A stretch of DNA of 57,673 bases from an uncultured virus (IMG/VR IMGVR_UViG_3300025502_000006) (IMGVR_UViG_3300025502_000006); one strand, 5' to 3'. Shown: positions 1 through 57,673, counted from the stretch's first letter. Translations and numbers: made by a program. The notes: a model not told the origin generated them from the sequence alone.

Positions 1-2262
1 TCCGGTAGTATCTACGTTTCCTGTAGTCGTTACTGAACTTAAAGTGCCGACTGATGTAATATTCGGTTGTGCCGCAGTTGTTACAGTACCTGCTGTAGTT
101 GCTAATGCAACCGTACCTGATACATTTGCTCCTGCTACTGCATTTGCTACTTGAGCAAAATCTACTTCACCTGAAACATTTGCACCTGCTACTGCGTTTG
201 CTGTGGTTGCGAATGCTACTGCACCCGAGACATTTGCCCCTGCTACTGCGTTTGCTGTGGTTGCGAATGCGACTGCGCCTGATACGTTTGCTCCTGCTAC
301 TGCGTTTGCTGATGTAGCACTTGTTGCTAGTGCGACTGCGCCTGATACGTTTGCTCCTGCTACTGCGTTTGCTGATGTAGCACTTGTTGCTAGTGCGACT
401 GCGCCTGATACGTTTGCTCCTGCGATATCAGTTAGTCCTGAACCATCGCCTGTAAAGATACCTGTGTTAGCAGTAATGTTAACCGCAGTTAGTGTTCCGT
501 TGATGCTCAATCCAGATAATGTACCCACTGATGTAATATTTGGCTGTGCCGCGGTTGATACTGTGCCTGATGTAGTTGCTAGAGCAACTGTACCTGAGAC
601 ATTTGCACCTGCTACCGCATTTGCTGTTGCGGCAAAATCTACTTCACCTGAGACATTTGCACCTGCTACCGCATTTGCTGTTGCGGCAAAATCTACTTCA
701 CCTGAGACATTTGCACCTGCTACCGCATTTGCTACTTGAGCAAAATCTACTTCGCCAATAACTTCTGAACCTGCCAGTGATGTTAAGTTTGCGCCGTCAC
801 CAGACACGTATGTAAATACACCACCTGTTCCGTTAACATTGCCTGCTCCAACATTGCCAGTTACAGTTAATGCGGTTAAAGTACCTGTACTTGTTATATT
901 TGGTTGTGCGGCAGTTGTTACAGTAGCCGCTGTCCCTGTCGCTGAGCCAGAAGAACCAGTGATTGAACCTGTAATCGGATTAGTCACTGTTAATCCAGAT
1001 AGTGTACCTACAGAAGTAATAGCAGTCTGTGCCGCTGTACCTAACGTACCGTTTAATGTAGTCGCTGTAACAATTGGAGCTGATAAAATGTTTGTGTCTG
1101 TATCAAATGTGAATGTTGCATCTGCTCCAAAATCACCATCATCATTAAAGATGACTTCTGTGTTTGAGCCAGCTGGCTGTTGAAAATCTACTGGTGATCC
1201 GTTTGCATAATAATAGTTGTCTGTTTTGATACCGGCAATCGCAGTAATATTACCAGTAACATTTAAATAACCTGATGTGCCTACGCCTTCTGCGTTGTCA
1301 GTTGATTCGATTAAGAAAATATTTGCTTTACCCGTAGAACTCCACGTTACAGCGTTTGCACTGTTATCTACTACGGCCCAGTCACATGCGTTTTCGATAG
1401 TTGCAATACCACCTTCCTGAATGTATACGCCATAGTTTCCTATACTTGAACCTGACGCAGTTCCGAATACACCGATGTTGTATCCACTTGCATGTATGTC
1501 TGTAGTGACACCTCTTACGCCTACTGCGGCTCCCGTGTCAGTCGTATCATCAATCGCACCGAGGCCATATACACCAGTACCTTTAGTTGCGCCTGCAGTT
1601 TTACCTATACCGTATACTCCGATACCAGTAATACCAACATCACCTGCATCACCTTGTGCTTCACCAACAAGGCCAATTTGATCACTGAATGTTTTACCAG
1701 TGTTATCTGCTGAGAAAATACCTACTGCGTTTCCAAAGTCAGCACTAGATGCTGATGCACCTGATAGAAGACTTGTTAAAGTACCGACGCTAGTAATGTT
1801 AGTTTGGGCGGCTGTGCCTAGGGTACCGTTTAAGGTTGTTGCTGTTACTATTGGTGCCGCTAAAATGTTTGTATCTGTATCAAATGTGAATAGTGAGTCG
1901 GCACCAAAATTACCGTTATCATTGAAGATAATTTGTGTGTTTGCACCAGCTGGTACTTGTAAGTCCCATGCTTCGCCGTTTGCATAAAGTAAGTTGTCAG
2001 TAAGGACTCTAGTGGTCGCTATGTTTCCTGTAACTGTTAGTACATTGGTTGCTTTATCGAAAACAAATTGTGAGACACCACCTAACGAATCCTCATCATT
2101 AAAGGTGACCTGTGTATTTGTACCGCCAACAGTGGGAAACGATTCAACAGCGCCGCTGTCTGATTTAACTGACAATACATCTGAGTCAGAAAGAAAAATT
2201 GTTCCTTTCCCTGAGGCTGGAGTCGGAACTGACGCCGGCGTATTTTGTTTTAATATTAACAT
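1..2262 (-). CDS. Tail fibre-like repeat protein, partial (3' end runs off the window start; at least 754 codons)
   Basis: Not in the ORF track. Manual translation from the ATG at 2262 gives MLILKQNTPASVPTPASGKGTIF..., and the same frame reads ...AAQPNITSVGTLSSVTTTGNVDTTG at position 1. It shares TDNxxYANG, AGxNTQxxFND and AAQPNITSVGTL motifs with the neighbouring genes. Confidence 0.85.
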   Translation of the reverse strand, partial: MLILKQNTPASVPTPASGKGTIFLSDSDVLSVKSDSGAVESFPTVGGTNTQVTFNDEDSLGGVSQFVFDKATNVLTVTGNIATTRVLTDNLLYANGEAWDLQVPAGANTQIIFNDNGNFGADSLFTFDTDTNILAAPIVTATTLNGTLGTAAQTNITSVGTLTSLLSGASASSADFGNAVGIFSADNTGKTFSDQIGLVGEAQGDAGDVGITGIGVYGIGKTAGATKGTGVYGLGAIDDTTDTGAAVGVRGVTTDIHASGYNIGVFGTASGSSIGNYGVYIQEGGIATIENACDWAVVDNSANAVTWSSTGKANIFLIESTDNAEGVGTSGYLNVTGNITAIAGIKTDNYYYANGSPVDFQQPAGSNTEVIFNDDGDFGADATFTFDTDTNILSAPIVTATTLNGTLGTAAQTAITSVGTLSGLTVTNPITGSITGSSGSATGTAATVTTAAQPNITSTGTLTALTVTGNVGAGNVNGTGGVFTYVSGDGANLTSLAGSEVIGEVDFAQVANAVAGANVSGEVDFAATANAVAGANVSGEVDFAATANAVAGANVSGTVALATTSGTVSTAAQPNITSVGTLSGLSINGTLTAVNITANTGIFTGDGSGLTDIAGANVSGAVALATSATSANAVAGANVSGAVALATSATSANAVAGANVSGAVAFATTANAVAGANVSGAVAFATTANAVAGANVSGEVDFAQVANAVAGANVSGTVALATTAGTVTTAAQPNITSVGTLSSVTTTGNVDTTG
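268..423. repeat. Perfect 63-bp tandem repeat (~2.5 copies) encoding GANVSGAVALATSATSANAVA
   Basis: The unit starting tgcgactgcgcctgatacg recurs at 268, 331 and 394. Confidence 0.9.
593..754. repeat. 54-bp tandem repeat (3 copies, third slightly diverged) encoding GEVDFAATANAVAGANVS
   Basis: The unit cctgagacatttgcacctgctaccgcatttgctgttgcggcaaaatctacttca starts at 593, 647 and 701. Confidence 0.9.
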
Positions 2263-2302
2263 TTTTTATACCCTATTATATTTAAGTTTTTCTTTCTGAA
2301 CA

Positions 2303-2314
2303 TATTTATATTTA
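2303..2314 (-). promoter_or_regulatory. T4-type late promoter (TATAAATA, with a tandem TAAATA)
   Basis: The minus strand reads GATAAATATAAATA about 40 nt upstream of the ATG at 2262; gp55 is encoded in this window. Confidence 0.65.
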
Positions 2315-2338
2315 TCATTATCCACAGATCAACCTTCG

Positions 2339-3898
2339 TTAATCTGGCACATATGTTCCCATTACATTAACACTCGTGCTTGAATTCACCGGCGATGCTC
2401 GCAATAATACATTTGAACCGCTTATCACTGTTGACAACGTGATCAGTTCTGCCGATGTGGTCGATATAGAACCGTATATTGTAATTAGAGGAGTTACTGC
2501 GTCATGTACGAGTAAGACTTCTACTGCCTGATAACCGGTGTTATCTGATATTTTTATTGTATATTTTGCTGATCTATAACTCGAACTCGGGAAGCTGTCG
2601 ATTGTTGTGTTATCTGACCCGACTGATATTGCAGTTCTACTACTATAAAAATCAGCAACTGATAGTGTTGTTGCTTGTAAATTGTCTGCACTAACATTAC
2701 CACGTGCAGTTAGTGTCTTTCCTGAACCACATATTACAACATTTGCCGCTAGTCCTATATTGACATCTGTGATTCCAGATGTGAACATGCCGGCAGTTGT
2801 TGATCCAGTATCTACTGCGATTGTTCCTGCTCCTGCTCCAGTTCCATATTGAACTGTACCAGATGTTGCTATAAAGTTATTACCTTGCACATTAGCTGTA
2901 GCAGTAATCTTGCCAAGAGAAGATAATGTTTGAGTGGCATCATTGAATATTAAATTTGCTGTTGCCCCGAATTCACCATTGTCATTAAATTGAACTTGAG
3001 TATTTGTTCCGGCTGCTGATTCTCCGAAAACTATTGATACGCCGTTTGCGTAGTAGTAATTGTCTGTTTTTATGCCTGAGGATACTACGTTACCTGATGT
3101 GTTTACGACACCAAGACCAGAAACATTAAAAACGTTTGCGTTGCCTGAAACACCCATTATTACTAAGCCATCAGACGCTACTGTTACGTTTGATGTTCCG
3201 TTAGTAATCATTGAAGAGTCAATATCTGTTGATCCGTTGAATGTCCAAGTACCACCATCACCATTAGTAAGAACGAGGCCACCAGAGCCATCTTCAGCAA
3301 GGGTGCTTGAACCTAAGAATATTGATGTGCCAGAAAGATATAAATCGTTCCAACGAGAAGTAGCCGAACCCAAATCGTATGTTACATTAGCACCAGGAAT
3401 TATATTGCCTGTTGGATTTACGTTGCCTGGAATATCTACATTACCAGACACAATATTAAAAGTAAACCCAGTGTTTCCGTAAAATGTACCGCTATTATCA
3501 AAATATATTTGACTAGATGCCGCATTTTGAGAGACACCAATTTCTTCTAGTATTCCGTCAACCTCGAGGATACCATCAATTTCAATTGCTTGAGAGAACA
3601 GTCCTTGAAGGTTGGCACCGACATAATATGTCTCAGCAGGGGCAATGTAATACGGCATCACAGCAGCCGTACCAACGGCTAATCCAGACGTACCAAATGA
3701 TAATGTTCCAGAACCATCGGTGATGATTGATTGGCCAGTGGTTCCTCCTGTAATTGATATGTTGCCTATTGCACCCAAGTTACTAAGTTCAGTGACCGTT
3801 AAGTTGAGGGGAGTAACATTACCTACGTTACTTATTACCTCTACCGGTACTTCAGCTACAGAAAAACCGCCTACAGAATTAAAGGATCGAATTGCCAT
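2339..3898 (-). CDS. Tail fibre-like virion protein (519 aa)
   Basis: G/N/T/S-rich. N-terminal MAIRSFNSVGGFSV motif shared with paralogs, a YDLGSATSRWNDLYLSG fibre motif, and a C-terminal TIDSF...YRSAKY domain of the kind seen in marine myovirus fibre proteins. Confidence 0.75.
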   Translation of the reverse strand: MAIRSFNSVGGFSVAEVPVEVISNVGNVTPLNLTVTELSNLGAIGNISITGGTTGQSIITDGSGTLSFGTSGLAVGTAAVMPYYIAPAETYYVGANLQGLFSQAIEIDGILEVDGILEEIGVSQNAASSQIYFDNSGTFYGNTGFTFNIVSGNVDIPGNVNPTGNIIPGANVTYDLGSATSRWNDLYLSGTSIFLGSSTLAEDGSGGLVLTNGDGGTWTFNGSTDIDSSMITNGTSNVTVASDGLVIMGVSGNANVFNVSGLGVVNTSGNVVSSGIKTDNYYYANGVSIVFGESAAGTNTQVQFNDNGEFGATANLIFNDATQTLSSLGKITATANVQGNNFIATSGTVQYGTGAGAGTIAVDTGSTTAGMFTSGITDVNIGLAANVVICGSGKTLTARGNVSADNLQATTLSVADFYSSRTAISVGSDNTTIDSFPSSSYRSAKYTIKISDNTGYQAVEVLLVHDAVTPLITIYGSISTTSAELITLSTVISGSNVLLRASPVNSSTSVNVMGTYVPD

Positions 3899-3900
3899 TT

Positions 3901-6900
3901 TTAGATAAACCTATATTGCGCTATCCATACGGTAGAGTTAGTGCTAGATGGAGTGACTAATAGTTCTAAGTCACTCCCGTTTAATCCAACTGCTAATGCT
4001 CCACATTGTCCTGTTAAGAACGCTTGTCCATACACTGAGTAGTCTACCGTGGAGCCATCTGTTACTGCTAGTAGAGTAGCAACACTTGTGTTACCAGATA
4101 TGCTGTCTATGCCTTTTACTAAGAACTCTATACCATTAATACCAGATACTGCAAAAGATGCAACTGCTGTCTGTGATGTCGTAGTCGTAGTCACTGTGCC
4201 AGCGGCCAATGTTGATATTTCACTTGCGCCTATATTAACATTGCCTGCTACATTTGCTATGCCACTTACTGACACTGAAGTCAGTGTACCTACAGAAGTA
4301 ATATTTGGTTGTGCCGCTGTATATACTGTACCTGAGACAAGTGCATTTGCTACTTGACCAGAGACATTTGCGCCTGCTACCGCATTTGCAGTTGCGGCGA
4401 ATGTTACTTCACCAGTTACATTGGCTCCGACTACGTTAGATAGTCCGCCTCCGTCACCTGTAATAATACCTGTTGCGTTAAGTGTACCTGTAATATTTGC
4501 GCCAGTTGTAGTGAGAATTAATATGTCACTGTTCCCACCAACACCTACAGTAACGTTTCCATCTTCTGTTGCGATGTTTACATTAGATGTTCCGTTAGAA
4601 ATACCTGATAGATTTAATCCTACGATGTTGCCTGCGGCGATGTTTGATATACCATAACCGTCGCCATTAAAGATGCCGCCAGTAGTATCGATGTTTCCGA
4701 CTGCTACAACTTTTGCACCAGTAGTAATATTACCACCAGATACATTGCCTGTTGCAGATAGAACACCACCTGTATTTAAGTTGCCTGCAGTGGCGTTACC
4801 ACTAAATGTAGCAGAGACACCTGATGCAATAACACCAGTATTAATAGTTAATGTGCCGTCTGTGATTTCTCCGTCTGTAACTAAGTTGCCAGCTGTAACA
4901 TTTCCAGTTACCGATGCAAGACCTGCTGTAGTTACATTGCCACCAGTAACATTACCTGTTGCTAGTACTAAGCCTGCTGTAGTTACATTGCCACCAGTTA
5001 CGTTACCTGTTGCTAGTACTAAGCCTGCTGTAGTTACATTGCCACCAATAACATTACCTGTTACTTCTACTACGCCACCTGATGTTAAGTTTCCGCCGTT
5101 TACGTTACCACTAAACGTAGCAGAGACACCTGATGTTATGATACCAGAAGCAATACTTAGAGTACCGTCTGTGATTGTTCCGCTAGTTGTAAGACTTCCA
5201 CCTGAAACATCTCCTACTGCCGATACAAGACCTGCTGTAGTTAGATTGCCACCAGTTACGTTACCTGTTGCTAGTACTAAGCCTGCTGTAGTTACATTGC
5301 CACCAGATACGTTGCCCGTTGCATCTAAACTTGTGCCTGTTGCCGCCCCAATATTTGGAGTAGTAAACTGTGCAGAAGTTTTAACTACCACGTTTCCACC
5401 TGAAATTGCAGTAGTTATATCATCTACATTAACTGAAAATTCGGTGCCTGTTAGTGTTAGTCCTGCACCTGCTGTGAATGAACCAGCACCCGAGAACTGA
5501 ACGAAGTTAACATCATCTGTACCAATAGTTGTTACTGGATCAGTCATTACCCACCCAGTATCATTATAAACTGTACCTTGTTGAATAAATGTAAAGTCAC
5601 CGCCTGCCATCTCGACTGGGGTATCAAAATCTGTTGCTCTTGTTAGAACAGTAGTGCTTGTATAAGTGTATATACCGTCATGTGCAGAGTCTGCTTCGTC
5701 TTTGATTAAGATTCTGTCTGCGATTGTTAAAGTAACACCGTCAATCACAGTGATAGTAGACCCAGAAATTGTTAATGTCGCGCCAACACCTGATGTGCCG
5801 TTATCGTATGCAACTGTTCCTGATGACATAACTGCTAGAGTTGCGGTTGATGCTACTACACAAGGCTTCTGAATTGACAGACCTTGAGCAATGTCATCTA
5901 CATACTGCTTGGTTGCCGCATCAGTTGATGCTGTAGGAGCTCCTAAGTCTTCAATTTTGAATCCACCGACATGAACTTGACCAGTTCCTGTAGGTCTTAA
6001 TTCGATATAGTCGTCAGACGAACCAGCTGTTAATGTTAAGTTGCCGCCGGATGCACCTGTTATTTGAGAAGTTACGATTGCACCTAATGTTGCTATGCCG
6101 TTTGCATTTAATGTACCGACAATATTTGCGCCGGTGGCTGTTACTGCTACAGTCGTGTTTGCACCTACTGTGATGTCAACGTTGCCGTTATTATTAACTG
6201 TAACATTTGAGGTTCCGTCAATTAACACCCCTGTCAAGTATGTCGCTGAAACCAAGTTTCCGCCAGCTACGTTACCAAATGTGCCATTGCCACTGAATGT
6301 AGCAGAGACACCTGATGCAATAACACCAGAATTAATAGTTAATGTACCGTCTGTAATCTCTCCAGCTGTAACTAAATTACCTGCTGTAACGTTACCAGTT
6401 ACTGATGCAAGACCAGCTGTAGTTAGATTGCCACCAGTAACATTACCTGTTGCTAGTACTAAGCCAGCTGTAGTTAGATTGCCACCAGTTACGTTACCTG
6501 TTGCTAGTACTAAGCCTGCTGTAGTTACATTGCCACCAGTAACATTACCTGTTGCTAGTACAAGACCGCCAGTAAGTAAATTACCACCTGTCACATTGCT
6601 TGTTGCAGTGACATGCCCTGCTACATTTGCGCCTGTGCCAGTAACGACAACTGATGTATTGCCCGCTGATACAATATCAATATTACCGTTATTCACTGTC
6701 GTAATATTTGAAGTACCGTTAATTAATGTACCTGTAAAATATGTTGCAGAGACTAGGTTACCGCCAGCTACGTTACCGAATGTACCATTGCCTGTTGCGT
6801 TCACATATCCTGCTACGTTAATACCAGTACTGGTTATATTTGCTGTTAAATCTCCATCAACATTTAATTGAATGTTACCGTCTTCTGCTGGAATAGAAAC

Positions 6901-7641
6901 ATTAGATGTTCCGTTTTGTATGCCTGTTGCATCGATACCTGATAAGTAAGCACCATTACCATAAAAGTATGATGCTGTTATGTTACCTGAAGTAACAACT
7001 TGACCAGTACCATCTGGAGCAAAAATAATGTTAGCATCAGTAACTTGACCGGTAAGTGTTTGGTTAGTTATGTCTATGTTACCAATTTGAGTATCAGGTA
7101 GAACAGAAACACCAGTTAAACCGATGTATCTGTAACCAACAATGTAAAGAACTTTAGAGCTTGTCAGTGCTGTTGGGATAGTCTCACCAATAAAGTTTAA
7201 AACACCTGATTGATAGTTATAAAAGAATTCACCAGTTCCGCCTGATCCTGCACCAAATATCTGAGTACCTGTTGATGTTGGATCGGCTACGCCGGTATCA
7301 TCTACCCAGACGCCGACTGAATACGTTGATCCGAATTCAGCTGGAATCCAATATGTTAGCCCAGTTTTCCAAGTTGGATAAACTCCGCCAACAGGGACAG
7401 TTGTATTATCTGCTGTACATTCTTGTGCTCCTGTGCCGGTATATGCTGTAACCAAACCAGCAGTCGCGGCTGCTACACCAGGTATTTGACCTGCTTCAGA
7501 CCATAAAGTGTCACCACGTATCAGCAACGGACTTGCTATTGCTTCGTTTGATGGACTTTTATTAGATTCTGTGTCAGTTTTAGTAACACCGAATGCTTGT
7601 TTATATAGTAAATCTACTTTTTGTGAAATTGGTATGCTCAT
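3901..7641 (-). CDS. Long tail fibre-like protein with 17-aa repeats (1246 aa)
   Basis: Arrays of GNVTGGNxTTAGLVLAT and an internal DAATKQYVD...LTRATDFD...FVQFSGAG tail-fibre module. Confidence 0.8.
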   Translation of the reverse strand: MSIPISQKVDLLYKQAFGVTKTDTESNKSPSNEAIASPLLIRGDTLWSEAGQIPGVAAATAGLVTAYTGTGAQECTADNTTVPVGGVYPTWKTGLTYWIPAEFGSTYSVGVWVDDTGVADPTSTGTQIFGAGSGGTGEFFYNYQSGVLNFIGETIPTALTSSKVLYIVGYRYIGLTGVSVLPDTQIGNIDITNQTLTGQVTDANIIFAPDGTGQVVTSGNITASYFYGNGAYLSGIDATGIQNGTSNVSIPAEDGNIQLNVDGDLTANITSTGINVAGYVNATGNGTFGNVAGGNLVSATYFTGTLINGTSNITTVNNGNIDIVSAGNTSVVVTGTGANVAGHVTATSNVTGGNLLTGGLVLATGNVTGGNVTTAGLVLATGNVTGGNLTTAGLVLATGNVTGGNLTTAGLASVTGNVTAGNLVTAGEITDGTLTINSGVIASGVSATFSGNGTFGNVAGGNLVSATYLTGVLIDGTSNVTVNNNGNVDITVGANTTVAVTATGANIVGTLNANGIATLGAIVTSQITGASGGNLTLTAGSSDDYIELRPTGTGQVHVGGFKIEDLGAPTASTDAATKQYVDDIAQGLSIQKPCVVASTATLAVMSSGTVAYDNGTSGVGATLTISGSTITVIDGVTLTIADRILIKDEADSAHDGIYTYTSTTVLTRATDFDTPVEMAGGDFTFIQQGTVYNDTGWVMTDPVTTIGTDDVNFVQFSGAGSFTAGAGLTLTGTEFSVNVDDITTAISGGNVVVKTSAQFTTPNIGAATGTSLDATGNVSGGNVTTAGLVLATGNVTGGNLTTAGLVSAVGDVSGGSLTTSGTITDGTLSIASGIITSGVSATFSGNVNGGNLTSGGVVEVTGNVIGGNVTTAGLVLATGNVTGGNVTTAGLVLATGNVTGGNVTTAGLASVTGNVTAGNLVTDGEITDGTLTINTGVIASGVSATFSGNATAGNLNTGGVLSATGNVSGGNITTGAKVVAVGNIDTTGGIFNGDGYGISNIAAGNIVGLNLSGISNGTSNVNIATEDGNVTVGVGGNSDILILTTTGANITGTLNATGIITGDGGGLSNVVGANVTGEVTFAATANAVAGANVSGQVANALVSGTVYTAAQPNITSVGTLTSVSVSGIANVAGNVNIGASEISTLAAGTVTTTTTSQTAVASFAVSGINGIEFLVKGIDSISGNTSVATLLAVTDGSTVDYSVYGQAFLTGQCGALAVGLNGSDLELLVTPSSTNSTVWIAQYRFI
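4790..5310. repeat. 51-bp coding repeat array B (GNVTGGNVTTAGLVLAT)
   Basis: cctgctgtagttacattgccacca recurs at 4922, 4973 and 5024, with further copies near 5231 and 5282. Confidence 0.85.
6280..6600. repeat. 51-bp coding repeat array A, a near-duplicate of array B
   Basis: Same unit in 4-5 tandem copies, followed in the protein by the same VTGNVTAGNLVTxGEITDGTLTINxGVIASGVSATFSGN block as array B. Confidence 0.85.
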
Positions 7642-7643
7642 TT

Positions 7644-9815
7644 TTAATTACTCGCTGATTCTAGTGATAAGGCAGAAATCGATTGGCCTGATGTTAATGC
7701 GACACGTATGTATATTTCATTAGTAGCTGTACTAGATGAAGATACTGTACCGAAAGTTGCAGTTGTTGATTCGTTACTGACAGAACTATCTGTAGTAACT
7801 GTACCACCTAAAGCACAACCGTCTGAACCGTTGCCCCCTGCACCCGTATTTGCTCCTGGAATTCCTGAGCCTCCATATGCTATTGACATATCTACCCAGC
7901 CATTTAGATTAGATGCTGAGTCAATTGATGATCCAGGTACTGCTACCCAAAGACCTGCCAATGTTCCTGAAAATTTAACATCAAATTTAGAAACTGATGT
8001 TCTGATTACTTTAAAAGTAAAGTACTGTGTTCCTGATCTTCCTGCTGATAGATCAGGTCCTACTGGTAAGAACCCAGCTGAGTAGTCTACTTGATTGTGT
8101 GCTAATACGTCTGCGACAACTGTAGAATCATAAACTTGTAATGTTCCTGATTCACTATCAAATGCTGATGCACTAGCAGAGTAAGAAGGAGTATCGGCTG
8201 ATCCAGGGTTAACAATTCGGTAAGCTAATCCTGATCCTGAACCAACAGTCGATCCGATATAGACGTTTGCTTCTTCAATTCGTGATGAAGAGGAAGCAGT
8301 TCCTGTTTTATAAAGAATAGTGTCGCTAGGCGTGAATGCCTGTGAGCCTGAAGCATAAGAGTTGTAGCACTGCACTGATGGTCCTGCACCGCTTGAGCCG
8401 AATCCCGAAATAACTGAAGCAGTTGTTGATACTGCTTGAGTTCCTGATGCTACTAGTAAGTTCCGCGCTAACGGAGTTGTAACTCCTGCCGTTGCATATG
8501 TTACGCTAGTCGGGCTTCCAAACGCACCGCCACTTGAACCCTGAATGAATGTATCACTTGTTGGGTACATGTCACCAGACAATCTGTTGACAGCAAAAGA
8601 TATTGGGAATACGTTAGTGTTGTTGTAGTGAGGCACAGTTGAACTATATGTGTAACTTGGTGATGCATCTGCGGTGAATACTACAGAACTAAACTGTGGC
8701 GTTCCTGGACTACTTGAATCATAGTACCAATCAGGAGTATTTGTGTCACTTGTTACTGAGTCTGTGATTTGTACTTCGTTCCAACCAGCTGATATACCTG
8801 AACCAGCAGAATCTGCTGTAAAGACTGACCAGAAACCTACCGCTACATTTGAATCTACTTCGTTATAGTCTACGTTGTTTGTAATAATTAAGTTACTATA
8901 TGTGCCATCACCGTCGAGTGATCCTGTTAGTGTTCTTGATCCTGCTGATACACCGTTCAATAACAACGTGATAAGCCCTGAGTCGCCAGGCCCCGAGTTA
9001 GAAATTGCATTTGTTGTATAAGTTGATGTTCTTCGTACTTTGCTTACTGATGATCCACCTGCAACAGATTTACCACCGGTATCTGTATTGTCAGTTTGAG
9101 TGAAGTCTGTCATGCGATATGTAGACAGACTTTGCACTGATAAAGTTTGTGAAGCTGGGAAGTCAGGTGGACTTGATGGAACAAGTTTTCCTAATACTTG
9201 GTTCAATTGCGCAATCGAATTAGAGACCGAAGATGACGTAGTTAATGTCAATGCATTTGAAGTCAAGGAACCCTGAGTCGGAGTACCTAGGGAAACCGCA
9301 ATTGCCCCAGAAGAACTAGGAACTGTAATGATTCCTGATACATTAAGTGTTCCTACAATATTTGCGCCAGTAGATGTAATATTACCAACAGCTACACCAC
9401 CAGAGTTTAGTTCAATGTTGCCACCTGATGTTGCTATACGAACATTAGATGTTCCGTTTTGTATGCCTGTTGCATCGATGCCTGTTAAGTTAGCACCGTC
9501 TCCAAAGAATGCGGTCGCAGTCAGATTACCAGTTAAATCTACATTGCTATTAGTTTTGTTAATGGTGAATGTAGAAACACCACCAAATGACTCAGCATCA
9601 TTAAACTGTATGTTTGTATTTGCACCACCTGGATCTGATAAATCCCAAATAACACCGTTTGCGTAATAGAGGTTGTCTGTTAGGACACCCAGTGCCGCGA
9701 TATTTGCTATAAATGTCGCGCCATTTGTAGTAATGTATCCATTACTAAGTATAATATTTGCGGGCGTTTCTCCGACCGAGAAGCCTGCTACTGAATTAAA
9801 TGCTTTGATTGCCAT
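7644..9815 (-). CDS. Virion structural / fibre-associated protein (723 aa)
   Basis: N-terminal MAIKAFNSVAGFSV and PGGANTNIQFND motifs, a Ser/Thr-rich beta-type C-terminal region, and a GGAGA Shine-Dalgarno plus TAAATA (9843-9848) upstream. Confidence 0.75.
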   Translation of the reverse strand: MAIKAFNSVAGFSVGETPANIILSNGYITTNGATFIANIAALGVLTDNLYYANGVIWDLSDPGGANTNIQFNDAESFGGVSTFTINKTNSNVDLTGNLTATAFFGDGANLTGIDATGIQNGTSNVRIATSGGNIELNSGGVAVGNITSTGANIVGTLNVSGIITVPSSSGAIAVSLGTPTQGSLTSNALTLTTSSSVSNSIAQLNQVLGKLVPSSPPDFPASQTLSVQSLSTYRMTDFTQTDNTDTGGKSVAGGSSVSKVRRTSTYTTNAISNSGPGDSGLITLLLNGVSAGSRTLTGSLDGDGTYSNLIITNNVDYNEVDSNVAVGFWSVFTADSAGSGISAGWNEVQITDSVTSDTNTPDWYYDSSSPGTPQFSSVVFTADASPSYTYSSTVPHYNNTNVFPISFAVNRLSGDMYPTSDTFIQGSSGGAFGSPTSVTYATAGVTTPLARNLLVASGTQAVSTTASVISGFGSSGAGPSVQCYNSYASGSQAFTPSDTILYKTGTASSSSRIEEANVYIGSTVGSGSGLAYRIVNPGSADTPSYSASASAFDSESGTLQVYDSTVVADVLAHNQVDYSAGFLPVGPDLSAGRSGTQYFTFKVIRTSVSKFDVKFSGTLAGLWVAVPGSSIDSASNLNGWVDMSIAYGGSGIPGANTGAGGNGSDGCALGGTVTTDSSVSNESTTATFGTVSSSSTATNEIYIRVALTSGQSISALSLESASN

Positions 9816-9858
9816 GTTAGGTCTCCGAATAAACTATATCTGTATTTATGACATAGGC

Positions 9859-9885
9859 AAAAAAAATGGACCTAAAAGTACCCAA
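9859..9885 (-). terminator. Possible weak intrinsic terminator
   Basis: The minus strand reads TGGGTACTTTTAGGTCCA followed by T8. The stem is imperfect and has the same CTTTTAG loop as the gp23 terminator. Confidence 0.35.
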
Positions 9886-9917
9886 TCTTGCAATTTTTTA
9901 TTGTTATGTGAAGAGGT

Positions 9918-11447
9918 TTAAAAACTTGCGTATTCTTCTACCACTATTTTGTAATTAATAATGTTTGTTGTAGCTGGTGTGGCATACACAACAATTTGTG
10001 CATTTCTAAAGGAATCTCCAGGTACATATGTAATCGCAAAGTCAGCCAGTAGACTTCCTACTGATATGGAAGCATATTCTGTGTAGTGAACCGTCGTTCC
10101 GAATATCGCAGAAGTTATTTTAGAGGTCTGTCTACTAGATGTTCCAGTGTCTGTCGCAATAATAGTATAATCCACCCCAGAAACACTTGATGCCTCAGTC
10201 GCGCCTATTTCTACCGCACTTATCGTTGCCGTAGTGCCTGATTTTATTTTTGTTGTTCTAAATGCATACGCACCAGAGCCAACTACGAACGTGTTAGCAG
10301 AGAATGTTCCTGCCATTGTTGCTTGATTCGTTACAGAATTATAAACAAAGTTTGCAGTGCCACCAAACAAACCAGCATCATTAAACTGCATTTGTGTGTT
10401 AGCTCCACCAGGAGTACCACCTCCACCTCCGCCACCTTGTATAGTCCACGAAAGATTACCCGAGCCGTTTGTTGCTAATACATATCCGTTTAATCCACCG
10501 TCAATGTGTAAATTAGCAATTGGCAATTGAACGTTAGGAGAGTTTTGTAAGTTTGCATTACCTGACATTGTAAGATTGCCAAGAGTACTAATTATTACTG
10601 GTCCAGTAAATGTAGAAGTTTCGGTTACTGCAATATTGCTTGCGCCAATGTTGCCTGTTACTGACAGTCCACCAGCCCCTATTTGCAGTGTTGTCAACGT
10701 ACCCACTGATGTAATGTTAGGTTGTGCGGCAGTGACTACATTACCTGCAAAGTTAGCATAATTTGCTGTTAATTCGGCTGTAATGGGAGCAAAAACTCCA
10801 TTGCCGTATAATATTTGTGTTGTGCTACCGTTTAAATTAATAGCAGATATGTTACCGATGCCTACAATGTTAGCATAGGTAACATTAGAGATATTACCGC
10901 CTTCTCCAGCAATATGAATAGCAGATAGTAAATCAGTCGTGTTGTCGTAAGTGAAGCCTGCATCTCCGCCAAAATCACCTGCGTTATTGAACTGTACTTG
11001 AGTGTTTGCACCACCTGGATTACCAGATCCGCCACCACCACCTGATTGGGCTGTCCAAGACAAGTCACCTGCACCGTCTGTTTGCAAAACATAGCCATTT
11101 GTTCCACCTGTTATAGTGATACCAGTGACTGGACCTAAATCTGTGTTGTTCGAAATAACTAAGTTAGTCGCAGTTAGTGTTTTTGTAATATCATTGAATG
11201 TGAGAGCAGAGTCTCCTTCAAAATCACCACCGTCGTTGTATTGTATTTGTGTGTTTGCTCCACCAGGATCACTGCTGAATGGTACTCCATTCGCATAGAA
11301 AAAGTTGTTTGCGTATACACTGTTAGATGTGACGTTTCCTGCAGGGTAGTTAACATTAGTAACTACGTCTCCAGATGCGTTTGTTAGATCAACTGGTGGT
11401 AGTCCGGTTGAGTATCCTGTTAACGAGTTAAATTTATCAGCGGCCAT
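9918..11447 (-). CDS. Tail fibre-like protein with three PGGANTQxQ(F/Y)N modules (509 aa)
   Basis: MAADKFNSLTGYS N-terminus, repeated GGxNGYVLxTxGxGxLSW-Gly-linker-PGGANTQ units, and TAAATA at 11475-11480. Confidence 0.75.
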   Translation of the reverse strand: MAADKFNSLTGYSTGLPPVDLTNASGDVVTNVNYPAGNVTSNSVYANNFFYANGVPFSSDPGGANTQIQYNDGGDFEGDSALTFNDITKTLTATNLVISNNTDLGPVTGITITGGTNGYVLQTDGAGDLSWTAQSGGGGGSGNPGGANTQVQFNNAGDFGGDAGFTYDNTTDLLSAIHIAGEGGNISNVTYANIVGIGNISAINLNGSTTQILYGNGVFAPITAELTANYANFAGNVVTAAQPNITSVGTLTTLQIGAGGLSVTGNIGASNIAVTETSTFTGPVIISTLGNLTMSGNANLQNSPNVQLPIANLHIDGGLNGYVLATNGSGNLSWTIQGGGGGGGTPGGANTQMQFNDAGLFGGTANFVYNSVTNQATMAGTFSANTFVVGSGAYAFRTTKIKSGTTATISAVEIGATEASSVSGVDYTIIATDTGTSSRQTSKITSAIFGTTVHYTEYASISVGSLLADFAITYVPGDSFRNAQIVVYATPATTNIINYKIVVEEYASF

Positions 11448-11545
11448 GTAAGAATTTCCATTAGTTTTATCTTGTATTTATGCTATTATCTAAAAAAAGT
11501 TTGACCAAAAAAAGAACCCGGCAGAACTTTTTAATAAATAATAGT

Positions 11546-11908
11546 ATGCTTACAAAACAGCCAATACGGCCCAAATGCAGTAAATGCACTCTTTCATATG
11601 CTAAATCAAACGGAATAAGTAAACGTGGGTTTCAGAAATGGCACAAATATTGCGTAGCATGTGCTAAGGCTATGTATAACAAGAAATTTGTACACTTGCA
11701 ACACAAGACTCACATGTGCTTCGAGTGTGGTTTTATACCAGAAGACCTAATTCAATTAGATGTTATTTTCAAAGACGGAAATCCATCCAATAAACAACTC
11801 GGAAACATACTATCAATATGTTCTAACTGTAATAGAGTAAGAAGGAAGAGATTAAGGGAGGCACTAAAGATATTAGATATATCGGTTGACTCGGAGATTA
11901 GAATTTAA
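11546..11908 (+). CDS. Zn-finger / degenerate HNH-like protein (~120 aa)
   Basis: Four CxxC pairs. QLDVIFKDGNPSNKQLGNILSICSNCNR aligns by eye with the HNH pattern LxVDHxDGNxxNNxxxNLxxLCxNCH. The start was moved to the ATG at 11546 because TAAATA lies 5 nt upstream. Confidence 0.65.
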   Translation: MLTKQPIRPKCSKCTLSYAKSNGISKRGFQKWHKYCVACAKAMYNKKFVHLQHKTHMCFECGFIPEDLIQLDVIFKDGNPSNKQLGNILSICSNCNRVRRKRLREALKILDISVDSEIRI

Positions 11909-12611
11909 TTTCTTCGATTTTATTATACCAATGATTATAATATGTCGAAAGTCTTTCTCTATCATACCCTTCGATACCTAGTATAGTATACATTTCTTTA
12001 ATAGCGTCGAGTGTTTCTTCTTCTGATTCGTATTTTCTTACATCGAATTCATAGACAACATTAGAAAGTGATCTCATTTCTTCTAAATTTGCATCATGAT
12101 CAGCTAATCGATCATAGAAGATTCTGATTTGTGGGTCATTCTTTGCTCGTTTTTTTACATATTCATGTGGATTGATAAACAATATAATATTTGCATTCTT
12201 CCAAATCTTTTTAATCTCGATAACTTCTGGATTAAAATGTGTTGCTATAAAAAATTTATGATCTCCATATGATATGTCTTTGACAAATGAATTATATGAA
12301 ATACCGCGCCATGGATCAGTGTATTCTTTCTTATCCACCCCAAAAAATTTGTTATCTGTAATATCAAGATCATTCCAGAAGACGCCTTTCTTTATGTCAG
12401 ATAATTGCTCTAAAAGATAATTTAGTTTATCGTCTGGAGAAAACTCGCCCCTGAGTTGTGCTTCTGTCAATTCTTTGTGACCGAAAAAGCCATGGTCAGA
12501 TAGACCTAAACAGTTAGCCATAAATTTGCCACCTGAATAATTGTGAAACCAGATAATAGTTAGGTTAGTTGTTTCTAAATTGCATTCTTCGGGTTTGACT
12601 CGCACACGCAT
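11898..12611 (-). CDS. Hypothetical protein, possibly sulfotransferase-like P-loop fold (237 aa)
   Basis: Long ORF with an N-terminal beta-strand followed by NYSGGKFMANCLGLS, resembling the PAPS-binding loop and helix. The function is tentative. Confidence 0.5.
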   Translation of the reverse strand: MRVRVKPEECNLETTNLTIIWFHNYSGGKFMANCLGLSDHGFFGHKELTEAQLRGEFSPDDKLNYLLEQLSDIKKGVFWNDLDITDNKFFGVDKKEYTDPWRGISYNSFVKDISYGDHKFFIATHFNPEVIEIKKIWKNANIILFINPHEYVKKRAKNDPQIRIFYDRLADHDANLEEMRSLSNVVYEFDVRKYESEEETLDAIKEMYTILGIEGYDRERLSTYYNHWYNKIEEIKF

Positions 12612-12615
12612 AATG

Positions 12616-13587
12616 TTATACTATTTCTTCTCCGTCCTCACCTGTGCTTTGATTGAAATCCTTGTACGGTTCTGCTTCTTCATCGTTAACGACAGGAGGT
12701 TCACTGATTGGTTCTATATTAGAATCAACCTCACCTGGATTATCAATCGTACCAACTTCTCCTACGATTTCATTTGCGGATATATTGAGTTGAACGGTAG
12801 TCGCATTCTCTATCTTTCTCTGGTCTTCTTCATATTCTAGCATCTCGTCATAATTGTCCCAGCTCTCCACCATCCTAGGTCCACCTTCAACATATAGTTC
12901 ACGAAAGTCATGCCATTTCAGATTGAGATAACCAACAGAGACATAAAAGCCTTTGTTATCGGTCTCGTTACAACTATAATCTGGTTCGATTTGCACTCTA
13001 TCGTAATATCCACATTCTAACATATCACCGATATTTGTTTCAGTTGCACTATAACAAAATTTAACAGGGTCAAAGTCTTCGCCGTCTGTTTCAACATAAT
13101 ATGCGGCAAAGCCACCTTTCTCATCGCTGTGGTATACTAATACTGGTTTTACATGCTCATCAATGTCTGCTTGTGATAAATGGTCGGTTACCTCATACAT
13201 CTCACTGCGGTGATATGCTTCTCTGCTATACAATTGATGAGGTTCGAACACAACGGTTTCGCCAATACTCTCTTCGAATGAGTCATCATCACTAGAGTAT
13301 TTTACTTCAGTTACCGTAAATCCACCATCTATCCATGCGTTATTAAGATGCTCGATGTCATCAATATCATTCCAGGCTGGTTGGTAATCTTTATTAGCAG
13401 TCGGATGAGGAGCGCCTTCAATCCGCATAGATGGGTCTTCAAACTCGTAACTTTGCAAATGTGTTATAAGATCGTTTTCCGTCTGGTCATTATTAAGAAA
13501 GAATTCTACAAACTCTTTAGTGACTGTGCCAATAGTTAATTCACCTCCGCGGTGACCACCTTCAATTCTAAATTTTCTTTTTGCCAT
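12616..13587 (-). CDS. Acidic hypothetical protein (323 aa)
   Basis: Long ORF with an AGGAGA Shine-Dalgarno and its own promoters; very D/E-rich. No family recognised. Confidence 0.75.
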   Translation of the reverse strand: MAKRKFRIEGGHRGGELTIGTVTKEFVEFFLNNDQTENDLITHLQSYEFEDPSMRIEGAPHPTANKDYQPAWNDIDDIEHLNNAWIDGGFTVTEVKYSSDDDSFEESIGETVVFEPHQLYSREAYHRSEMYEVTDHLSQADIDEHVKPVLVYHSDEKGGFAAYYVETDGEDFDPVKFCYSATETNIGDMLECGYYDRVQIEPDYSCNETDNKGFYVSVGYLNLKWHDFRELYVEGGPRMVESWDNYDEMLEYEEDQRKIENATTVQLNISANEIVGEVGTIDNPGEVDSNIEPISEPPVVNDEEAEPYKDFNQSTGEDGEEIV

Positions 13588-13621
13588 AACAATTCTCTCC
13601 TAAATGTGTAGTATTTACGTG

Positions 13622-13650
13622 ATTATACACACAAAAGAATAATATGTCAA
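13622..13650 (-). promoter_or_regulatory. Perfect sigma70-type (early) promoter TTGACA-N17-TATAAT
   Basis: -35 at 13650-13645, -10 at 13627-13622, 17-nt spacer. A late TAAATA follows at 13617-13612. Confidence 0.85.
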
Positions 13651-13668
13651 GTTATTTTGGACAACCAC

Positions 13669-13700
13669 AAAAAAAGGAAGAGCCTAAAAGACTCTTCCTT
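13669..13700 (-). terminator. Rho-independent terminator after the major capsid gene
   Basis: The minus strand reads AAGGAAGAGT-CTTTTAG-GCTCTTCC followed by T7. Confidence 0.85.
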
Positions 13701-13738
13701 AAACTTGTAACTTATAAGTTGATTATCAGATAATCGAC

Positions 13739-14938
13739 TTACGAGAATGTTAAGTTTTGAACTGCGATCTCGCCTAAATAGTCAGCCGCATTACCGAAAG
13801 ATGATGCAGTGTTAGTTAGTTCCACGTATCCGTAACGAGTCATGAACGACACGACTGGTTCGAATGTTTGTGGATCGAGTACAACTCCACTGCTCATTAA
13901 TGGAATATATGGGCAATAGAAAGCCGCCGCATCTGTCTCAGATGAACCTTTGTATCCAACCAATACTGCTTGAGTATCAGGTGCATAAGAGTCAACGAAA
14001 ACACGCATAGCGCCGTTCAACGTACCAACAAACTTAGTGTTAGTAGGAGCTTCAAAAGTTCCTTCAGTTGTACGAGCAAATGCTGATGTAGTAGCAGATT
14101 GTAACACAGTTAAGGCCGCAGAACTCACAACAGCCCAGTTACCTGCGCCTCTACGTGTTCTTTGAGCAATCAAGTTTGCAACTCTGTTAATAAGAACGGC
14201 CAAAGCGGCATGTTCGTCACCAACGTAAGTAGCAGTACCTGATACAGCTGCCTGGTTAAAAGTGAATTCAGTTGCCGCTAACGTTCTAAGAGATAACAAA
14301 ATCTCCTGATCGATTTCAGCAGTGATTTCTTGTGCTAAAGCAGCCATAATTTCTGCTTCAACGTCGATGCCGTGCTGAGACTGTGCGTCCTGAGCGGCTT
14401 CGAATGTCCAACGTGCTTGCAACTTACGTGACTTCGCTTCAACAGCTTGTCTTAAGATTTGCACACTGATTTGCTTACCGCCGTTACCTTCTAAAATTGC
14501 TGTATCTGCACCTGTGTAAGATGCTGAAGTTCCAGCCGCCTGAGCAGTACGCGAATACGCCTGGGCAATTTTGAACGGTGATAGTGCTTCTTCACCAGCT
14601 GTTACCGAAGTAGCGGCTGCTGAGTTGTCAGTCAATGACTGAGCGTAACGAACACGCAAGGTGTGAATCTGTCCAACAGGACCAGTCATTGGCTGAACGC
14701 CGACTAGTTCGTTAGCAATAACAGTCGGCATAACCCGTCTGATTACTGGTAAGATTACACGATTAAGTGTTGCTATATTTCCTGCTCCGGTACTACCTGC
14801 GGTAGCATTCTCATTTAAGAGACCTTTGCGAGTGTTTTCGAGGATCACACCCATTGTTGAACGGCGAGTTCCTTTTAAGCCTTCTAACAGGGCGTCTTTG
14901 GTCTCACCCCAACGGCTTTCTAAGAGTACTTTTGACAT
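13739..14938 (-). CDS. gp23: Major capsid protein, T4 gp23-like (399 aa)
   Basis: Signature motifs LVGVQPMTGPVGQI, AKSRKLQARWTFEAAQD, EITAEIDQEI, AFYCPYIPL and TRYG; AGGAGA Shine-Dalgarno. Confidence 0.97.
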   Translation of the reverse strand: MSKVLLESRWGETKDALLEGLKGTRRSTMGVILENTRKGLLNENATAGSTGAGNIATLNRVILPVIRRVMPTVIANELVGVQPMTGPVGQIHTLRVRYAQSLTDNSAAATSVTAGEEALSPFKIAQAYSRTAQAAGTSASYTGADTAILEGNGGKQISVQILRQAVEAKSRKLQARWTFEAAQDAQSQHGIDVEAEIMAALAQEITAEIDQEILLSLRTLAATEFTFNQAAVSGTATYVGDEHAALAVLINRVANLIAQRTRRGAGNWAVVSSAALTVLQSATTSAFARTTEGTFEAPTNTKFVGTLNGAMRVFVDSYAPDTQAVLVGYKGSSETDAAAFYCPYIPLMSSGVVLDPQTFEPVVSFMTRYGYVELTNTASSFGNAADYLGEIAVQNLTFS

Positions 14939-14971
14939 GGTTTATTTCTCCTAATCAATGTCGAGTTTAAA

Positions 14972-16075
14972 TTAAAGCCCTGCCAGGCGTTTTAGGTCAA
15001 TGACATTATCTCTATTGTCATCTACTTCAATTTCTTTTTCCTTGGCAGATTTATTACCGGTTTGAACAGTTGAAACAGATTCAGTAAGAGAAGCCTTTTT
15101 CGCTTTTCCACTTCCTTCGTTCAATACTGCTGGTAAATACTTATCAAATGTGTTCTTCAGCTTTAGCGTCTGAACACTTTCTAATAAAGATCGCATTACT
15201 TCAGCCTTCTCTTTGTTCAAAGACGAGACCAGTTGGTCCAATGCCTTCTCACGCTGAGTAGATTCTTTAATAATGTTTGCTTCACGTTCCTTTGACTCAA
15301 TGATCCTATTTGCATTCGCAAGTTTGACCTTTGACTCTGCTAGTTCTTTTTCTTTACCACTTAATACAGAAACGATGTTACGTGTTTCAGCCTTATCATT
15401 TAGATAAGTAGTGCTGAATTCACCTGCGAATGTTTCAAATATCTTGCGGCCGAAGGTATTCTCCCTAGCTGTTTTAATATCTTCTTTAAGTTGTGACAAT
15501 TCACCTTTGAGATGTGAGGCAACAGAAGTTCCAATTCTTCGAGAACTTTCGACAATAAATTTCGCCTTAAGTCTTTCGAGTTGGTTACGACCTTCTGCAA
15601 CTAACTTGACACGTTGTTCAACCACTGCTTGTCTATCCTGAGCAAATTCTTTGATCTCTTTAGACAATGCATGTATGATAAATTTTTGAAGTTTATCTTG
15701 GTTTTCTAACTGAATCTTACGATCAGAGCGTAGTTCTTTAATTTCTTCTGCTAACTTAGTTACCATAAAGTTATTAAATTTCTTTGCACTTTCTGAAAGT
15801 TTCAATTTTGCTTTAACGCGATCTTCGCTGATTGCTTTCTTCTCATCATGGAATTCTTTAATTTCCTCTGATAGAGAATTAGTTACCATCTTATCAAGGG
15901 CTTCAACCATCACGCTTCTATCATGTTCGTATCTATTAGCAAACTCGTTTCTGAGTTCCCCACGAACTTGATCCTTTGCTTCATCCAGCTTCTGTACCCA
16001 GGTGGTGTTTAACTCACCAGCTACATCTTCTGTGATCAGACCCGAATCAATTAATGGTTGTATAGCATCTAACAT
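14972..16075 (-). CDS. gp22: Prohead core scaffold protein, gp22-like (367 aa)
   Basis: Coiled-coil E/K-rich protein between protease and capsid, ending in LKRLAGL. Confidence 0.8.
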   Translation of the reverse strand: MLDAIQPLIDSGLITEDVAGELNTTWVQKLDEAKDQVRGELRNEFANRYEHDRSVMVEALDKMVTNSLSEEIKEFHDEKKAISEDRVKAKLKLSESAKKFNNFMVTKLAEEIKELRSDRKIQLENQDKLQKFIIHALSKEIKEFAQDRQAVVEQRVKLVAEGRNQLERLKAKFIVESSRRIGTSVASHLKGELSQLKEDIKTARENTFGRKIFETFAGEFSTTYLNDKAETRNIVSVLSGKEKELAESKVKLANANRIIESKEREANIIKESTQREKALDQLVSSLNKEKAEVMRSLLESVQTLKLKNTFDKYLPAVLNEGSGKAKKASLTESVSTVQTGNKSAKEKEIEVDDNRDNVIDLKRLAGL

Positions 16076-16097
16076 GCTGTTTTCCCCTCTATATTAT

Positions 16098-16736
16098 TTA
16101 GATTTTTAAGTCTTTGATCAGACGAACAATCTCGTCCTTCAAATACTTTTCTACTTTCTTGTTGCCTCTAGCTTCCTTGGCGAGTTCTAAAACTTTATAT
16201 CCGTGTCTCATGTTCATAAGACCCTCGTATATTGCTTTAGGATATGCATTCGGGGCACTAGGTTGTGCAACAATGTCCACAGTGATTATTTCAAAATCAC
16301 TTACTCGGCCATCTATATCGTTAACGTTTCCGCTTCCTCTACTAGATACTCCGAGTTTTACCCCCGACTCTAACATAGTCTGAACTAAATGACCCATTGG
16401 AGTTGGTAAAATCTTTAATTTGCCGTAGCCGTTTGGCCCGTCCATCCACATCTTAGTAATCATATGTGACACACGATCTAAGTTGATTTTTAAATCATCT
16501 GGATGATCAACTTCTCCTAGTACAGAATTACCTTCTTGTATTTGGATATTCAGCGTCTCGACTGCGGCTTCTATTTCAGAAACGGGGTAAACACGTTCAT
16601 TTGCATTTTTAACCCCTCCCTGAATAAAGATCCCTTTCATAAAAAGAGTCTTTAAATCAGTCTCTCCTTCCTTAACGGATTCAACCATGATTTCAGCACG
16701 GTCAAATGAAAGGTGTTCTTTAAGATATAAAGCCAT
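16098..16736 (-). CDS. gp21: Prohead protease, gp21-like (212 aa)
   Basis: GIFIQ..KNANERVYP, LGEVDHP, VSHMIT, LGVSSRGSG and DIVAQPSAPNAY motifs. Confidence 0.95.
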   Translation of the reverse strand: MALYLKEHLSFDRAEIMVESVKEGETDLKTLFMKGIFIQGGVKNANERVYPVSEIEAAVETLNIQIQEGNSVLGEVDHPDDLKINLDRVSHMITKMWMDGPNGYGKLKILPTPMGHLVQTMLESGVKLGVSSRGSGNVNDIDGRVSDFEIITVDIVAQPSAPNAYPKAIYEGLMNMRHGYKVLELAKEARGNKKVEKYLKDEIVRLIKDLKI

Positions 16737-16748
16737 TTATATCGTTCC

Positions 16749-17543
16749 TTAATCTATTACAGATTTAGTGTTCGTTCCACTTGCCTGTGCAGTCACTGGC
16801 TTAGGAGCGGCGCTTTGTGCTTTTGCATTCTTGCCTGGCTGATTCTGCCAAGAAGATGCACCATCAACGTCTTTTGCTTTTGGAGCTGGGCGACCTTTCT
16901 CATCACCTTTATCAAAGTTTACGGGCTTAGAATCTATTCCCTTTTGACCTGAATTAGCGTCTACTGGACTTTTCGATTGGTCTCCGTTGTCTCCACCTGA
17001 TGGTGTAGCTACTTTGTTTAGAGTAATTGCTTCTGCAACTAGTTCTTCATCGTCGATATCAATGTTAACTTCGCCTTCAGCACCTTCAATGTCTTGTAAG
17101 TCAGCGTCTATTTCGTCGTCGCGTCCTTCTAAGTCATCTTCTGTGCCCATAATTTCTTCAAACTCAGCCATTAGTTGGTCTAGTTTATCTTCGATACGAA
17201 TTACTGCATCTTCTACTTCGACAGGTTCGCCTGAGTCGATGTCTAATTCAGCACTCATATCCATTTCTTCGTCGCCTTCTATATCAAAGACTTCTTCAGA
17301 ATCAAGATTGATTTCTTCTTCATCTTCTGCAATTCCTGAGTGTTCAGCAGAAATTTCGTCTGCTAGATCACCGACTTGTCCGCCCATTCCTTCTTCAAGG
17401 TCATCAGCTTGTTCGTCTTCCATAATGGATTCATAAATTTCTCTGGATTTTTCTACCACGATGTCGTGAAAGAGGTCTTTTGCTTGTTCTTCGTCCTCAT
17501 TGATAATGAGGTCAATTAATTTTTCAAATTTCTTGTTTTCCAT
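16749..17543 (-). CDS. Acidic prohead core protein (gp67/gp68-position analogue, 264 aa)
   Basis: Very D/E-rich, lies between portal and protease, AAGGAG Shine-Dalgarno, TAAATA at 17584-17589. Confidence 0.65.
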   Translation of the reverse strand: MENKKFEKLIDLIINEDEEQAKDLFHDIVVEKSREIYESIMEDEQADDLEEGMGGQVGDLADEISAEHSGIAEDEEEINLDSEEVFDIEGDEEMDMSAELDIDSGEPVEVEDAVIRIEDKLDQLMAEFEEIMGTEDDLEGRDDEIDADLQDIEGAEGEVNIDIDDEELVAEAITLNKVATPSGGDNGDQSKSPVDANSGQKGIDSKPVNFDKGDEKGRPAPKAKDVDGASSWQNQPGKNAKAQSAAPKPVTAQASGTNTKSVID

Positions 17544-17678
17544 TATTTTGTTCTCCTTAGATATAAGAATGGCTTAGTAAAGTTATTTAGTGAGTGGTAC
17601 GGAAAAGCACTGTTTAAGTACTACTTTTTTGCGTTTTTGATGTATTATCGATTAGATAGAGAGGATTTAATTGAATAA

Positions 17679-17909
17679 TTAAAAACTGGGTGCCGCCCCT
17701 TCTTCAGGTTTTGCACCGTATTGTTTTCTTACTTTAGACAAATGCTTAGTCTTTTCGTAATTTCTTACATCTAGCATTTTGCGGAGTTTTCTAATTTGAC
17801 TTAGTGTTAATTTAGTTTTACGAGAAGTTCTCCATATAGGCTTGGAGTTGTCATCTCCAACATCTTGGATTCCGGGAATTGCAACGTCAAACATTTCAAA
17901 TAATTTCAT
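17679..17909 (-). CDS. Small basic head-module protein (76 aa)
   Basis: RKTKLTLSQIRKLRKMLDVR; sits directly after the portal, with TAAATA 5 nt upstream of its ATG. Confidence 0.7.
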   Translation of the reverse strand: MKLFEMFDVAIPGIQDVGDDNSKPIWRTSRKTKLTLSQIRKLRKMLDVRNYEKTKHLSKVRKQYGAKPEEGAAPSF

Positions 17910-17927
17910 AAGAGTATTTATCTTTTG

Positions 17928-19715
17928 TTACGACACCGGTCCTACTTCGCCTGCGCCTGGAACTGAACCTGTAGCTGTTGATGGTTGTCCGCCAACTGGA
18001 CCAGCAACGTCTAAGTCGCCCAAGTCATCTAGTTCTTCCATATCGTCGATTTCTTCACCAGTTTCTATGTCTGTATCAAAATCACCGGTAGATACTCCAA
18101 TGTTTCTGAGATCAGAACCAGCTGGATCATCAGTGGCTTCTTCTGTATTCTCTTCTGCCCATAGTTTTTCATTCTTCTGAATCTCTTCTTCAGTCAATCC
18201 TAAGAATCTTTCTAGTGCAAAACGCTTTGAAATATAAGGGAATGCTTCCATACCAGAGAAAGTTGATACTCTAGCAGTATCTAACTCACTTTGACGATAA
18301 GCGGCAAAGTTTTGCGGTGGATTGAATTGTAGATCGAACATTCCTACATCGAGGTTAAATCCTCTCCAACGCAAGAATAGTTTAAATTCTTCGTCAAGTT
18401 TGCTACATATATAATTCTGTAATCGTTCGCAATATTGATTGAATCTAAACTCTTGTATCATTGCTGTACCGACACGACCATCATTCAAAGGCGTGGTATT
18501 ATCATCTGGGCCTGTAGGCAAGTATGAACTTGGTACACGTAAACCACGTGCTAATCTGTTATTAAAGTACTTAAGATCGTCAATCTCGCCTAAGTTCTGT
18601 CCACCTGGTAGAACTTCAACTGATGAGCCTCTGCCTTCTGCTGTTACAGGGAAGAAGTAATCCTCATTCATACTTAGGGGATTATATGTAGCATCTACTA
18701 CTGAGTTGCCACCATGTATACTAGGTATACGTCTTTGATGTATTTCATTTTTTATTCTGTCCACGAACGCCATAGCTAAATGCGATGGCATGTTACCAAC
18801 GTCAATCTTAAACATTCTGCGTTCTGGTGCACGTTGTACACGATAGATCAGAACCGCGTCTTCTAACAGTTCTTTCTGCTTGTATACTTTGAAGATATTC
18901 TCTAAGATAGACTGTCCGAAAGGCCAGAAGCGATCTAATCCTTCTGTTAATGACAAGTGAACAACATGATTAGAGTCGATTGAGGATTCTGATTGACCTA
19001 ATGTAAATCTACTGCCCGATGTGTTATAAGGCATAGATGGTGCTGTGTATCCGCCTCCTCCGCCTCCTCCGCCACCGCCTGTACCACCTAATCCTGTCGT
19101 TGGATTTGCGGCAAAGTCTGTGTTTGTTTTTTGTGCAACCGTTAAGTTCTGTAAGTTAATGTTTAGGTCTTTGATGACATATTGCTCAGGAAGTTTACCT
19201 TCGCTCTCATTAACAATAACTTTAATAACTTTAACCATGTCAACCCAGTAGAGTTTAAAGTTCTCTGGATCCCTTACGAATACTTGGTCTCCATACTTGA
19301 CCACGTTTCGAAAGATTTTAAACATACGTGTATCAAACTCGTTAAGTTTGCACCATTGTTGTAATTGTTTAGATAATAGACTAACTTCATGTGGTGTAGG
19401 TTCATCTTTATATTCGAATGAAAAAGGTGTTTTGTTGTGATCATTTCGCTGAGTGCTAAATTCTGCAATGATATCCAAACATGCGTTGATCTCTGCATCA
19501 ACGTCCATCATCTCATATTGATTGTATCGTTCTATTCTGTTTGGATGACCCGTATATACTTCTGGGAGTCTACTCATGTAGTTTTTGTAGCCGAAATCTG
19601 TACTAGAGTAGCCTGCTTCGGACGCACCACCATTCCAATTACCAGAGTTGCTATTATTACCTGATATCGGGCTAGATACTCCGCTTTTATTTAAAAAATT
19701 CTTTGTGTATGCCAT
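17928..19715 (-). CDS. gp20: Portal protein, T4 gp20-like (595 aa)
   Basis: LLEDAVLIYRVQRAPERRMFKIDVGNMP, EDYFFP, LPGGQNLGEIDDLKYF and LRVPSSYL motifs. Confidence 0.96.
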   Translation of the reverse strand: MAYTKNFLNKSGVSSPISGNNSNSGNWNGGASEAGYSSTDFGYKNYMSRLPEVYTGHPNRIERYNQYEMMDVDAEINACLDIIAEFSTQRNDHNKTPFSFEYKDEPTPHEVSLLSKQLQQWCKLNEFDTRMFKIFRNVVKYGDQVFVRDPENFKLYWVDMVKVIKVIVNESEGKLPEQYVIKDLNINLQNLTVAQKTNTDFAANPTTGLGGTGGGGGGGGGGYTAPSMPYNTSGSRFTLGQSESSIDSNHVVHLSLTEGLDRFWPFGQSILENIFKVYKQKELLEDAVLIYRVQRAPERRMFKIDVGNMPSHLAMAFVDRIKNEIHQRRIPSIHGGNSVVDATYNPLSMNEDYFFPVTAEGRGSSVEVLPGGQNLGEIDDLKYFNNRLARGLRVPSSYLPTGPDDNTTPLNDGRVGTAMIQEFRFNQYCERLQNYICSKLDEEFKLFLRWRGFNLDVGMFDLQFNPPQNFAAYRQSELDTARVSTFSGMEAFPYISKRFALERFLGLTEEEIQKNEKLWAEENTEEATDDPAGSDLRNIGVSTGDFDTDIETGEEIDDMEELDDLGDLDVAGPVGGQPSTATGSVPGAGEVGPVS

Positions 19716-19727
19716 ATTAGTATTTAG

Positions 19728-22700
19728 TTAAACTGCGGCGTAGTTGCCGATTTTCTCTAATTGATTATTACTGTCATCTACCTTAGATATCAGTGTTTTT
19801 AGTAGCTTATTATTGATCTCAGCAAAGTCTAGTTGTTTTTTCATCATATCATTATTATTAGATTCAATTGTTGTTTGGGCAATCTGCCTTTTTTCGGTAA
19901 TTGCCGTACTGTCGTCATTAATTTCGTTAACTAGATCAACTTTAGGAGTGTTACCCGAGGATACATCATTTGCTGTTGTGGTATCTTCTACTATCATCTC
20001 TGCCCAGTTAGCATCCATTTCCTTTTTTAGTTTCTGTGTTCTTGGACCTGCCTCGGTAGCCTCGGTAGCATATTCGTTTGCTTCTTTTACTGTGTCGAAC
20101 TGTTCAAGTGTTAGTCCGCTCTTTTTAAACTCTTGAAATATTTTCTTTGTCATTTCCCCAATAGTTTCTTTCTCCTTGGCGGTATACTCGGTCTCTGCCG
20201 CATCCCAGGCTTTCATCGAATTTAATTCGACCAATCTCAACCGTATTCTAGTAATCATGGCCTCGTTGCCTAATAGATCGGTTTTCGTTTGTATATTTGA
20301 ATATAAATTTAATTGATCTGTTGCGTATTGCAAGTCAGATATTCTTTTACCATTATTTGCCGTGTGTGTCCCTTCACTTGCATCGTCATTTAAATCATTA
20401 TCTCTGATCATAGCTGTCATCATACCGATCGCTTGACTAACATCAATCTCAGCGGACCTTACCAATTCTCCCATTTTTTCGTAATCAATATGACTATCAC
20501 CCACGTGATCTTTGTCATATATGTCTATCTTTTTAGCCATCTCCAGATTGGTTGCGTCCAATTTTTTGTCTTCCATCGATAGGGTTATTCCTTCGGCTAT
20601 CTCCCCGCCAATTAATTCTCCGCCTTTCATACCCATCCATAAACCAAGTGCTGAACCAATTATTCCTCCAATAGCAGTACCTACGACAGGTACTACTGAC
20701 CCAATGGCCGCGCCAGCCAATCCCATAGCCACCACGCCACCAGCACCGCCGACAGCGGTACCATAGCCTTCACCCTTTCCTACTGTCTCTCGTCTTATCC
20801 GCTCGTCCTCTGTAATTTTTTTATCGGCAAATGCTTTTTCTGCTTTTTCTCTTTTCTCAGAGGCATGTTCCCATCCACCCCAAATTGCGGCCGCGACTCC
20901 TAATAGGGCATTGCCTTTTACAACCTTACCAGCTGGCCCAGCCATTTTGGTAGCAAACTTGCTCGCGGTGGACTGTATTGGCCCGACGAAGGCTTTTGCG
21001 GCGTTTGCGGCTTTGCCACCTATGCCACCACCCAGGAAGCCCAAAGCTGCCATTTTACCAAGTGATATTGATGCGGCAGTGGCTGCTACGGTTAATAGAC
21101 CAACTGCCCATGTTCCTGCATTAAACCCAGTGGTTAATGGATTGATAGAATCTGTCAATCTATCAACGTCTGTTCTTAAGTTTCGTTCTAAAGATTGGAA
21201 TAATGCCGCAAGTTGTTTTTGAGCGTCATACTCTTTCCCGGTAGATTCTATTATATTTCCTTTGGCATCTTTTTTAACTGTTGCTCGGTCGTTTTCTGTG
21301 TTGTACATGGTCATGTAGTGATGAAGATTTTCAGCACCGACACCCATACTTTCACCCAATGCCTGTCCTTCGCTCGACATCCTCTCTATAGCAGGCTGGA
21401 GACGGGCTACATTGCGGGCGATGCCGCCCATGAACTGTTCCTCTACCCAAGTTTGCAAGTCTAGCAAGTCTTGGCCTTCGTTCGCATTTGGATCAACATT
21501 AGCAAATCGTCTTTCCATCTCTGCGGCATTAATACCCAATTGTGCGACAGATGTATTGTTTGTAGCAAAGGATCCTGTTCGCATTACTTCAGCGAGTATT
21601 GCGGTAAATTCTCCGCCTAAGGTTGGTGCGAGTTTTGCAATGCTATCTTCCATTGCCGTTTTATGATCTGTCATCTCTTTAATGCGGTCATTGAGGGATT
21701 CCCTACTCGCCTCTAACTCATCCCTCTTCACCTGAGTAATGTCTTTGTCAAGTTGTGCCGTTACGGCCAAACTTTTTGCCTTCAGCGCATCTATTTCTAA
21801 AGTCATCGCTACGTTTGCAATTTGATTTTGATATGCAGTTAATGCTATCTCTTGATCTCTTTTAACACCGTCAATATTTTTGCCGGTTATTTCACTAAGT
21901 AGGGCTAGACTTCTTACATATTCAAGTGTGCGTTCTCGAAGTTTTGTTTGGGCCTTTCTATCCTTGACCGTCTCTCTCGCTCCCTCTCTCGCTTCATTTC
22001 GTAAATTTATACCTGAACGTTTTTGTAATTCTAAGTAATATAACTGATATTCATTCGCTTCTTCTAGGGTGCGACCATATCTACGCATTTCCATTTCTTG
22101 AGAGTCACTCAGACTGAATATGCTTATTAAATTCTCGACACCTTCGGCGGTACCTGAGCCTAATGTGTTTAAGCTTGCACCTGCGCTTGTAATAATCTTA
22201 GTAAGTTTTTCTAAATCCTGAGAGGCATAACCAGCATCTCGTGCCATATCCGTGATATTATCAGACGTAATTCCTGCTATTGCACCCATACTGTTCAGTT
22301 CTTTGACAAACTGATTTTGAGCATCGGCTTGATTAAGCATGATCTCACCGATTTTAAAGATGCCTTTACCCATTTTTCCTAAGGCTTCACCTATCGGACC
22401 GAATGATTCACCGAAATTTGCAACAGCTTCTCCACTTGTCGATAACGCTTTCCCATATTTGCCAAATCCTGGAGTGCTGTCAAGCAAGGCTTCAGAAAAT
22501 TTACCCAATGATTGTATTGCGAGTGATCCTGATGCGGCGAGCAGCCTGTTACTCTGATCAATTTCACGATCTGCTCGTGCCTCTGCTTCTTCACGTTTAG
22601 TTTGGCCGTGCGCGGCTAACGTACTTGTCCTAGCAAATTCATTTACTGACTCGTTTGCTTTCTTTTGTGCGGTATTACTGGTGTTAGCCGAATCAGCTAC

Positions 22701-22796
22701 AGCGCCCAATGATGCGGCCAGTGGGCCCATAACTCTATTCAAGGCTATAATATGTTCTTGCAGTTCTCTTATTACTTCTGGGTCAAAATCTTCCAT
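19728..22796 (-). CDS. Tape measure protein-like (1022 aa)
   Basis: Long helical A/E/K-rich protein with Gly/Ala-rich hydrophobic segments (GLAGAAIGSVVPVVGTAIGGIIGSALGLWMG), adjacent to hub/chaperone genes. Confidence 0.75.
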   Translation of the reverse strand: MEDFDPEVIRELQEHIIALNRVMGPLAASLGAVADSANTSNTAQKKANESVNEFARTSTLAAHGQTKREEAEARADREIDQSNRLLAASGSLAIQSLGKFSEALLDSTPGFGKYGKALSTSGEAVANFGESFGPIGEALGKMGKGIFKIGEIMLNQADAQNQFVKELNSMGAIAGITSDNITDMARDAGYASQDLEKLTKIITSAGASLNTLGSGTAEGVENLISIFSLSDSQEMEMRRYGRTLEEANEYQLYYLELQKRSGINLRNEAREGARETVKDRKAQTKLRERTLEYVRSLALLSEITGKNIDGVKRDQEIALTAYQNQIANVAMTLEIDALKAKSLAVTAQLDKDITQVKRDELEASRESLNDRIKEMTDHKTAMEDSIAKLAPTLGGEFTAILAEVMRTGSFATNNTSVAQLGINAAEMERRFANVDPNANEGQDLLDLQTWVEEQFMGGIARNVARLQPAIERMSSEGQALGESMGVGAENLHHYMTMYNTENDRATVKKDAKGNIIESTGKEYDAQKQLAALFQSLERNLRTDVDRLTDSINPLTTGFNAGTWAVGLLTVAATAASISLGKMAALGFLGGGIGGKAANAAKAFVGPIQSTASKFATKMAGPAGKVVKGNALLGVAAAIWGGWEHASEKREKAEKAFADKKITEDERIRRETVGKGEGYGTAVGGAGGVVAMGLAGAAIGSVVPVVGTAIGGIIGSALGLWMGMKGGELIGGEIAEGITLSMEDKKLDATNLEMAKKIDIYDKDHVGDSHIDYEKMGELVRSAEIDVSQAIGMMTAMIRDNDLNDDASEGTHTANNGKRISDLQYATDQLNLYSNIQTKTDLLGNEAMITRIRLRLVELNSMKAWDAAETEYTAKEKETIGEMTKKIFQEFKKSGLTLEQFDTVKEANEYATEATEAGPRTQKLKKEMDANWAEMIVEDTTTANDVSSGNTPKVDLVNEINDDSTAITEKRQIAQTTIESNNNDMMKKQLDFAEINNKLLKTLISKVDDSNNQLEKIGNYAAV

Positions 22797-22817
22797 ACAC
22801 TCTTTTACCTAAGATTT

Positions 22818-22885
22818 AAATTTGGGTGTTTTCCTACTACTAAATATACTCTATTAGTATTTAGTATTTTAAAATACCCAATTTT
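22818..22885. promoter_or_regulatory. Symmetric bidirectional late promoter
   Basis: Inverted TACTAAATA (22838-22846) / TATTTAGTA (22858-22866), plus outer inverted TTGGGT(G/A)TTTT boxes. Confidence 0.7.
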
Positions 22886-22902
22886 TTATGTGAGGAACAT
22901 AT

Positions 22903-23745
22903 ATGGAAAACAACAACAGTAATCCCCTACGTCAATTCTTTCGTAGACCCGCAGTACATTTAACTCTACCTTCTGGTGGTGAAGCATACACAAGTGACGA
23001 TATTGAATTTCCGGCAGATACAAGAGAACTGCCTGTTTATCCGATGACAGCCATTGATGAGATAACAACAAAAACACCAGATGCATTGTTTAACGGTTCT
23101 GCTATGGTAGAACTTATCAAGAGTTGTATTCCCGCAATCAAAAATCCATGGAATCTATTGAGTAATGACCTAGATAGTGTTCTCATCTCTATTAAAGCGG
23201 CAGGTGGACAAGAAACAATTGATGTCGAGTCTGTGTGTACAAATGAGGAGTGCGCGATTCCAGGTACTTATGGTATTAACCTACAAGTATTACTGCGATC
23301 TATTTCGAAGGGTGATTATGAAACTCCTTTACCTATAGGTGATTTAAAAATATGCTTTGGTCCTATACAGTATTCAACCATGAATAAAGCGGCTTTAAAA
23401 CAGTTTGACATTCAAGGCAAGTACAAAAATACACCCCAAATAGAAGACACTACTGAACGCAATGAAGCAAATAAAAATGCATTGATAGATATCACATCAT
23501 TAACTATGGAAATTTTATCAGATACAATCACCAAGGTAATAACACCCGATTCAGAGGTGACAGAAACAGAATTCATACTTGATTTCTTGCAGAACTGTGA
23601 TACTACAACATACGAAGCAATTCGTGATCATAACGTAGAACTCAGATCAAAAAGTACTATCAAGCCACTGACAATTACCTGTACTGAATGTGAACATGTA
23701 TATACGCAACCATTCACACTAAACGCATCGGATTTTTTCGTCTAA
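22903..23745 (+). CDS. Baseplate hub subunit / tail assembly chaperone, T4 gp26/gp51 family-like (280 aa)
   Basis: LTLPSGG..Y, PMTAIDE, DLDSVLISIK, two Cys pairs (CTNEEC, CTECEH) and a C-terminal DFF; GAGGA Shine-Dalgarno. Confidence 0.8.
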   Translation: MENNNSNPLRQFFRRPAVHLTLPSGGEAYTSDDIEFPADTRELPVYPMTAIDEITTKTPDALFNGSAMVELIKSCIPAIKNPWNLLSNDLDSVLISIKAAGGQETIDVESVCTNEECAIPGTYGINLQVLLRSISKGDYETPLPIGDLKICFGPIQYSTMNKAALKQFDIQGKYKNTPQIEDTTERNEANKNALIDITSLTMEILSDTITKVITPDSEVTETEFILDFLQNCDTTTYEAIRDHNVELRSKSTIKPLTITCTECEHVYTQPFTLNASDFFV

Positions 23746-23782
23746 GACTCCTTTCACTCGACCCTGATGGGGTGAGGGAGTT
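23733..23782 (+). other. Predicted -1 programmed ribosomal frameshift signal
   Basis: Slippery heptamer T TTT TTC (23733-23739), 6-nt spacer, then hairpin GACTCCT(T)TCACTC / GGGTGAGGGAGTT (23746-23782). The -1 frame is open into the next ORF. Confidence 0.75.
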
Positions 23783-23969
23783 GATCAACGATTACGAAAA
23801 TTACACCCAGGGAATCAAGTCAAATGCATTGACCATGTCTTGGTACATGCGAGGTGGTGCGTCCTATGAAGACATTCTCAATATGTCGGTATCAGAAAGA
23901 AAAACTATCAGTGCCTTAGTAGAAGAACACCTGGAAACTACAAAGAAAACACAAATACCATTCTTCTAA
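23739..23969 (+). CDS. Second chaperone segment (gpT-like), probably expressed as a frameshift extension
   Basis: The -1 frame reads RLRLLSLDPDGVRELINDYE...SWYMRGGASYEDILNMSVSERK. The xxxEILxMxxxERxx helix is typical of tail-chaperone C-terminal segments. The only nearby start is a GTG buried in the hairpin. Confidence 0.7.
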   Translation, partial: RLRLLSLDPDGVRELINDYENYTQGIKSNALTMSWYMRGGASYEDILNMSVSERKTISALVEEHLETTKKTQIPFF

Positions 23970-24013
23970 ACAACCTTATATTGGTCTTGTTTAGAAGTTC
24001 TCTTCGAGAACTT
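23964..24013. terminator. Two adjacent hairpins at the convergent gene junction
   Basis: TTCTAAACAA...TTGTTTAGAA (23964-23996) and AAGTTCTC-TTC-GAGAACTT (23995-24013). Confidence 0.5.
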
Positions 24014-24111
24014 AATTACTCTTTCACTTCGTTCAATCATAATTTTTCTTTCAAAGTAATAAATTTAAATACTGGATGATTATAATTTTGTTTTTGTATT
24101 ATTATTTTTTG

Positions 24112-24465
24112 AGAGCCATGGTAGTGCTTCTAAACACTACCAATGATCGGCGGACTATTGTTCCCGTCGTCCCATGTTGATTATCCCCAATCGATTACGT
24201 TACTATAATCAATTGCTACCGGTTGCCCTGTAAAGTTTGCTGGGTTGTAGTTGAGTCGATTACACTAATAAATGTAACCTCTCGGCAACGCATGTTTCAT
24301 ATCATCAAATCAAAATATATATGAACTCATTCAAGGTTCGCTACCATAACGATTGCCTTGTCGGTTTATGTGTCTATAAATAGACACTACTCCAGTTCCG
24401 TCGCCTGCATGACACAGGTTCCTCAAGGAGGGTCGAGTATAAATCACGACCATACTAAATGTATG
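24112..24465 (-). ncRNA. Candidate large structured non-coding RNA (family not recognised)
   Basis: About 10 consecutive or nested stems in an ORF-free interval. The non-Watson-Crick positions in at least five stems are G-U on the minus strand but would be C-A on the plus strand. Confidence 0.65.
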
Positions 24466-24470
24466 TTATA

Positions 24471-25136
24471 TTAAATCTTTATAGCTGTAGTTTTAGTTTC
24501 TATTGGGCTTGAGTTGTTCTCTGACGAGGTTGAGTTGTTCTCTGGTGGGTTTGAGTTGTTCTCTGACGAGGTTGAGTTGTTCTCTGGTGGGTTTGAGTTG
24601 TTCTCTGGTGGGTTTGAGTTGGTCTCTGGTTTGCCTGAGTATGCTTTAAATATATCTTTGTTGTGTTTGAAAAAATGATCATGCTCTACTAAAATCCAAT
24701 CAGCATGATATTTGGAAGTATAATACATAAATTGATCACTTACCCATGTATATCTGCTAGGTACGCAAACAAATTTGCCTTTACGATTAAATTTCATAAA
24801 AAGAACATTTAAGTCGCCTTCATCAGCTACGTCCATTAATTGGTCTAACCATGAATCAAGTTGTTTACATGATCCTGCCAGTACCTGATGAAACGGAAAG
24901 TCTGCATAAAATTTACATTCTACATTAAGCATGACAAAACTTTGTCCAGGAACAATGTCCCCTTTAAAACTTCTAATCTGGCCTTCATGTAGTATCTCTG
25001 TACGAGATTGATTTTTGCCACCAACATAAGCACCAGAGCCAGGTGCTCTGATAAAACTTTCTTTGTATAGTTCACTTAGATATTTTGCGATGTCTCGTTC
25101 GTATCCTGAACCTTTGTTTTTTGATGGTGATGGCAT
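24471..25136 (-). CDS. Holliday junction resolvase, Hjc-type PD-(D/E)xK, with a repeat tail (221 aa)
   Basis: SKNKGSGYERDIA...R.PGSGA...GDIV...VECKFY motifs; adjacent to gp46/gp47. Confidence 0.8.
   Translation of the reverse strand: MPSPSKNKGSGYERDIAKYLSELYKESFIRAPGSGAYVGGKNQSRTEILHEGQIRSFKGDIVPGQSFVMLNVECKFYADFPFHQVLAGSCKQLDSWLDQLMDVADEGDLNVLFMKFNRKGKFVCVPSRYTWVSDQFMYYTSKYHADWILVEHDHFFKHNKDIFKAYSGKPETNSNPPENNSNPPENNSTSSENNSNPPENNSTSSENNSSPIETKTTAIKI
24509..24630. repeat. 21-bp tandem repeat, ~5.8 copies of two variants (A-B-A-B-B-B')
   Basis: Variant A ttgagttgttctctgacgagg at 24509 and 24551; variant B ttgagttgttctctggtgggt at 24530, 24572 and 24593; a partial copy at 24614. Encodes NSTSSEN/NSNPPEN. 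Confidence 0.95.
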
Positions 25137-25261
25137 ATTACTAATTATCTCCCTACCATTGAGTGGTATAATTTTTATTCACAATTTTAGTACTGTATTT
25201 TGTCTGGTATTCGTAAGAGCCGTGTATAAACTAGGCCTCTTAAAATTAATTTTGGGTAATT

Positions 25262-27028
25262 TCACAGATTTTCCATCTCTCTCGTCGTATTATATGTAGT
25301 GAACCCGTTCTCTTTGATGACCTGTAACACACTAGGAACTCTTCCAGCTAGCTCTTCTCTATGAGATACTAGCCAGATAGACTTGTTGCGTCTGCGTGTC
25401 ATGTCTTTAAGTATAGTCATTGCATTCTCAACCCCGATTGTATCTAGGCCCGAATCGATTAACTCGTCAATGAATAGCGCATTTATTGGACAGTATAAGT
25501 TTTCCCAAACATCTCTGAACGCAAAAGACAAGCCCAAGATCAATCTGTTGCGCTCACCCCTTGATAAATTATCAAAGTCTAATTCTCTACCCAATTCCGT
25601 AATTTCAACGGTTAAATCATTTTGGAACACAACTTGGTGTGGTAAACCCATCTTATCTAAGTATGAAGTCAGTCTGGCGTTTAAATATGACAAGTTTTGA
25701 TCAATTATCTTCTTACGCACAAATGAATCTTTGTTTGTTAGTAAATCTAACAAGAACTTCTCATGATCAGCTACACGTGATAATGCGTTAACTTTGTCGA
25801 AATTACACTCTTGTAATGCATTAGCTTCCATATCGACGATTTGGTCTGTATACGGATTCTCTTCTTGTGTTTTGCGCTCTACTTGCCATTCTATGTTTTT
25901 AATTTGGCTTTGGTGTTCAATAGCCTCACTTTCTGAACTATAATGAACGTTTGGACGCGTACCAACAGCACCCAATTTTTCTTTTTCTTTTTCTAGTTCC
26001 ACAAACAGTTCGGCAAGCTCCTCTAAATGAGCATTGATGCTTGTTAATGAGTCTTTCTTGTTGTCTACGACTTTAACGTGTCCATCATCGTGAAAGTCTT
26101 GACCACAGGTATGACATTTGTTTGTTTCTAGTATCTCTAATTCTTTTCCTAGCTTTTCACTAGTTTTTCCTTCTTTATTGAGATCATTTTGTGTTCTGGT
26201 CAACGATCTATCAATGTCTGCATGATCTTTTGTTAATTGAGTGTGTACTTTGAGTTGGGTGTGTCCAAGTAACTCTGCATCAATGTCTATTTTCTTTAAT
26301 TCTTCAACAGTGTTTGTTAGTTTAGTTATATCTTCTGAATGTTTTGCATTCCATAGTCGCTCTCTACTCTTAAGACTGTTTATTTGTTCTTCTATTCTTT
26401 TGTTAGCCTCTTCAACAGCTTGAATTCTTACTTCTTCATGTTGCATATCATCTTTAGTTTTCTTTATAACTATCTTTATTTTTTCGGCTTTCTCTGATAA
26501 CAGAGTAATACCTAATAACTGCTCTATGATGTCTCTTTGTTGACCAACAGGCATGCTTAAGAAAGGCAACGTGTATGTATTAAGTGCTATAATGTTCCTA
26601 AACATAGTAGGAGACATGCCAAGAATGCTATCTATCGTTTCTTGCGTCTGTCTGTTTTCGCCTTGCGCTTCATTGTCTGTTTCTTCTGTTCCATTAATAT
26701 AGAATTTCAGATCATTTGGCTTCCGACTACGTTCAATACGATACTCTATACCATGACATTCAAATTCTAACGTGACCATCATGCCTTTGCCGTTTGTTCT
26801 GTTAATGAGGTTGTTTTGTTTGATGCTATTAAGAGCAGTGCCATATAATGCATAACTAACCGCTTGTATAAGCGTAGTCTTACCAGTACCATTTCTAGCA
26901 CCATCACCACCTAAATCTAAATTATCACCTAAGATCAAGGTCAACTCTTTATTATCTAAATCAACTCCCTGTGTCACAGATCCAACACTTAAAAAGTTTC
27001 TAAGTGTTATGTTTTTTAATTTTATCAT
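25262..27028 (-). CDS. gp46: Recombination ATPase, gp46/Rad50/SbcC-like (588 aa)
   Basis: Walker A NGTGKTT, zinc hook CHTCGQ, signature LSRGE, Walker B LFIDE and H-loop VSH. Confidence 0.95.
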   Translation of the reverse strand: MIKLKNITLRNFLSVGSVTQGVDLDNKELTLILGDNLDLGGDGARNGTGKTTLIQAVSYALYGTALNSIKQNNLINRTNGKGMMVTLEFECHGIEYRIERSRKPNDLKFYINGTEETDNEAQGENRQTQETIDSILGMSPTMFRNIIALNTYTLPFLSMPVGQQRDIIEQLLGITLLSEKAEKIKIVIKKTKDDMQHEEVRIQAVEEANKRIEEQINSLKSRERLWNAKHSEDITKLTNTVEELKKIDIDAELLGHTQLKVHTQLTKDHADIDRSLTRTQNDLNKEGKTSEKLGKELEILETNKCHTCGQDFHDDGHVKVVDNKKDSLTSINAHLEELAELFVELEKEKEKLGAVGTRPNVHYSSESEAIEHQSQIKNIEWQVERKTQEENPYTDQIVDMEANALQECNFDKVNALSRVADHEKFLLDLLTNKDSFVRKKIIDQNLSYLNARLTSYLDKMGLPHQVVFQNDLTVEITELGRELDFDNLSRGERNRLILGLSFAFRDVWENLYCPINALFIDELIDSGLDTIGVENAMTILKDMTRRRNKSIWLVSHREELAGRVPSVLQVIKENGFTTYNTTREMENL

Positions 27029-28041
27029 AGTGCCTGATAAATCTCCAGTAATATACCTTTGTCGTAAAAATCGCTTTCTATTTTTTCTATTTGATCGATG
27101 ATAATAGAGTCAACACTCTCGAATGAAATATCGCCAGGAGATAAATCCTGCGTATATTCTTCGTTCATTATAGGAATCAGTGACATTTCTCTTAATCCAT
27201 ATTCAGGAATGAGTTGTTCTCGGATATAATTAGACTCTTCATACGATATATCAATGTCTAAGTGAACTTTGATGTGTGCGTTCTTAACAAGCAATCCTTC
27301 AGGGTTTTCTAAGATTTCACTTAGCTTGTAAACTCTGTATACAGGCTGGCCGGGCCACGAACGAAAGATTGGCTCTTCGTCCCACCCTAATATCATCATG
27401 CCACGAGCATCATCGCCTGCATCTGCGTAGTTGTGAGGGAAAGCGTTGCCCATATACCAAACATTCTTTTCATATTGTCGTTTATGAAAATGTCCTGAAA
27501 ACACTGTACCAAAATGCGATAAGTGATCAGCATGTGTTTCACCATGATCAGGCATTTGAACCATTGCATTCATGTAGAAGTAAGGAAGTTCTAAATGGGC
27601 AAACAAATACTTGCCTGTTTTCTTTCTAAGTAGCTTGTAGTCTTCGCCGCATAACCAAGGTGCTATAACGCAGTTGCCTTTTTCTAAAAAATCATCGACT
27701 ATGACAACATTTTTGAGATGTTTTGCCCATTCGACTGAATGAATGTCTCGTTTGTCTCTATAATAGAGATCGTGGTTGCCCGTAATGAAGTACACTGTGT
27801 CAAATGCATCGTTGAGTTTTTCTAATGCATTTAATCCGAATTGTAAAGTATGCATGTTGATATTGGCTCGGTGATGATTCCAATCTCCCAAAAAGAGACA
27901 GGTTTCACACCCTTCTGCTTTAGCTTGTTCGATGAACCAATCCACAAAATCAGCACAGTCTCGATTGTGCTGAATGCTATTGCTCTTTAATCCGAAATGT
28001 ATGTCCGTAAATACTGCCGCTTTCTTAAAAAGATTTTCCAT
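27025..28041 (-). CDS. gp47: Recombination nuclease, gp47/Mre11/SbcD-like
   Basis: Metallophosphoesterase motifs DIHFG, GDWNH, GNHD and SGHFH. The start is placed at ATG 28041 (MENLFKK), and the gene overlaps gp46 by ATGA. Confidence 0.95.
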   Translation of the reverse strand: MENLFKKAAVFTDIHFGLKSNSIQHNRDCADFVDWFIEQAKAEGCETCLFLGDWNHHRANINMHTLQFGLNALEKLNDAFDTVYFITGNHDLYYRDKRDIHSVEWAKHLKNVVIVDDFLEKGNCVIAPWLCGEDYKLLRKKTGKYLFAHLELPYFYMNAMVQMPDHGETHADHLSHFGTVFSGHFHKRQYEKNVWYMGNAFPHNYADAGDDARGMMILGWDEEPIFRSWPGQPVYRVYKLSEILENPEGLLVKNAHIKVHLDIDISYEESNYIREQLIPEYGLREMSLIPIMNEEYTQDLSPGDISFESVDSIIIDQIEKIESDFYDKGILLEIYQAL

Positions 28042-28063
28042 AGTTAGTTTTTTCCAGTCTTCT

Positions 28064-28092
28064 ATTATACAGTTTACAGGTAGGTAAAGCAA
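28064..28092 (-). promoter_or_regulatory. sigma70-type promoter TTGCTT-N17-TATAAT for gp47-gp46
   Basis: -35 at 28092-28087, -10 at 28069-28064. Confidence 0.65.
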
Positions 28093-28124
28093 CTAATTAG
28101 GTTGCTTTATTTCCCCAAATTGAA

Positions 28125-29063
28125 TTATTCAGAATAGGTTTCTTGTTTGGTCTCATGTCCCATGCCATTATAATCTTTCATTTGGCGCGTGAATGACGGA
28201 TTCAACCCATTCATTTCTAGGATATCATCTCTGATGTTTTGGTTGCGTTTTTCTGAGTTTAGTACTCTACAAAAACTGTTGGTGATAGCCGCAGTATAGT
28301 ATGCAAAGGGGTTTGCAGACTTGGATTCATTAAATCGTAAGCCTACATAAGTTAATTGTAAAATAGCACTCTGTCTCATCTCATCATTGTAGGTGTAGCC
28401 ACGCCAATTGAACTTCATAGCATATTTTTCACATAACATGATATACATACGTGCAAGTTTATCGGTTAGGCTACCGTTTGTTGCGGTAAAATTACCTGTC
28501 TTGAGGCCACCAGTCCAATGAGATTTACCAACCAAGGATAACGTCATTGTCTCGGCATCTAACATATAATGTTGAAATGGTGGGAAATTGACCTTAACAT
28601 GAACGAAATCATCAACAACTACATCTGACTTTTTATCTTCGTTCTCTGCAAACAAATCTGTGTTCGGTTCTAAATCATTTTCAAAATCGATGATATCAAT
28701 CGCTTTCTTTTTCTTAACAACTTTTCTAGGTTGCTTCTTGGCAACGGGAATGTGTTCCCAAGTCATTACCCGAAACATCAATCCATCAGTTTCGATAGTT
28801 TTTGGGTCAATTTTGTTTTTTCCAGCCAATCCTTGCTCTGCCGAAAGCCTAAGGCTCTTCATTAATTTTGCTTCTTTAAGTTGGGTAGGTTTGATGCACC
28901 AAGTCAGGGCTTTTTCGAGGGTATCGTCTGGGAGATCAATGATGGAATCATATGCATTGTACTCTTTCTTGGTAAAATAGCAATATGATGTTTTACTTTT
29001 GTGAATCTCTTTTAAAATGTCCTTGTTATTTAAATAATTGACTGTTTTTCTTGGTGCTGGCAT
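28125..29063 (-). CDS. gp55: Late-transcription sigma factor, gp55-like
   Basis: NYLNNKDIL N-terminus, NWRGYTYNDEM, RFNESKSANPFAYYT and EKRNQNIR. The start at ATG 29063 follows an AAGGA Shine-Dalgarno. Confidence 0.9.
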   Translation of the reverse strand: MPAPRKTVNYLNNKDILKEIHKSKTSYCYFTKKEYNAYDSIIDLPDDTLEKALTWCIKPTQLKEAKLMKSLRLSAEQGLAGKNKIDPKTIETDGLMFRVMTWEHIPVAKKQPRKVVKKKKAIDIIDFENDLEPNTDLFAENEDKKSDVVVDDFVHVKVNFPPFQHYMLDAETMTLSLVGKSHWTGGLKTGNFTATNGSLTDKLARMYIMLCEKYAMKFNWRGYTYNDEMRQSAILQLTYVGLRFNESKSANPFAYYTAAITNSFCRVLNSEKRNQNIRDDILEMNGLNPSFTRQMKDYNGMGHETKQETYSE

Positions 29064-29108
29064 TAATATTCCTTTATTGGTTAAAGACCTGTCAAGGTCT
29101 AATAGTTG

Positions 29109-29137
29109 ATTGTACATAAATGCATACGTATTTGCAA
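29109..29137 (-). promoter_or_regulatory. sigma70-type promoter TTGCAA-N17-TACAAT for gp55
   Basis: -35 at 29137-29132, -10 at 29114-29109. Confidence 0.6.
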
Positions 29138-29173
29138 TGGGTACGGGTAAATTTAGGTGGTTTTCGCTTTTGC

Positions 29174-29200
29174 TAAATACATGTAAGACTACTATTTATA
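29174..29200. promoter_or_regulatory. Face-to-face late promoters (+ TAAATA 29174-29179; - TATAAATA 29200-29193)
   Basis: Motifs lie in the intergenic gap between the divergent gp55 and baseplate operons. Confidence 0.6.
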
Positions 29201-29240
29201 CAAGATATATATGTCTCATATAATAACCGGAGAACAGTAA

Positions 29241-30017
29241 ATGGACGCAGAAGCACAAGAAGGACAACAAAATGCCGAATCACGAGCAATAGCCGCAGAT
29301 TGGCGAGTCCGACTGGCGTTAGCTCAAGGGGCTAACTATCTATACAAAGATCCAAAGAATCCTGGAATATTATCGCCTCTTATTGCGACCGACGGTGTTG
29401 TGTTTCCCTATACACCCACAATCAATATCTCGTATAATGCAAACTATGATGCTACAGCACCTACACACACAAATTATTTAATTCAACAATACATAAACAG
29501 TTCAGTTGACTCTATTTCGGTCACTGCTGACTTTACGTGTCAAGATACATTTGAAGCAAATTATCTTTTGGCATGTATTCATTTCTTTAAGTCAATGACA
29601 AAGATGTTTTATGGTCAAGATGAAAATCCAAAGAGCGGTACTCCACCGCCAATGGGATTCTTCTTCGGTCTAGGTGCATTTCAATTAGACAATCATCCGA
29701 TAGCAATCACTAACTTTACATATGCTCTACCAAAAGATGTAGATTATATTAGAGCAACCAATACAAACACAGCGACCTCAGAATCTAAACTGCGGTTAGT
29801 CGGAGGACAAATTGAGCCAGGCGGAGCAAAACCACCGGCAGATTTTGCCAACACTGAAAATGACGCAATTACATATGTTCCAACTAAAATTACATTAACT
29901 CTCTCATGTGTACCCATTGTTAGCAGAAATGAAATTAGTAATAACTTTAGTCTTAAAGAATATGCCTCAGGAAAACTGTTGCGTGGATCTCAGCGTAACA
30001 CAGGAGGCATGTGGTAA
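29241..30017 (+). CDS. Baseplate / tail-tube initiator-like protein (gp48/gp54 position, 258 aa)
   Basis: GVVFPYTPTI, GTPPP, ITNFTYALPKDVDYI and YVPTK motifs; first gene of the baseplate operon. Confidence 0.65.
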   Translation: MDAEAQEGQQNAESRAIAADWRVRLALAQGANYLYKDPKNPGILSPLIATDGVVFPYTPTINISYNANYDATAPTHTNYLIQQYINSSVDSISVTADFTCQDTFEANYLLACIHFFKSMTKMFYGQDENPKSGTPPPMGFFFGLGAFQLDNHPIAITNFTYALPKDVDYIRATNTNTATSESKLRLVGGQIEPGGAKPPADFANTENDAITYVPTKITLTLSCVPIVSRNEISNNFSLKEYASGKLLRGSQRNTGGMW

Positions 30018-30334
30018 TGGCAGTGAATAACGTATATCCAAAAACGAGTCCATATCATAGATCGGGGATTATTAATAAGAAATTCTTAGACGTAATGGAA
30101 CCGTATACTGCGATTCCAAGAGACTCCAGTGATGCCGAGTTTACGATCACGCCTCAATATGAGTTTAGACCTGATCTATTAGCACAACATCTTTATAATG
30201 ATCCTAAACTTTGGTGGGTATTTGCATCACGTAATCCTAACGCACTAGGTCCAGACCCTTACTTTAATATGGTTGCTGGATTACAAATCTATGTACCGAG
30301 ACTAGACACGCTCCAGAGAGTATTAGGAATATAA
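30017..30334 (+). CDS. Baseplate wedge protein, gp53/LysM-like
   Basis: YEFRPDLLAQHLYNDPKLWWVF motif; TAATG overlap with the upstream gene and a GGAGG Shine-Dalgarno. Confidence 0.8.
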   Translation: MAVNNVYPKTSPYHRSGIINKKFLDVMEPYTAIPRDSSDAEFTITPQYEFRPDLLAQHLYNDPKLWWVFASRNPNALGPDPYFNMVAGLQIYVPRLDTLQRVLGI

Positions 30335-32502
30335 TGTCCGATGATCAAACAGTAAATGGTAGTAATGCGCAATCTAATGCTGATACAGGAAGCACCGATG
30401 CTCCGGGCAGAAGATTACACAATCCACTAGCCAATCTTGCATCATATACCTATCAACTGTCATTGTATATGATAACACCAGATGCATACGATGCATTTGT
30501 GCAAACTGGCAGAACTTCGATAGATGCCTTAGCTCAAGCTAGTGGCGAAAAAGGAAAGGGAAGCGGCGGAGCCTATTTAGTAGCACAGTCAGGTGGTATA
30601 AACAATAACACTTCGCAACGAATACCAGGATTTGAGTGGGATTACTACATTGACAAATTGCAAATAGATCAAGTAATCAACGCTAAAGCAACACAATCAT
30701 CATCTAATGCATACAGAGTACAATTTGAGATTATCGAGCCGTACGGTTTCTCGTTTACCACAAAATTAAAACAAGCAAATGATGCGTTACAACAATACTT
30801 CAATGATAGCGGATATTCTCTTGGCTTATTATCGAACGGAAGTAGACAATTTTTTGTATTAGGGATTAAATTCTTGGGATATGATCAGTCCGGCAATATC
30901 GTCGATGGCGATGATACGTTTTCTGATGGTGATGGTCCCATCGATCCTGCGGCGTCTGGTACAAATCTCTTCGAAACATTCTATGATGTCCTTATCACCA
31001 GCATAAAATTCAAAATTGATGGACCTGCAACTAGATACACGTTATCCGGAGTATCTGCCGCACCTGGCTCGGTGTTCGGTACGAAAAGAGGTAGGCTTAA
31101 ATCAACTAAGACAGTGTGTGGGAAAACGCTCGAAGACGCATTAACTGGTAAAAGGGGGTTACTCACTCAACTGAACAAAATACAAACTGCTCTTGTAGAG
31201 AAAGGCACCGCCACAATAGCAAATGAATTCAGAGTTGAATTTATAGGTGATGACGCAGATGCTTTAAAAAATGCAAGATTGATCAATCCACTAGACACAG
31301 ACAAATCAAAATGGTGTCAACCTGAAATAGAAAATACATACCAAGCAAATGATGCTGAAGCCGCAAAAGCAGTACCTGATGATGCTCAAAGACGGGTAGT
31401 GTTTACTGAAGATACTCCCATGATAGAAGTCTTTGATCAACTCCTAAAAGATAGTTCTTACATGCGAGATGCATTGCTAGTAGTATACAGTAACAACCCT
31501 ACACCTAATTTAGATACAGGAAAACAAGAAAGTTCCCCAGGTGGTGGTACACGTGTGGCATGGTATCATGTTACTCCAGAAATATCTAATGCTAAATGGG
31601 ATCCAATAGTAGCTGATTGGGCATATGTAACTACTTACAAACTTGAAACATATCAGACTCCAGTTGTAATTTCTGCCACAACGAATCCAGGCATGGATTA
31701 TTACGGTCCACACAAAAGATATGAATACTGGTGGACTGGACAGAACTCAGAAATTTTGTCATATGAACAATTACTAGATAATTTATTTTACAATGAAGTA
31801 CTTGCTAAACCAGATATCGATAAAGACGGTCAGGGAACAGGCGGTGACGCACAAACATCACTTTCTACGCCAAATAGAACAGCGATGCCAACACTAAACA
31901 GTTTAGGAGGTGGCTTGGAAGCACAGAACAATTATATTACTAGTTTGTATTCTCCTGATTCATTTGCAGAAGCAAAAATTAAACTAATGGGCGACCCAGA
32001 TTTTCTAGTTACGAATTCAAGAGGCGGACCCAATGCTGTATATCAAAGATTTTACGGTGACGATGGTTTTCGTATCAATGCTAACGGTGGCCAAGTCTTT
32101 ATCGAAATCGACTTTAAGGAAGCAGTAGATTATAATAGCGAAACAGGAATTATGGATATTAATGACTCGATTGTGTTTTGGAAATACCCAGCCTGGGCCG
32201 CAGAAAAAATTAAAGGCGTAAGTTACACAGTAATTCAGGTAAAAAGTGTATTTGAAGGTGGCAAATTTACACAAGAATTAAAAGCCGTAATTAATACATT
32301 CACAGATGCGGCCACAAGTCCAGATGGCGATCCAAGAGCAGACATTGATGCCTTACCAAGATCCGGATCCGGAAATGATGCAAGAACAGATAACTTAGAC
32401 ATGGGAGTCTTGCCTGCTAATATCAATGAAGGCCAGTTTGGTCCCTTCAACAGCGGCCTAGGCGGATACGCCTTTCCGAACGATGATCAAGGTGGCACCT
32501 AA
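30334..32502 (+). CDS. Baseplate hub protein (gp27/GpD-like, 722 aa)
   Basis: Lies between the gp53-like and gp5-like genes; IKLMGDPDFL and the YTVIQVKSVFEGGKFTQEL C-terminal motif are typical of hub proteins. Confidence 0.6.
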   Translation: MSDDQTVNGSNAQSNADTGSTDAPGRRLHNPLANLASYTYQLSLYMITPDAYDAFVQTGRTSIDALAQASGEKGKGSGGAYLVAQSGGINNNTSQRIPGFEWDYYIDKLQIDQVINAKATQSSSNAYRVQFEIIEPYGFSFTTKLKQANDALQQYFNDSGYSLGLLSNGSRQFFVLGIKFLGYDQSGNIVDGDDTFSDGDGPIDPAASGTNLFETFYDVLITSIKFKIDGPATRYTLSGVSAAPGSVFGTKRGRLKSTKTVCGKTLEDALTGKRGLLTQLNKIQTALVEKGTATIANEFRVEFIGDDADALKNARLINPLDTDKSKWCQPEIENTYQANDAEAAKAVPDDAQRRVVFTEDTPMIEVFDQLLKDSSYMRDALLVVYSNNPTPNLDTGKQESSPGGGTRVAWYHVTPEISNAKWDPIVADWAYVTTYKLETYQTPVVISATTNPGMDYYGPHKRYEYWWTGQNSEILSYEQLLDNLFYNEVLAKPDIDKDGQGTGGDAQTSLSTPNRTAMPTLNSLGGGLEAQNNYITSLYSPDSFAEAKIKLMGDPDFLVTNSRGGPNAVYQRFYGDDGFRINANGGQVFIEIDFKEAVDYNSETGIMDINDSIVFWKYPAWAAEKIKGVSYTVIQVKSVFEGGKFTQELKAVINTFTDAATSPDGDPRADIDALPRSGSGNDARTDNLDMGVLPANINEGQFGPFNSGLGGYAFPNDDQGGT

Positions 32503-34973
32503 TGGCTAAAGACGTATATAAGCCAAGAGGCAAGTTAAAGAAAAGTATGCCTGGTGCTGGCGTAGCCGCAACCATTGATGTACCTATAATATGTACTGTT
32601 ATGAGTTCAGTCGATGCTACTCGTCAAGGACAGTTAGAAGTCTACCCTTCAGAAAACTTAGATAAAGGTGCATTCGACAACACTAATTGGATAACTGTAA
32701 GAAGACTTTCAGGATTTTTCGGAAATACTAAACCTCAAGGACCCGATGATGATTTCGGGGGATATGTAGGTAACCCAAGTGCATATGGACAATGGAACTC
32801 GCCACCTGATAAAGGCACAAAAGTTATATGTATTTTTGTTAACGGCGACCCTAACTACGGATTCTATATCGGCTCAGCCCCAGATCCAGAACTGTTATCT
32901 ATGGTGCCGGCAATTGGTTCTTCTGAAAACGTTATTTTAAACGAAGGTGAAGCACAGTCATATGGCGGTGCCTTAAAACTTCCTACAACTAGCATTAACT
33001 CAAACAACAAAGCTATATCAGATACGGCAAGTTATTTAACTGAGCCAAAACCTATACATAGTTATACTGCCGCCATTATGCAACAGCAAGGAGTGCTTCG
33101 AGACACATATAGAGGCCCTATTAGTTCAAGTGCATCAAGAGAAGCGTCTAGTAGAGTAGGTTGGGGCGTAAGCACTCCTGGACGTCCTATCTACGATGGT
33201 GGATTGACTGACGAAGATATTGCTAGTAACTTAGATAAAGATCCACAAAATTATACTGTTACCTCAAGACGTGGTGGACACTCACTTGTCATGGATGATG
33301 GAGACATCATTGGTAGAGACCAATTAATTAGATTGCGGACAGCATTGGGTCATCAAATATTAATGAGTGATGATGGGCAGATGTTGTCTATCTTACATTC
33401 AAACGGACAAACATATATAGAGTTAGGTAAAGAAGGAACAGTAGATGTCTTTGCTACAAACTCTGTCAATATTCGTACACAAGGTGATCTTAATTTTCAT
33501 GCTGACAATGATTTGAATTTACATGCAGGAAGAAATGTCAATATTAATGCTACTGAAAACATGTCAATGAATGCAGATAAGCAATTTACCCAGCGTGTTG
33601 GTGAAGACTATTCATTATACTCTTTGGCAAATATCAAAATAAAAGCAGATGCCGCAATAGCTGTAGCGTCTACTGGACAATTAGGATTGAAGACAGAAGC
33701 AGATGCATTTCTTGAAGGAGCAATCATACACTTAAACGATGGTGCCGCAAGTTTAACACCTGACATAATTGAACCAATAGAAATAGTAGCCCACCCAGAC
33801 ACATTATTTGATGACACTAAGGGCTGGGCGGCCGTTCTTGCAAAACTGAATAGTATTACGAGCAGGGCACCTGCTCACATGCCGTGGATGAACGCTAATC
33901 AGGGAGTTGATGTTACTGTAGATAGTAGCGCAGATGCGGCACTACCACAAGAAGCCTCGGCTGAAATGTCAAGTGCTAATGCTCTAGTTGCAGGTGCCGC
34001 AACGGTAGCCGGTGTAGCAGGGGCAACCACTGCAACTATTCCAGAAGTTGGTGCTATTAGCGGAGCATTAGACAAAAATACAACAACCACAATGCTAGGC
34101 GGAATAGCAACTTCTGCTACCTCAATTGCAAATGGGGCAGTATCGACAGGAACAGCACTGATAAAGAACGCCACCGGCGTAGTAACCGCGGCAGTAGGGT
34201 CATTTGCACAGACTCCGTCACAGTTATCAGCGGGCGGAGTTCTTAAACCTGGAGCAGATACTATGGTGAATGCATTAGTAGCAGGTGGCGCATCTGTCGC
34301 TAACGCCATGCCAAACAGTGCATTCTCTGGAAACAGTGGAACTAATTCATTAAATCAACTAATAGCAAACCCTGCAACACAAGCAAAGTCAGTGGTTACG
34401 AATTTACAAAAAGGTCAATCATTATTAACGACCGCAGGAGCAATAACAGGCAAAGAATCATCTGGTTCAATTTCTGGTGCAGTGGCTGGTACTGCTACTT
34501 CGTTAATCGGCCAACAATCAGGTGCTCTCACATCCACAGTATCAAGTACGCTGAGTGTTTTATCCAAAGCAACAAGTGATCCATCTGGATTACTAAATGC
34601 TGGAGACGGCACAAAAGCTGTCATAAATTCGATGGGACAAGGTGCTGTATCTGCGTTGACATCTAATCTGACAGGCGGTCTGGGTGGAATCACAAAAGCA
34701 TTAGATACGATATCCGGTGCAAATATTCCAGGTATTGGGTCTGTATTAGATGCCGCTCGTGGCGCACAAGCATCATCCTTCAAGGCTATTACTGCTTCAT
34801 TTAAACCAATGTTAGCAAATGTCCCCCAGAACTTAACAGAATTGGCTTCTGCCGCGGCCACCACAGTCGCAGAAGCATCAAGCGGAATGATTTCAGCAGA
34901 TTTACCATCGCTACCATCGCTACCATCATCTACTGACATTGTAGATATAGCATCGACTAAATTGGGAATATAA
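32502..34973 (+). CDS. Baseplate spike, gp5/VgrG-like, with Ala/Gly/Ser-rich extension (823 aa)
   Basis: OB-fold motif PPDKGTKVICIFVNGD, then GHSLVMDD / GHQILMSD and a beta-helix-like stretch ending at RAPAHMPW. Confidence 0.8.
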   Translation: MAKDVYKPRGKLKKSMPGAGVAATIDVPIICTVMSSVDATRQGQLEVYPSENLDKGAFDNTNWITVRRLSGFFGNTKPQGPDDDFGGYVGNPSAYGQWNSPPDKGTKVICIFVNGDPNYGFYIGSAPDPELLSMVPAIGSSENVILNEGEAQSYGGALKLPTTSINSNNKAISDTASYLTEPKPIHSYTAAIMQQQGVLRDTYRGPISSSASREASSRVGWGVSTPGRPIYDGGLTDEDIASNLDKDPQNYTVTSRRGGHSLVMDDGDIIGRDQLIRLRTALGHQILMSDDGQMLSILHSNGQTYIELGKEGTVDVFATNSVNIRTQGDLNFHADNDLNLHAGRNVNINATENMSMNADKQFTQRVGEDYSLYSLANIKIKADAAIAVASTGQLGLKTEADAFLEGAIIHLNDGAASLTPDIIEPIEIVAHPDTLFDDTKGWAAVLAKLNSITSRAPAHMPWMNANQGVDVTVDSSADAALPQEASAEMSSANALVAGAATVAGVAGATTATIPEVGAISGALDKNTTTTMLGGIATSATSIANGAVSTGTALIKNATGVVTAAVGSFAQTPSQLSAGGVLKPGADTMVNALVAGGASVANAMPNSAFSGNSGTNSLNQLIANPATQAKSVVTNLQKGQSLLTTAGAITGKESSGSISGAVAGTATSLIGQQSGALTSTVSSTLSVLSKATSDPSGLLNAGDGTKAVINSMGQGAVSALTSNLTGGLGGITKALDTISGANIPGIGSVLDAARGAQASSFKAITASFKPMLANVPQNLTELASAAATTVAEASSGMISADLPSLPSLPSSTDIVDIASTKLGI

Positions 34974-34975
34974 TA

Positions 34976-36136
34976 ATGGCTTCCAACGACACAATTAATA
35001 ATGCGGTAAACAATGTCAGTAGTTTGTCATCATCAGTGACAACATTAACACAGCAAGGAACCTTGCAAAATGCCGCGACTCTGGTACAGAGTGGCACCAA
35101 TGCAACGACGGCGGCTGTATCAGCATCTGGTATTAGCAATTTACCTGGCGGACAAAAAATCGCTGAAAACGTAGTCAATAATGCAACAGGAGCAGTCAAT
35201 GCACTTGCTGATGGTATCGGATCAGTAACAAGCACACTTGGCGGCTTAGCGGCATCAGCGTTTAGCGGAGGTGACCCAAGCAAAGCAATTAAAGATGGTC
35301 TATTAGGAGCCGCTGGCAGTGTAATAGGCGGCCTCACCAGCTCATTATCTGCTTCGTTAAGTCCAGGTGCATCAGCCGCACTTGCATCTGCGCTATCATC
35401 CTTGACTTCTGGTGGCGGATCAACTATAGTATTACCGACAGTCGCTATAAACACATTTAATAGAGCAGGACTGACTAGTCTCATTAGCAATGTGCTTGGT
35501 AATCCAAAGATACCTAGACCAAACTTATTGGGAGAAATTCCAGAGGGCGCAGTCAGTGCATTCGGACAGCTACTAGCCTTACGAGGAGCTCTCTCACAAA
35601 AAATTAAAAAACTTAATGACGCAGACAGAAAAATAGCGGAGAAACAAAGCAAATTCAATGAGTTGCGATCAACATTGCCTGCAGGATCGCTCGAAATAGA
35701 AAAAGCCAGAAACGAATACGAATCGGCAGCCAGAGCACCAGAATACAAAGCATTAATAGCATCTGTAAAAGAACTTAATGAGACTATAGGCTCGTCGATA
35801 CCTACACCATCACCACGTCAAGAAAATGTTAATCCGTTCGCTGAAATAGAAGCGTTGATAGAAACTGTGGCCACGAATGAAGGAAATCAAATACTAGCAG
35901 ATTCTGGTAACGCAGTCACAGGTAACCTCATAGTAACTCCTACTCAAACCGATCTATCTTTACCCTGGAATGCAATAGAAGATTCAGGCTTAAGAACATA
36001 CGGAGAGATTGGTGTGGAGCCAATAAGTGATCAAGACGGTGGAGCTGATGTGTCTGAAAACACTATCGATGCGATAACTACCGGCCCCGGAATTAGACTA
36101 AAATGGACTACCTTGTCTTATTTGAATTTAAAATAA
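34976..36136 (+). CDS. Ala/Gly/Ser-rich protein with a coiled coil, probably spike-associated (386 aa)
   Basis: Starts 2 nt after the gp5-like stop and continues its low-complexity composition. Confidence 0.65.
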   Translation: MASNDTINNAVNNVSSLSSSVTTLTQQGTLQNAATLVQSGTNATTAAVSASGISNLPGGQKIAENVVNNATGAVNALADGIGSVTSTLGGLAASAFSGGDPSKAIKDGLLGAAGSVIGGLTSSLSASLSPGASAALASALSSLTSGGGSTIVLPTVAINTFNRAGLTSLISNVLGNPKIPRPNLLGEIPEGAVSAFGQLLALRGALSQKIKKLNDADRKIAEKQSKFNELRSTLPAGSLEIEKARNEYESAARAPEYKALIASVKELNETIGSSIPTPSPRQENVNPFAEIEALIETVATNEGNQILADSGNAVTGNLIVTPTQTDLSLPWNAIEDSGLRTYGEIGVEPISDQDGGADVSENTIDAITTGPGIRLKWTTLSYLNLK

Positions 36137-36141
36137 AAGGA

Positions 36142-36149
36142 TATAAATA
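36142..36149 (+). promoter_or_regulatory. Late promoter TATAAATA 5 nt before the gp25-like ATG
   Basis: Exact T4 late promoter consensus. Confidence 0.75.
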
Positions 36150-36154
36150 GTATT

Positions 36155-36604
36155 ATGCCACAATACGTAGGATTCTCATCGATAAACTCGAACAAAGCCA
36201 GAACTGTCAATCAGGTACCAGGCCTTGACGGTCCGACGAATGGCATCACAAATCCTATCATATTCGGTAAAAAGTTTAGATTGGTCGATGAACAATTAGT
36301 GATCCAAGATTTAGTTAATGCACTTAATATTAGACAGGGTGAAAAAGTCGGCAAACCTAATTACGGTACTACTCTTTGGGACTTTATTTTTGAACCTAAC
36401 ACAACTGATGTGGTTAATGCGGTACAGAATGAAGTTAGACGAGTTGCAAATTTAGACCCAAGATTAGCTCTCAACACGATCAGAGCATTTCCACGAGAGA
36501 ATGGCATTTTAGTTGAAGTTCAACTCTCAATTAATCCTTTTAACAACGCAGGCGATCTGGCATTATTCTTCGATTCACAATCTAATACTGCCGCTCTAGC
36601 TTAA
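36155..36604 (+). CDS. gp25: Baseplate wedge subunit, gp25-like (149 aa)
   Basis: IRQGEKVGKPNYGTTLWDFIFEP...DPR motif. Confidence 0.9.
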   Translation: MPQYVGFSSINSNKARTVNQVPGLDGPTNGITNPIIFGKKFRLVDEQLVIQDLVNALNIRQGEKVGKPNYGTTLWDFIFEPNTTDVVNAVQNEVRRVANLDPRLALNTIRAFPRENGILVEVQLSINPFNNAGDLALFFDSQSNTAALA

Positions 36605-36652
36605 AAATAGTCGGTTTTCCAGAAAGATAAATATAATAAACAGGAAACTACT

Positions 36653-39600
36653 ATGGCAACAAGTTCAAGGCAATCGAGTCTATTCGGGGTAAATGATTGG
36701 AAAGCAATCTACGAAACCTTCCGAGAAGCTGACTTCCGAAGTTATGATTACGAGACTCTTCGTAAGAGCATGATTGATTACCTGCGACTTTATTATCCTG
36801 AAACATACAATGATTATATCGAAAGTTCAGAGTTTATCGCTCTACTCGATGTCATGGCGTTTATGGGACAAGGTCTTGCATTCAGAAACGATCTCAACAC
36901 CAGAGAGAACTTTCTTGATACTGCTGAACGCCGAGATTCAGTTGTTAAACTCGCAGACTTGGTAAGTTATACTCCTAAAAGAAATTCATGTGGCTCAGGA
37001 TATTTAAAAATATCGACTATCAGAACAACAGAAAACATTACTGACGCCAACGGCATTAATTTAAGCAACGTTCCAGTTAATTGGAATGATCCATCTAACG
37101 CTAATTGGTTAGAGCAGATGAACACTATCTTTAATGCTACGATGGTAGATACCCAGCGCATCGGAAAACCAGGCAACACGGCTGAGATTCTTGGTGTTAC
37201 CACAAGCGAATATGGCATCCGCATTCCTAACAACACACTGCCTATTGTCCCGTTTACCTCTCAGGTTGACGGCCAAGCAATGAACTTTGAATTAGTAAGC
37301 GGAACTACACTAGACAAAACATATGTGTATGAAATCCCGCCTGCTCCTACTGGTAAAATTAACATGTTGTATAGAAATGATAAGTTAGGCTTCGGATCAC
37401 CGAATACTGGCTTCATGTTCTACTTTAAGCAAGGTAGTTTGAAGAACTCTGCCTTTACTTTTCAGCAACAAATTTCAAACCAATCAATAAACATTGATAT
37501 TAACGGTGTCAATCAAACTGACACGTGGTTGTATCAAATTAACGCAGACAATACTTTTGGTACTTGGAAACAAGTAGAAAATGTATATTCTGATGCATAT
37601 TTACAAACAGAGTCAAGTGATAAGAAAATCTTTTCAGTTGGATCACGTGCGAATGATGAAGTAACATATGTCTTTGGTGACGGAGTGTTCTCGGAGATGC
37701 CCGTAGGCAACTTCAGAGCGTATGTCCGCTCAAGTAACGCACTAGCATATACAATTGATCCTTCTGAAATGAATGGTATTGCAGTAACGATAACCTACGT
37801 AGGTAGAACAGGCAGAAACGAAACATTATCAATGAACTTTACGTTACCACTGCCAGTGACCAATGCACAACCTAGAGAATCATTAACTGCAATCAAACAA
37901 CGAGCACCTACTAGGTACTATACGCAAAATCGTATGGTTAACGGAGAAGACTACACTAACTTCCCGTATACTCTTTATAACTCCATCATTAAATCAAAAG
38001 CAGTCAATAGAAGTTCTATCGGTGTTTCTAAAAACTTGGATTTACTTGACCCCACTGGCAAGTACTCAAGCACAAACTCTTTCGGAGACGATGGGGCTTT
38101 ATACCAGACTGACACAGACGGCTTTTTAACATTGCAAGTAGACAATACATCTGATATTATACGTTTCTTCACTGAGGATCTTGCATCTGTATTAGCATTA
38201 AACAGATCAAATCAATATTACATACAAAATTATACACGCTATGCATATCCAGGCACTAGTGGCGGAACAACAATGTTTTGGAAAACTAGTTCAGTAGATG
38301 CTTCAAGTGAATCGGGTTATTTCTACACGTTAACAGGAACTATTGAAAATCCTACCCCTCTTGGTACATTTACTACGACTAACGCAAAGTACATGACAAG
38401 TGGCGCCATTATAAAACTTAATGCTTCGGCTGGCTACTATTTTGACAGTAACAATAGACTAGTTGCAGGCATCCCATTAAATGGTCAAAAGAATTACATC
38501 TGGTCAACAATATTAAATGTGGTTGGTGATGGTAATAACAACGGTAATGGCACGTTTGCAAATGGCACTGGACCAGTGACAGTTAATGGCTTTATCCCTG
38601 ACAATGTAACAGTATCAGACGTTATTCCGGTGTTTGATAATTCATTATCAGCAACTGTTATACAAGAAGCGATTCTCAAAATTGAATTGCAACAAAATTT
38701 TACACTAGTTTTTGATAATTCATTGTTAATCAATCAAGAACGTTGGTCGATAGGCGCGGCGGGCGCAACTAACTACTTTGTTAAGTTTACAAGCTTAGGT
38801 AATAATCGGTACACGGTAACTTATAGATCGCTTACATATTACTTTGGTAGTGTAGCAGACACTCGTTTCACCTTTAGTCAGAACGAATTAGTGTATGATC
38901 CGTTCACAGGTAAAATCATACAAGATTTCATTAACATATTAGGTATTAACCCAAAGTTTGGCGCAAGCACCGCATTAGGTGCAGACACTAAAGTTAATAT
39001 TCTAGGTCAGACAGTGGAATCAGATGGATACGTCAACGATTTCCAAGTCGAAGTTGCGGCCACTGATGTTAATAACGGACAACTGATTCTTAATCCAGAT
39101 TTCTTTAGTGACATCACTGGATATGTCAACAACGGAGCAAACACTGGAGTCTATGTATTCTTTAATACAGTAACTGATCCAGTTAACTTAACTCGTCAGT
39201 TAATTGTTCCTAATACAGATGTTGTATATGCATACGGAACTAAAAATCAAATTGAAATTGTAAAATATGAATTCCCAGTAGGGCAATTGTTCTATGCATA
39301 CACAGATGGATTATTCTTCAGGACTGTACAAGATGCAACGGTAACAACGCCCTTCTATCTTGTAACTGCACAGACTACTTACTCTACCAAATCAGGGCGG
39401 CAGGGACTAGACTATCAATATAGACACAATGCCAACAATACTACGCGCATTGACCCAGCAACAACGAACATTATTGATTTATATCTGGTAACGCAAGCAT
39501 ATTACACAGCATATCAAAATTGGATCAGAGACACAACCGATACTGTAGTAAAGCCAGAAATGCCAACCTTGAATGAATTGCAGATAGCATATCCATTGAT

Positions 39601-40018
39601 TCAAGATTACAAAATGTTGTCGGATTCAGTTATATTAAATAGTGTAACATTCAAGCCATTATTTGGTATTAATGCAGACCCAGCATTGCAAGCGACGATC
39701 AAAGTGATCAAATCAAGGACAACAAATGCATCTGATAGTGAAATTAGAAGTTCGGTGTTAGCTACAATGGACACGTACTTTAGTATTAATAATTGGACCT
39801 TCGGCGATACTTTCTTTTTCTCTGAGTTGAGTGCGTATGTACACGAAATGATAGGAGGACTGGTAAGTTCTGTCGTACTTGTTTCAAATGACCCAGAAAA
39901 ATTGTTTGGTGATTTATATGAAATTAAATCCAGACCGTATGAAATATTCGTAAACGCGGCCAGTGCAAGTAATATTGTAATTGTGTCAGCATTAACTCCT
40001 GCAACATTGCAGTCTTAA
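36653..40018 (+). CDS. gp6: Baseplate wedge protein, gp6-like (1121 aa)
   Basis: SYDYETLR, ENFLDTAERRDSVVKLA..VSY.P, FGDG, and ES...IK.RAP..Y..QNRMVNGEDY motifs; TAAATA at 36628-36633. Confidence 0.88.
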   Translation: MATSSRQSSLFGVNDWKAIYETFREADFRSYDYETLRKSMIDYLRLYYPETYNDYIESSEFIALLDVMAFMGQGLAFRNDLNTRENFLDTAERRDSVVKLADLVSYTPKRNSCGSGYLKISTIRTTENITDANGINLSNVPVNWNDPSNANWLEQMNTIFNATMVDTQRIGKPGNTAEILGVTTSEYGIRIPNNTLPIVPFTSQVDGQAMNFELVSGTTLDKTYVYEIPPAPTGKINMLYRNDKLGFGSPNTGFMFYFKQGSLKNSAFTFQQQISNQSINIDINGVNQTDTWLYQINADNTFGTWKQVENVYSDAYLQTESSDKKIFSVGSRANDEVTYVFGDGVFSEMPVGNFRAYVRSSNALAYTIDPSEMNGIAVTITYVGRTGRNETLSMNFTLPLPVTNAQPRESLTAIKQRAPTRYYTQNRMVNGEDYTNFPYTLYNSIIKSKAVNRSSIGVSKNLDLLDPTGKYSSTNSFGDDGALYQTDTDGFLTLQVDNTSDIIRFFTEDLASVLALNRSNQYYIQNYTRYAYPGTSGGTTMFWKTSSVDASSESGYFYTLTGTIENPTPLGTFTTTNAKYMTSGAIIKLNASAGYYFDSNNRLVAGIPLNGQKNYIWSTILNVVGDGNNNGNGTFANGTGPVTVNGFIPDNVTVSDVIPVFDNSLSATVIQEAILKIELQQNFTLVFDNSLLINQERWSIGAAGATNYFVKFTSLGNNRYTVTYRSLTYYFGSVADTRFTFSQNELVYDPFTGKIIQDFINILGINPKFGASTALGADTKVNILGQTVESDGYVNDFQVEVAATDVNNGQLILNPDFFSDITGYVNNGANTGVYVFFNTVTDPVNLTRQLIVPNTDVVYAYGTKNQIEIVKYEFPVGQLFYAYTDGLFFRTVQDATVTTPFYLVTAQTTYSTKSGRQGLDYQYRHNANNTTRIDPATTNIIDLYLVTQAYYTAYQNWIRDTTDTVVKPEMPTLNELQIAYPLIQDYKMLSDSVILNSVTFKPLFGINADPALQATIKVIKSRTTNASDSEIRSSVLATMDTYFSINNWTFGDTFFFSELSAYVHEMIGGLVSSVVLVSNDPEKLFGDLYEIKSRPYEIFVNAASASNIVIVSALTPATLQS

Positions 40019-40036
40019 AGGTTTTAATTATATAAC

Positions 40037-43000
40037 ATGTCAAGAATAAGAACAGTAGATTTTTTACCAGAGATATTCAAAACTTCCACGAATACACAGT
40101 TCTTGGGAGCAACACTTGACCAACTAGTTAATCCTCCAAAGACAGAAAGATTGCAAGGTTATGTGGGAAGCGAGTTTGGTTATGGTGTCAACGCAAAAGA
40201 TTACTATGTAACTGAGCCAAACAAAACGAGAACCGATTACCAGTTGTCTCCCGGTGTCGCATTCTTAAACAACAATCAAGCATCTGCAAAAGACTTTCTA
40301 AGTTACCCAGAGTTGATTGATGCGATTAAACTTAAGGGCGGAGTCACGCTTAACAATAGTCGATTGTTCGAAAGCCAATTCTATTCTTGGGATTCTTTCA
40401 CGGCATTAGATAAACTAATTAATTTTAACCAGTACTACTGGATACCTGCAGGACCACCAGTGGTCACAGTTGCGTCTGCTATTGTCTTCTCAGAAACAGA
40501 CTATAAAGTCACTGATACGGCAAGTGCTTACAATGTAAAATTGTTAGGCGCATCTTCAGGGACACTTAATCCAACTGTTACCTTACTTCGTGGCGGTACA
40601 TATCGTTTCGCAGTTGATCAAGAAACTCAATTTTGGATTCAGGGCGTACCTGGAACTACAGGGTTATCAGGTGCACAGGATACTAGACAAGTTCTAGGTG
40701 TTAACAACAACGGTGCTACAGATGGTTATGTTTCATTTACAGTTCCCGCCAGAAATGCACAAGATCAATTTTTGTTTCCAGGCAACAACTTAGTTGGCGT
40801 AGTAAGCACTGCATTATTTGCTGACGTTAACGGCAAGACTCTTAGCGAACTAGGAAGCATAGATGGCGTAACGTCACTTGAAAATCTATCTGTGATGTTC
40901 TATGATACAGGAGAGGAAAATGAAGTAGGTTTCGTATCATCATTCTTTGATGAGAGCGGAGCAAACTATGATGTTAATTTAACATCTCCTGATTTGGTTC
41001 CTGCAGTTACATTGGAAATCACAGAAACAGTCGCTGGTGGAACAAATAAACTAATTACATCAGGTGTTACTACTGATCTGGTTCCCAATCAAACAATTAC
41101 GTTTTCATCATCAGCGGGCGCACCGTTGCTAGGTGGACTATCCCTCGACACAATTTACTATGTAAAATCTATCGTTAGTGCAACAGAATTTACAGTCTCG
41201 TTAACACTTAATGGACCCGCACAAACTCTTACTGCTAACACAGGAACGATGATTGGAAACGTTAATGAAGGCTTGTTTGATGAAGGCTTCTATACTAACG
41301 TTAGTGAAAACTACTATACAATTACGTATGTTGGTGATTCATCTGATCCAACAATTCGTTTAATCCCAGCTGGAGTAATCCCATCTGACGAAAAGATTAC
41401 GGTAAGCTTCGGAACTGCATACATCGGTTTAGATTTTTACAGAAGTCTTGTTGGTATTTTGTTGCGTGTTCCTTATCTGTCGGCTTTACTAGACACTTTG
41501 TACTATCAAGACGGCACGTTTGCAAACAAAGTTGGTATGATAAAATTAATTGATAGTAACCTGACGAACACATTAGATGTTACTACTGATATAATAGGAC
41601 AAAAAACATTTACATCAACCAATGGTGTAGTATTTACCAATGGATTAAAAATACAATTTGATGGTGATGTTAGCCCAACAAGTTACCTCACTGGTGAATA
41701 TTATGTAGCCGGCGTAGGTGAAGCAATTGAACTTGTATCTACCACAGACCTAACAGTACCAGAAGACTTTACTGGAACAAACTACATACCTTATGATAGT
41801 TTGAATTATTCAATCGGCAACTTTGACACAGAGTTGTTTATTCCAGTAACTCCAGATTATATCACGATAGCCAGAGATGCAATTAATAGAAATGCATGGT
41901 CACGCTCTAACAGATGGTTCCATGTTGATGTTATAAATGCTACTGCTACGTATAATAACGACCCTACAATTATTACAACATATGCTACGGGTGCCGCAAA
42001 AGCAAAAAGACCGATTGTTGAATTCTATCCAAATTTAAAACTATTCGATTCAGGGTCGGAAGCAAAAGCACCAGTTGACTTCGTAGACACAAGAACCACC
42101 AACGCCTTTGATAAAGTAGCCAATCAAGCACAATATTATCCTGACATAGAATCATATACATTATACACTGCGACCATTGCGGCAAGCTCCGGCGCAACCT
42201 CCACTACTATTACCATTGCAACCACGGACATTACTTCGCCGTTACAAGTTGGGCAATACATTACTGATTCAACAAACTTGTTGCCGATTAATACTACGAT
42301 TACGACAAGTGTAGTCAGTGGAGATAATACAATTCTGACTGTCGGTTGGTCTTCACCATCTACTTTCGCAAGCACTACTGTAGCATCTATTGTTGGTAGC
42401 GGCACAACAGTTAACAACTATGCGTTGTTCAGTGGAGCGAGAATCGTCTTCGCATCAGACACCAATTTACAAGTTAAAAACAAAATATGGGTCGTGGGCT
42501 TTTCAGTGATCTCGTTTGGATCACCAGCTGTTATTACATTAACAGAATCAGAAGACTCTCCTATTAATGCAGACAATCAAACTGTAGCCCTCAGAGGATT
42601 CAACTATCAAGGTTCTACATTCTGGTTTGACGGTCTATCATGGCAAGAAGCACAGCAAAAATCAACTGTTAACCAGGCTCCTCTTTTCGACATCTATGAT
42701 AAGGATGGAATCTCGTTTGGCGATGCAACAATTTATCAAGGAACTTCGTTTTTGGGTAACAAATTGTTTGCATATGGTGTTGGTGTTGGCACTAATGACC
42801 CAATATTAGGATTCCCAGTTCGTTATTCTGATATTAGTAACGCAGGCGATATTAGCTTTGATATATCATTGAATGTTGACATCTTTTCTTATGTGACTGG
42901 AACGACACCTGTCACGGCAAAAGTCAATACGGGTTATGTATATAATTACTCTGATCGTACAACGAAAACACGTGAATTGGGCTGGCAAACTGCCATTGCC

Positions 43001-46000
43001 CCCTCAGTTCAGTATCAAATATTTGAACTAGAATATAATACAGGGTCCACAGCCTCTTTCACGTGTGACGTTCAAGTATTAGCAGATGATGTTACTATTA
43101 CTGAGAAGTGGCCATCTGCCCAAGTATATATTAATAACGTATACCAGTTACCTAGTGCATACACAATAACATCAACTGCAACTGAAACTACAGTGACATT
43201 AAACACAGCTCCGACAACAGATACCCCTATACAAATCTTGTTGTTGAGCAACCAAACATCGGAAACTGCTTATTATAGCATACCTATAAATTTAAGCAAC
43301 AACCCATTCAATGCTGATTTAGAGATAGCAGACCTTGGTGACATTAGATCACAATATCAAGACATATTCGTTAATGCTCCAGGCACAGCAGGAGCAGTCT
43401 TTGGCTCAAACAATTACAGAGATTTAGGTAATCTAGCTCCATATGGCACTAAAATTATTCAAAACTCTGCGGCGGTGGTATTGCCAAGTGTGTTCCTGCG
43501 CAGATCAAATCATAATTTGTTCGATGCATTACAATTTAATGCACATCAGTATGTTCAGTACAAACAACAATTGGTTAAAACAGTCAATGACATCGATTGG
43601 GACCAACGATTTGATCCAGGTTATATATTAGACACGGCATTAGAAAAACTTACTTCAGCAAAATCTGAAACTGGTTCGTTTTTCTGGAGTGATATGCTTC
43701 CGTCGCAAGCACCACATAAGTCAAACATCTATACATTCGCCAATGCATTGCAAGAGTCTATCTATCCATTGTCGCAAACATATGACTTCACTAAAGCAAA
43801 CTATAACGGAGTTTTAGTTTATCTTATAAGAACAGTATCGGGCGTAACCAAGACAACTCAATTAGTGCGAAATGTAGACTATACAGTTTCAACATCTGCA
43901 CCTTCATTGACAGTTACAGAAGACTTAATTGCTGGTGACAAGATCACGATCAATGAGTACACACAAACATATGGATCGTTTGTACCCAATACGCCTAGTA
44001 AGTTAGGCATGTATCCTAAATGGAAACCTGAAGTTGTATTAGATTCTAACTATCAAACACCTACTTACATGTTAAGAGGACATGATGGTTCTTATACCTC
44101 ATTGTATTCTTTAGACTACACACCTGCAGTAGGTCTGACTGACTTCAGAGATCAAGCACTGTTGGAATTTGAAACTAGAATATACAACAACATTAAATTA
44201 AGCACTGTCGTTCCTATACAAGCATACGAAGTGTTACCGGGCTTTTTCAGAGCATCAACATACTCTACCGAAGACTATTTAAAAATTTACAGTTCGCAGT
44301 TTTTAAACTGGGCTGGTCAAAATAGAATTGATTACAAAACTCAAACAGGCTATACAAAAACAAACCAGTTTAGTTTTAACTATTCAGAACAAGGGAACAG
44401 ACTAACAGAAACCCCAATTACTCAAGGTTATTGGAGAGGTGTCTATGAATACTTCTACGGCACATCACAGCCAAATACGGCCCCTTGGGAGATGTTAGGC
44501 TTCTCCGAAATACCATCATGGTGGACTGCACAGTATGGTCCCGCACCTTACACCAATCAAAACGGTATTATGTGGACAGACATCGAAGCTGGTCTCATCT
44601 ATAACGGTAGTACTGCACTATCAGTAACCGTACCTGAATTGAAACGCACCGGTTTATCTAAAATCTTACCAGTTGATGAGCATGGAACATTGCTGTCACC
44701 GTTTGATGCGCTGTTGGGAAATTACGATACTAACACATTCCAGAAAAATTGGAAAGTCGGCGATGACGCACCAGCAGAATTTTCATACAGAAGAAGTGCA
44801 TCTTATCCTTTTGATTTGATGCGAATATTTGCATTAACCAAACCAGCAGACTTCTTTAACTTGGGCGCAGACCTAGATAATTACAAGTATAGCACAGAAT
44901 TCAATCAATATCTAGCAAATGATAGAAGTCATTTAGATATTAGTGCGATATCAATCTATGGCGACGGTACAGCAAAAACGAGTTACATCAACTGGATTGT
45001 GGATTTTGAAAAACAACAAGGTACTGATGCAACCACCGAGATCACTAGTCAGTTAAGAAACGTAGATGTTCGTCTAATTTATAGACTAGCAGGCTTCAGT
45101 GACAAAACATTATTAAAATTCTTTGTCGAGAAAGCAACACCAAATTCTGACAATGCATCATTACTTTTACCCGACGAAAGTTACAATGTTCTATTGCATG
45201 ACAACCAACCTAGTGGGGACTTGAAATATTCAAGTGTTGTGATTCAATTAGTATCCAATGGATGGAAAGTATTCGGTAACTCGCAAAGTCAAGCATACTT
45301 TACAATAGATCAACCTATAACAATCAGCAATAATAGAACGATTGCAGTTGATAATGCTTCGGTAAAAGTGGCAAATGCATATACACAAACCGAAACAAAA
45401 GAAAAACTTATTCCATATGGAACACAGTTCTATACTATACAAGAACTCGCACAATTTCTTGCAAGTTACGGTAATTGGTTAACTCGCAAAGGTATGGTAT
45501 TTGACTCTATCGATAATGGAGTAGAAATCAACTGGGATATAATGATCAAAGAATATCTCTACTGGACGCAATTTAATTGGGAAAATGGATCGTTGATCAC
45601 AGTGAACCCATCAGCACAATCTTTAAAAATTGAAAAAGATAGTGAGATTGTTCAGCCATTAACTATTGAACAAAGCAACTTCTTATTGAATCAAAATGCA
45701 TATCCCATTGCAATCAAAGACTTGGCGATTGAAAGATTAGATACTAAATTCGAAGTTAAAACTTTGAACTCTGGTGATACAATGTCATACGGACAGTTTA
45801 ATCTAAGCAACATGGAACACGGCATCGTATTCGACAACACAACTGTATTCAATGATGTACTTTACAACTTAATTACTGGTCTGCGACAGTCTCGCATTTA
45901 CCTTCGAGGAAGCAAGACCGCTGAATGGAACGGTACAGTGTTCGCATCAGGCTTCATTCTCAACCAAGACAATGTTGTTGAATGGGTACCAGCTATGAAA

Positions 46001-49000
46001 TATGCTAAGGGCACAATCGTAACTTACAAAGCCAAATATTGGACAGCGATCAAAACAATAGAACCATCGGCAGTATTTGCAGAACTTGATTGGGTTGAAA
46101 CAGATTACGATCAGATACAAAAAGGCTTATTACCTAACTCATCAACTCGTTCTTACGAAAGTACGTTGTACTATGACAGTACTAAAGCAAATTTAGAATC
46201 AGATGCAGACCAATTGTCTTTCTCTCTAATTGGATTTAGACCAAGAGATTATCTGGCTACAATTAATCTTACTGACATTACACAAGTCAATGTCTATAAA
46301 AACTTAATTAAAACAAAGGGTACGCCAAATTCAATCTCTGCCTTTAAGGGTGCTAAATTAGCAACAGGCGGAATTGATTATGATGTTTTCGAAAACTGGG
46401 GAATCCTGTCAGGTGAATTCGGTGGCACATTAAATAATAACTTTGCTGATTTCAAATTGAATGAAACAAAACTAACAGGTAATCCTTCTATCGTATCACT
46501 GACAACTGGTACACCGACTATTGGCTCTCAACAAGAAGTGCCTCTTGGAAACTTGTTTAATTATTCAAGACCTATTACATCGCCGCAAATCTTATCGACG
46601 CTTGGAGTAGAATCTCCTCTTAGTTTATATCCTACAGCCGGGTTTGTCAACTACAATGATGTTAAAATGGCATCATACTACTATGCAAATTTACCAACTG
46701 CAAGAAATGCAGAAGCTATTCCAGTACCAATCAATGATTTTTATGTAAGAGATTTTGTTTGGTTAGCAAACTTCAAAGAAAACTGGAGAGTTTATGCATG
46801 GAAGCCAGTGGGCAGAGTAACAGCAGTGACACCCAACACAGATAATACAACTACAATTACATTTGCTAATCCTCACGGTTTGTCAAAATTAGATCCAGTG
46901 TCATTCATTAACGTATCATCTACGGTCAATGGATATCATATCATAACACGTGTTAATACTCTAACTGAAGTAACAATCAATCTAACACTAGCAGAGCAAC
47001 CACAGAACTTAGCTGGCAACGGAATCGGCTTGACATTTGTTGATCAAAGAGTAGCTAAACCTGCTGATATCAACACAATGGATTTAAACGAAGCAGAGTT
47101 TACGCAAAACACTGTTTGGGTAGACGAAGCAACAGATGGTCAGTGGGGCGTTTATCGAAAGTCTATTAATTATGATTTAACAAAGAATTTAAATCGTGCT
47201 GATGGACAAACATTTGGTAGTGCAGTAGCATATACAGCTAGAATGGGTTATTTAATAGGTGATTCGACAGCAGGCAAGGTCTATCGTTATGGATACAACA
47301 CTGCTACTAAAGAATTTGATTTAGATGCAGGTAGCACACTAACAGGTAGTCTGTCATTCGGTAGTAAAATTGAATATTCAGGTAATCTATTTGTTATTAC
47401 TGAACCAGACAACGGTACATCAGGCTTAGCGCAATCAAAAGTTAGAATCTACACATTAAATGATACAGTTTTAAGCGATGACATTACATTGCTACAAACA
47501 ATTACATTCGCTGGTAACTATGCTGATAGCATTGCCCTAAGTGATGATAAAGAATGGCTCTATATTGGTGACACAACGACCAGTGGTAGAATTCGTGCAT
47601 ATCGTAGACAACACATACCATTACTTGCTGGATTCTTTGAAACAACTGAAACATATGAAATTACAAGCGTGGGCACAACAGATTGGAAAGCAATCGGTGC
47701 ATTAGACAACAAAGTCGGTATTGTTTTTGTTGCAACTGGCGTTGGTTCCGGTACAGGAACAGCAAATCAAATAACATATCAGGCTTTACCCACTACGATA
47801 GAAGGCTCAACTGCACCTGTCAGTGCTATTACAGGCGACAACTTTGGTTATGCCATATCAACTGACAACAACGGAGATACAATTTCTGTTAGTGCTCCTA
47901 ACAAAGCATCACCGACTGCAAAATCAAATTGGGGTAGCAACTATATCTATTCACGTTTGGTTCAAAACATTGAAACACAATACAATGCTCAGCCAGCACA
48001 ACCGTATAATTTTAATCAGGCGTGGACCACATTGCATGTCGCTAGAACAGCAAACGATGTAACCAGCAACGTAATCACCTTTGTAGGCACTGCGATAACG
48101 GCAGACTTTACAAATAGACCTGTCGTGTTCAATGTAGGTGGAACTTATGGTGATTCGGGTATATCCCCTAATCAAGTATACTACATGCAATATATTTCAG
48201 CACAATCGTTCTCACTTAAAACAACCAGATCAACTATTGATGTGATCACACTTGTCGATGACGCTACCGCTGATTTTATACTATATGATCAAGCAGATTC
48301 GTTACACGTTTCAGTCAATGGCACATTTGTCGATGACAACAATTATGCATCTATCGGAACAATCTTTAGATACTTCGGATCACTTATAGCAGGTGATATT
48401 GTTACTGTTGGTAGCAATGTGTTCACTTGGGTTCAAACAATGAACTCTTCACTCGACGAAAGAGTAGGCACACAGTTTGGCTATGATAATGCCATGACAT
48501 CGTTCGGAAGCGAAATATTAGTAGGAGCACCTGGAGAAATTCGAATTGCAGGTGAAGTACAGACTGATGGATCAGTCTACAGATATACAAATGGCGGTGG
48601 CAAGTATGGCACAGTAATCGGCACTGGTGATTGCACTCTAACCGCTGACAGAAAATTATTAATCAACGGTTATCTTGTCCAACTAGTGAGTGGTTCAACT
48701 GCAACAGAAATTGCAAGCCTTATTAACGAGTACTCTATAACAAACGTAGTCGCATCTGCAACGGTAGATAACAAACTTGTCATCTCGGTTACTAATACTA
48801 ATTTAGCATTGATTAACGAAAAACTTCTGTTACAGGCGCCAAACACGGATACATTCGGTGAATTAGGCATCCCTGTTTACACAAACACTCAAGTTATTAC
48901 TGCCCCTCACAATGAGAGCAGAACATTATTTGGTAATACAATTGAGTTTAATGAAAGTGACTCAGTTGTTATTTCAGCTCCAGCATCAACTCGCTATTTA

Positions 49001-52000
49001 GGAACGACATTCGACTTTATAGATGACTCGAATTTAGACAATGATACATTATTTGATAACAACGCAACACGCTTTGTCGATACGTGGGACAACGCTGGTG
49101 CAGTATACATGTATGATTATCTTGCTAACTACAATGGCTCAGTCGCTAATTCTGGTAAATTTGTCTATGCACAAAACATAAACAACACAGATCAAAACTA
49201 TGGCTTCCAACCATTATACGGCACATCATTAGATTTTTCTGACAACAAAGTTGTTATCGGTACACCAAACTTAAGTTACGGAGATTTAGAAGGTCAAATC
49301 ACAGTATATGAAAATGCAAGCGGCCTTAAGGATTGGGCATTGCATAGACAATCATCAGCGGTGGTTGATATTAATAAAATACAAAACGCACAAATTTATA
49401 GTGCAGAAACAAATGACACGTTAATCAATTTAGATTACATCGATCCTATGCAAGGTAAATTGCTAGGAGCAGTCAGAGAAAACTTAGACTTTGTTAACAA
49501 CGTCGATCCAGCATACTACAATGCAGAACTTGGTGGCGTTAATGCAGGACTTATTTGGGGGATTCGACAAGTAGGAAATCTTTGGTTTGATACAACTAAT
49601 GTGAGATGGTTAAACTATCACCAAAATGATGTAGAGTACAATGCTAGACATTGGGGAAGAGTCTTCCCTGGTTCGCGAGTTTCTGTTTGCACGTGGGTTA
49701 GAAGTAATGTTTCTCCTGACAGATACACAGGTCCTGGAACACCTAGGAGTCTAACACAATATAGTGTTGAAGCATCATTGAATGCATCAAACACCGTTAT
49801 CCCTACTTACTATTTCTGGGTCCTCAATACTGACACAGTAATGTCGGCCGAAGGCAAAACGCTCAGTGATACTACATTAGAAAACTATATTAGAAATCCA
49901 AGACTGTCTGGTATCGCATACTTTGTTCCACTATTGCAGAACACATTTGCTCTATATAACACAGGCGAATATGTTAATAATACTGACAGTGTTTTCCATA
50001 TAGGCTTTGCAACAGGAAACAACGATGATCCTTCTCATCAAGAATTTAATTTAATTAGAGCAAACTTCTCTGATGACTTCTTACCAGGTCTACCAAAGTT
50101 TGGCGTACAAACACCTTCAAACAGCCCACGTGGACTATATGATCGTTTATTAGATTCGCTGTCAGGGGTGGATGAAATTGGAGAAGTAGTACCGAATCCA
50201 TATTTACCGAAAGCAGTTCAGTCAGGTGTATTGTCTCGACCAAGACAGAGTTTCTTCTTTAGTAGATTCCTAGGCTTAGAAAATTACTTAAATTATGCAA
50301 ACACAGTACTTGCACAATTTCCAATAGCTGAAACACGACAAGACGCGACATACCTGTCCAAGACAGGTACATATTATGACACGACAACTTACTGGGAATA
50401 TGTTAACTGGTGGCTGCCTACTACCAACCCAGTTGGACAGTACAATAATAACACTAAGTCAACAGCATCAGTAGCAATCTATGCAGACTTGGCCGCACTT
50501 GTGGTTGATGCAGGTACTATTGTGACTGTTGAAACAAACGGAAATGGCAAGTGGGAAGTATATCGGTTTGATGGTAATGGTGTGTGGACTCGCATCGGGT
50601 TAGAAAATGGCACGATTAAATTCAAAATATATTTATGGGATTACGCCGCAGGCAAAACAGGCTTCGGAGAGAATTTCTTTGATACAGACACATATGATGA
50701 TTATCCGAGTGAAGAAACACGTTGGATTATTCGTGCGTTGAACGAACAAATTTATATTGATGAACTTGTATCATTTAGAAACAAGTCGTTGATTATTTTG
50801 TTTGAATACATTCAAAGTGAAACAGATGAATCACAGAATTACTTACCTTGGTTGACCAAAACATCTCTGGTTGATGTATCACATGTGATCAGAGACTTAG
50901 AACCAATTCAAAACTATCAAGGTGATAACCAAGACTTCTTAGCAGGTTATATTAACGAAGCAAAACCTTATCACGTAGTTATTAAAGACTTCTTGTTTAA
51001 GTACACAGGGTTAGATACCTGGCAAGGCAATGTTACTGATTTTGATCTACCTGCCGAATATCAGACTAGTTCATTGTCGTATGTTTCTCCTCAATTAGTT
51101 TATCAAAATGCAAATTCGAACGCACAGTTTTTACCAATTGATCCGATTTGGTCTAGTCCTCAATATACTAGCTGGTATAATAATTACGGCGTGTCAATCA
51201 CGGGTATTCCAGATTACCAACTAACTGTATTGGGAGAATACATGACACTTGGTTCAACATTCTTGTTTGTTGACAACGCACAGGGCTTCCCGATTAACGG
51301 AATAATTCAAATTGGTACAGAAATTATCGGTTACTCGTCTGTTGATCGTGCATTAAATTTACTGAGTGGACTACAACGCGGCATTAACGGAACTACAGCA
51401 GTTGCACACATACCAGGCGCAAAAGTTTTCATGGATCTTCCTGCAGTAATAGTTTTAGATGGTGGCAAGAATTATATCGAACCTCCAGAAATTACAGCAT
51501 ACATAGATACAACAAACTACCCAGAACCTAGGGTATTAGCACAACTCGAAGCAGTGATGAGCGTTGGTTCAGTGATCAGCGTGAACGTTATAAACCCTGG
51601 CGAAGGGTACGCTGTTTTACCAGAAATCAGAATTGCTCCCGCAGACCAGTTGTTTTTTGCAAACGCAGATATCAACTCTACATTACATACGATTAAACTG
51701 TTTGCTCCTAATATAATGACAGGTGATTTAATACAATACAAAGATGCAATCGCTGGCGCGGCAGTTGGCAAGCTAGTAAACGACCAATGGTATTATATCA
51801 ATGTACTTGAAACAAACCCGACTACGATTGTTGCATTGTACACAAATTACAATGATGCAGTAACAGAAACAAGCAGAGTTAAACTTGTCGCTGGTACAGT
51901 CGATGGGGACTTCGCATTGAATATAGGCGCGAAAGCATCAGCAATTACCAGTTCATCACCGGTGAGACAAAATCAACTCGCGATGCGATTCGATAGAACT

Positions 52001-55000
52001 ACTTACAAAAGTCAAATCACCGATTGGGAAACAAATGTATATTACGGATCATTCTTCGCAGGAGGCTACTTTAATAGCGAGAATGTATCGTCTTCTTCTA
52101 TATCATTGCAAGCATCGCAACCTCCAATTACTTCGATTGCGGCCTCGGCTGAAGGCGCAATATTTGAAATAGCAGATATTAGTAATAACCAAGACATATT
52201 GTACACTACCTTTGCCCGTAGAGTTACAAACACCACCGCAACCGGAAACAAGATTACATTGAATCCATATGATGAGGGTACAGGTGCAGTAAACTCATCT
52301 GGTTCAACAATTGGCTTCACTGTCGGTATGCCGATTAAGTTCTCTGGTGCTACTATAGGTAATATTATAGCAGGTACAGTCTACTATGTCAAGTCTGTTG
52401 ATAGCATAACTGAGTTTACAATCAGCGCCACTAATGGTGGAACAACATTTGTAGTAACCGATGCAACGGCACCGTTATCTGGTATAGATGCATTTGCAGG
52501 TGAAGTAACAGACACGGCCGTTTTGACATTAAACTATCCAGGTATGTTAATAGTCACAGCTACAGCATCGACATCAAATAAAATCACAATCCCACAAAGT
52601 ATTATAGGTACAGGTGGTACTGATGGCTTCTATCCAGGCATTCCATTATTCTTTACCGGAACGACTTTCGGTGGCATTTTAGAAGATGATGTTTACTATG
52701 TAACTACAGTGGTTGATAATGAAACTATCACTCTCGGTGCATCAGCGACATCAGTTAGTACTACTGTTTTAGGAACAACTACATCCACGAATGTAGTCAC
52801 GGTGTCTAGTACAACAGGCTTCGCAGTTAACGATGCAGTTATCTTTAACAACATGCGTAATTTATCTACGAATTTAGTGGCATTATCGTATGGCGGAATT
52901 GTATCGGGTACTTTATACTACGTCAATGAAGTTGTGTCAGATACTGAATTAAAAATAGCAACACAGATAAATGCTGGCGTATTAGCATTATCTGATGCAT
53001 TTCTTATTGACGCGGGATCATTCACGATTGGTAACACATACCAAATTGTCACTGTAGGAACAACGATCTTCACAGACATAGGCGCAATCAATAATACTGT
53101 AGGTACAGTGTTCATTGCAACCGGAGTGGGCGCAGGCACTGGCGTAGCAACTTCTACTACTGCTTTACTAGGAAATCAAAAAGATACGTTGGACCTAACA
53201 ACAGCAACCGGCGCAATGACAATGAATGTGTCATTGCCAATAGCACCTGGACAAGTTACTGGTCAGCAGTTTACACTTTATAATACCTCTTCGTTCTATT
53301 CTGATATTACGACTGGTGTATTATCAAACACAATCGATAGAGCGTGTTATGCTACTCTCGAGGGTGATGTTGGGGAAGGTACAAACGATAGAATTGCATT
53401 AAGCAGTGTAGATAAAGGAACAGTTAATTTTTACGTTGGTATGCCATTAGAATTCAATACTGTCCCAGTTGGTTCAGGACTAGCAACTGGGACAACTTAC
53501 TATGTTAGAGATTTTTCAGACTCAGATGATAAAACTACCTACATCTCAGTCTCATGCTCAAACACATCGTCATCAACAAATGAAATCACTTGTTTAGATA
53601 CTTCATCGTTGTGGGTAAATATGCCGATCATATTCTCTGGCATTGGTTTAGGAAACATTATCATTGGCGATCAGTATTACATCAAAACAATAGTAAACGC
53701 AACACGCTTTACTATTGCAACAACACCAGCTGACAGTGCTTATGTCTTACTAACAGATAATGGTGCGATGACAGGTACTGGTAGTCCTTGGATACGATTA
53801 AACGACATCTCTGATGCAATCATACCGATTAGCGCAAACACAACCACGGTGTTTAGTTTAACACAAACTCCAACTACAAGTGCTATAGTTGATATGGCTT
53901 TCAAGTTGGGTGGGTACAGAGCAATACTAAGCAATGCTGGCGTAGGCTATGCAATTACTAACAAGATCACAATATCAGGTGCAGAAATAGGCGGAACAGC
54001 TCCTGAGAATGATGCTACGTTAGAAGTCAACACTATTAGTTCAACTGGTGCAATTACAAGTCTAATTGTTTCAGGAGATCCAGCAGATAAAGTTACTCAG
54101 TATTTCTTAAAGATCACTACTGCGAACCAACTTGAAGTTTACTCAGATGCAAGAATGACTGTTCCAGTTAGTGGTATTGGATTTGACTTTGTAGGATTTA
54201 CATCCACTGATGTAGTAGAAACATTTGAACCATCAAACAAGATCGAACTGACAGACATTTCTGGATTTGCAGTCAATGATGAAATAGTATTCATGGGAAC
54301 TATCCCAGTGGACGGTGGCGGTAACCCATATTTCGCCTCTACTACAACGACTTCATATTATATTAAAACAATAGATACGGCCGACGATACTATTCAAATA
54401 TCATTAGACCCAGGTGGAAGTGTTATTAATGTCGCAGTCTCATCAGTGTCACCAATCACTGGGTTAACTATTGCCAAAGCAGGTAGCTATGCGTTCTTAC
54501 CAGAACCTTTCTACTTCAATCAGTCAATTGTAAAATACCTAAACAGAGTTTACAGATGCACTATCTCAAACAATGACACCGAATTCGTTATTGGTAAATG
54601 GGAAGAACTGCGATCAGATGATCGTGTCCTAAATGCACTGGATAGAGTAGAAGGATATTATCGACCGACTGTTAACATGCCTGGCCTTGACCTTACTCAA
54701 TTGTTTAGTGGCGTGACGTATCCAAATGCGGTTTACTTAGGTAATGCATTTGCACCTGAAGATCAATACAGCATAGATACAGAATTAAAAGGCCAAGACT
54801 TCTATCCAACAGGTGTTTCAATTACATCTGTACTTTGGGACGGCACGAATTATTTCGCATCGTCTAATTTAAGCACTTACTCAGGACTGCTAACATCAGG
54901 TGCAGGTACTAATTGGACAATTAAACAAATCGCCAGTTCTGTTGTTGGTATAACTGATATTGTACTGGGCGCCGGCATTTATGTCATGTCTTCTACAAAC

Positions 55001-57673
55001 ACAGCGACACCAATATATAGAAGCAGTGACGGCATAATATGGACAACTAACTCATCAGCATTAACTATACCCGCTGTACAATTAAACAGTGTAGCATATA
55101 GAAATAATTATTTTGTTGCAGTTGGTGATGAAATCGTACAAAGCGATGATAGTTATGCTTGGCTTTCACGCAAAACATACGACACTGAATTAGCAGTTAC
55201 TCTATACGGAGTACAATCAGTTGACACGAGTGGCTTTGCTGGATTCATTGCAGTAGGTAAGGGAAAGAAAAAGGATTATTCAACCGGTCTGACTGAACTT
55301 ATAGACACAAATATTATTGTTTACAGTTACGAAGCAACTGGTGAATTCTGGCAGGATGGCCCATCATTAACTCCAAACGGATTCAACGCTGTTGATAGTG
55401 ATGGAACGATTGCCTTAGTCGTTGGTGAAAATAACGTAGTCTATCAAACCAACAACGGTGGATCTTGGACAGGCGTAAATGAGGTTAGCGTTGTCTCTGT
55501 TAACTCAGTGACAGATCAAATCAACTCTACAAGCACAGCAGGTTTTCTGAACAGTGACCAAATAGTATTTTCGGATTCATTCAGTTCTTTGACTGCTGGC
55601 GTAGTGTATTATGTAAAAGTAATAAGCAGTACTCAAGTTGAGATATACTCAAATGTAGGATTGTCAACTCAAATCACATTGATAGATGATGTGATACCTT
55701 TACAGTGCAGAATGTCTCTGTATGATTCTACTGCTCAAACATTAAGAGATGTTATCTATGCTGATAGCATTTGGATGACAGTTGGAGACAACGGCCGAAT
55801 ACAAACATCGGCTGATGGATTGATTTGGACAACTCAAACATCAGGTACAACTAGTGACTTAAACGGAATTAACTATAATTCAGATACTGACGCATTTATT
55901 GTAGTTGGTGATGATAACACAATCATACAATCAACTGATGCTGGTGTAACCTGGATATCAACCAGTGTCTTTACTGTAGCAGAACCTATCTATGATGTCA
56001 AGGGCGCAGATTTCTCATACGGCTACGGTCCAGAAGAATTAGTTCCTGGATTAATCAAAGATAATCTCACAATGACAGTTGCTTCACGTCCTGGAACAGT
56101 TTGGGACGTTACAGAATACTCTCACGTAGGATACAATGTAGTATCTAATATAATGGGACCAACAACTGAATTCCAAGTTGATTATAGTTTCGATCAAATG
56201 GTTCAATATCCAATAAATCTTAGTCTGCAAATAATCGATGCTACTACTGGACTAGGAACAACCCTGGCAAAAAGCAATTACACTATTAACTGGTTGACTA
56301 AAGTAATAACACTAGACACTGCGCTGACATTCTTGCCGATGCAAACCTTGCGTATTGATGTTTATGAAGTAGGCAATGGTAATCAACTGGTCAAGGGATC
56401 AACTGACACTGACGCTATCAGAACAGTTGATGAAACTGGATTTGATGACATCTATGTAAACTGTAATTACAGTTCAACTTTCTTTCAAGGTTCAGGTCTT
56501 ATAAGAACAGGCTCACATGCAATCGAAACACTAGCGACACAGACCGTAGCAGACGGTGATATAATAGTGTGTGATAGTGTTACTGACTTCACGATAAATG
56601 ATGATATATCATTCCAAGGAGTTGTATTTGGAAATATTGTTGGTGATACCACTTATTATGTTAAATCAATTTCAACTGCGACCAGTTCTATTACTATATC
56701 AGAATCAATCGTTAGTGGACAGGCTGGTCCAACATTTATATTAGTCGATGCAACAGGTTCAATGATAGTTAATATTGACACTGGTACTGGTACTGTCTGG
56801 ACTGATCCAATCGTTTATCATAACGGTAACAAACTTGTACTTGGTAGAACTAACTCAGTCAGTAGAACTAAGGCAAGTAACAATGCAATCACGACAGGTA
56901 CAACTGTTGGCTTGGTTGTAGGTAGCAGAATCTACTTTGCCGCGACAATGTTTGGAGATGTTACACCGAACACAGAATATTATGTTAAAGCTATCATTGA
57001 CGGTGATGAATTTACAATTTCTGAAACTATAGGCGGCCCTGAAGCAACACTTATAGACGCATCAGGTGTATCAGCTTACGTATCAAATGATTATGCTATA
57101 GCACAACAACCAAATGGTATACAAGCAAAACTTGTCTTCGGTCCTCCTAATTCGTATACAAACGAGACCGACTACATCGTGTATTCATTGTTCGGTGAGT
57201 CAGCTACGGCAACACAATACGGATACTCAGTTCCTGAAATACAAGAATTTACAGGTAATGGTTCAAGTGCATCATTTGCGTTAACTAACTATGTTGGAGA
57301 TAACAACATTACGAATGCAATTGTTGAAGTTGCTGGCTTAAGACAAACTAGATCCCAGTACACGATCAGCTCGGGCCTAAACACAATATTGTTTAACTCC
57401 CCTCCAGCTATTGGAGCAAGTATTTCGGTACTAACCTACAATGATACTATGAGACAGTATCTAACATCTCAGTATGGCATCTCGGGCATCGCAGGCAGTG
57501 CATTCACAACAATAACTGTTACTGCTACCACGCACACAGAAGGTACATTTGATCAAGGTGTGGCCACACTCGCTGGAGATTTTAATATAGGCACTGAGTA
57601 TACAATTGTAAGTACAGGTACAACAGACTTCACATTAATTGGAGCCGCAAATAGCACACCAGGGACAGTCTTT
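40037..57673 (+). CDS. Giant modular virion protein, partial (at least 5,879 aa; baseplate wedge gp7 position)
   Basis: ATG at 40037 (MSRIRTVDFLPEIFKT). In-frame protein-like sequence was spot-checked at 47627, 53012 and 57572-57673. The ORF track lists no closed long ORF here, consistent with no in-frame stop before the window end. Confidence 0.9.
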   Translation, partial: MSRIRTVDFLPEIFKTSTNTQFLGATLDQLVNPPKTERLQGYVGSEFGYGVNAKDYYVTEPNKTRTDYQLSPGVAFLNNNQASAKDFLSYPELIDAIKLKGGVTLNNSRLFESQFYSWDSFTALDKLINFNQYYWIPAGPPVVTVASAIVFSETDYKVTDTASAYNVKLLGASSGTLNPTVTLLRGGTYRFAVDQETQFWIQGVPGTTGLSGAQDTRQVLGVNNNGATDGYVSFTVPARNAQDQFLFPGNNLVGVVSTALFADVNGKTLSELGSIDGVTSLENLSVMFYDTGEENEVGFVSSFFDESGANYDVNLTSPDLVPAVTLEITETVAGGTNKLITSGVTTDLVPNQTITFSSSAGAPLLGGLSLDTIYYVKSIVSATEFTVSLTLNGPAQTLTANTGTMIGNVNEGLFDEGFYTNVSENYYTITYVGDSSDPTIRLIPAGVIPSDEKITVSFGTAYIGLDFYRSLVGILLRVPYLSALLDTLYYQDGTFANKVGMIKLIDSNLTNTLDVTTDIIGQKTFTSTNGVVFTNGLKIQFDGDVSPTSYLTGEYYVAGVGEAIELVSTTDLTVPEDFTGTNYIPYDSLNYSIGNFDTELFIPVTPDYITIARDAINRNAWSRSNRWFHVDVINATATYNNDPTIITTYATGAAKAKRPIVEFYPNLKLFDSGSEAKAPVDFVDTRTTNAFDKVANQAQYYPDIESYTLYTATIAASSGATSTTITIATTDITSPLQVGQYITDSTNLLPINTTITTSVVSGDNTILTVGWSSPSTFASTTVASIVGSGTTVNNYALFSGARIVFASDTNLQVKNKIWVVGFSVISFGSPAVITLTESEDSPINADNQTVALRGFNYQGSTFWFDGLSWQEAQQKSTVNQAPLFDIYDKDGISFGDATIYQGTSFLGNKLFAYGVGVGTNDPILGFPVRYSDISNAGDISFDISLNVDIFSYVTGTTPVTAKVNTGYVYNYSDRTTKTRELGWQTAIAPSVQYQIFELEYNTGSTASFTCDVQVLADDVTITEKWPSAQVYINNVYQLPSAYTITSTATETTVTLNTAPTTDTPIQILLLSNQTSETAYYSIPINLSNNPFNADLEIADLGDIRSQYQDIFVNAPGTAGAVFGSNNYRDLGNLAPYGTKIIQNSAAVVLPSVFLRRSNHNLFDALQFNAHQYVQYKQQLVKTVNDIDWDQRFDPGYILDTALEKLTSAKSETGSFFWSDMLPSQAPHKSNIYTFANALQESIYPLSQTYDFTKANYNGVLVYLIRTVSGVTKTTQLVRNVDYTVSTSAPSLTVTEDLIAGDKITINEYTQTYGSFVPNTPSKLGMYPKWKPEVVLDSNYQTPTYMLRGHDGSYTSLYSLDYTPAVGLTDFRDQALLEFETRIYNNIKLSTVVPIQAYEVLPGFFRASTYSTEDYLKIYSSQFLNWAGQNRIDYKTQTGYTKTNQFSFNYSEQGNRLTETPITQGYWRGVYEYFYGTSQPNTAPWEMLGFSEIPSWWTAQYGPAPYTNQNGIMWTDIEAGLIYNGSTALSVTVPELKRTGLSKILPVDEHGTLLSPFDALLGNYDTNTFQKNWKVGDDAPAEFSYRRSASYPFDLMRIFALTKPADFFNLGADLDNYKYSTEFNQYLANDRSHLDISAISIYGDGTAKTSYINWIVDFEKQQGTDATTEITSQLRNVDVRLIYRLAGFSDKTLLKFFVEKATPNSDNASLLLPDESYNVLLHDNQPSGDLKYSSVVIQLVSNGWKVFGNSQSQAYFTIDQPITISNNRTIAVDNASVKVANAYTQTETKEKLIPYGTQFYTIQELAQFLASYGNWLTRKGMVFDSIDNGVEINWDIMIKEYLYWTQFNWENGSLITVNPSAQSLKIEKDSEIVQPLTIEQSNFLLNQNAYPIAIKDLAIERLDTKFEVKTLNSGDTMSYGQFNLSNMEHGIVFDNTTVFNDVLYNLITGLRQSRIYLRGSKTAEWNGTVFASGFILNQDNVVEWVPAMKYAKGTIVTYKAKYWTAIKTIEPSAVFAELDWVETDYDQIQKGLLPNSSTRSYESTLYYDSTKANLESDADQLSFSLIGFRPRDYLATINLTDITQVNVYKNLIKTKGTPNSISAFKGAKLATGGIDYDVFENWGILSGEFGGTLNNNFADFKLNETKLTGNPSIVSLTTGTPTIGSQQEVPLGNLFNYSRPITSPQILSTLGVESPLSLYPTAGFVNYNDVKMASYYYANLPTARNAEAIPVPINDFYVRDFVWLANFKENWRVYAWKPVGRVTAVTPNTDNTTTITFANPHGLSKLDPVSFINVSSTVNGYHIITRVNTLTEVTINLTLAEQPQNLAGNGIGLTFVDQRVAKPADINTMDLNEAEFTQNTVWVDEATDGQWGVYRKSINYDLTKNLNRADGQTFGSAVAYTARMGYLIGDSTAGKVYRYGYNTATKEFDLDAGSTLTGSLSFGSKIEYSGNLFVITEPDNGTSGLAQSKVRIYTLNDTVLSDDITLLQTITFAGNYADSIALSDDKEWLYIGDTTTSGRIRAYRRQHIPLLAGFFETTETYEITSVGTTDWKAIGALDNKVGIVFVATGVGSGTGTANQITYQALPTTIEGSTAPVSAITGDNFGYAISTDNNGDTISVSAPNKASPTAKSNWGSNYIYSRLVQNIETQYNAQPAQPYNFNQAWTTLHVARTANDVTSNVITFVGTAITADFTNRPVVFNVGGTYGDSGISPNQVYYMQYISAQSFSLKTTRSTIDVITLVDDATADFILYDQADSLHVSVNGTFVDDNNYASIGTIFRYFGSLIAGDIVTVGSNVFTWVQTMNSSLDERVGTQFGYDNAMTSFGSEILVGAPGEIRIAGEVQTDGSVYRYTNGGGKYGTVIGTGDCTLTADRKLLINGYLVQLVSGSTATEIASLINEYSITNVVASATVDNKLVISVTNTNLALINEKLLLQAPNTDTFGELGIPVYTNTQVITAPHNESRTLFGNTIEFNESDSVVISAPASTRYLGTTFDFIDDSNLDNDTLFDNNATRFVDTWDNAGAVYMYDYLANYNGSVANSGKFVYAQNINNTDQNYGFQPLYGTSLDFSDNKVVIGTPNLSYGDLEGQITVYENASGLKDWALHRQSSAVVDINKIQNAQIYSAETNDTLINLDYIDPMQGKLLGAVRENLDFVNNVDPAYYNAELGGVNAGLIWGIRQVGNLWFDTTNVRWLNYHQNDVEYNARHWGRVFPGSRVSVCTWVRSNVSPDRYTGPGTPRSLTQYSVEASLNASNTVIPTYYFWVLNTDTVMSAEGKTLSDTTLENYIRNPRLSGIAYFVPLLQNTFALYNTGEYVNNTDSVFHIGFATGNNDDPSHQEFNLIRANFSDDFLPGLPKFGVQTPSNSPRGLYDRLLDSLSGVDEIGEVVPNPYLPKAVQSGVLSRPRQSFFFSRFLGLENYLNYANTVLAQFPIAETRQDATYLSKTGTYYDTTTYWEYVNWWLPTTNPVGQYNNNTKSTASVAIYADLAALVVDAGTIVTVETNGNGKWEVYRFDGNGVWTRIGLENGTIKFKIYLWDYAAGKTGFGENFFDTDTYDDYPSEETRWIIRALNEQIYIDELVSFRNKSLIILFEYIQSETDESQNYLPWLTKTSLVDVSHVIRDLEPIQNYQGDNQDFLAGYINEAKPYHVVIKDFLFKYTGLDTWQGNVTDFDLPAEYQTSSLSYVSPQLVYQNANSNAQFLPIDPIWSSPQYTSWYNNYGVSITGIPDYQLTVLGEYMTLGSTFLFVDNAQGFPINGIIQIGTEIIGYSSVDRALNLLSGLQRGINGTTAVAHIPGAKVFMDLPAVIVLDGGKNYIEPPEITAYIDTTNYPEPRVLAQLEAVMSVGSVISVNVINPGEGYAVLPEIRIAPADQLFFANADINSTLHTIKLFAPNIMTGDLIQYKDAIAGAAVGKLVNDQWYYINVLETNPTTIVALYTNYNDAVTETSRVKLVAGTVDGDFALNIGAKASAITSSSPVRQNQLAMRFDRTTYKSQITDWETNVYYGSFFAGGYFNSENVSSSSISLQASQPPITSIAASAEGAIFEIADISNNQDILYTTFARRVTNTTATGNKITLNPYDEGTGAVNSSGSTIGFTVGMPIKFSGATIGNIIAGTVYYVKSVDSITEFTISATNGGTTFVVTDATAPLSGIDAFAGEVTDTAVLTLNYPGMLIVTATASTSNKITIPQSIIGTGGTDGFYPGIPLFFTGTTFGGILEDDVYYVTTVVDNETITLGASATSVSTTVLGTTTSTNVVTVSSTTGFAVNDAVIFNNMRNLSTNLVALSYGGIVSGTLYYVNEVVSDTELKIATQINAGVLALSDAFLIDAGSFTIGNTYQIVTVGTTIFTDIGAINNTVGTVFIATGVGAGTGVATSTTALLGNQKDTLDLTTATGAMTMNVSLPIAPGQVTGQQFTLYNTSSFYSDITTGVLSNTIDRACYATLEGDVGEGTNDRIALSSVDKGTVNFYVGMPLEFNTVPVGSGLATGTTYYVRDFSDSDDKTTYISVSCSNTSSSTNEITCLDTSSLWVNMPIIFSGIGLGNIIIGDQYYIKTIVNATRFTIATTPADSAYVLLTDNGAMTGTGSPWIRLNDISDAIIPISANTTTVFSLTQTPTTSAIVDMAFKLGGYRAILSNAGVGYAITNKITISGAEIGGTAPENDATLEVNTISSTGAITSLIVSGDPADKVTQYFLKITTANQLEVYSDARMTVPVSGIGFDFVGFTSTDVVETFEPSNKIELTDISGFAVNDEIVFMGTIPVDGGGNPYFASTTTTSYYIKTIDTADDTIQISLDPGGSVINVAVSSVSPITGLTIAKAGSYAFLPEPFYFNQSIVKYLNRVYRCTISNNDTEFVIGKWEELRSDDRVLNALDRVEGYYRPTVNMPGLDLTQLFSGVTYPNAVYLGNAFAPEDQYSIDTELKGQDFYPTGVSITSVLWDGTNYFASSNLSTYSGLLTSGAGTNWTIKQIASSVVGITDIVLGAGIYVMSSTNTATPIYRSSDGIIWTTNSSALTIPAVQLNSVAYRNNYFVAVGDEIVQSDDSYAWLSRKTYDTELAVTLYGVQSVDTSGFAGFIAVGKGKKKDYSTGLTELIDTNIIVYSYEATGEFWQDGPSLTPNGFNAVDSDGTIALVVGENNVVYQTNNGGSWTGVNEVSVVSVNSVTDQINSTSTAGFLNSDQIVFSDSFSSLTAGVVYYVKVISSTQVEIYSNVGLSTQITLIDDVIPLQCRMSLYDSTAQTLRDVIYADSIWMTVGDNGRIQTSADGLIWTTQTSGTTSDLNGINYNSDTDAFIVVGDDNTIIQSTDAGVTWISTSVFTVAEPIYDVKGADFSYGYGPEELVPGLIKDNLTMTVASRPGTVWDVTEYSHVGYNVVSNIMGPTTEFQVDYSFDQMVQYPINLSLQIIDATTGLGTTLAKSNYTINWLTKVITLDTALTFLPMQTLRIDVYEVGNGNQLVKGSTDTDAIRTVDETGFDDIYVNCNYSSTFFQGSGLIRTGSHAIETLATQTVADGDIIVCDSVTDFTINDDISFQGVVFGNIVGDTTYYVKSISTATSSITISESIVSGQAGPTFILVDATGSMIVNIDTGTGTVWTDPIVYHNGNKLVLGRTNSVSRTKASNNAITTGTTVGLVVGSRIYFAATMFGDVTPNTEYYVKAIIDGDEFTISETIGGPEATLIDASGVSAYVSNDYAIAQQPNGIQAKLVFGPPNSYTNETDYIVYSLFGESATATQYGYSVPEIQEFTGNGSSASFALTNYVGDNNITNAIVEVAGLRQTRSQYTISSGLNTILFNSPPAIGASISVLTYNDTMRQYLTSQYGISGIAGSAFTTITVTATTHTEGTFDQGVATLAGDFNIGTEYTIVSTGTTDFTLIGAANSTPGTVF

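What the first reader, a model, noticed from the sequence alone, without database searches (positions are those of the whole stretch)
24112..24465. Unannotated ~350-nt highly structured RNA-like element between the resolvase and chaperone genes
Seen: this is the only large non-coding gap in a gene-dense window, and it is tiled with stems. In plus-strand coordinates these are 24451-24465; GGTCG/CGACC 24431-24451; 24421-24431; 24404-24418; a perfect 7-bp stem at 24370-24387; CAAGG/CCTTG 24332-24360 enclosing a 6-bp stem; 24296-24325; GTTGCC/GGCAAC 24222-24289 enclosing an 8-bp stem at 24258-24279; an 11-bp stem at 24188-24215; and an 8-bp stem at 24119-24142. Mismatches resolve as G-U only on the minus strand, which indicates selection on a minus-strand RNA. 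A CGACGG(G)AAC motif occurs twice (24403-24395 and 24169-24160), and CUGG-AGUAG could pair at long range with CUAC-AAC-CCAG. I do not recognise tRNA, tmRNA, RNase P or intron hallmarks. Inference: a new phage ncRNA or ribozyme or, given the flanking 21-bp repeats, A/T tract and GAA hairpins, a folded primer RNA for an R-loop origin (ColE1 RNA II / T4 ori logic) beside the recombination genes.
Basis: partly seen in the sequence, partly recalled or inferred. Interest (0 to 1): 0.85.

Follow-up and report, generated by a model that had tools for sequence, protein, structure and literature searches.

The report
New pseudoknotted RNA in giant phages
The gap holds a real, previously undescribed, elaborately folded RNA about 360-470 bases long that is conserved just behind a DNA-cutting enzyme gene in many uncultured giant water phages, and its two matching short exposed segments hint that it may start DNA copying.

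Summary
Confirmed and extended. Window 23995-24465, minus strand, is a conserved structured RNA, not coding DNA.

- **Occurrence:** homologous DNA follows the same nuclease gene in 79 of 80 protein-found viral loci and 117 of 120 motif-found loci.
- **Structure:** on 67 representatives (<95% identical), 51 modelled pairs are 98.3% paired. 32 pairs change on both sides, against 5-13 when partners are slid.
- **Fold:** a four-helix core (P4-P7) is locked by two covarying pseudoknots. Six variable hairpins and an invariant 9-bp hairpin complete it.
- **Not known elsewhere:** no Rfam 15 family, tRNA or tmRNA matches. It is absent from 50,697 cultured phage records and five related jumbo phages.
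- **Odd feature:** a hairpin-loop segment and a 3' tail segment change in parallel, same letter in both, in 8 of 8 independent tree contrasts. I found no complementary partner.

My committed mechanism (about 0.3, inferred) is a co-transcriptional fold that seeds an RNA-DNA hybrid in the AT-rich tract just downstream, which is ColE1 RNA II logic. Rivals are a trans-acting RNA, a partner or regulator of the adjacent nuclease, and a ribozyme. Transcription and strand are not directly shown.

The parts
23995..24465 (-). Whole conserved unit: structured body, AT-rich linker, two 3' hairpins
   Evidence: blastn finds it downstream of the nuclease gene in 79 of 80 loci. A core profile finds it in 79/80 and 117/120 loci. 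The 3' hairpin module is present in 103 of 123 distinct tails.
24451..24465 (-). 5' leader with a local 5-bp hairpin, specific to this clade
   Evidence: Seen in the MFE fold. The leader differs between clades. The nuclease stop codon lies only 24-55 nt before P2 in 40 distinct loci.
24431..24451 (-). H1 hairpin
   Evidence: 67 of 67 representatives form at least 4 bp here, with 55 distinct sequences.
24390..24430 (-). P2 (CUCC 24427-24430 with GGAG 24390-24393), enclosing H2 (24404-24418) and a conserved GACGG motif
   Evidence: P2 is 100% paired, and 2 of its 4 pairs have a compensatory change. H2 forms at least 4 bp in 59 of 67.
24371..24386 (-). H3 hairpin (variable; large insertions in some relatives)
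   Evidence: 67 of 67 form at least 4 bp, with 56 distinct sequences.
24217..24366 (-). Four-helix core closed by P4 (24362-24366 with 24217-24221)
   Evidence: P4 is 99.4% paired and 3 of 5 pairs covary. The covariance model R1 hits 24209-24368(-) at 152.9 bits, E 4.8e-38, the only hit in the window.
24332..24360 (-). P5 with inner 3-bp helix (24350-24352 with 24338-24340)
   Evidence: 100% paired. 4 of 5 and 2 of 3 pairs covary.
24292..24330 (-). P6 hairpin; its loop (24308-24313) is the 5' strand of pseudoknot b
   Evidence: 10 of 10 pairs covary and 97.8% are paired.
24222..24289 (-). P7 (24284-24289 with 24222-24227), enclosing H8 (24253-24283) and a conserved single-stranded stretch (24228-24253) that includes the 5' strand of pseudoknot a (24242-24244)
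   Evidence: P7 is 96.3% paired and 3 of 6 pairs covary. H8 forms at least 4 bp in 66 of 67. The stretch contains invariant letters.
24189..24214 (-). H9 hairpin
   Evidence: 67 of 67 form at least 8 bp, with 56 distinct sequences.
24177..24188 (-). 3' strands of pseudoknot a (24186-24188) and pseudoknot b (24177-24182)
   Evidence: Pseudoknot a: 3 of 3 pairs covary, 98.0% paired. Pseudoknot b: 5 of 6 pairs covary, 96.3% paired.
24147..24171 (-). H10, a small weak hairpin whose loop carries segment A (24153-24165)
   Evidence: 65 of 67 form at least 4 bp. Segment A changes in parallel with segment B.
24114..24142 (-). H11, an invariant 9-bp hairpin (24119-24142), plus the invariant AUGGCU that follows it
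   Evidence: 6 of 8 stem pairs never vary and none shows a change on both sides across 67 representatives, unlike every other helix. Used as the search motif.
24099..24111 (-). Segment B: single-stranded tail copy of segment A, about 10 nt after H11
   Evidence: Alignment columns 401 and 474 read G-G in 32 sequences and U-U in 14, never mixed. 8 of 8 independent contrasts go the same way.
24047..24098 (-). AT-rich, A-rich linker
   Evidence: 24047-24111 has GC 0.15. In 96 of 96 distinct copies the linker GC (mean 0.23) is below the body GC (mean 0.44).
24014..24045 (-). 3' hairpin A: covarying stem with a conserved 12-nt apical motif (24023-24034)
   Evidence: The motif is found in 103 of 123 distinct tails, at a median of 70 nt after H11. 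The stems differ while the loop is kept.
23995..24013 (-). 3' hairpin B (8 bp), shared with the end of the convergent + strand gene
   Evidence: 7 of 8 pairs covary in a 97-sequence alignment. It scores as terminator-like on the + strand in the window.
24471..25136 (-). Upstream gene: PD-(D/E)XK endonuclease (labelled RusA-like resolvase in PHROGs). The RNA starts right behind its stop codon.
   Evidence: Pfam PF24608, E 1.4e-26. PHROG 244, E 3.6e-20. The gene is found upstream on the same strand in 75 of 76 motif-found loci with enough DNA.

Best explanation
**Shown (about 0.95).** The gap encodes a new family of structured RNA, read from the minus strand.
- The body is about 360 nt (24099-24461). 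It has a four-helix core (P4, P5, P6, P7) locked by two pseudoknots, six variable hairpins and one invariant hairpin, H11.
- After the body come an AT-rich linker and two conserved hairpins, ending at 23995.
- It begins 5-20 nt after the stop codon of a PD-(D/E)XK nuclease gene.

**Inferred (about 0.7).** It is made as the 3' continuation of that gene's transcript.

**Committed mechanism (about 0.3, inferred).** The RNA works in cis at its own locus as a replication-priming, R-loop-seeding RNA.
1. The core folds while it is being transcribed.
2. The fold presents segment A in the H10 loop.
3. H11, about 10 nt before segment B, may slow the polymerase there.
4. Segment A has the same sequence as segment B, so it can anneal to the template DNA strand at segment B.
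5. This anchors the nascent RNA, so a persistent RNA-DNA hybrid forms in the AT-rich tract that follows. That hybrid could be used as a primer or as a recombination entry point.

This is the logic recalled for ColE1 RNA II, where an upstream RNA loop pairs with a downstream template stretch, and for phage T4 R-loop origins.
For: **Structure**
- 51 pairs are 98.3% paired, against 88.6 +/- 0.3 in shuffles (0 of 500 reach the observed value).
- 32 pairs have changes on both sides, against 5-13 when partners are slid.
- G-U cells outnumber A-C cells 51 to 12.
- Variable hairpins are kept in 59-67 of 67 representatives despite 48-59 distinct sequences each.
- All six frames carry stops in 66-67 of 67.

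**Linkage to the nuclease gene**
- 79/80 and 75/76 loci.
- The stop-to-P2 distance is 24-55 nt.

**Mechanism**
- Segments A and B take at least 10 different matched states.
- Their variable letter flips at least 9 times on the tree, always in both segments: 8 of 8 contrasts, p 0.008.
- No complementary partner turned up in the RNA, within +/-3 kb, or in one complete genome. A two-party relation with the locus's own DNA therefore needs the fewest co-mutations.
- The tract right after segment B is AT-rich in 96 of 96 copies, with A at 0.49 on the RNA strand.
- The locus is single-copy in a complete 352-kb genome. There it lies about 5 kb from the cumulative GC-skew minimum and the point where gene strands diverge.
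- Neighbouring genes are SbcCD-like (the PHROGs families that I equate, from memory, with T4 gp46/47) and nuclease genes.
Against: - No transcript end, strand or hybrid is shown. RNA-library contigs cover the core, but they cover the nuclease gene equally, and they may be DNA carry-over.
- No promoter was identified.
- The skew minimum coincides with the switch of gene strands and is 5 kb away, not at the RNA.
- Two pseudoknots, many invariant unpaired letters and an invariant helix are more than a primer is known to need. They are typical of RNAs that bind proteins or ligands, or that catalyse reactions.
- In two relatives the two segments differ by one C/U and one G/A. One third partner with wobble pairs fits that better than the template DNA does.
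- T4-type origins, as I recall them, need no folded RNA.
- The cultured relatives tested lack the element, so it cannot be a general origin of this phage group.
Confidence: 0.3

Rival explanations
1. A stable trans-acting RNA. It would be a scaffold of an RNA-protein complex, a sponge or a multimeric assembly, cut from the 3' end of the nuclease transcript. Its two identical exposed segments would bind two copies of, or two sites on, one nucleic-acid partner encoded elsewhere in the phage or host.
For: - The tertiary-looking fold has two pseudoknots and invariant junction letters.
- The body GC of 0.44 is above the genome's 0.37.
- The copies differ only by transitions, which fits one wobble-tolerant partner.
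- It is present in contigs of three RNA libraries from two studies.
- Large phage-borne RNAs of unknown role exist, such as GOLLD and ROOL (abstract of PMC12286853, seen in the listing).
Against: - A third covarying locus needs triple co-mutation many times over (at least 9 flips).
- No exact complement exists in a complete 352-kb genome other than the element itself.
- tRNA and tmRNA duplex scores are at chance level.
Confidence: 0.25
2. An RNA tied to the adjacent PD-(D/E)XK nuclease. It would act as a 3'-UTR domain that controls the stability or translation of that mRNA. Alternatively it would be a decoy or cofactor that binds the junction-specific nuclease, using the four-way RNA junction as a mimic of a Holliday junction.
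For: - Gene and RNA are strictly adjacent (79/80 and 75/76 loci).
- The RNA starts 5-20 nt after the stop codon, which leaves little room for a promoter of its own.
- The core is a four-helix junction with very short joining strands.
- The protein belongs to a putative phage endonuclease family with weak Hjc likeness.
Against: - Gene order is generally conserved in these phages, so adjacency is weak evidence.
- More distant homologues of the nuclease have no such RNA.
- This reading does not explain the parallel change of segments A and B or the AT-rich tract.
Confidence: 0.2
3. A self-processing ribozyme that cuts or joins at the two identical segments, releasing or rearranging the H11-containing piece.
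For: - Its size and pseudoknotted core are in the range of large ribozymes.
- Two identical sites flank an invariant module.
Against: - No internal guide complementary to the sites was found.
- No ribozyme family in Rfam matches.
- No interrupted gene is present.
Confidence: 0.1
4. Not an RNA at all, but a DNA-level element: protein-binding sites, cruciforms or slipped structures at an origin or packaging site.
For: - It contains direct repeats flanking an inverted repeat.
- An AT-rich tract follows it.
Against: - The G-U over A-C asymmetry is 51 to 12.
- Pseudoknot covariation makes sense only for a single strand.
- The minus strand folds better than the plus strand.
Confidence: 0.03
5. Small protein-coding genes missed by annotation.
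For: ORFs of 33-40 aa exist in the window.
Against: - Every frame has stops in 66-67 of 67 relatives.
- Lengths are spread evenly over the three residues modulo 3.
Confidence: 0.01

Closest known systems
GOLLD and ROOL RNAs (large ornate RNAs, often phage- or prophage-borne, function unknown)
   Same: It is a large, multi-helix, pseudoknotted non-coding RNA carried by phages. It was detected only by comparative analysis and has no assigned function.
   Different: It shows no sequence or structure-model similarity to them. It is smaller (about 360 nt body). It sits at a fixed place behind a nuclease gene rather than near tRNAs. It carries twin segments that change in parallel. Oligomer formation was not tested.
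ColE1 RNA II (plasmid replication primer; properties recalled, not tested here)
   Same: Both are long folded transcripts. In both, an upstream loop has the same sequence as a downstream stretch, so the loop can pair with the template DNA there. In both, a tract follows where a persistent hybrid could form. The total size is similar (about 470-550 nt).
   Different: The host is a lytic jumbo phage, not a plasmid. Pseudoknots are present. No antisense regulator was seen. No RNase H site or DNA start is known. Homology was not tested, because no model of RNA II was available to me.
Phage T4 R-loop origins oriF/oriG (recalled)
   Same: The phage has T4-like core genes. The locus lies beside recombination genes, with an AT-rich unwinding-type tract downstream of a transcript.
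   Different: As I recall, T4 origins need only a promoter and the unwinding element, not a conserved folded RNA. No promoter was found here.
Nuclease-adjacent guide RNAs (TnpB right-end RNA, IscB omega RNA; recalled)
   Same: A structured RNA starts at the end of a nuclease gene and ends in a short variable segment.
   Different: The nuclease here is PD-(D/E)XK, not RuvC-type. There is no Rfam HEARO match. The variable segment is only about 8-10 nt and is duplicated inside the RNA. No transposon ends were seen.
Group I intron core
   Same: Pseudoknot a has a nested order resembling the P3/P7 order of group I introns: helix, hairpin, strand, helix return, hairpin, strand return.
   Different: No Rfam match. 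No interrupted gene or exons. The joining strands have the wrong lengths. An extra outer helix, P4, encloses the whole core.

Membership tests
Any Rfam 15 family (4227 models, including GOLLD, ROOL, HEARO, RNase P, tmRNA, introns, riboswitches) | Covariance-model match at or near the family's gathering score | tested here: not met
   - 0 matches at gathering score in the whole window.
- At E<=10 on 23900-24700, only two snoRNA chance hits of 17-18 bits against 50-55 needed.
- In 14 divergent homologues at E<=1, one chance hit of 21 bits against 72 needed, on the other strand.
tRNA / tmRNA | Cloverleaf or tRNA-like domain detectable by ARAGORN | tested here: not met
   0 genes in the window. 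The same program finds 34 standard tRNAs, one tRNA-Pyl(cta) call and a permuted tmRNA elsewhere in a complete relative, none at this locus.
Group I intron | Interrupts a host gene, with exons on both sides | tested here: not met
   The upstream ORF ends in a stop codon 24-55 nt before P2. No downstream ORF continues it.
Group I intron | P3-P7 pseudoknot with a P4-P6 domain and a guanosine-binding P7 | tested here: inconclusive
   A pseudoknot of similar order exists. However, P7 would be only 3 bp, the joining strands differ, and the Rfam model does not match.
ColE1 RNA II-type primer (works-like test, not homology) | An upstream RNA segment able to pair with the template DNA of a downstream stretch next to the hybrid-forming tract | tested here: met
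   Segments A and B are identical or near-identical in all clades and change together. The AT-rich tract follows in 96 of 96 copies.
ColE1 RNA II-type primer (works-like test, not homology) | A persistent RNA-DNA hybrid cut by RNase H and extended by a DNA polymerase | not testable with these tools
   This needs in-vitro or in-vivo assays.
ColE1 RNA II-type primer (works-like test, not homology) | An antisense regulator RNA against the 5' part | not tested
   No plus-strand promoter-like site was found inside the body. The only + strand site lies at 24667-24695, in the nuclease ORF. No expression data are available.
T4-type R-loop origin | A promoter followed by an AT-rich unwinding element | tested here: inconclusive
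   The AT-rich tract is present. No promoter was identified: the sigma-70 scan found no more sites than shuffles, and the late-gene motif seen upstream of structural genes is absent here.
T-box leader | A specifier codon plus a conserved bulge pairing with the tRNA 3' end, placed upstream of a regulated gene | tested here: not met
   No Rfam match. No downstream gene on this strand. The codon-like reading of the twin segments is only suggestive.
Large ornate phage-borne RNAs (a kind, not a homologous family) | More than 300 nt, many covarying helices with pseudoknots, carried by phage genomes, no coding capacity | tested here: met
   It occurs only in viral contigs. The single hit in 185,579 species genomes lacks the core and is at chance expectation.

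The most novel reading that the evidence does not exclude
The RNA is the partner of the adjacent PD-(D/E)XK nuclease. Either it acts as a four-way-junction mimic that holds a Holliday-junction-cutting enzyme in check, or it is a new kind of nuclease-bound RNA whose twin 8-10-nt segments address the enzyme to matching DNA. That would make it a previously unseen RNA-directed or RNA-gated recombination nuclease in giant phages.
Probability: 0.1. Interest if true: 0.92.

Novelty: new member of a known kind. Interest (0 to 1): 0.8.

Why it matters
Large, intricately folded non-coding RNAs are rare, and each new class has opened new biology.

- **A new class.** This one is supported by unusually clean covariation, including two pseudoknots. 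It is specific to a widespread lineage of uncultured giant phages from salt-lake, marine and other waters. It also sits at a fixed place beside recombination genes.
- **A directly testable handle on mechanism.** The twin segments change in parallel, which is a pattern ordinary base-pairing does not produce.
- **If the R-loop reading is right,** it would be the first replication start in a tailed phage that depends on a folded RNA with a covarying 'address'. It would also give a way to find origins in giant phage genomes.
- **If the R-loop reading is wrong,** the RNA is still a good target for structure determination and for partner hunting.

Tried and rejected
**Known RNA families and cultured phages**
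- Known RNA families, tRNA and tmRNA: no match.
- Cultured phages: blastn found nothing at E 1e-5. At E<=5 it found only six 23-30-nt chance hits.
- The core model R1 gave no credible hit in SCTP-2, Phosso, PA5oct, Atu_ph07 or RsoM2USA. The best scores were 16.8 and 18 bits, at unrelated places.
- Five viral loci related to the SCTP-2 nuclease also gave no hit.

**Search for a partner of the twin segments**
- No column of the alignment shows complementary mutual information with them.
- 6-mer complement scans found no site shared by both segments beyond 10 of 67 sequences, at the P7 strand, which does not covary with them.
- No recurrent 7- or 9-mer complement lies within +/-3 kb.
- In the complete genome G002, the only exact 11-mer complement is the element itself.
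- The best duplexes with that phage's tRNAs and tmRNA are at chance level.
- The tRNA-anticodon (T-box-like) reading explains the codon-like cores but not the extra matched letters.

**Promoters**
- The sigma-70 scan found no more sites than shuffles.
- The A-rich motif before H1 overlaps the stop codon in some clades.
- An ACAGAACCC motif precedes the RNA in 18 loci only.

**Expression**
- One search and one laying of runs gave contigs only, with no strand or ends. This gives no verdict.

**GC skew**
- The minimum is near the locus but 5 kb off, and it coincides with the gene-strand switch.

**Technical points**
- A hand-written regular expression for the core was too strict, finding 53 of 77. 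I replaced it with a profile search.
- A full-length covariance model was not attempted because of the stated calibration limit. R1 covers 158 core positions.
- The single genome contigs match (L205) lacks the core, and a 20-letter pattern is expected to match a few times by chance in that collection.

**Literature**
- Three searches found no description of this RNA.
- The IMG/VR catalogue of candidate structured RNAs (PMC10690425; passages read) lists motifs of 29-151 nt. Its supplements are closed, so I cannot tell whether fragments of this RNA are among them.
- The four PA5oct ncRNAs (PMC7318152; passages read) lie elsewhere in that genome.

Full report
**Setting**

The window comes from a giant phage with T4-like core genes. 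PHROGs names a portal, a major head protein, baseplate parts, a late sigma factor, SbcC- and SbcD-like subunits and a 'RusA-like resolvase'. Pfam places that last protein (24471-25136, minus strand) in PF24608, a putative phage PD-(D/E)XK endonuclease (E 1.4e-26).

The nearest held record is a 57.9-kb fragment estimated at 17% of a genome. A related complete record, G002, is 352 kb. The same DNA occurs in about twenty salt-lake metagenome runs.

The finding lies between convergent genes: a + strand stop at 23969 and a - strand stop at 24471.

Yes.
- The minus strand of 24112-24465 folds to -102.7 kcal/mol (z -3.72; 0 of 100 shuffles as good). The plus strand reaches z -2.35.
- The body is richer in G+C than its flanks.

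**Relatives**

- A scan of viral contigs with the nuclease protein confirmed 261 relatives, of which 80 loci were kept.
- blastn with the window's minus strand finds homologous DNA directly downstream of the gene in 79 of 80. The missing locus is cut by its contig end. Identity falls to about 66-68%.
- A profile of the core finds it in 79 of 80 and 117 of 120 of these loci. The three misses are loci of 391-696 bases.
- Of 76 motif-found loci with enough upstream DNA, 75 have the nuclease C-terminus upstream on the same strand.
- The stop codon lies 24-55 nt before helix P2 in 40 distinct loci, so H1 starts 5-20 nt after the gene.
- The complete genome G002 has one copy, and so does the window.

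**Structure**

I reduced 97 distinct full-length copies to 67 representatives below 95% identity and aligned them as A2. On a structure of 51 pairs in 10 helices:
- 98.3% of 3417 cells are standard pairs, against 88.6 +/- 0.3 in shuffles (0 of 500 reach the observed value).
- 32 pairs carry changes on both sides, against 19.1 +/- 1.6 in shuffles.
- With partners slid by 1-3 columns, only 32-44% of cells pair and only 5-13 pairs show changes on both sides.

The fold has these parts:
- P2 encloses H2.
- P4 closes a junction of P5, P6 and P7.
- P7 encloses H8 and a conserved single-stranded stretch.
- Pseudoknot a joins three C's of that stretch to G's after H9 (3 of 3 pairs covary).
- Pseudoknot b joins the P6 loop to the next six letters (5 of 6 pairs covary).

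The variable hairpins H1, H3, H8 and H9 form in 66-67 of 67 representatives. H2 forms in 59 and H10 in 65. Each has 48-59 distinct sequences.

H11 is different. Six of its eight stem pairs never vary, and none shows a change on both sides. The six letters after it are invariant too.

G-U cells outnumber A-C cells 51 to 12, which names the minus strand as the RNA strand. Every reading frame has stops in 66-67 of 67 sequences, and lengths are spread evenly modulo 3.

**The 3' part**

- After H11 and about ten letters comes segment B.
- Then comes a linker that is AT-rich in 96 of 96 distinct copies: mean GC 0.23 against 0.44 for the body, with A at 0.49. The window's stretch 24047-24111 has GC 0.15.
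- Then comes hairpin A. Its stem covaries while a 12-letter apical motif is kept (103 of 123 distinct tails).
- Hairpin B follows directly.

**The twin segments**

The loop of H10 (segment A) and the tail (segment B) carry the same short sequence, and they change together with the same letter in both.
- Across the 67 representatives there are at least ten matched states.
- At the most variable position the two alignment columns read G-G in 32 sequences and U-U in 14, never mixed.
- On a tree built without these columns, the letter flips at least nine times in each segment. In 8 of 8 independent contrasts both segments go the same way (p 0.008).
- Block recombination could spread two haplotypes, but it cannot create ten matched states.

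I looked for a complementary partner in four places and found none: in the RNA, in the 130 nt downstream, within +/-3 kb, and in the complete genome G002. Duplexes with that phage's tRNAs and tmRNA are at chance level.

**What it is not**

- No Rfam 15 family matches the window or 14 divergent homologues, and ARAGORN finds nothing.
- No cultured phage record holds it.
- The core model R1 (158 positions, 29 pairs) finds nothing credible in five jumbo phages that carry the closest cultured nuclease homologues. It also finds nothing in five viral loci related to the SCTP-2 gene.
- In SCTP-2 and PA5oct the gene is followed at once by another gene.
- One pattern match in 185,579 species genomes lacks the core and is at chance expectation.

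**Expression**

Contigs of three marine RNA libraries from two studies cover the core of close relatives, for example 24172-24369 with 6 differences. They cover parts of the nuclease gene at similar depth. Being contigs, they show neither strand nor ends. This does not prove transcription.

**How it may work**

*Shown:* a conserved, single-stranded, pseudoknotted fold on the minus strand, fused to the end of the nuclease gene.

*Inferred:* it is transcribed with that gene.

The parallel change of two exposed segments calls for a common complement. The only complement that must change with segment B without any third mutation is the template DNA strand under segment B itself. I therefore commit, at about 0.3, to a cis mechanism:
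1. The folded body presents segment A.
2. H11, about ten letters upstream of segment B, may hold the polymerase there.
3. Segment A anneals to the template at segment B.
4. A persistent hybrid forms in the A-rich, AT-rich tract.

This is the logic I recall for ColE1 RNA II and for T4 R-loop origins.

Circumstantial support comes from the neighbouring recombination genes. In G002 the locus (13.4 kb) also lies about 5 kb from the cumulative GC-skew minimum and the point where gene strands diverge (18 kb).

Against this mechanism:
- No hybrid, promoter or transcript end is known.
- The skew minimum is not at the RNA.
- The complexity of the fold exceeds what a primer should need.

The rivals are a trans-acting stable RNA (0.25), an RNA tied to the nuclease as a 3'-UTR domain, decoy or cofactor (0.2), and a ribozyme (0.1).

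**Novelty**

Three literature searches found no description. A catalogue of candidate structured RNAs from IMG/VR lists motifs of at most 151 nt (PMC10690425; passages read).

I file it as a new, unrelated family of the known kind 'large ornate phage-borne RNA of unknown function'. The twin-segment pattern is its most unusual trait.

Noticed in passing
window 24504-24630: Six in-frame 21-bp tandem repeats form a C-terminal extension of the nuclease ORF. The ORF is 221 aa here, while the relatives' match covers only query residues 1 to about 164-198. L001/L002, which are 100% identical to the window, match over all 221 residues; all other loci stop by residue 198.
   Followed up: partly
window 40037-57673 (+): An open reading frame of more than 5879 aa runs off the end of the window, directly after baseplate wedge genes.
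   Followed up: no
window 17544-17927: A second gap of about 380 bases has no ORF of 100 aa or more on the gene strand, between a 264-aa gene and the portal gene. It has no Rfam or R1 hit.
   Followed up: no
window, upstream of genes starting at 9815, 11447, 13587, 19715, 22796 (-) and 29241 (+): A recurring motif of the form C/A-TAAATAC lies 15-40 nt before several structural genes. It may be this phage's late promoter. It is not present before the RNA.
   Followed up: partly
G002:C1:83288-83786 and 300450-315120: The complete 352-kb relative carries a permuted tmRNA (tag ANDSQFALAA) beside a tRNA with anticodon CUA. It also carries a cluster of 34 tRNA genes (ARAGORN).
   Followed up: no
L088, L091, L093, L096, L105, L108, L116, L119, L125, L127, L131 and others (18 loci): One sub-clade has a conserved ACAGAACCC motif 10-25 nt before H1, in place of the A-rich motif of the other clades.
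   Followed up: partly
L202:1486-2501 (Sinorhizobium phage Phosso): A 1-kb stretch without annotation lies between an RNase HI gene and the resolvase gene. R1 does not match it.
   Followed up: partly
window 22903-23969 (+): The baseplate-hub gene (Pfam T4_baseplate) is followed by a 65-aa ORF with no start of its own family.
   Followed up: no
window 24228-24253 and 24119-24142: The conserved single-stranded stretch contains (C/A)ACUACA in 60 of 67 representatives. This repeats the 3' strand of the invariant hairpin H11, so the 5' strand of H11 could pair with either one. That could be a structural switch and would explain why H11 never varies.
   Followed up: partly
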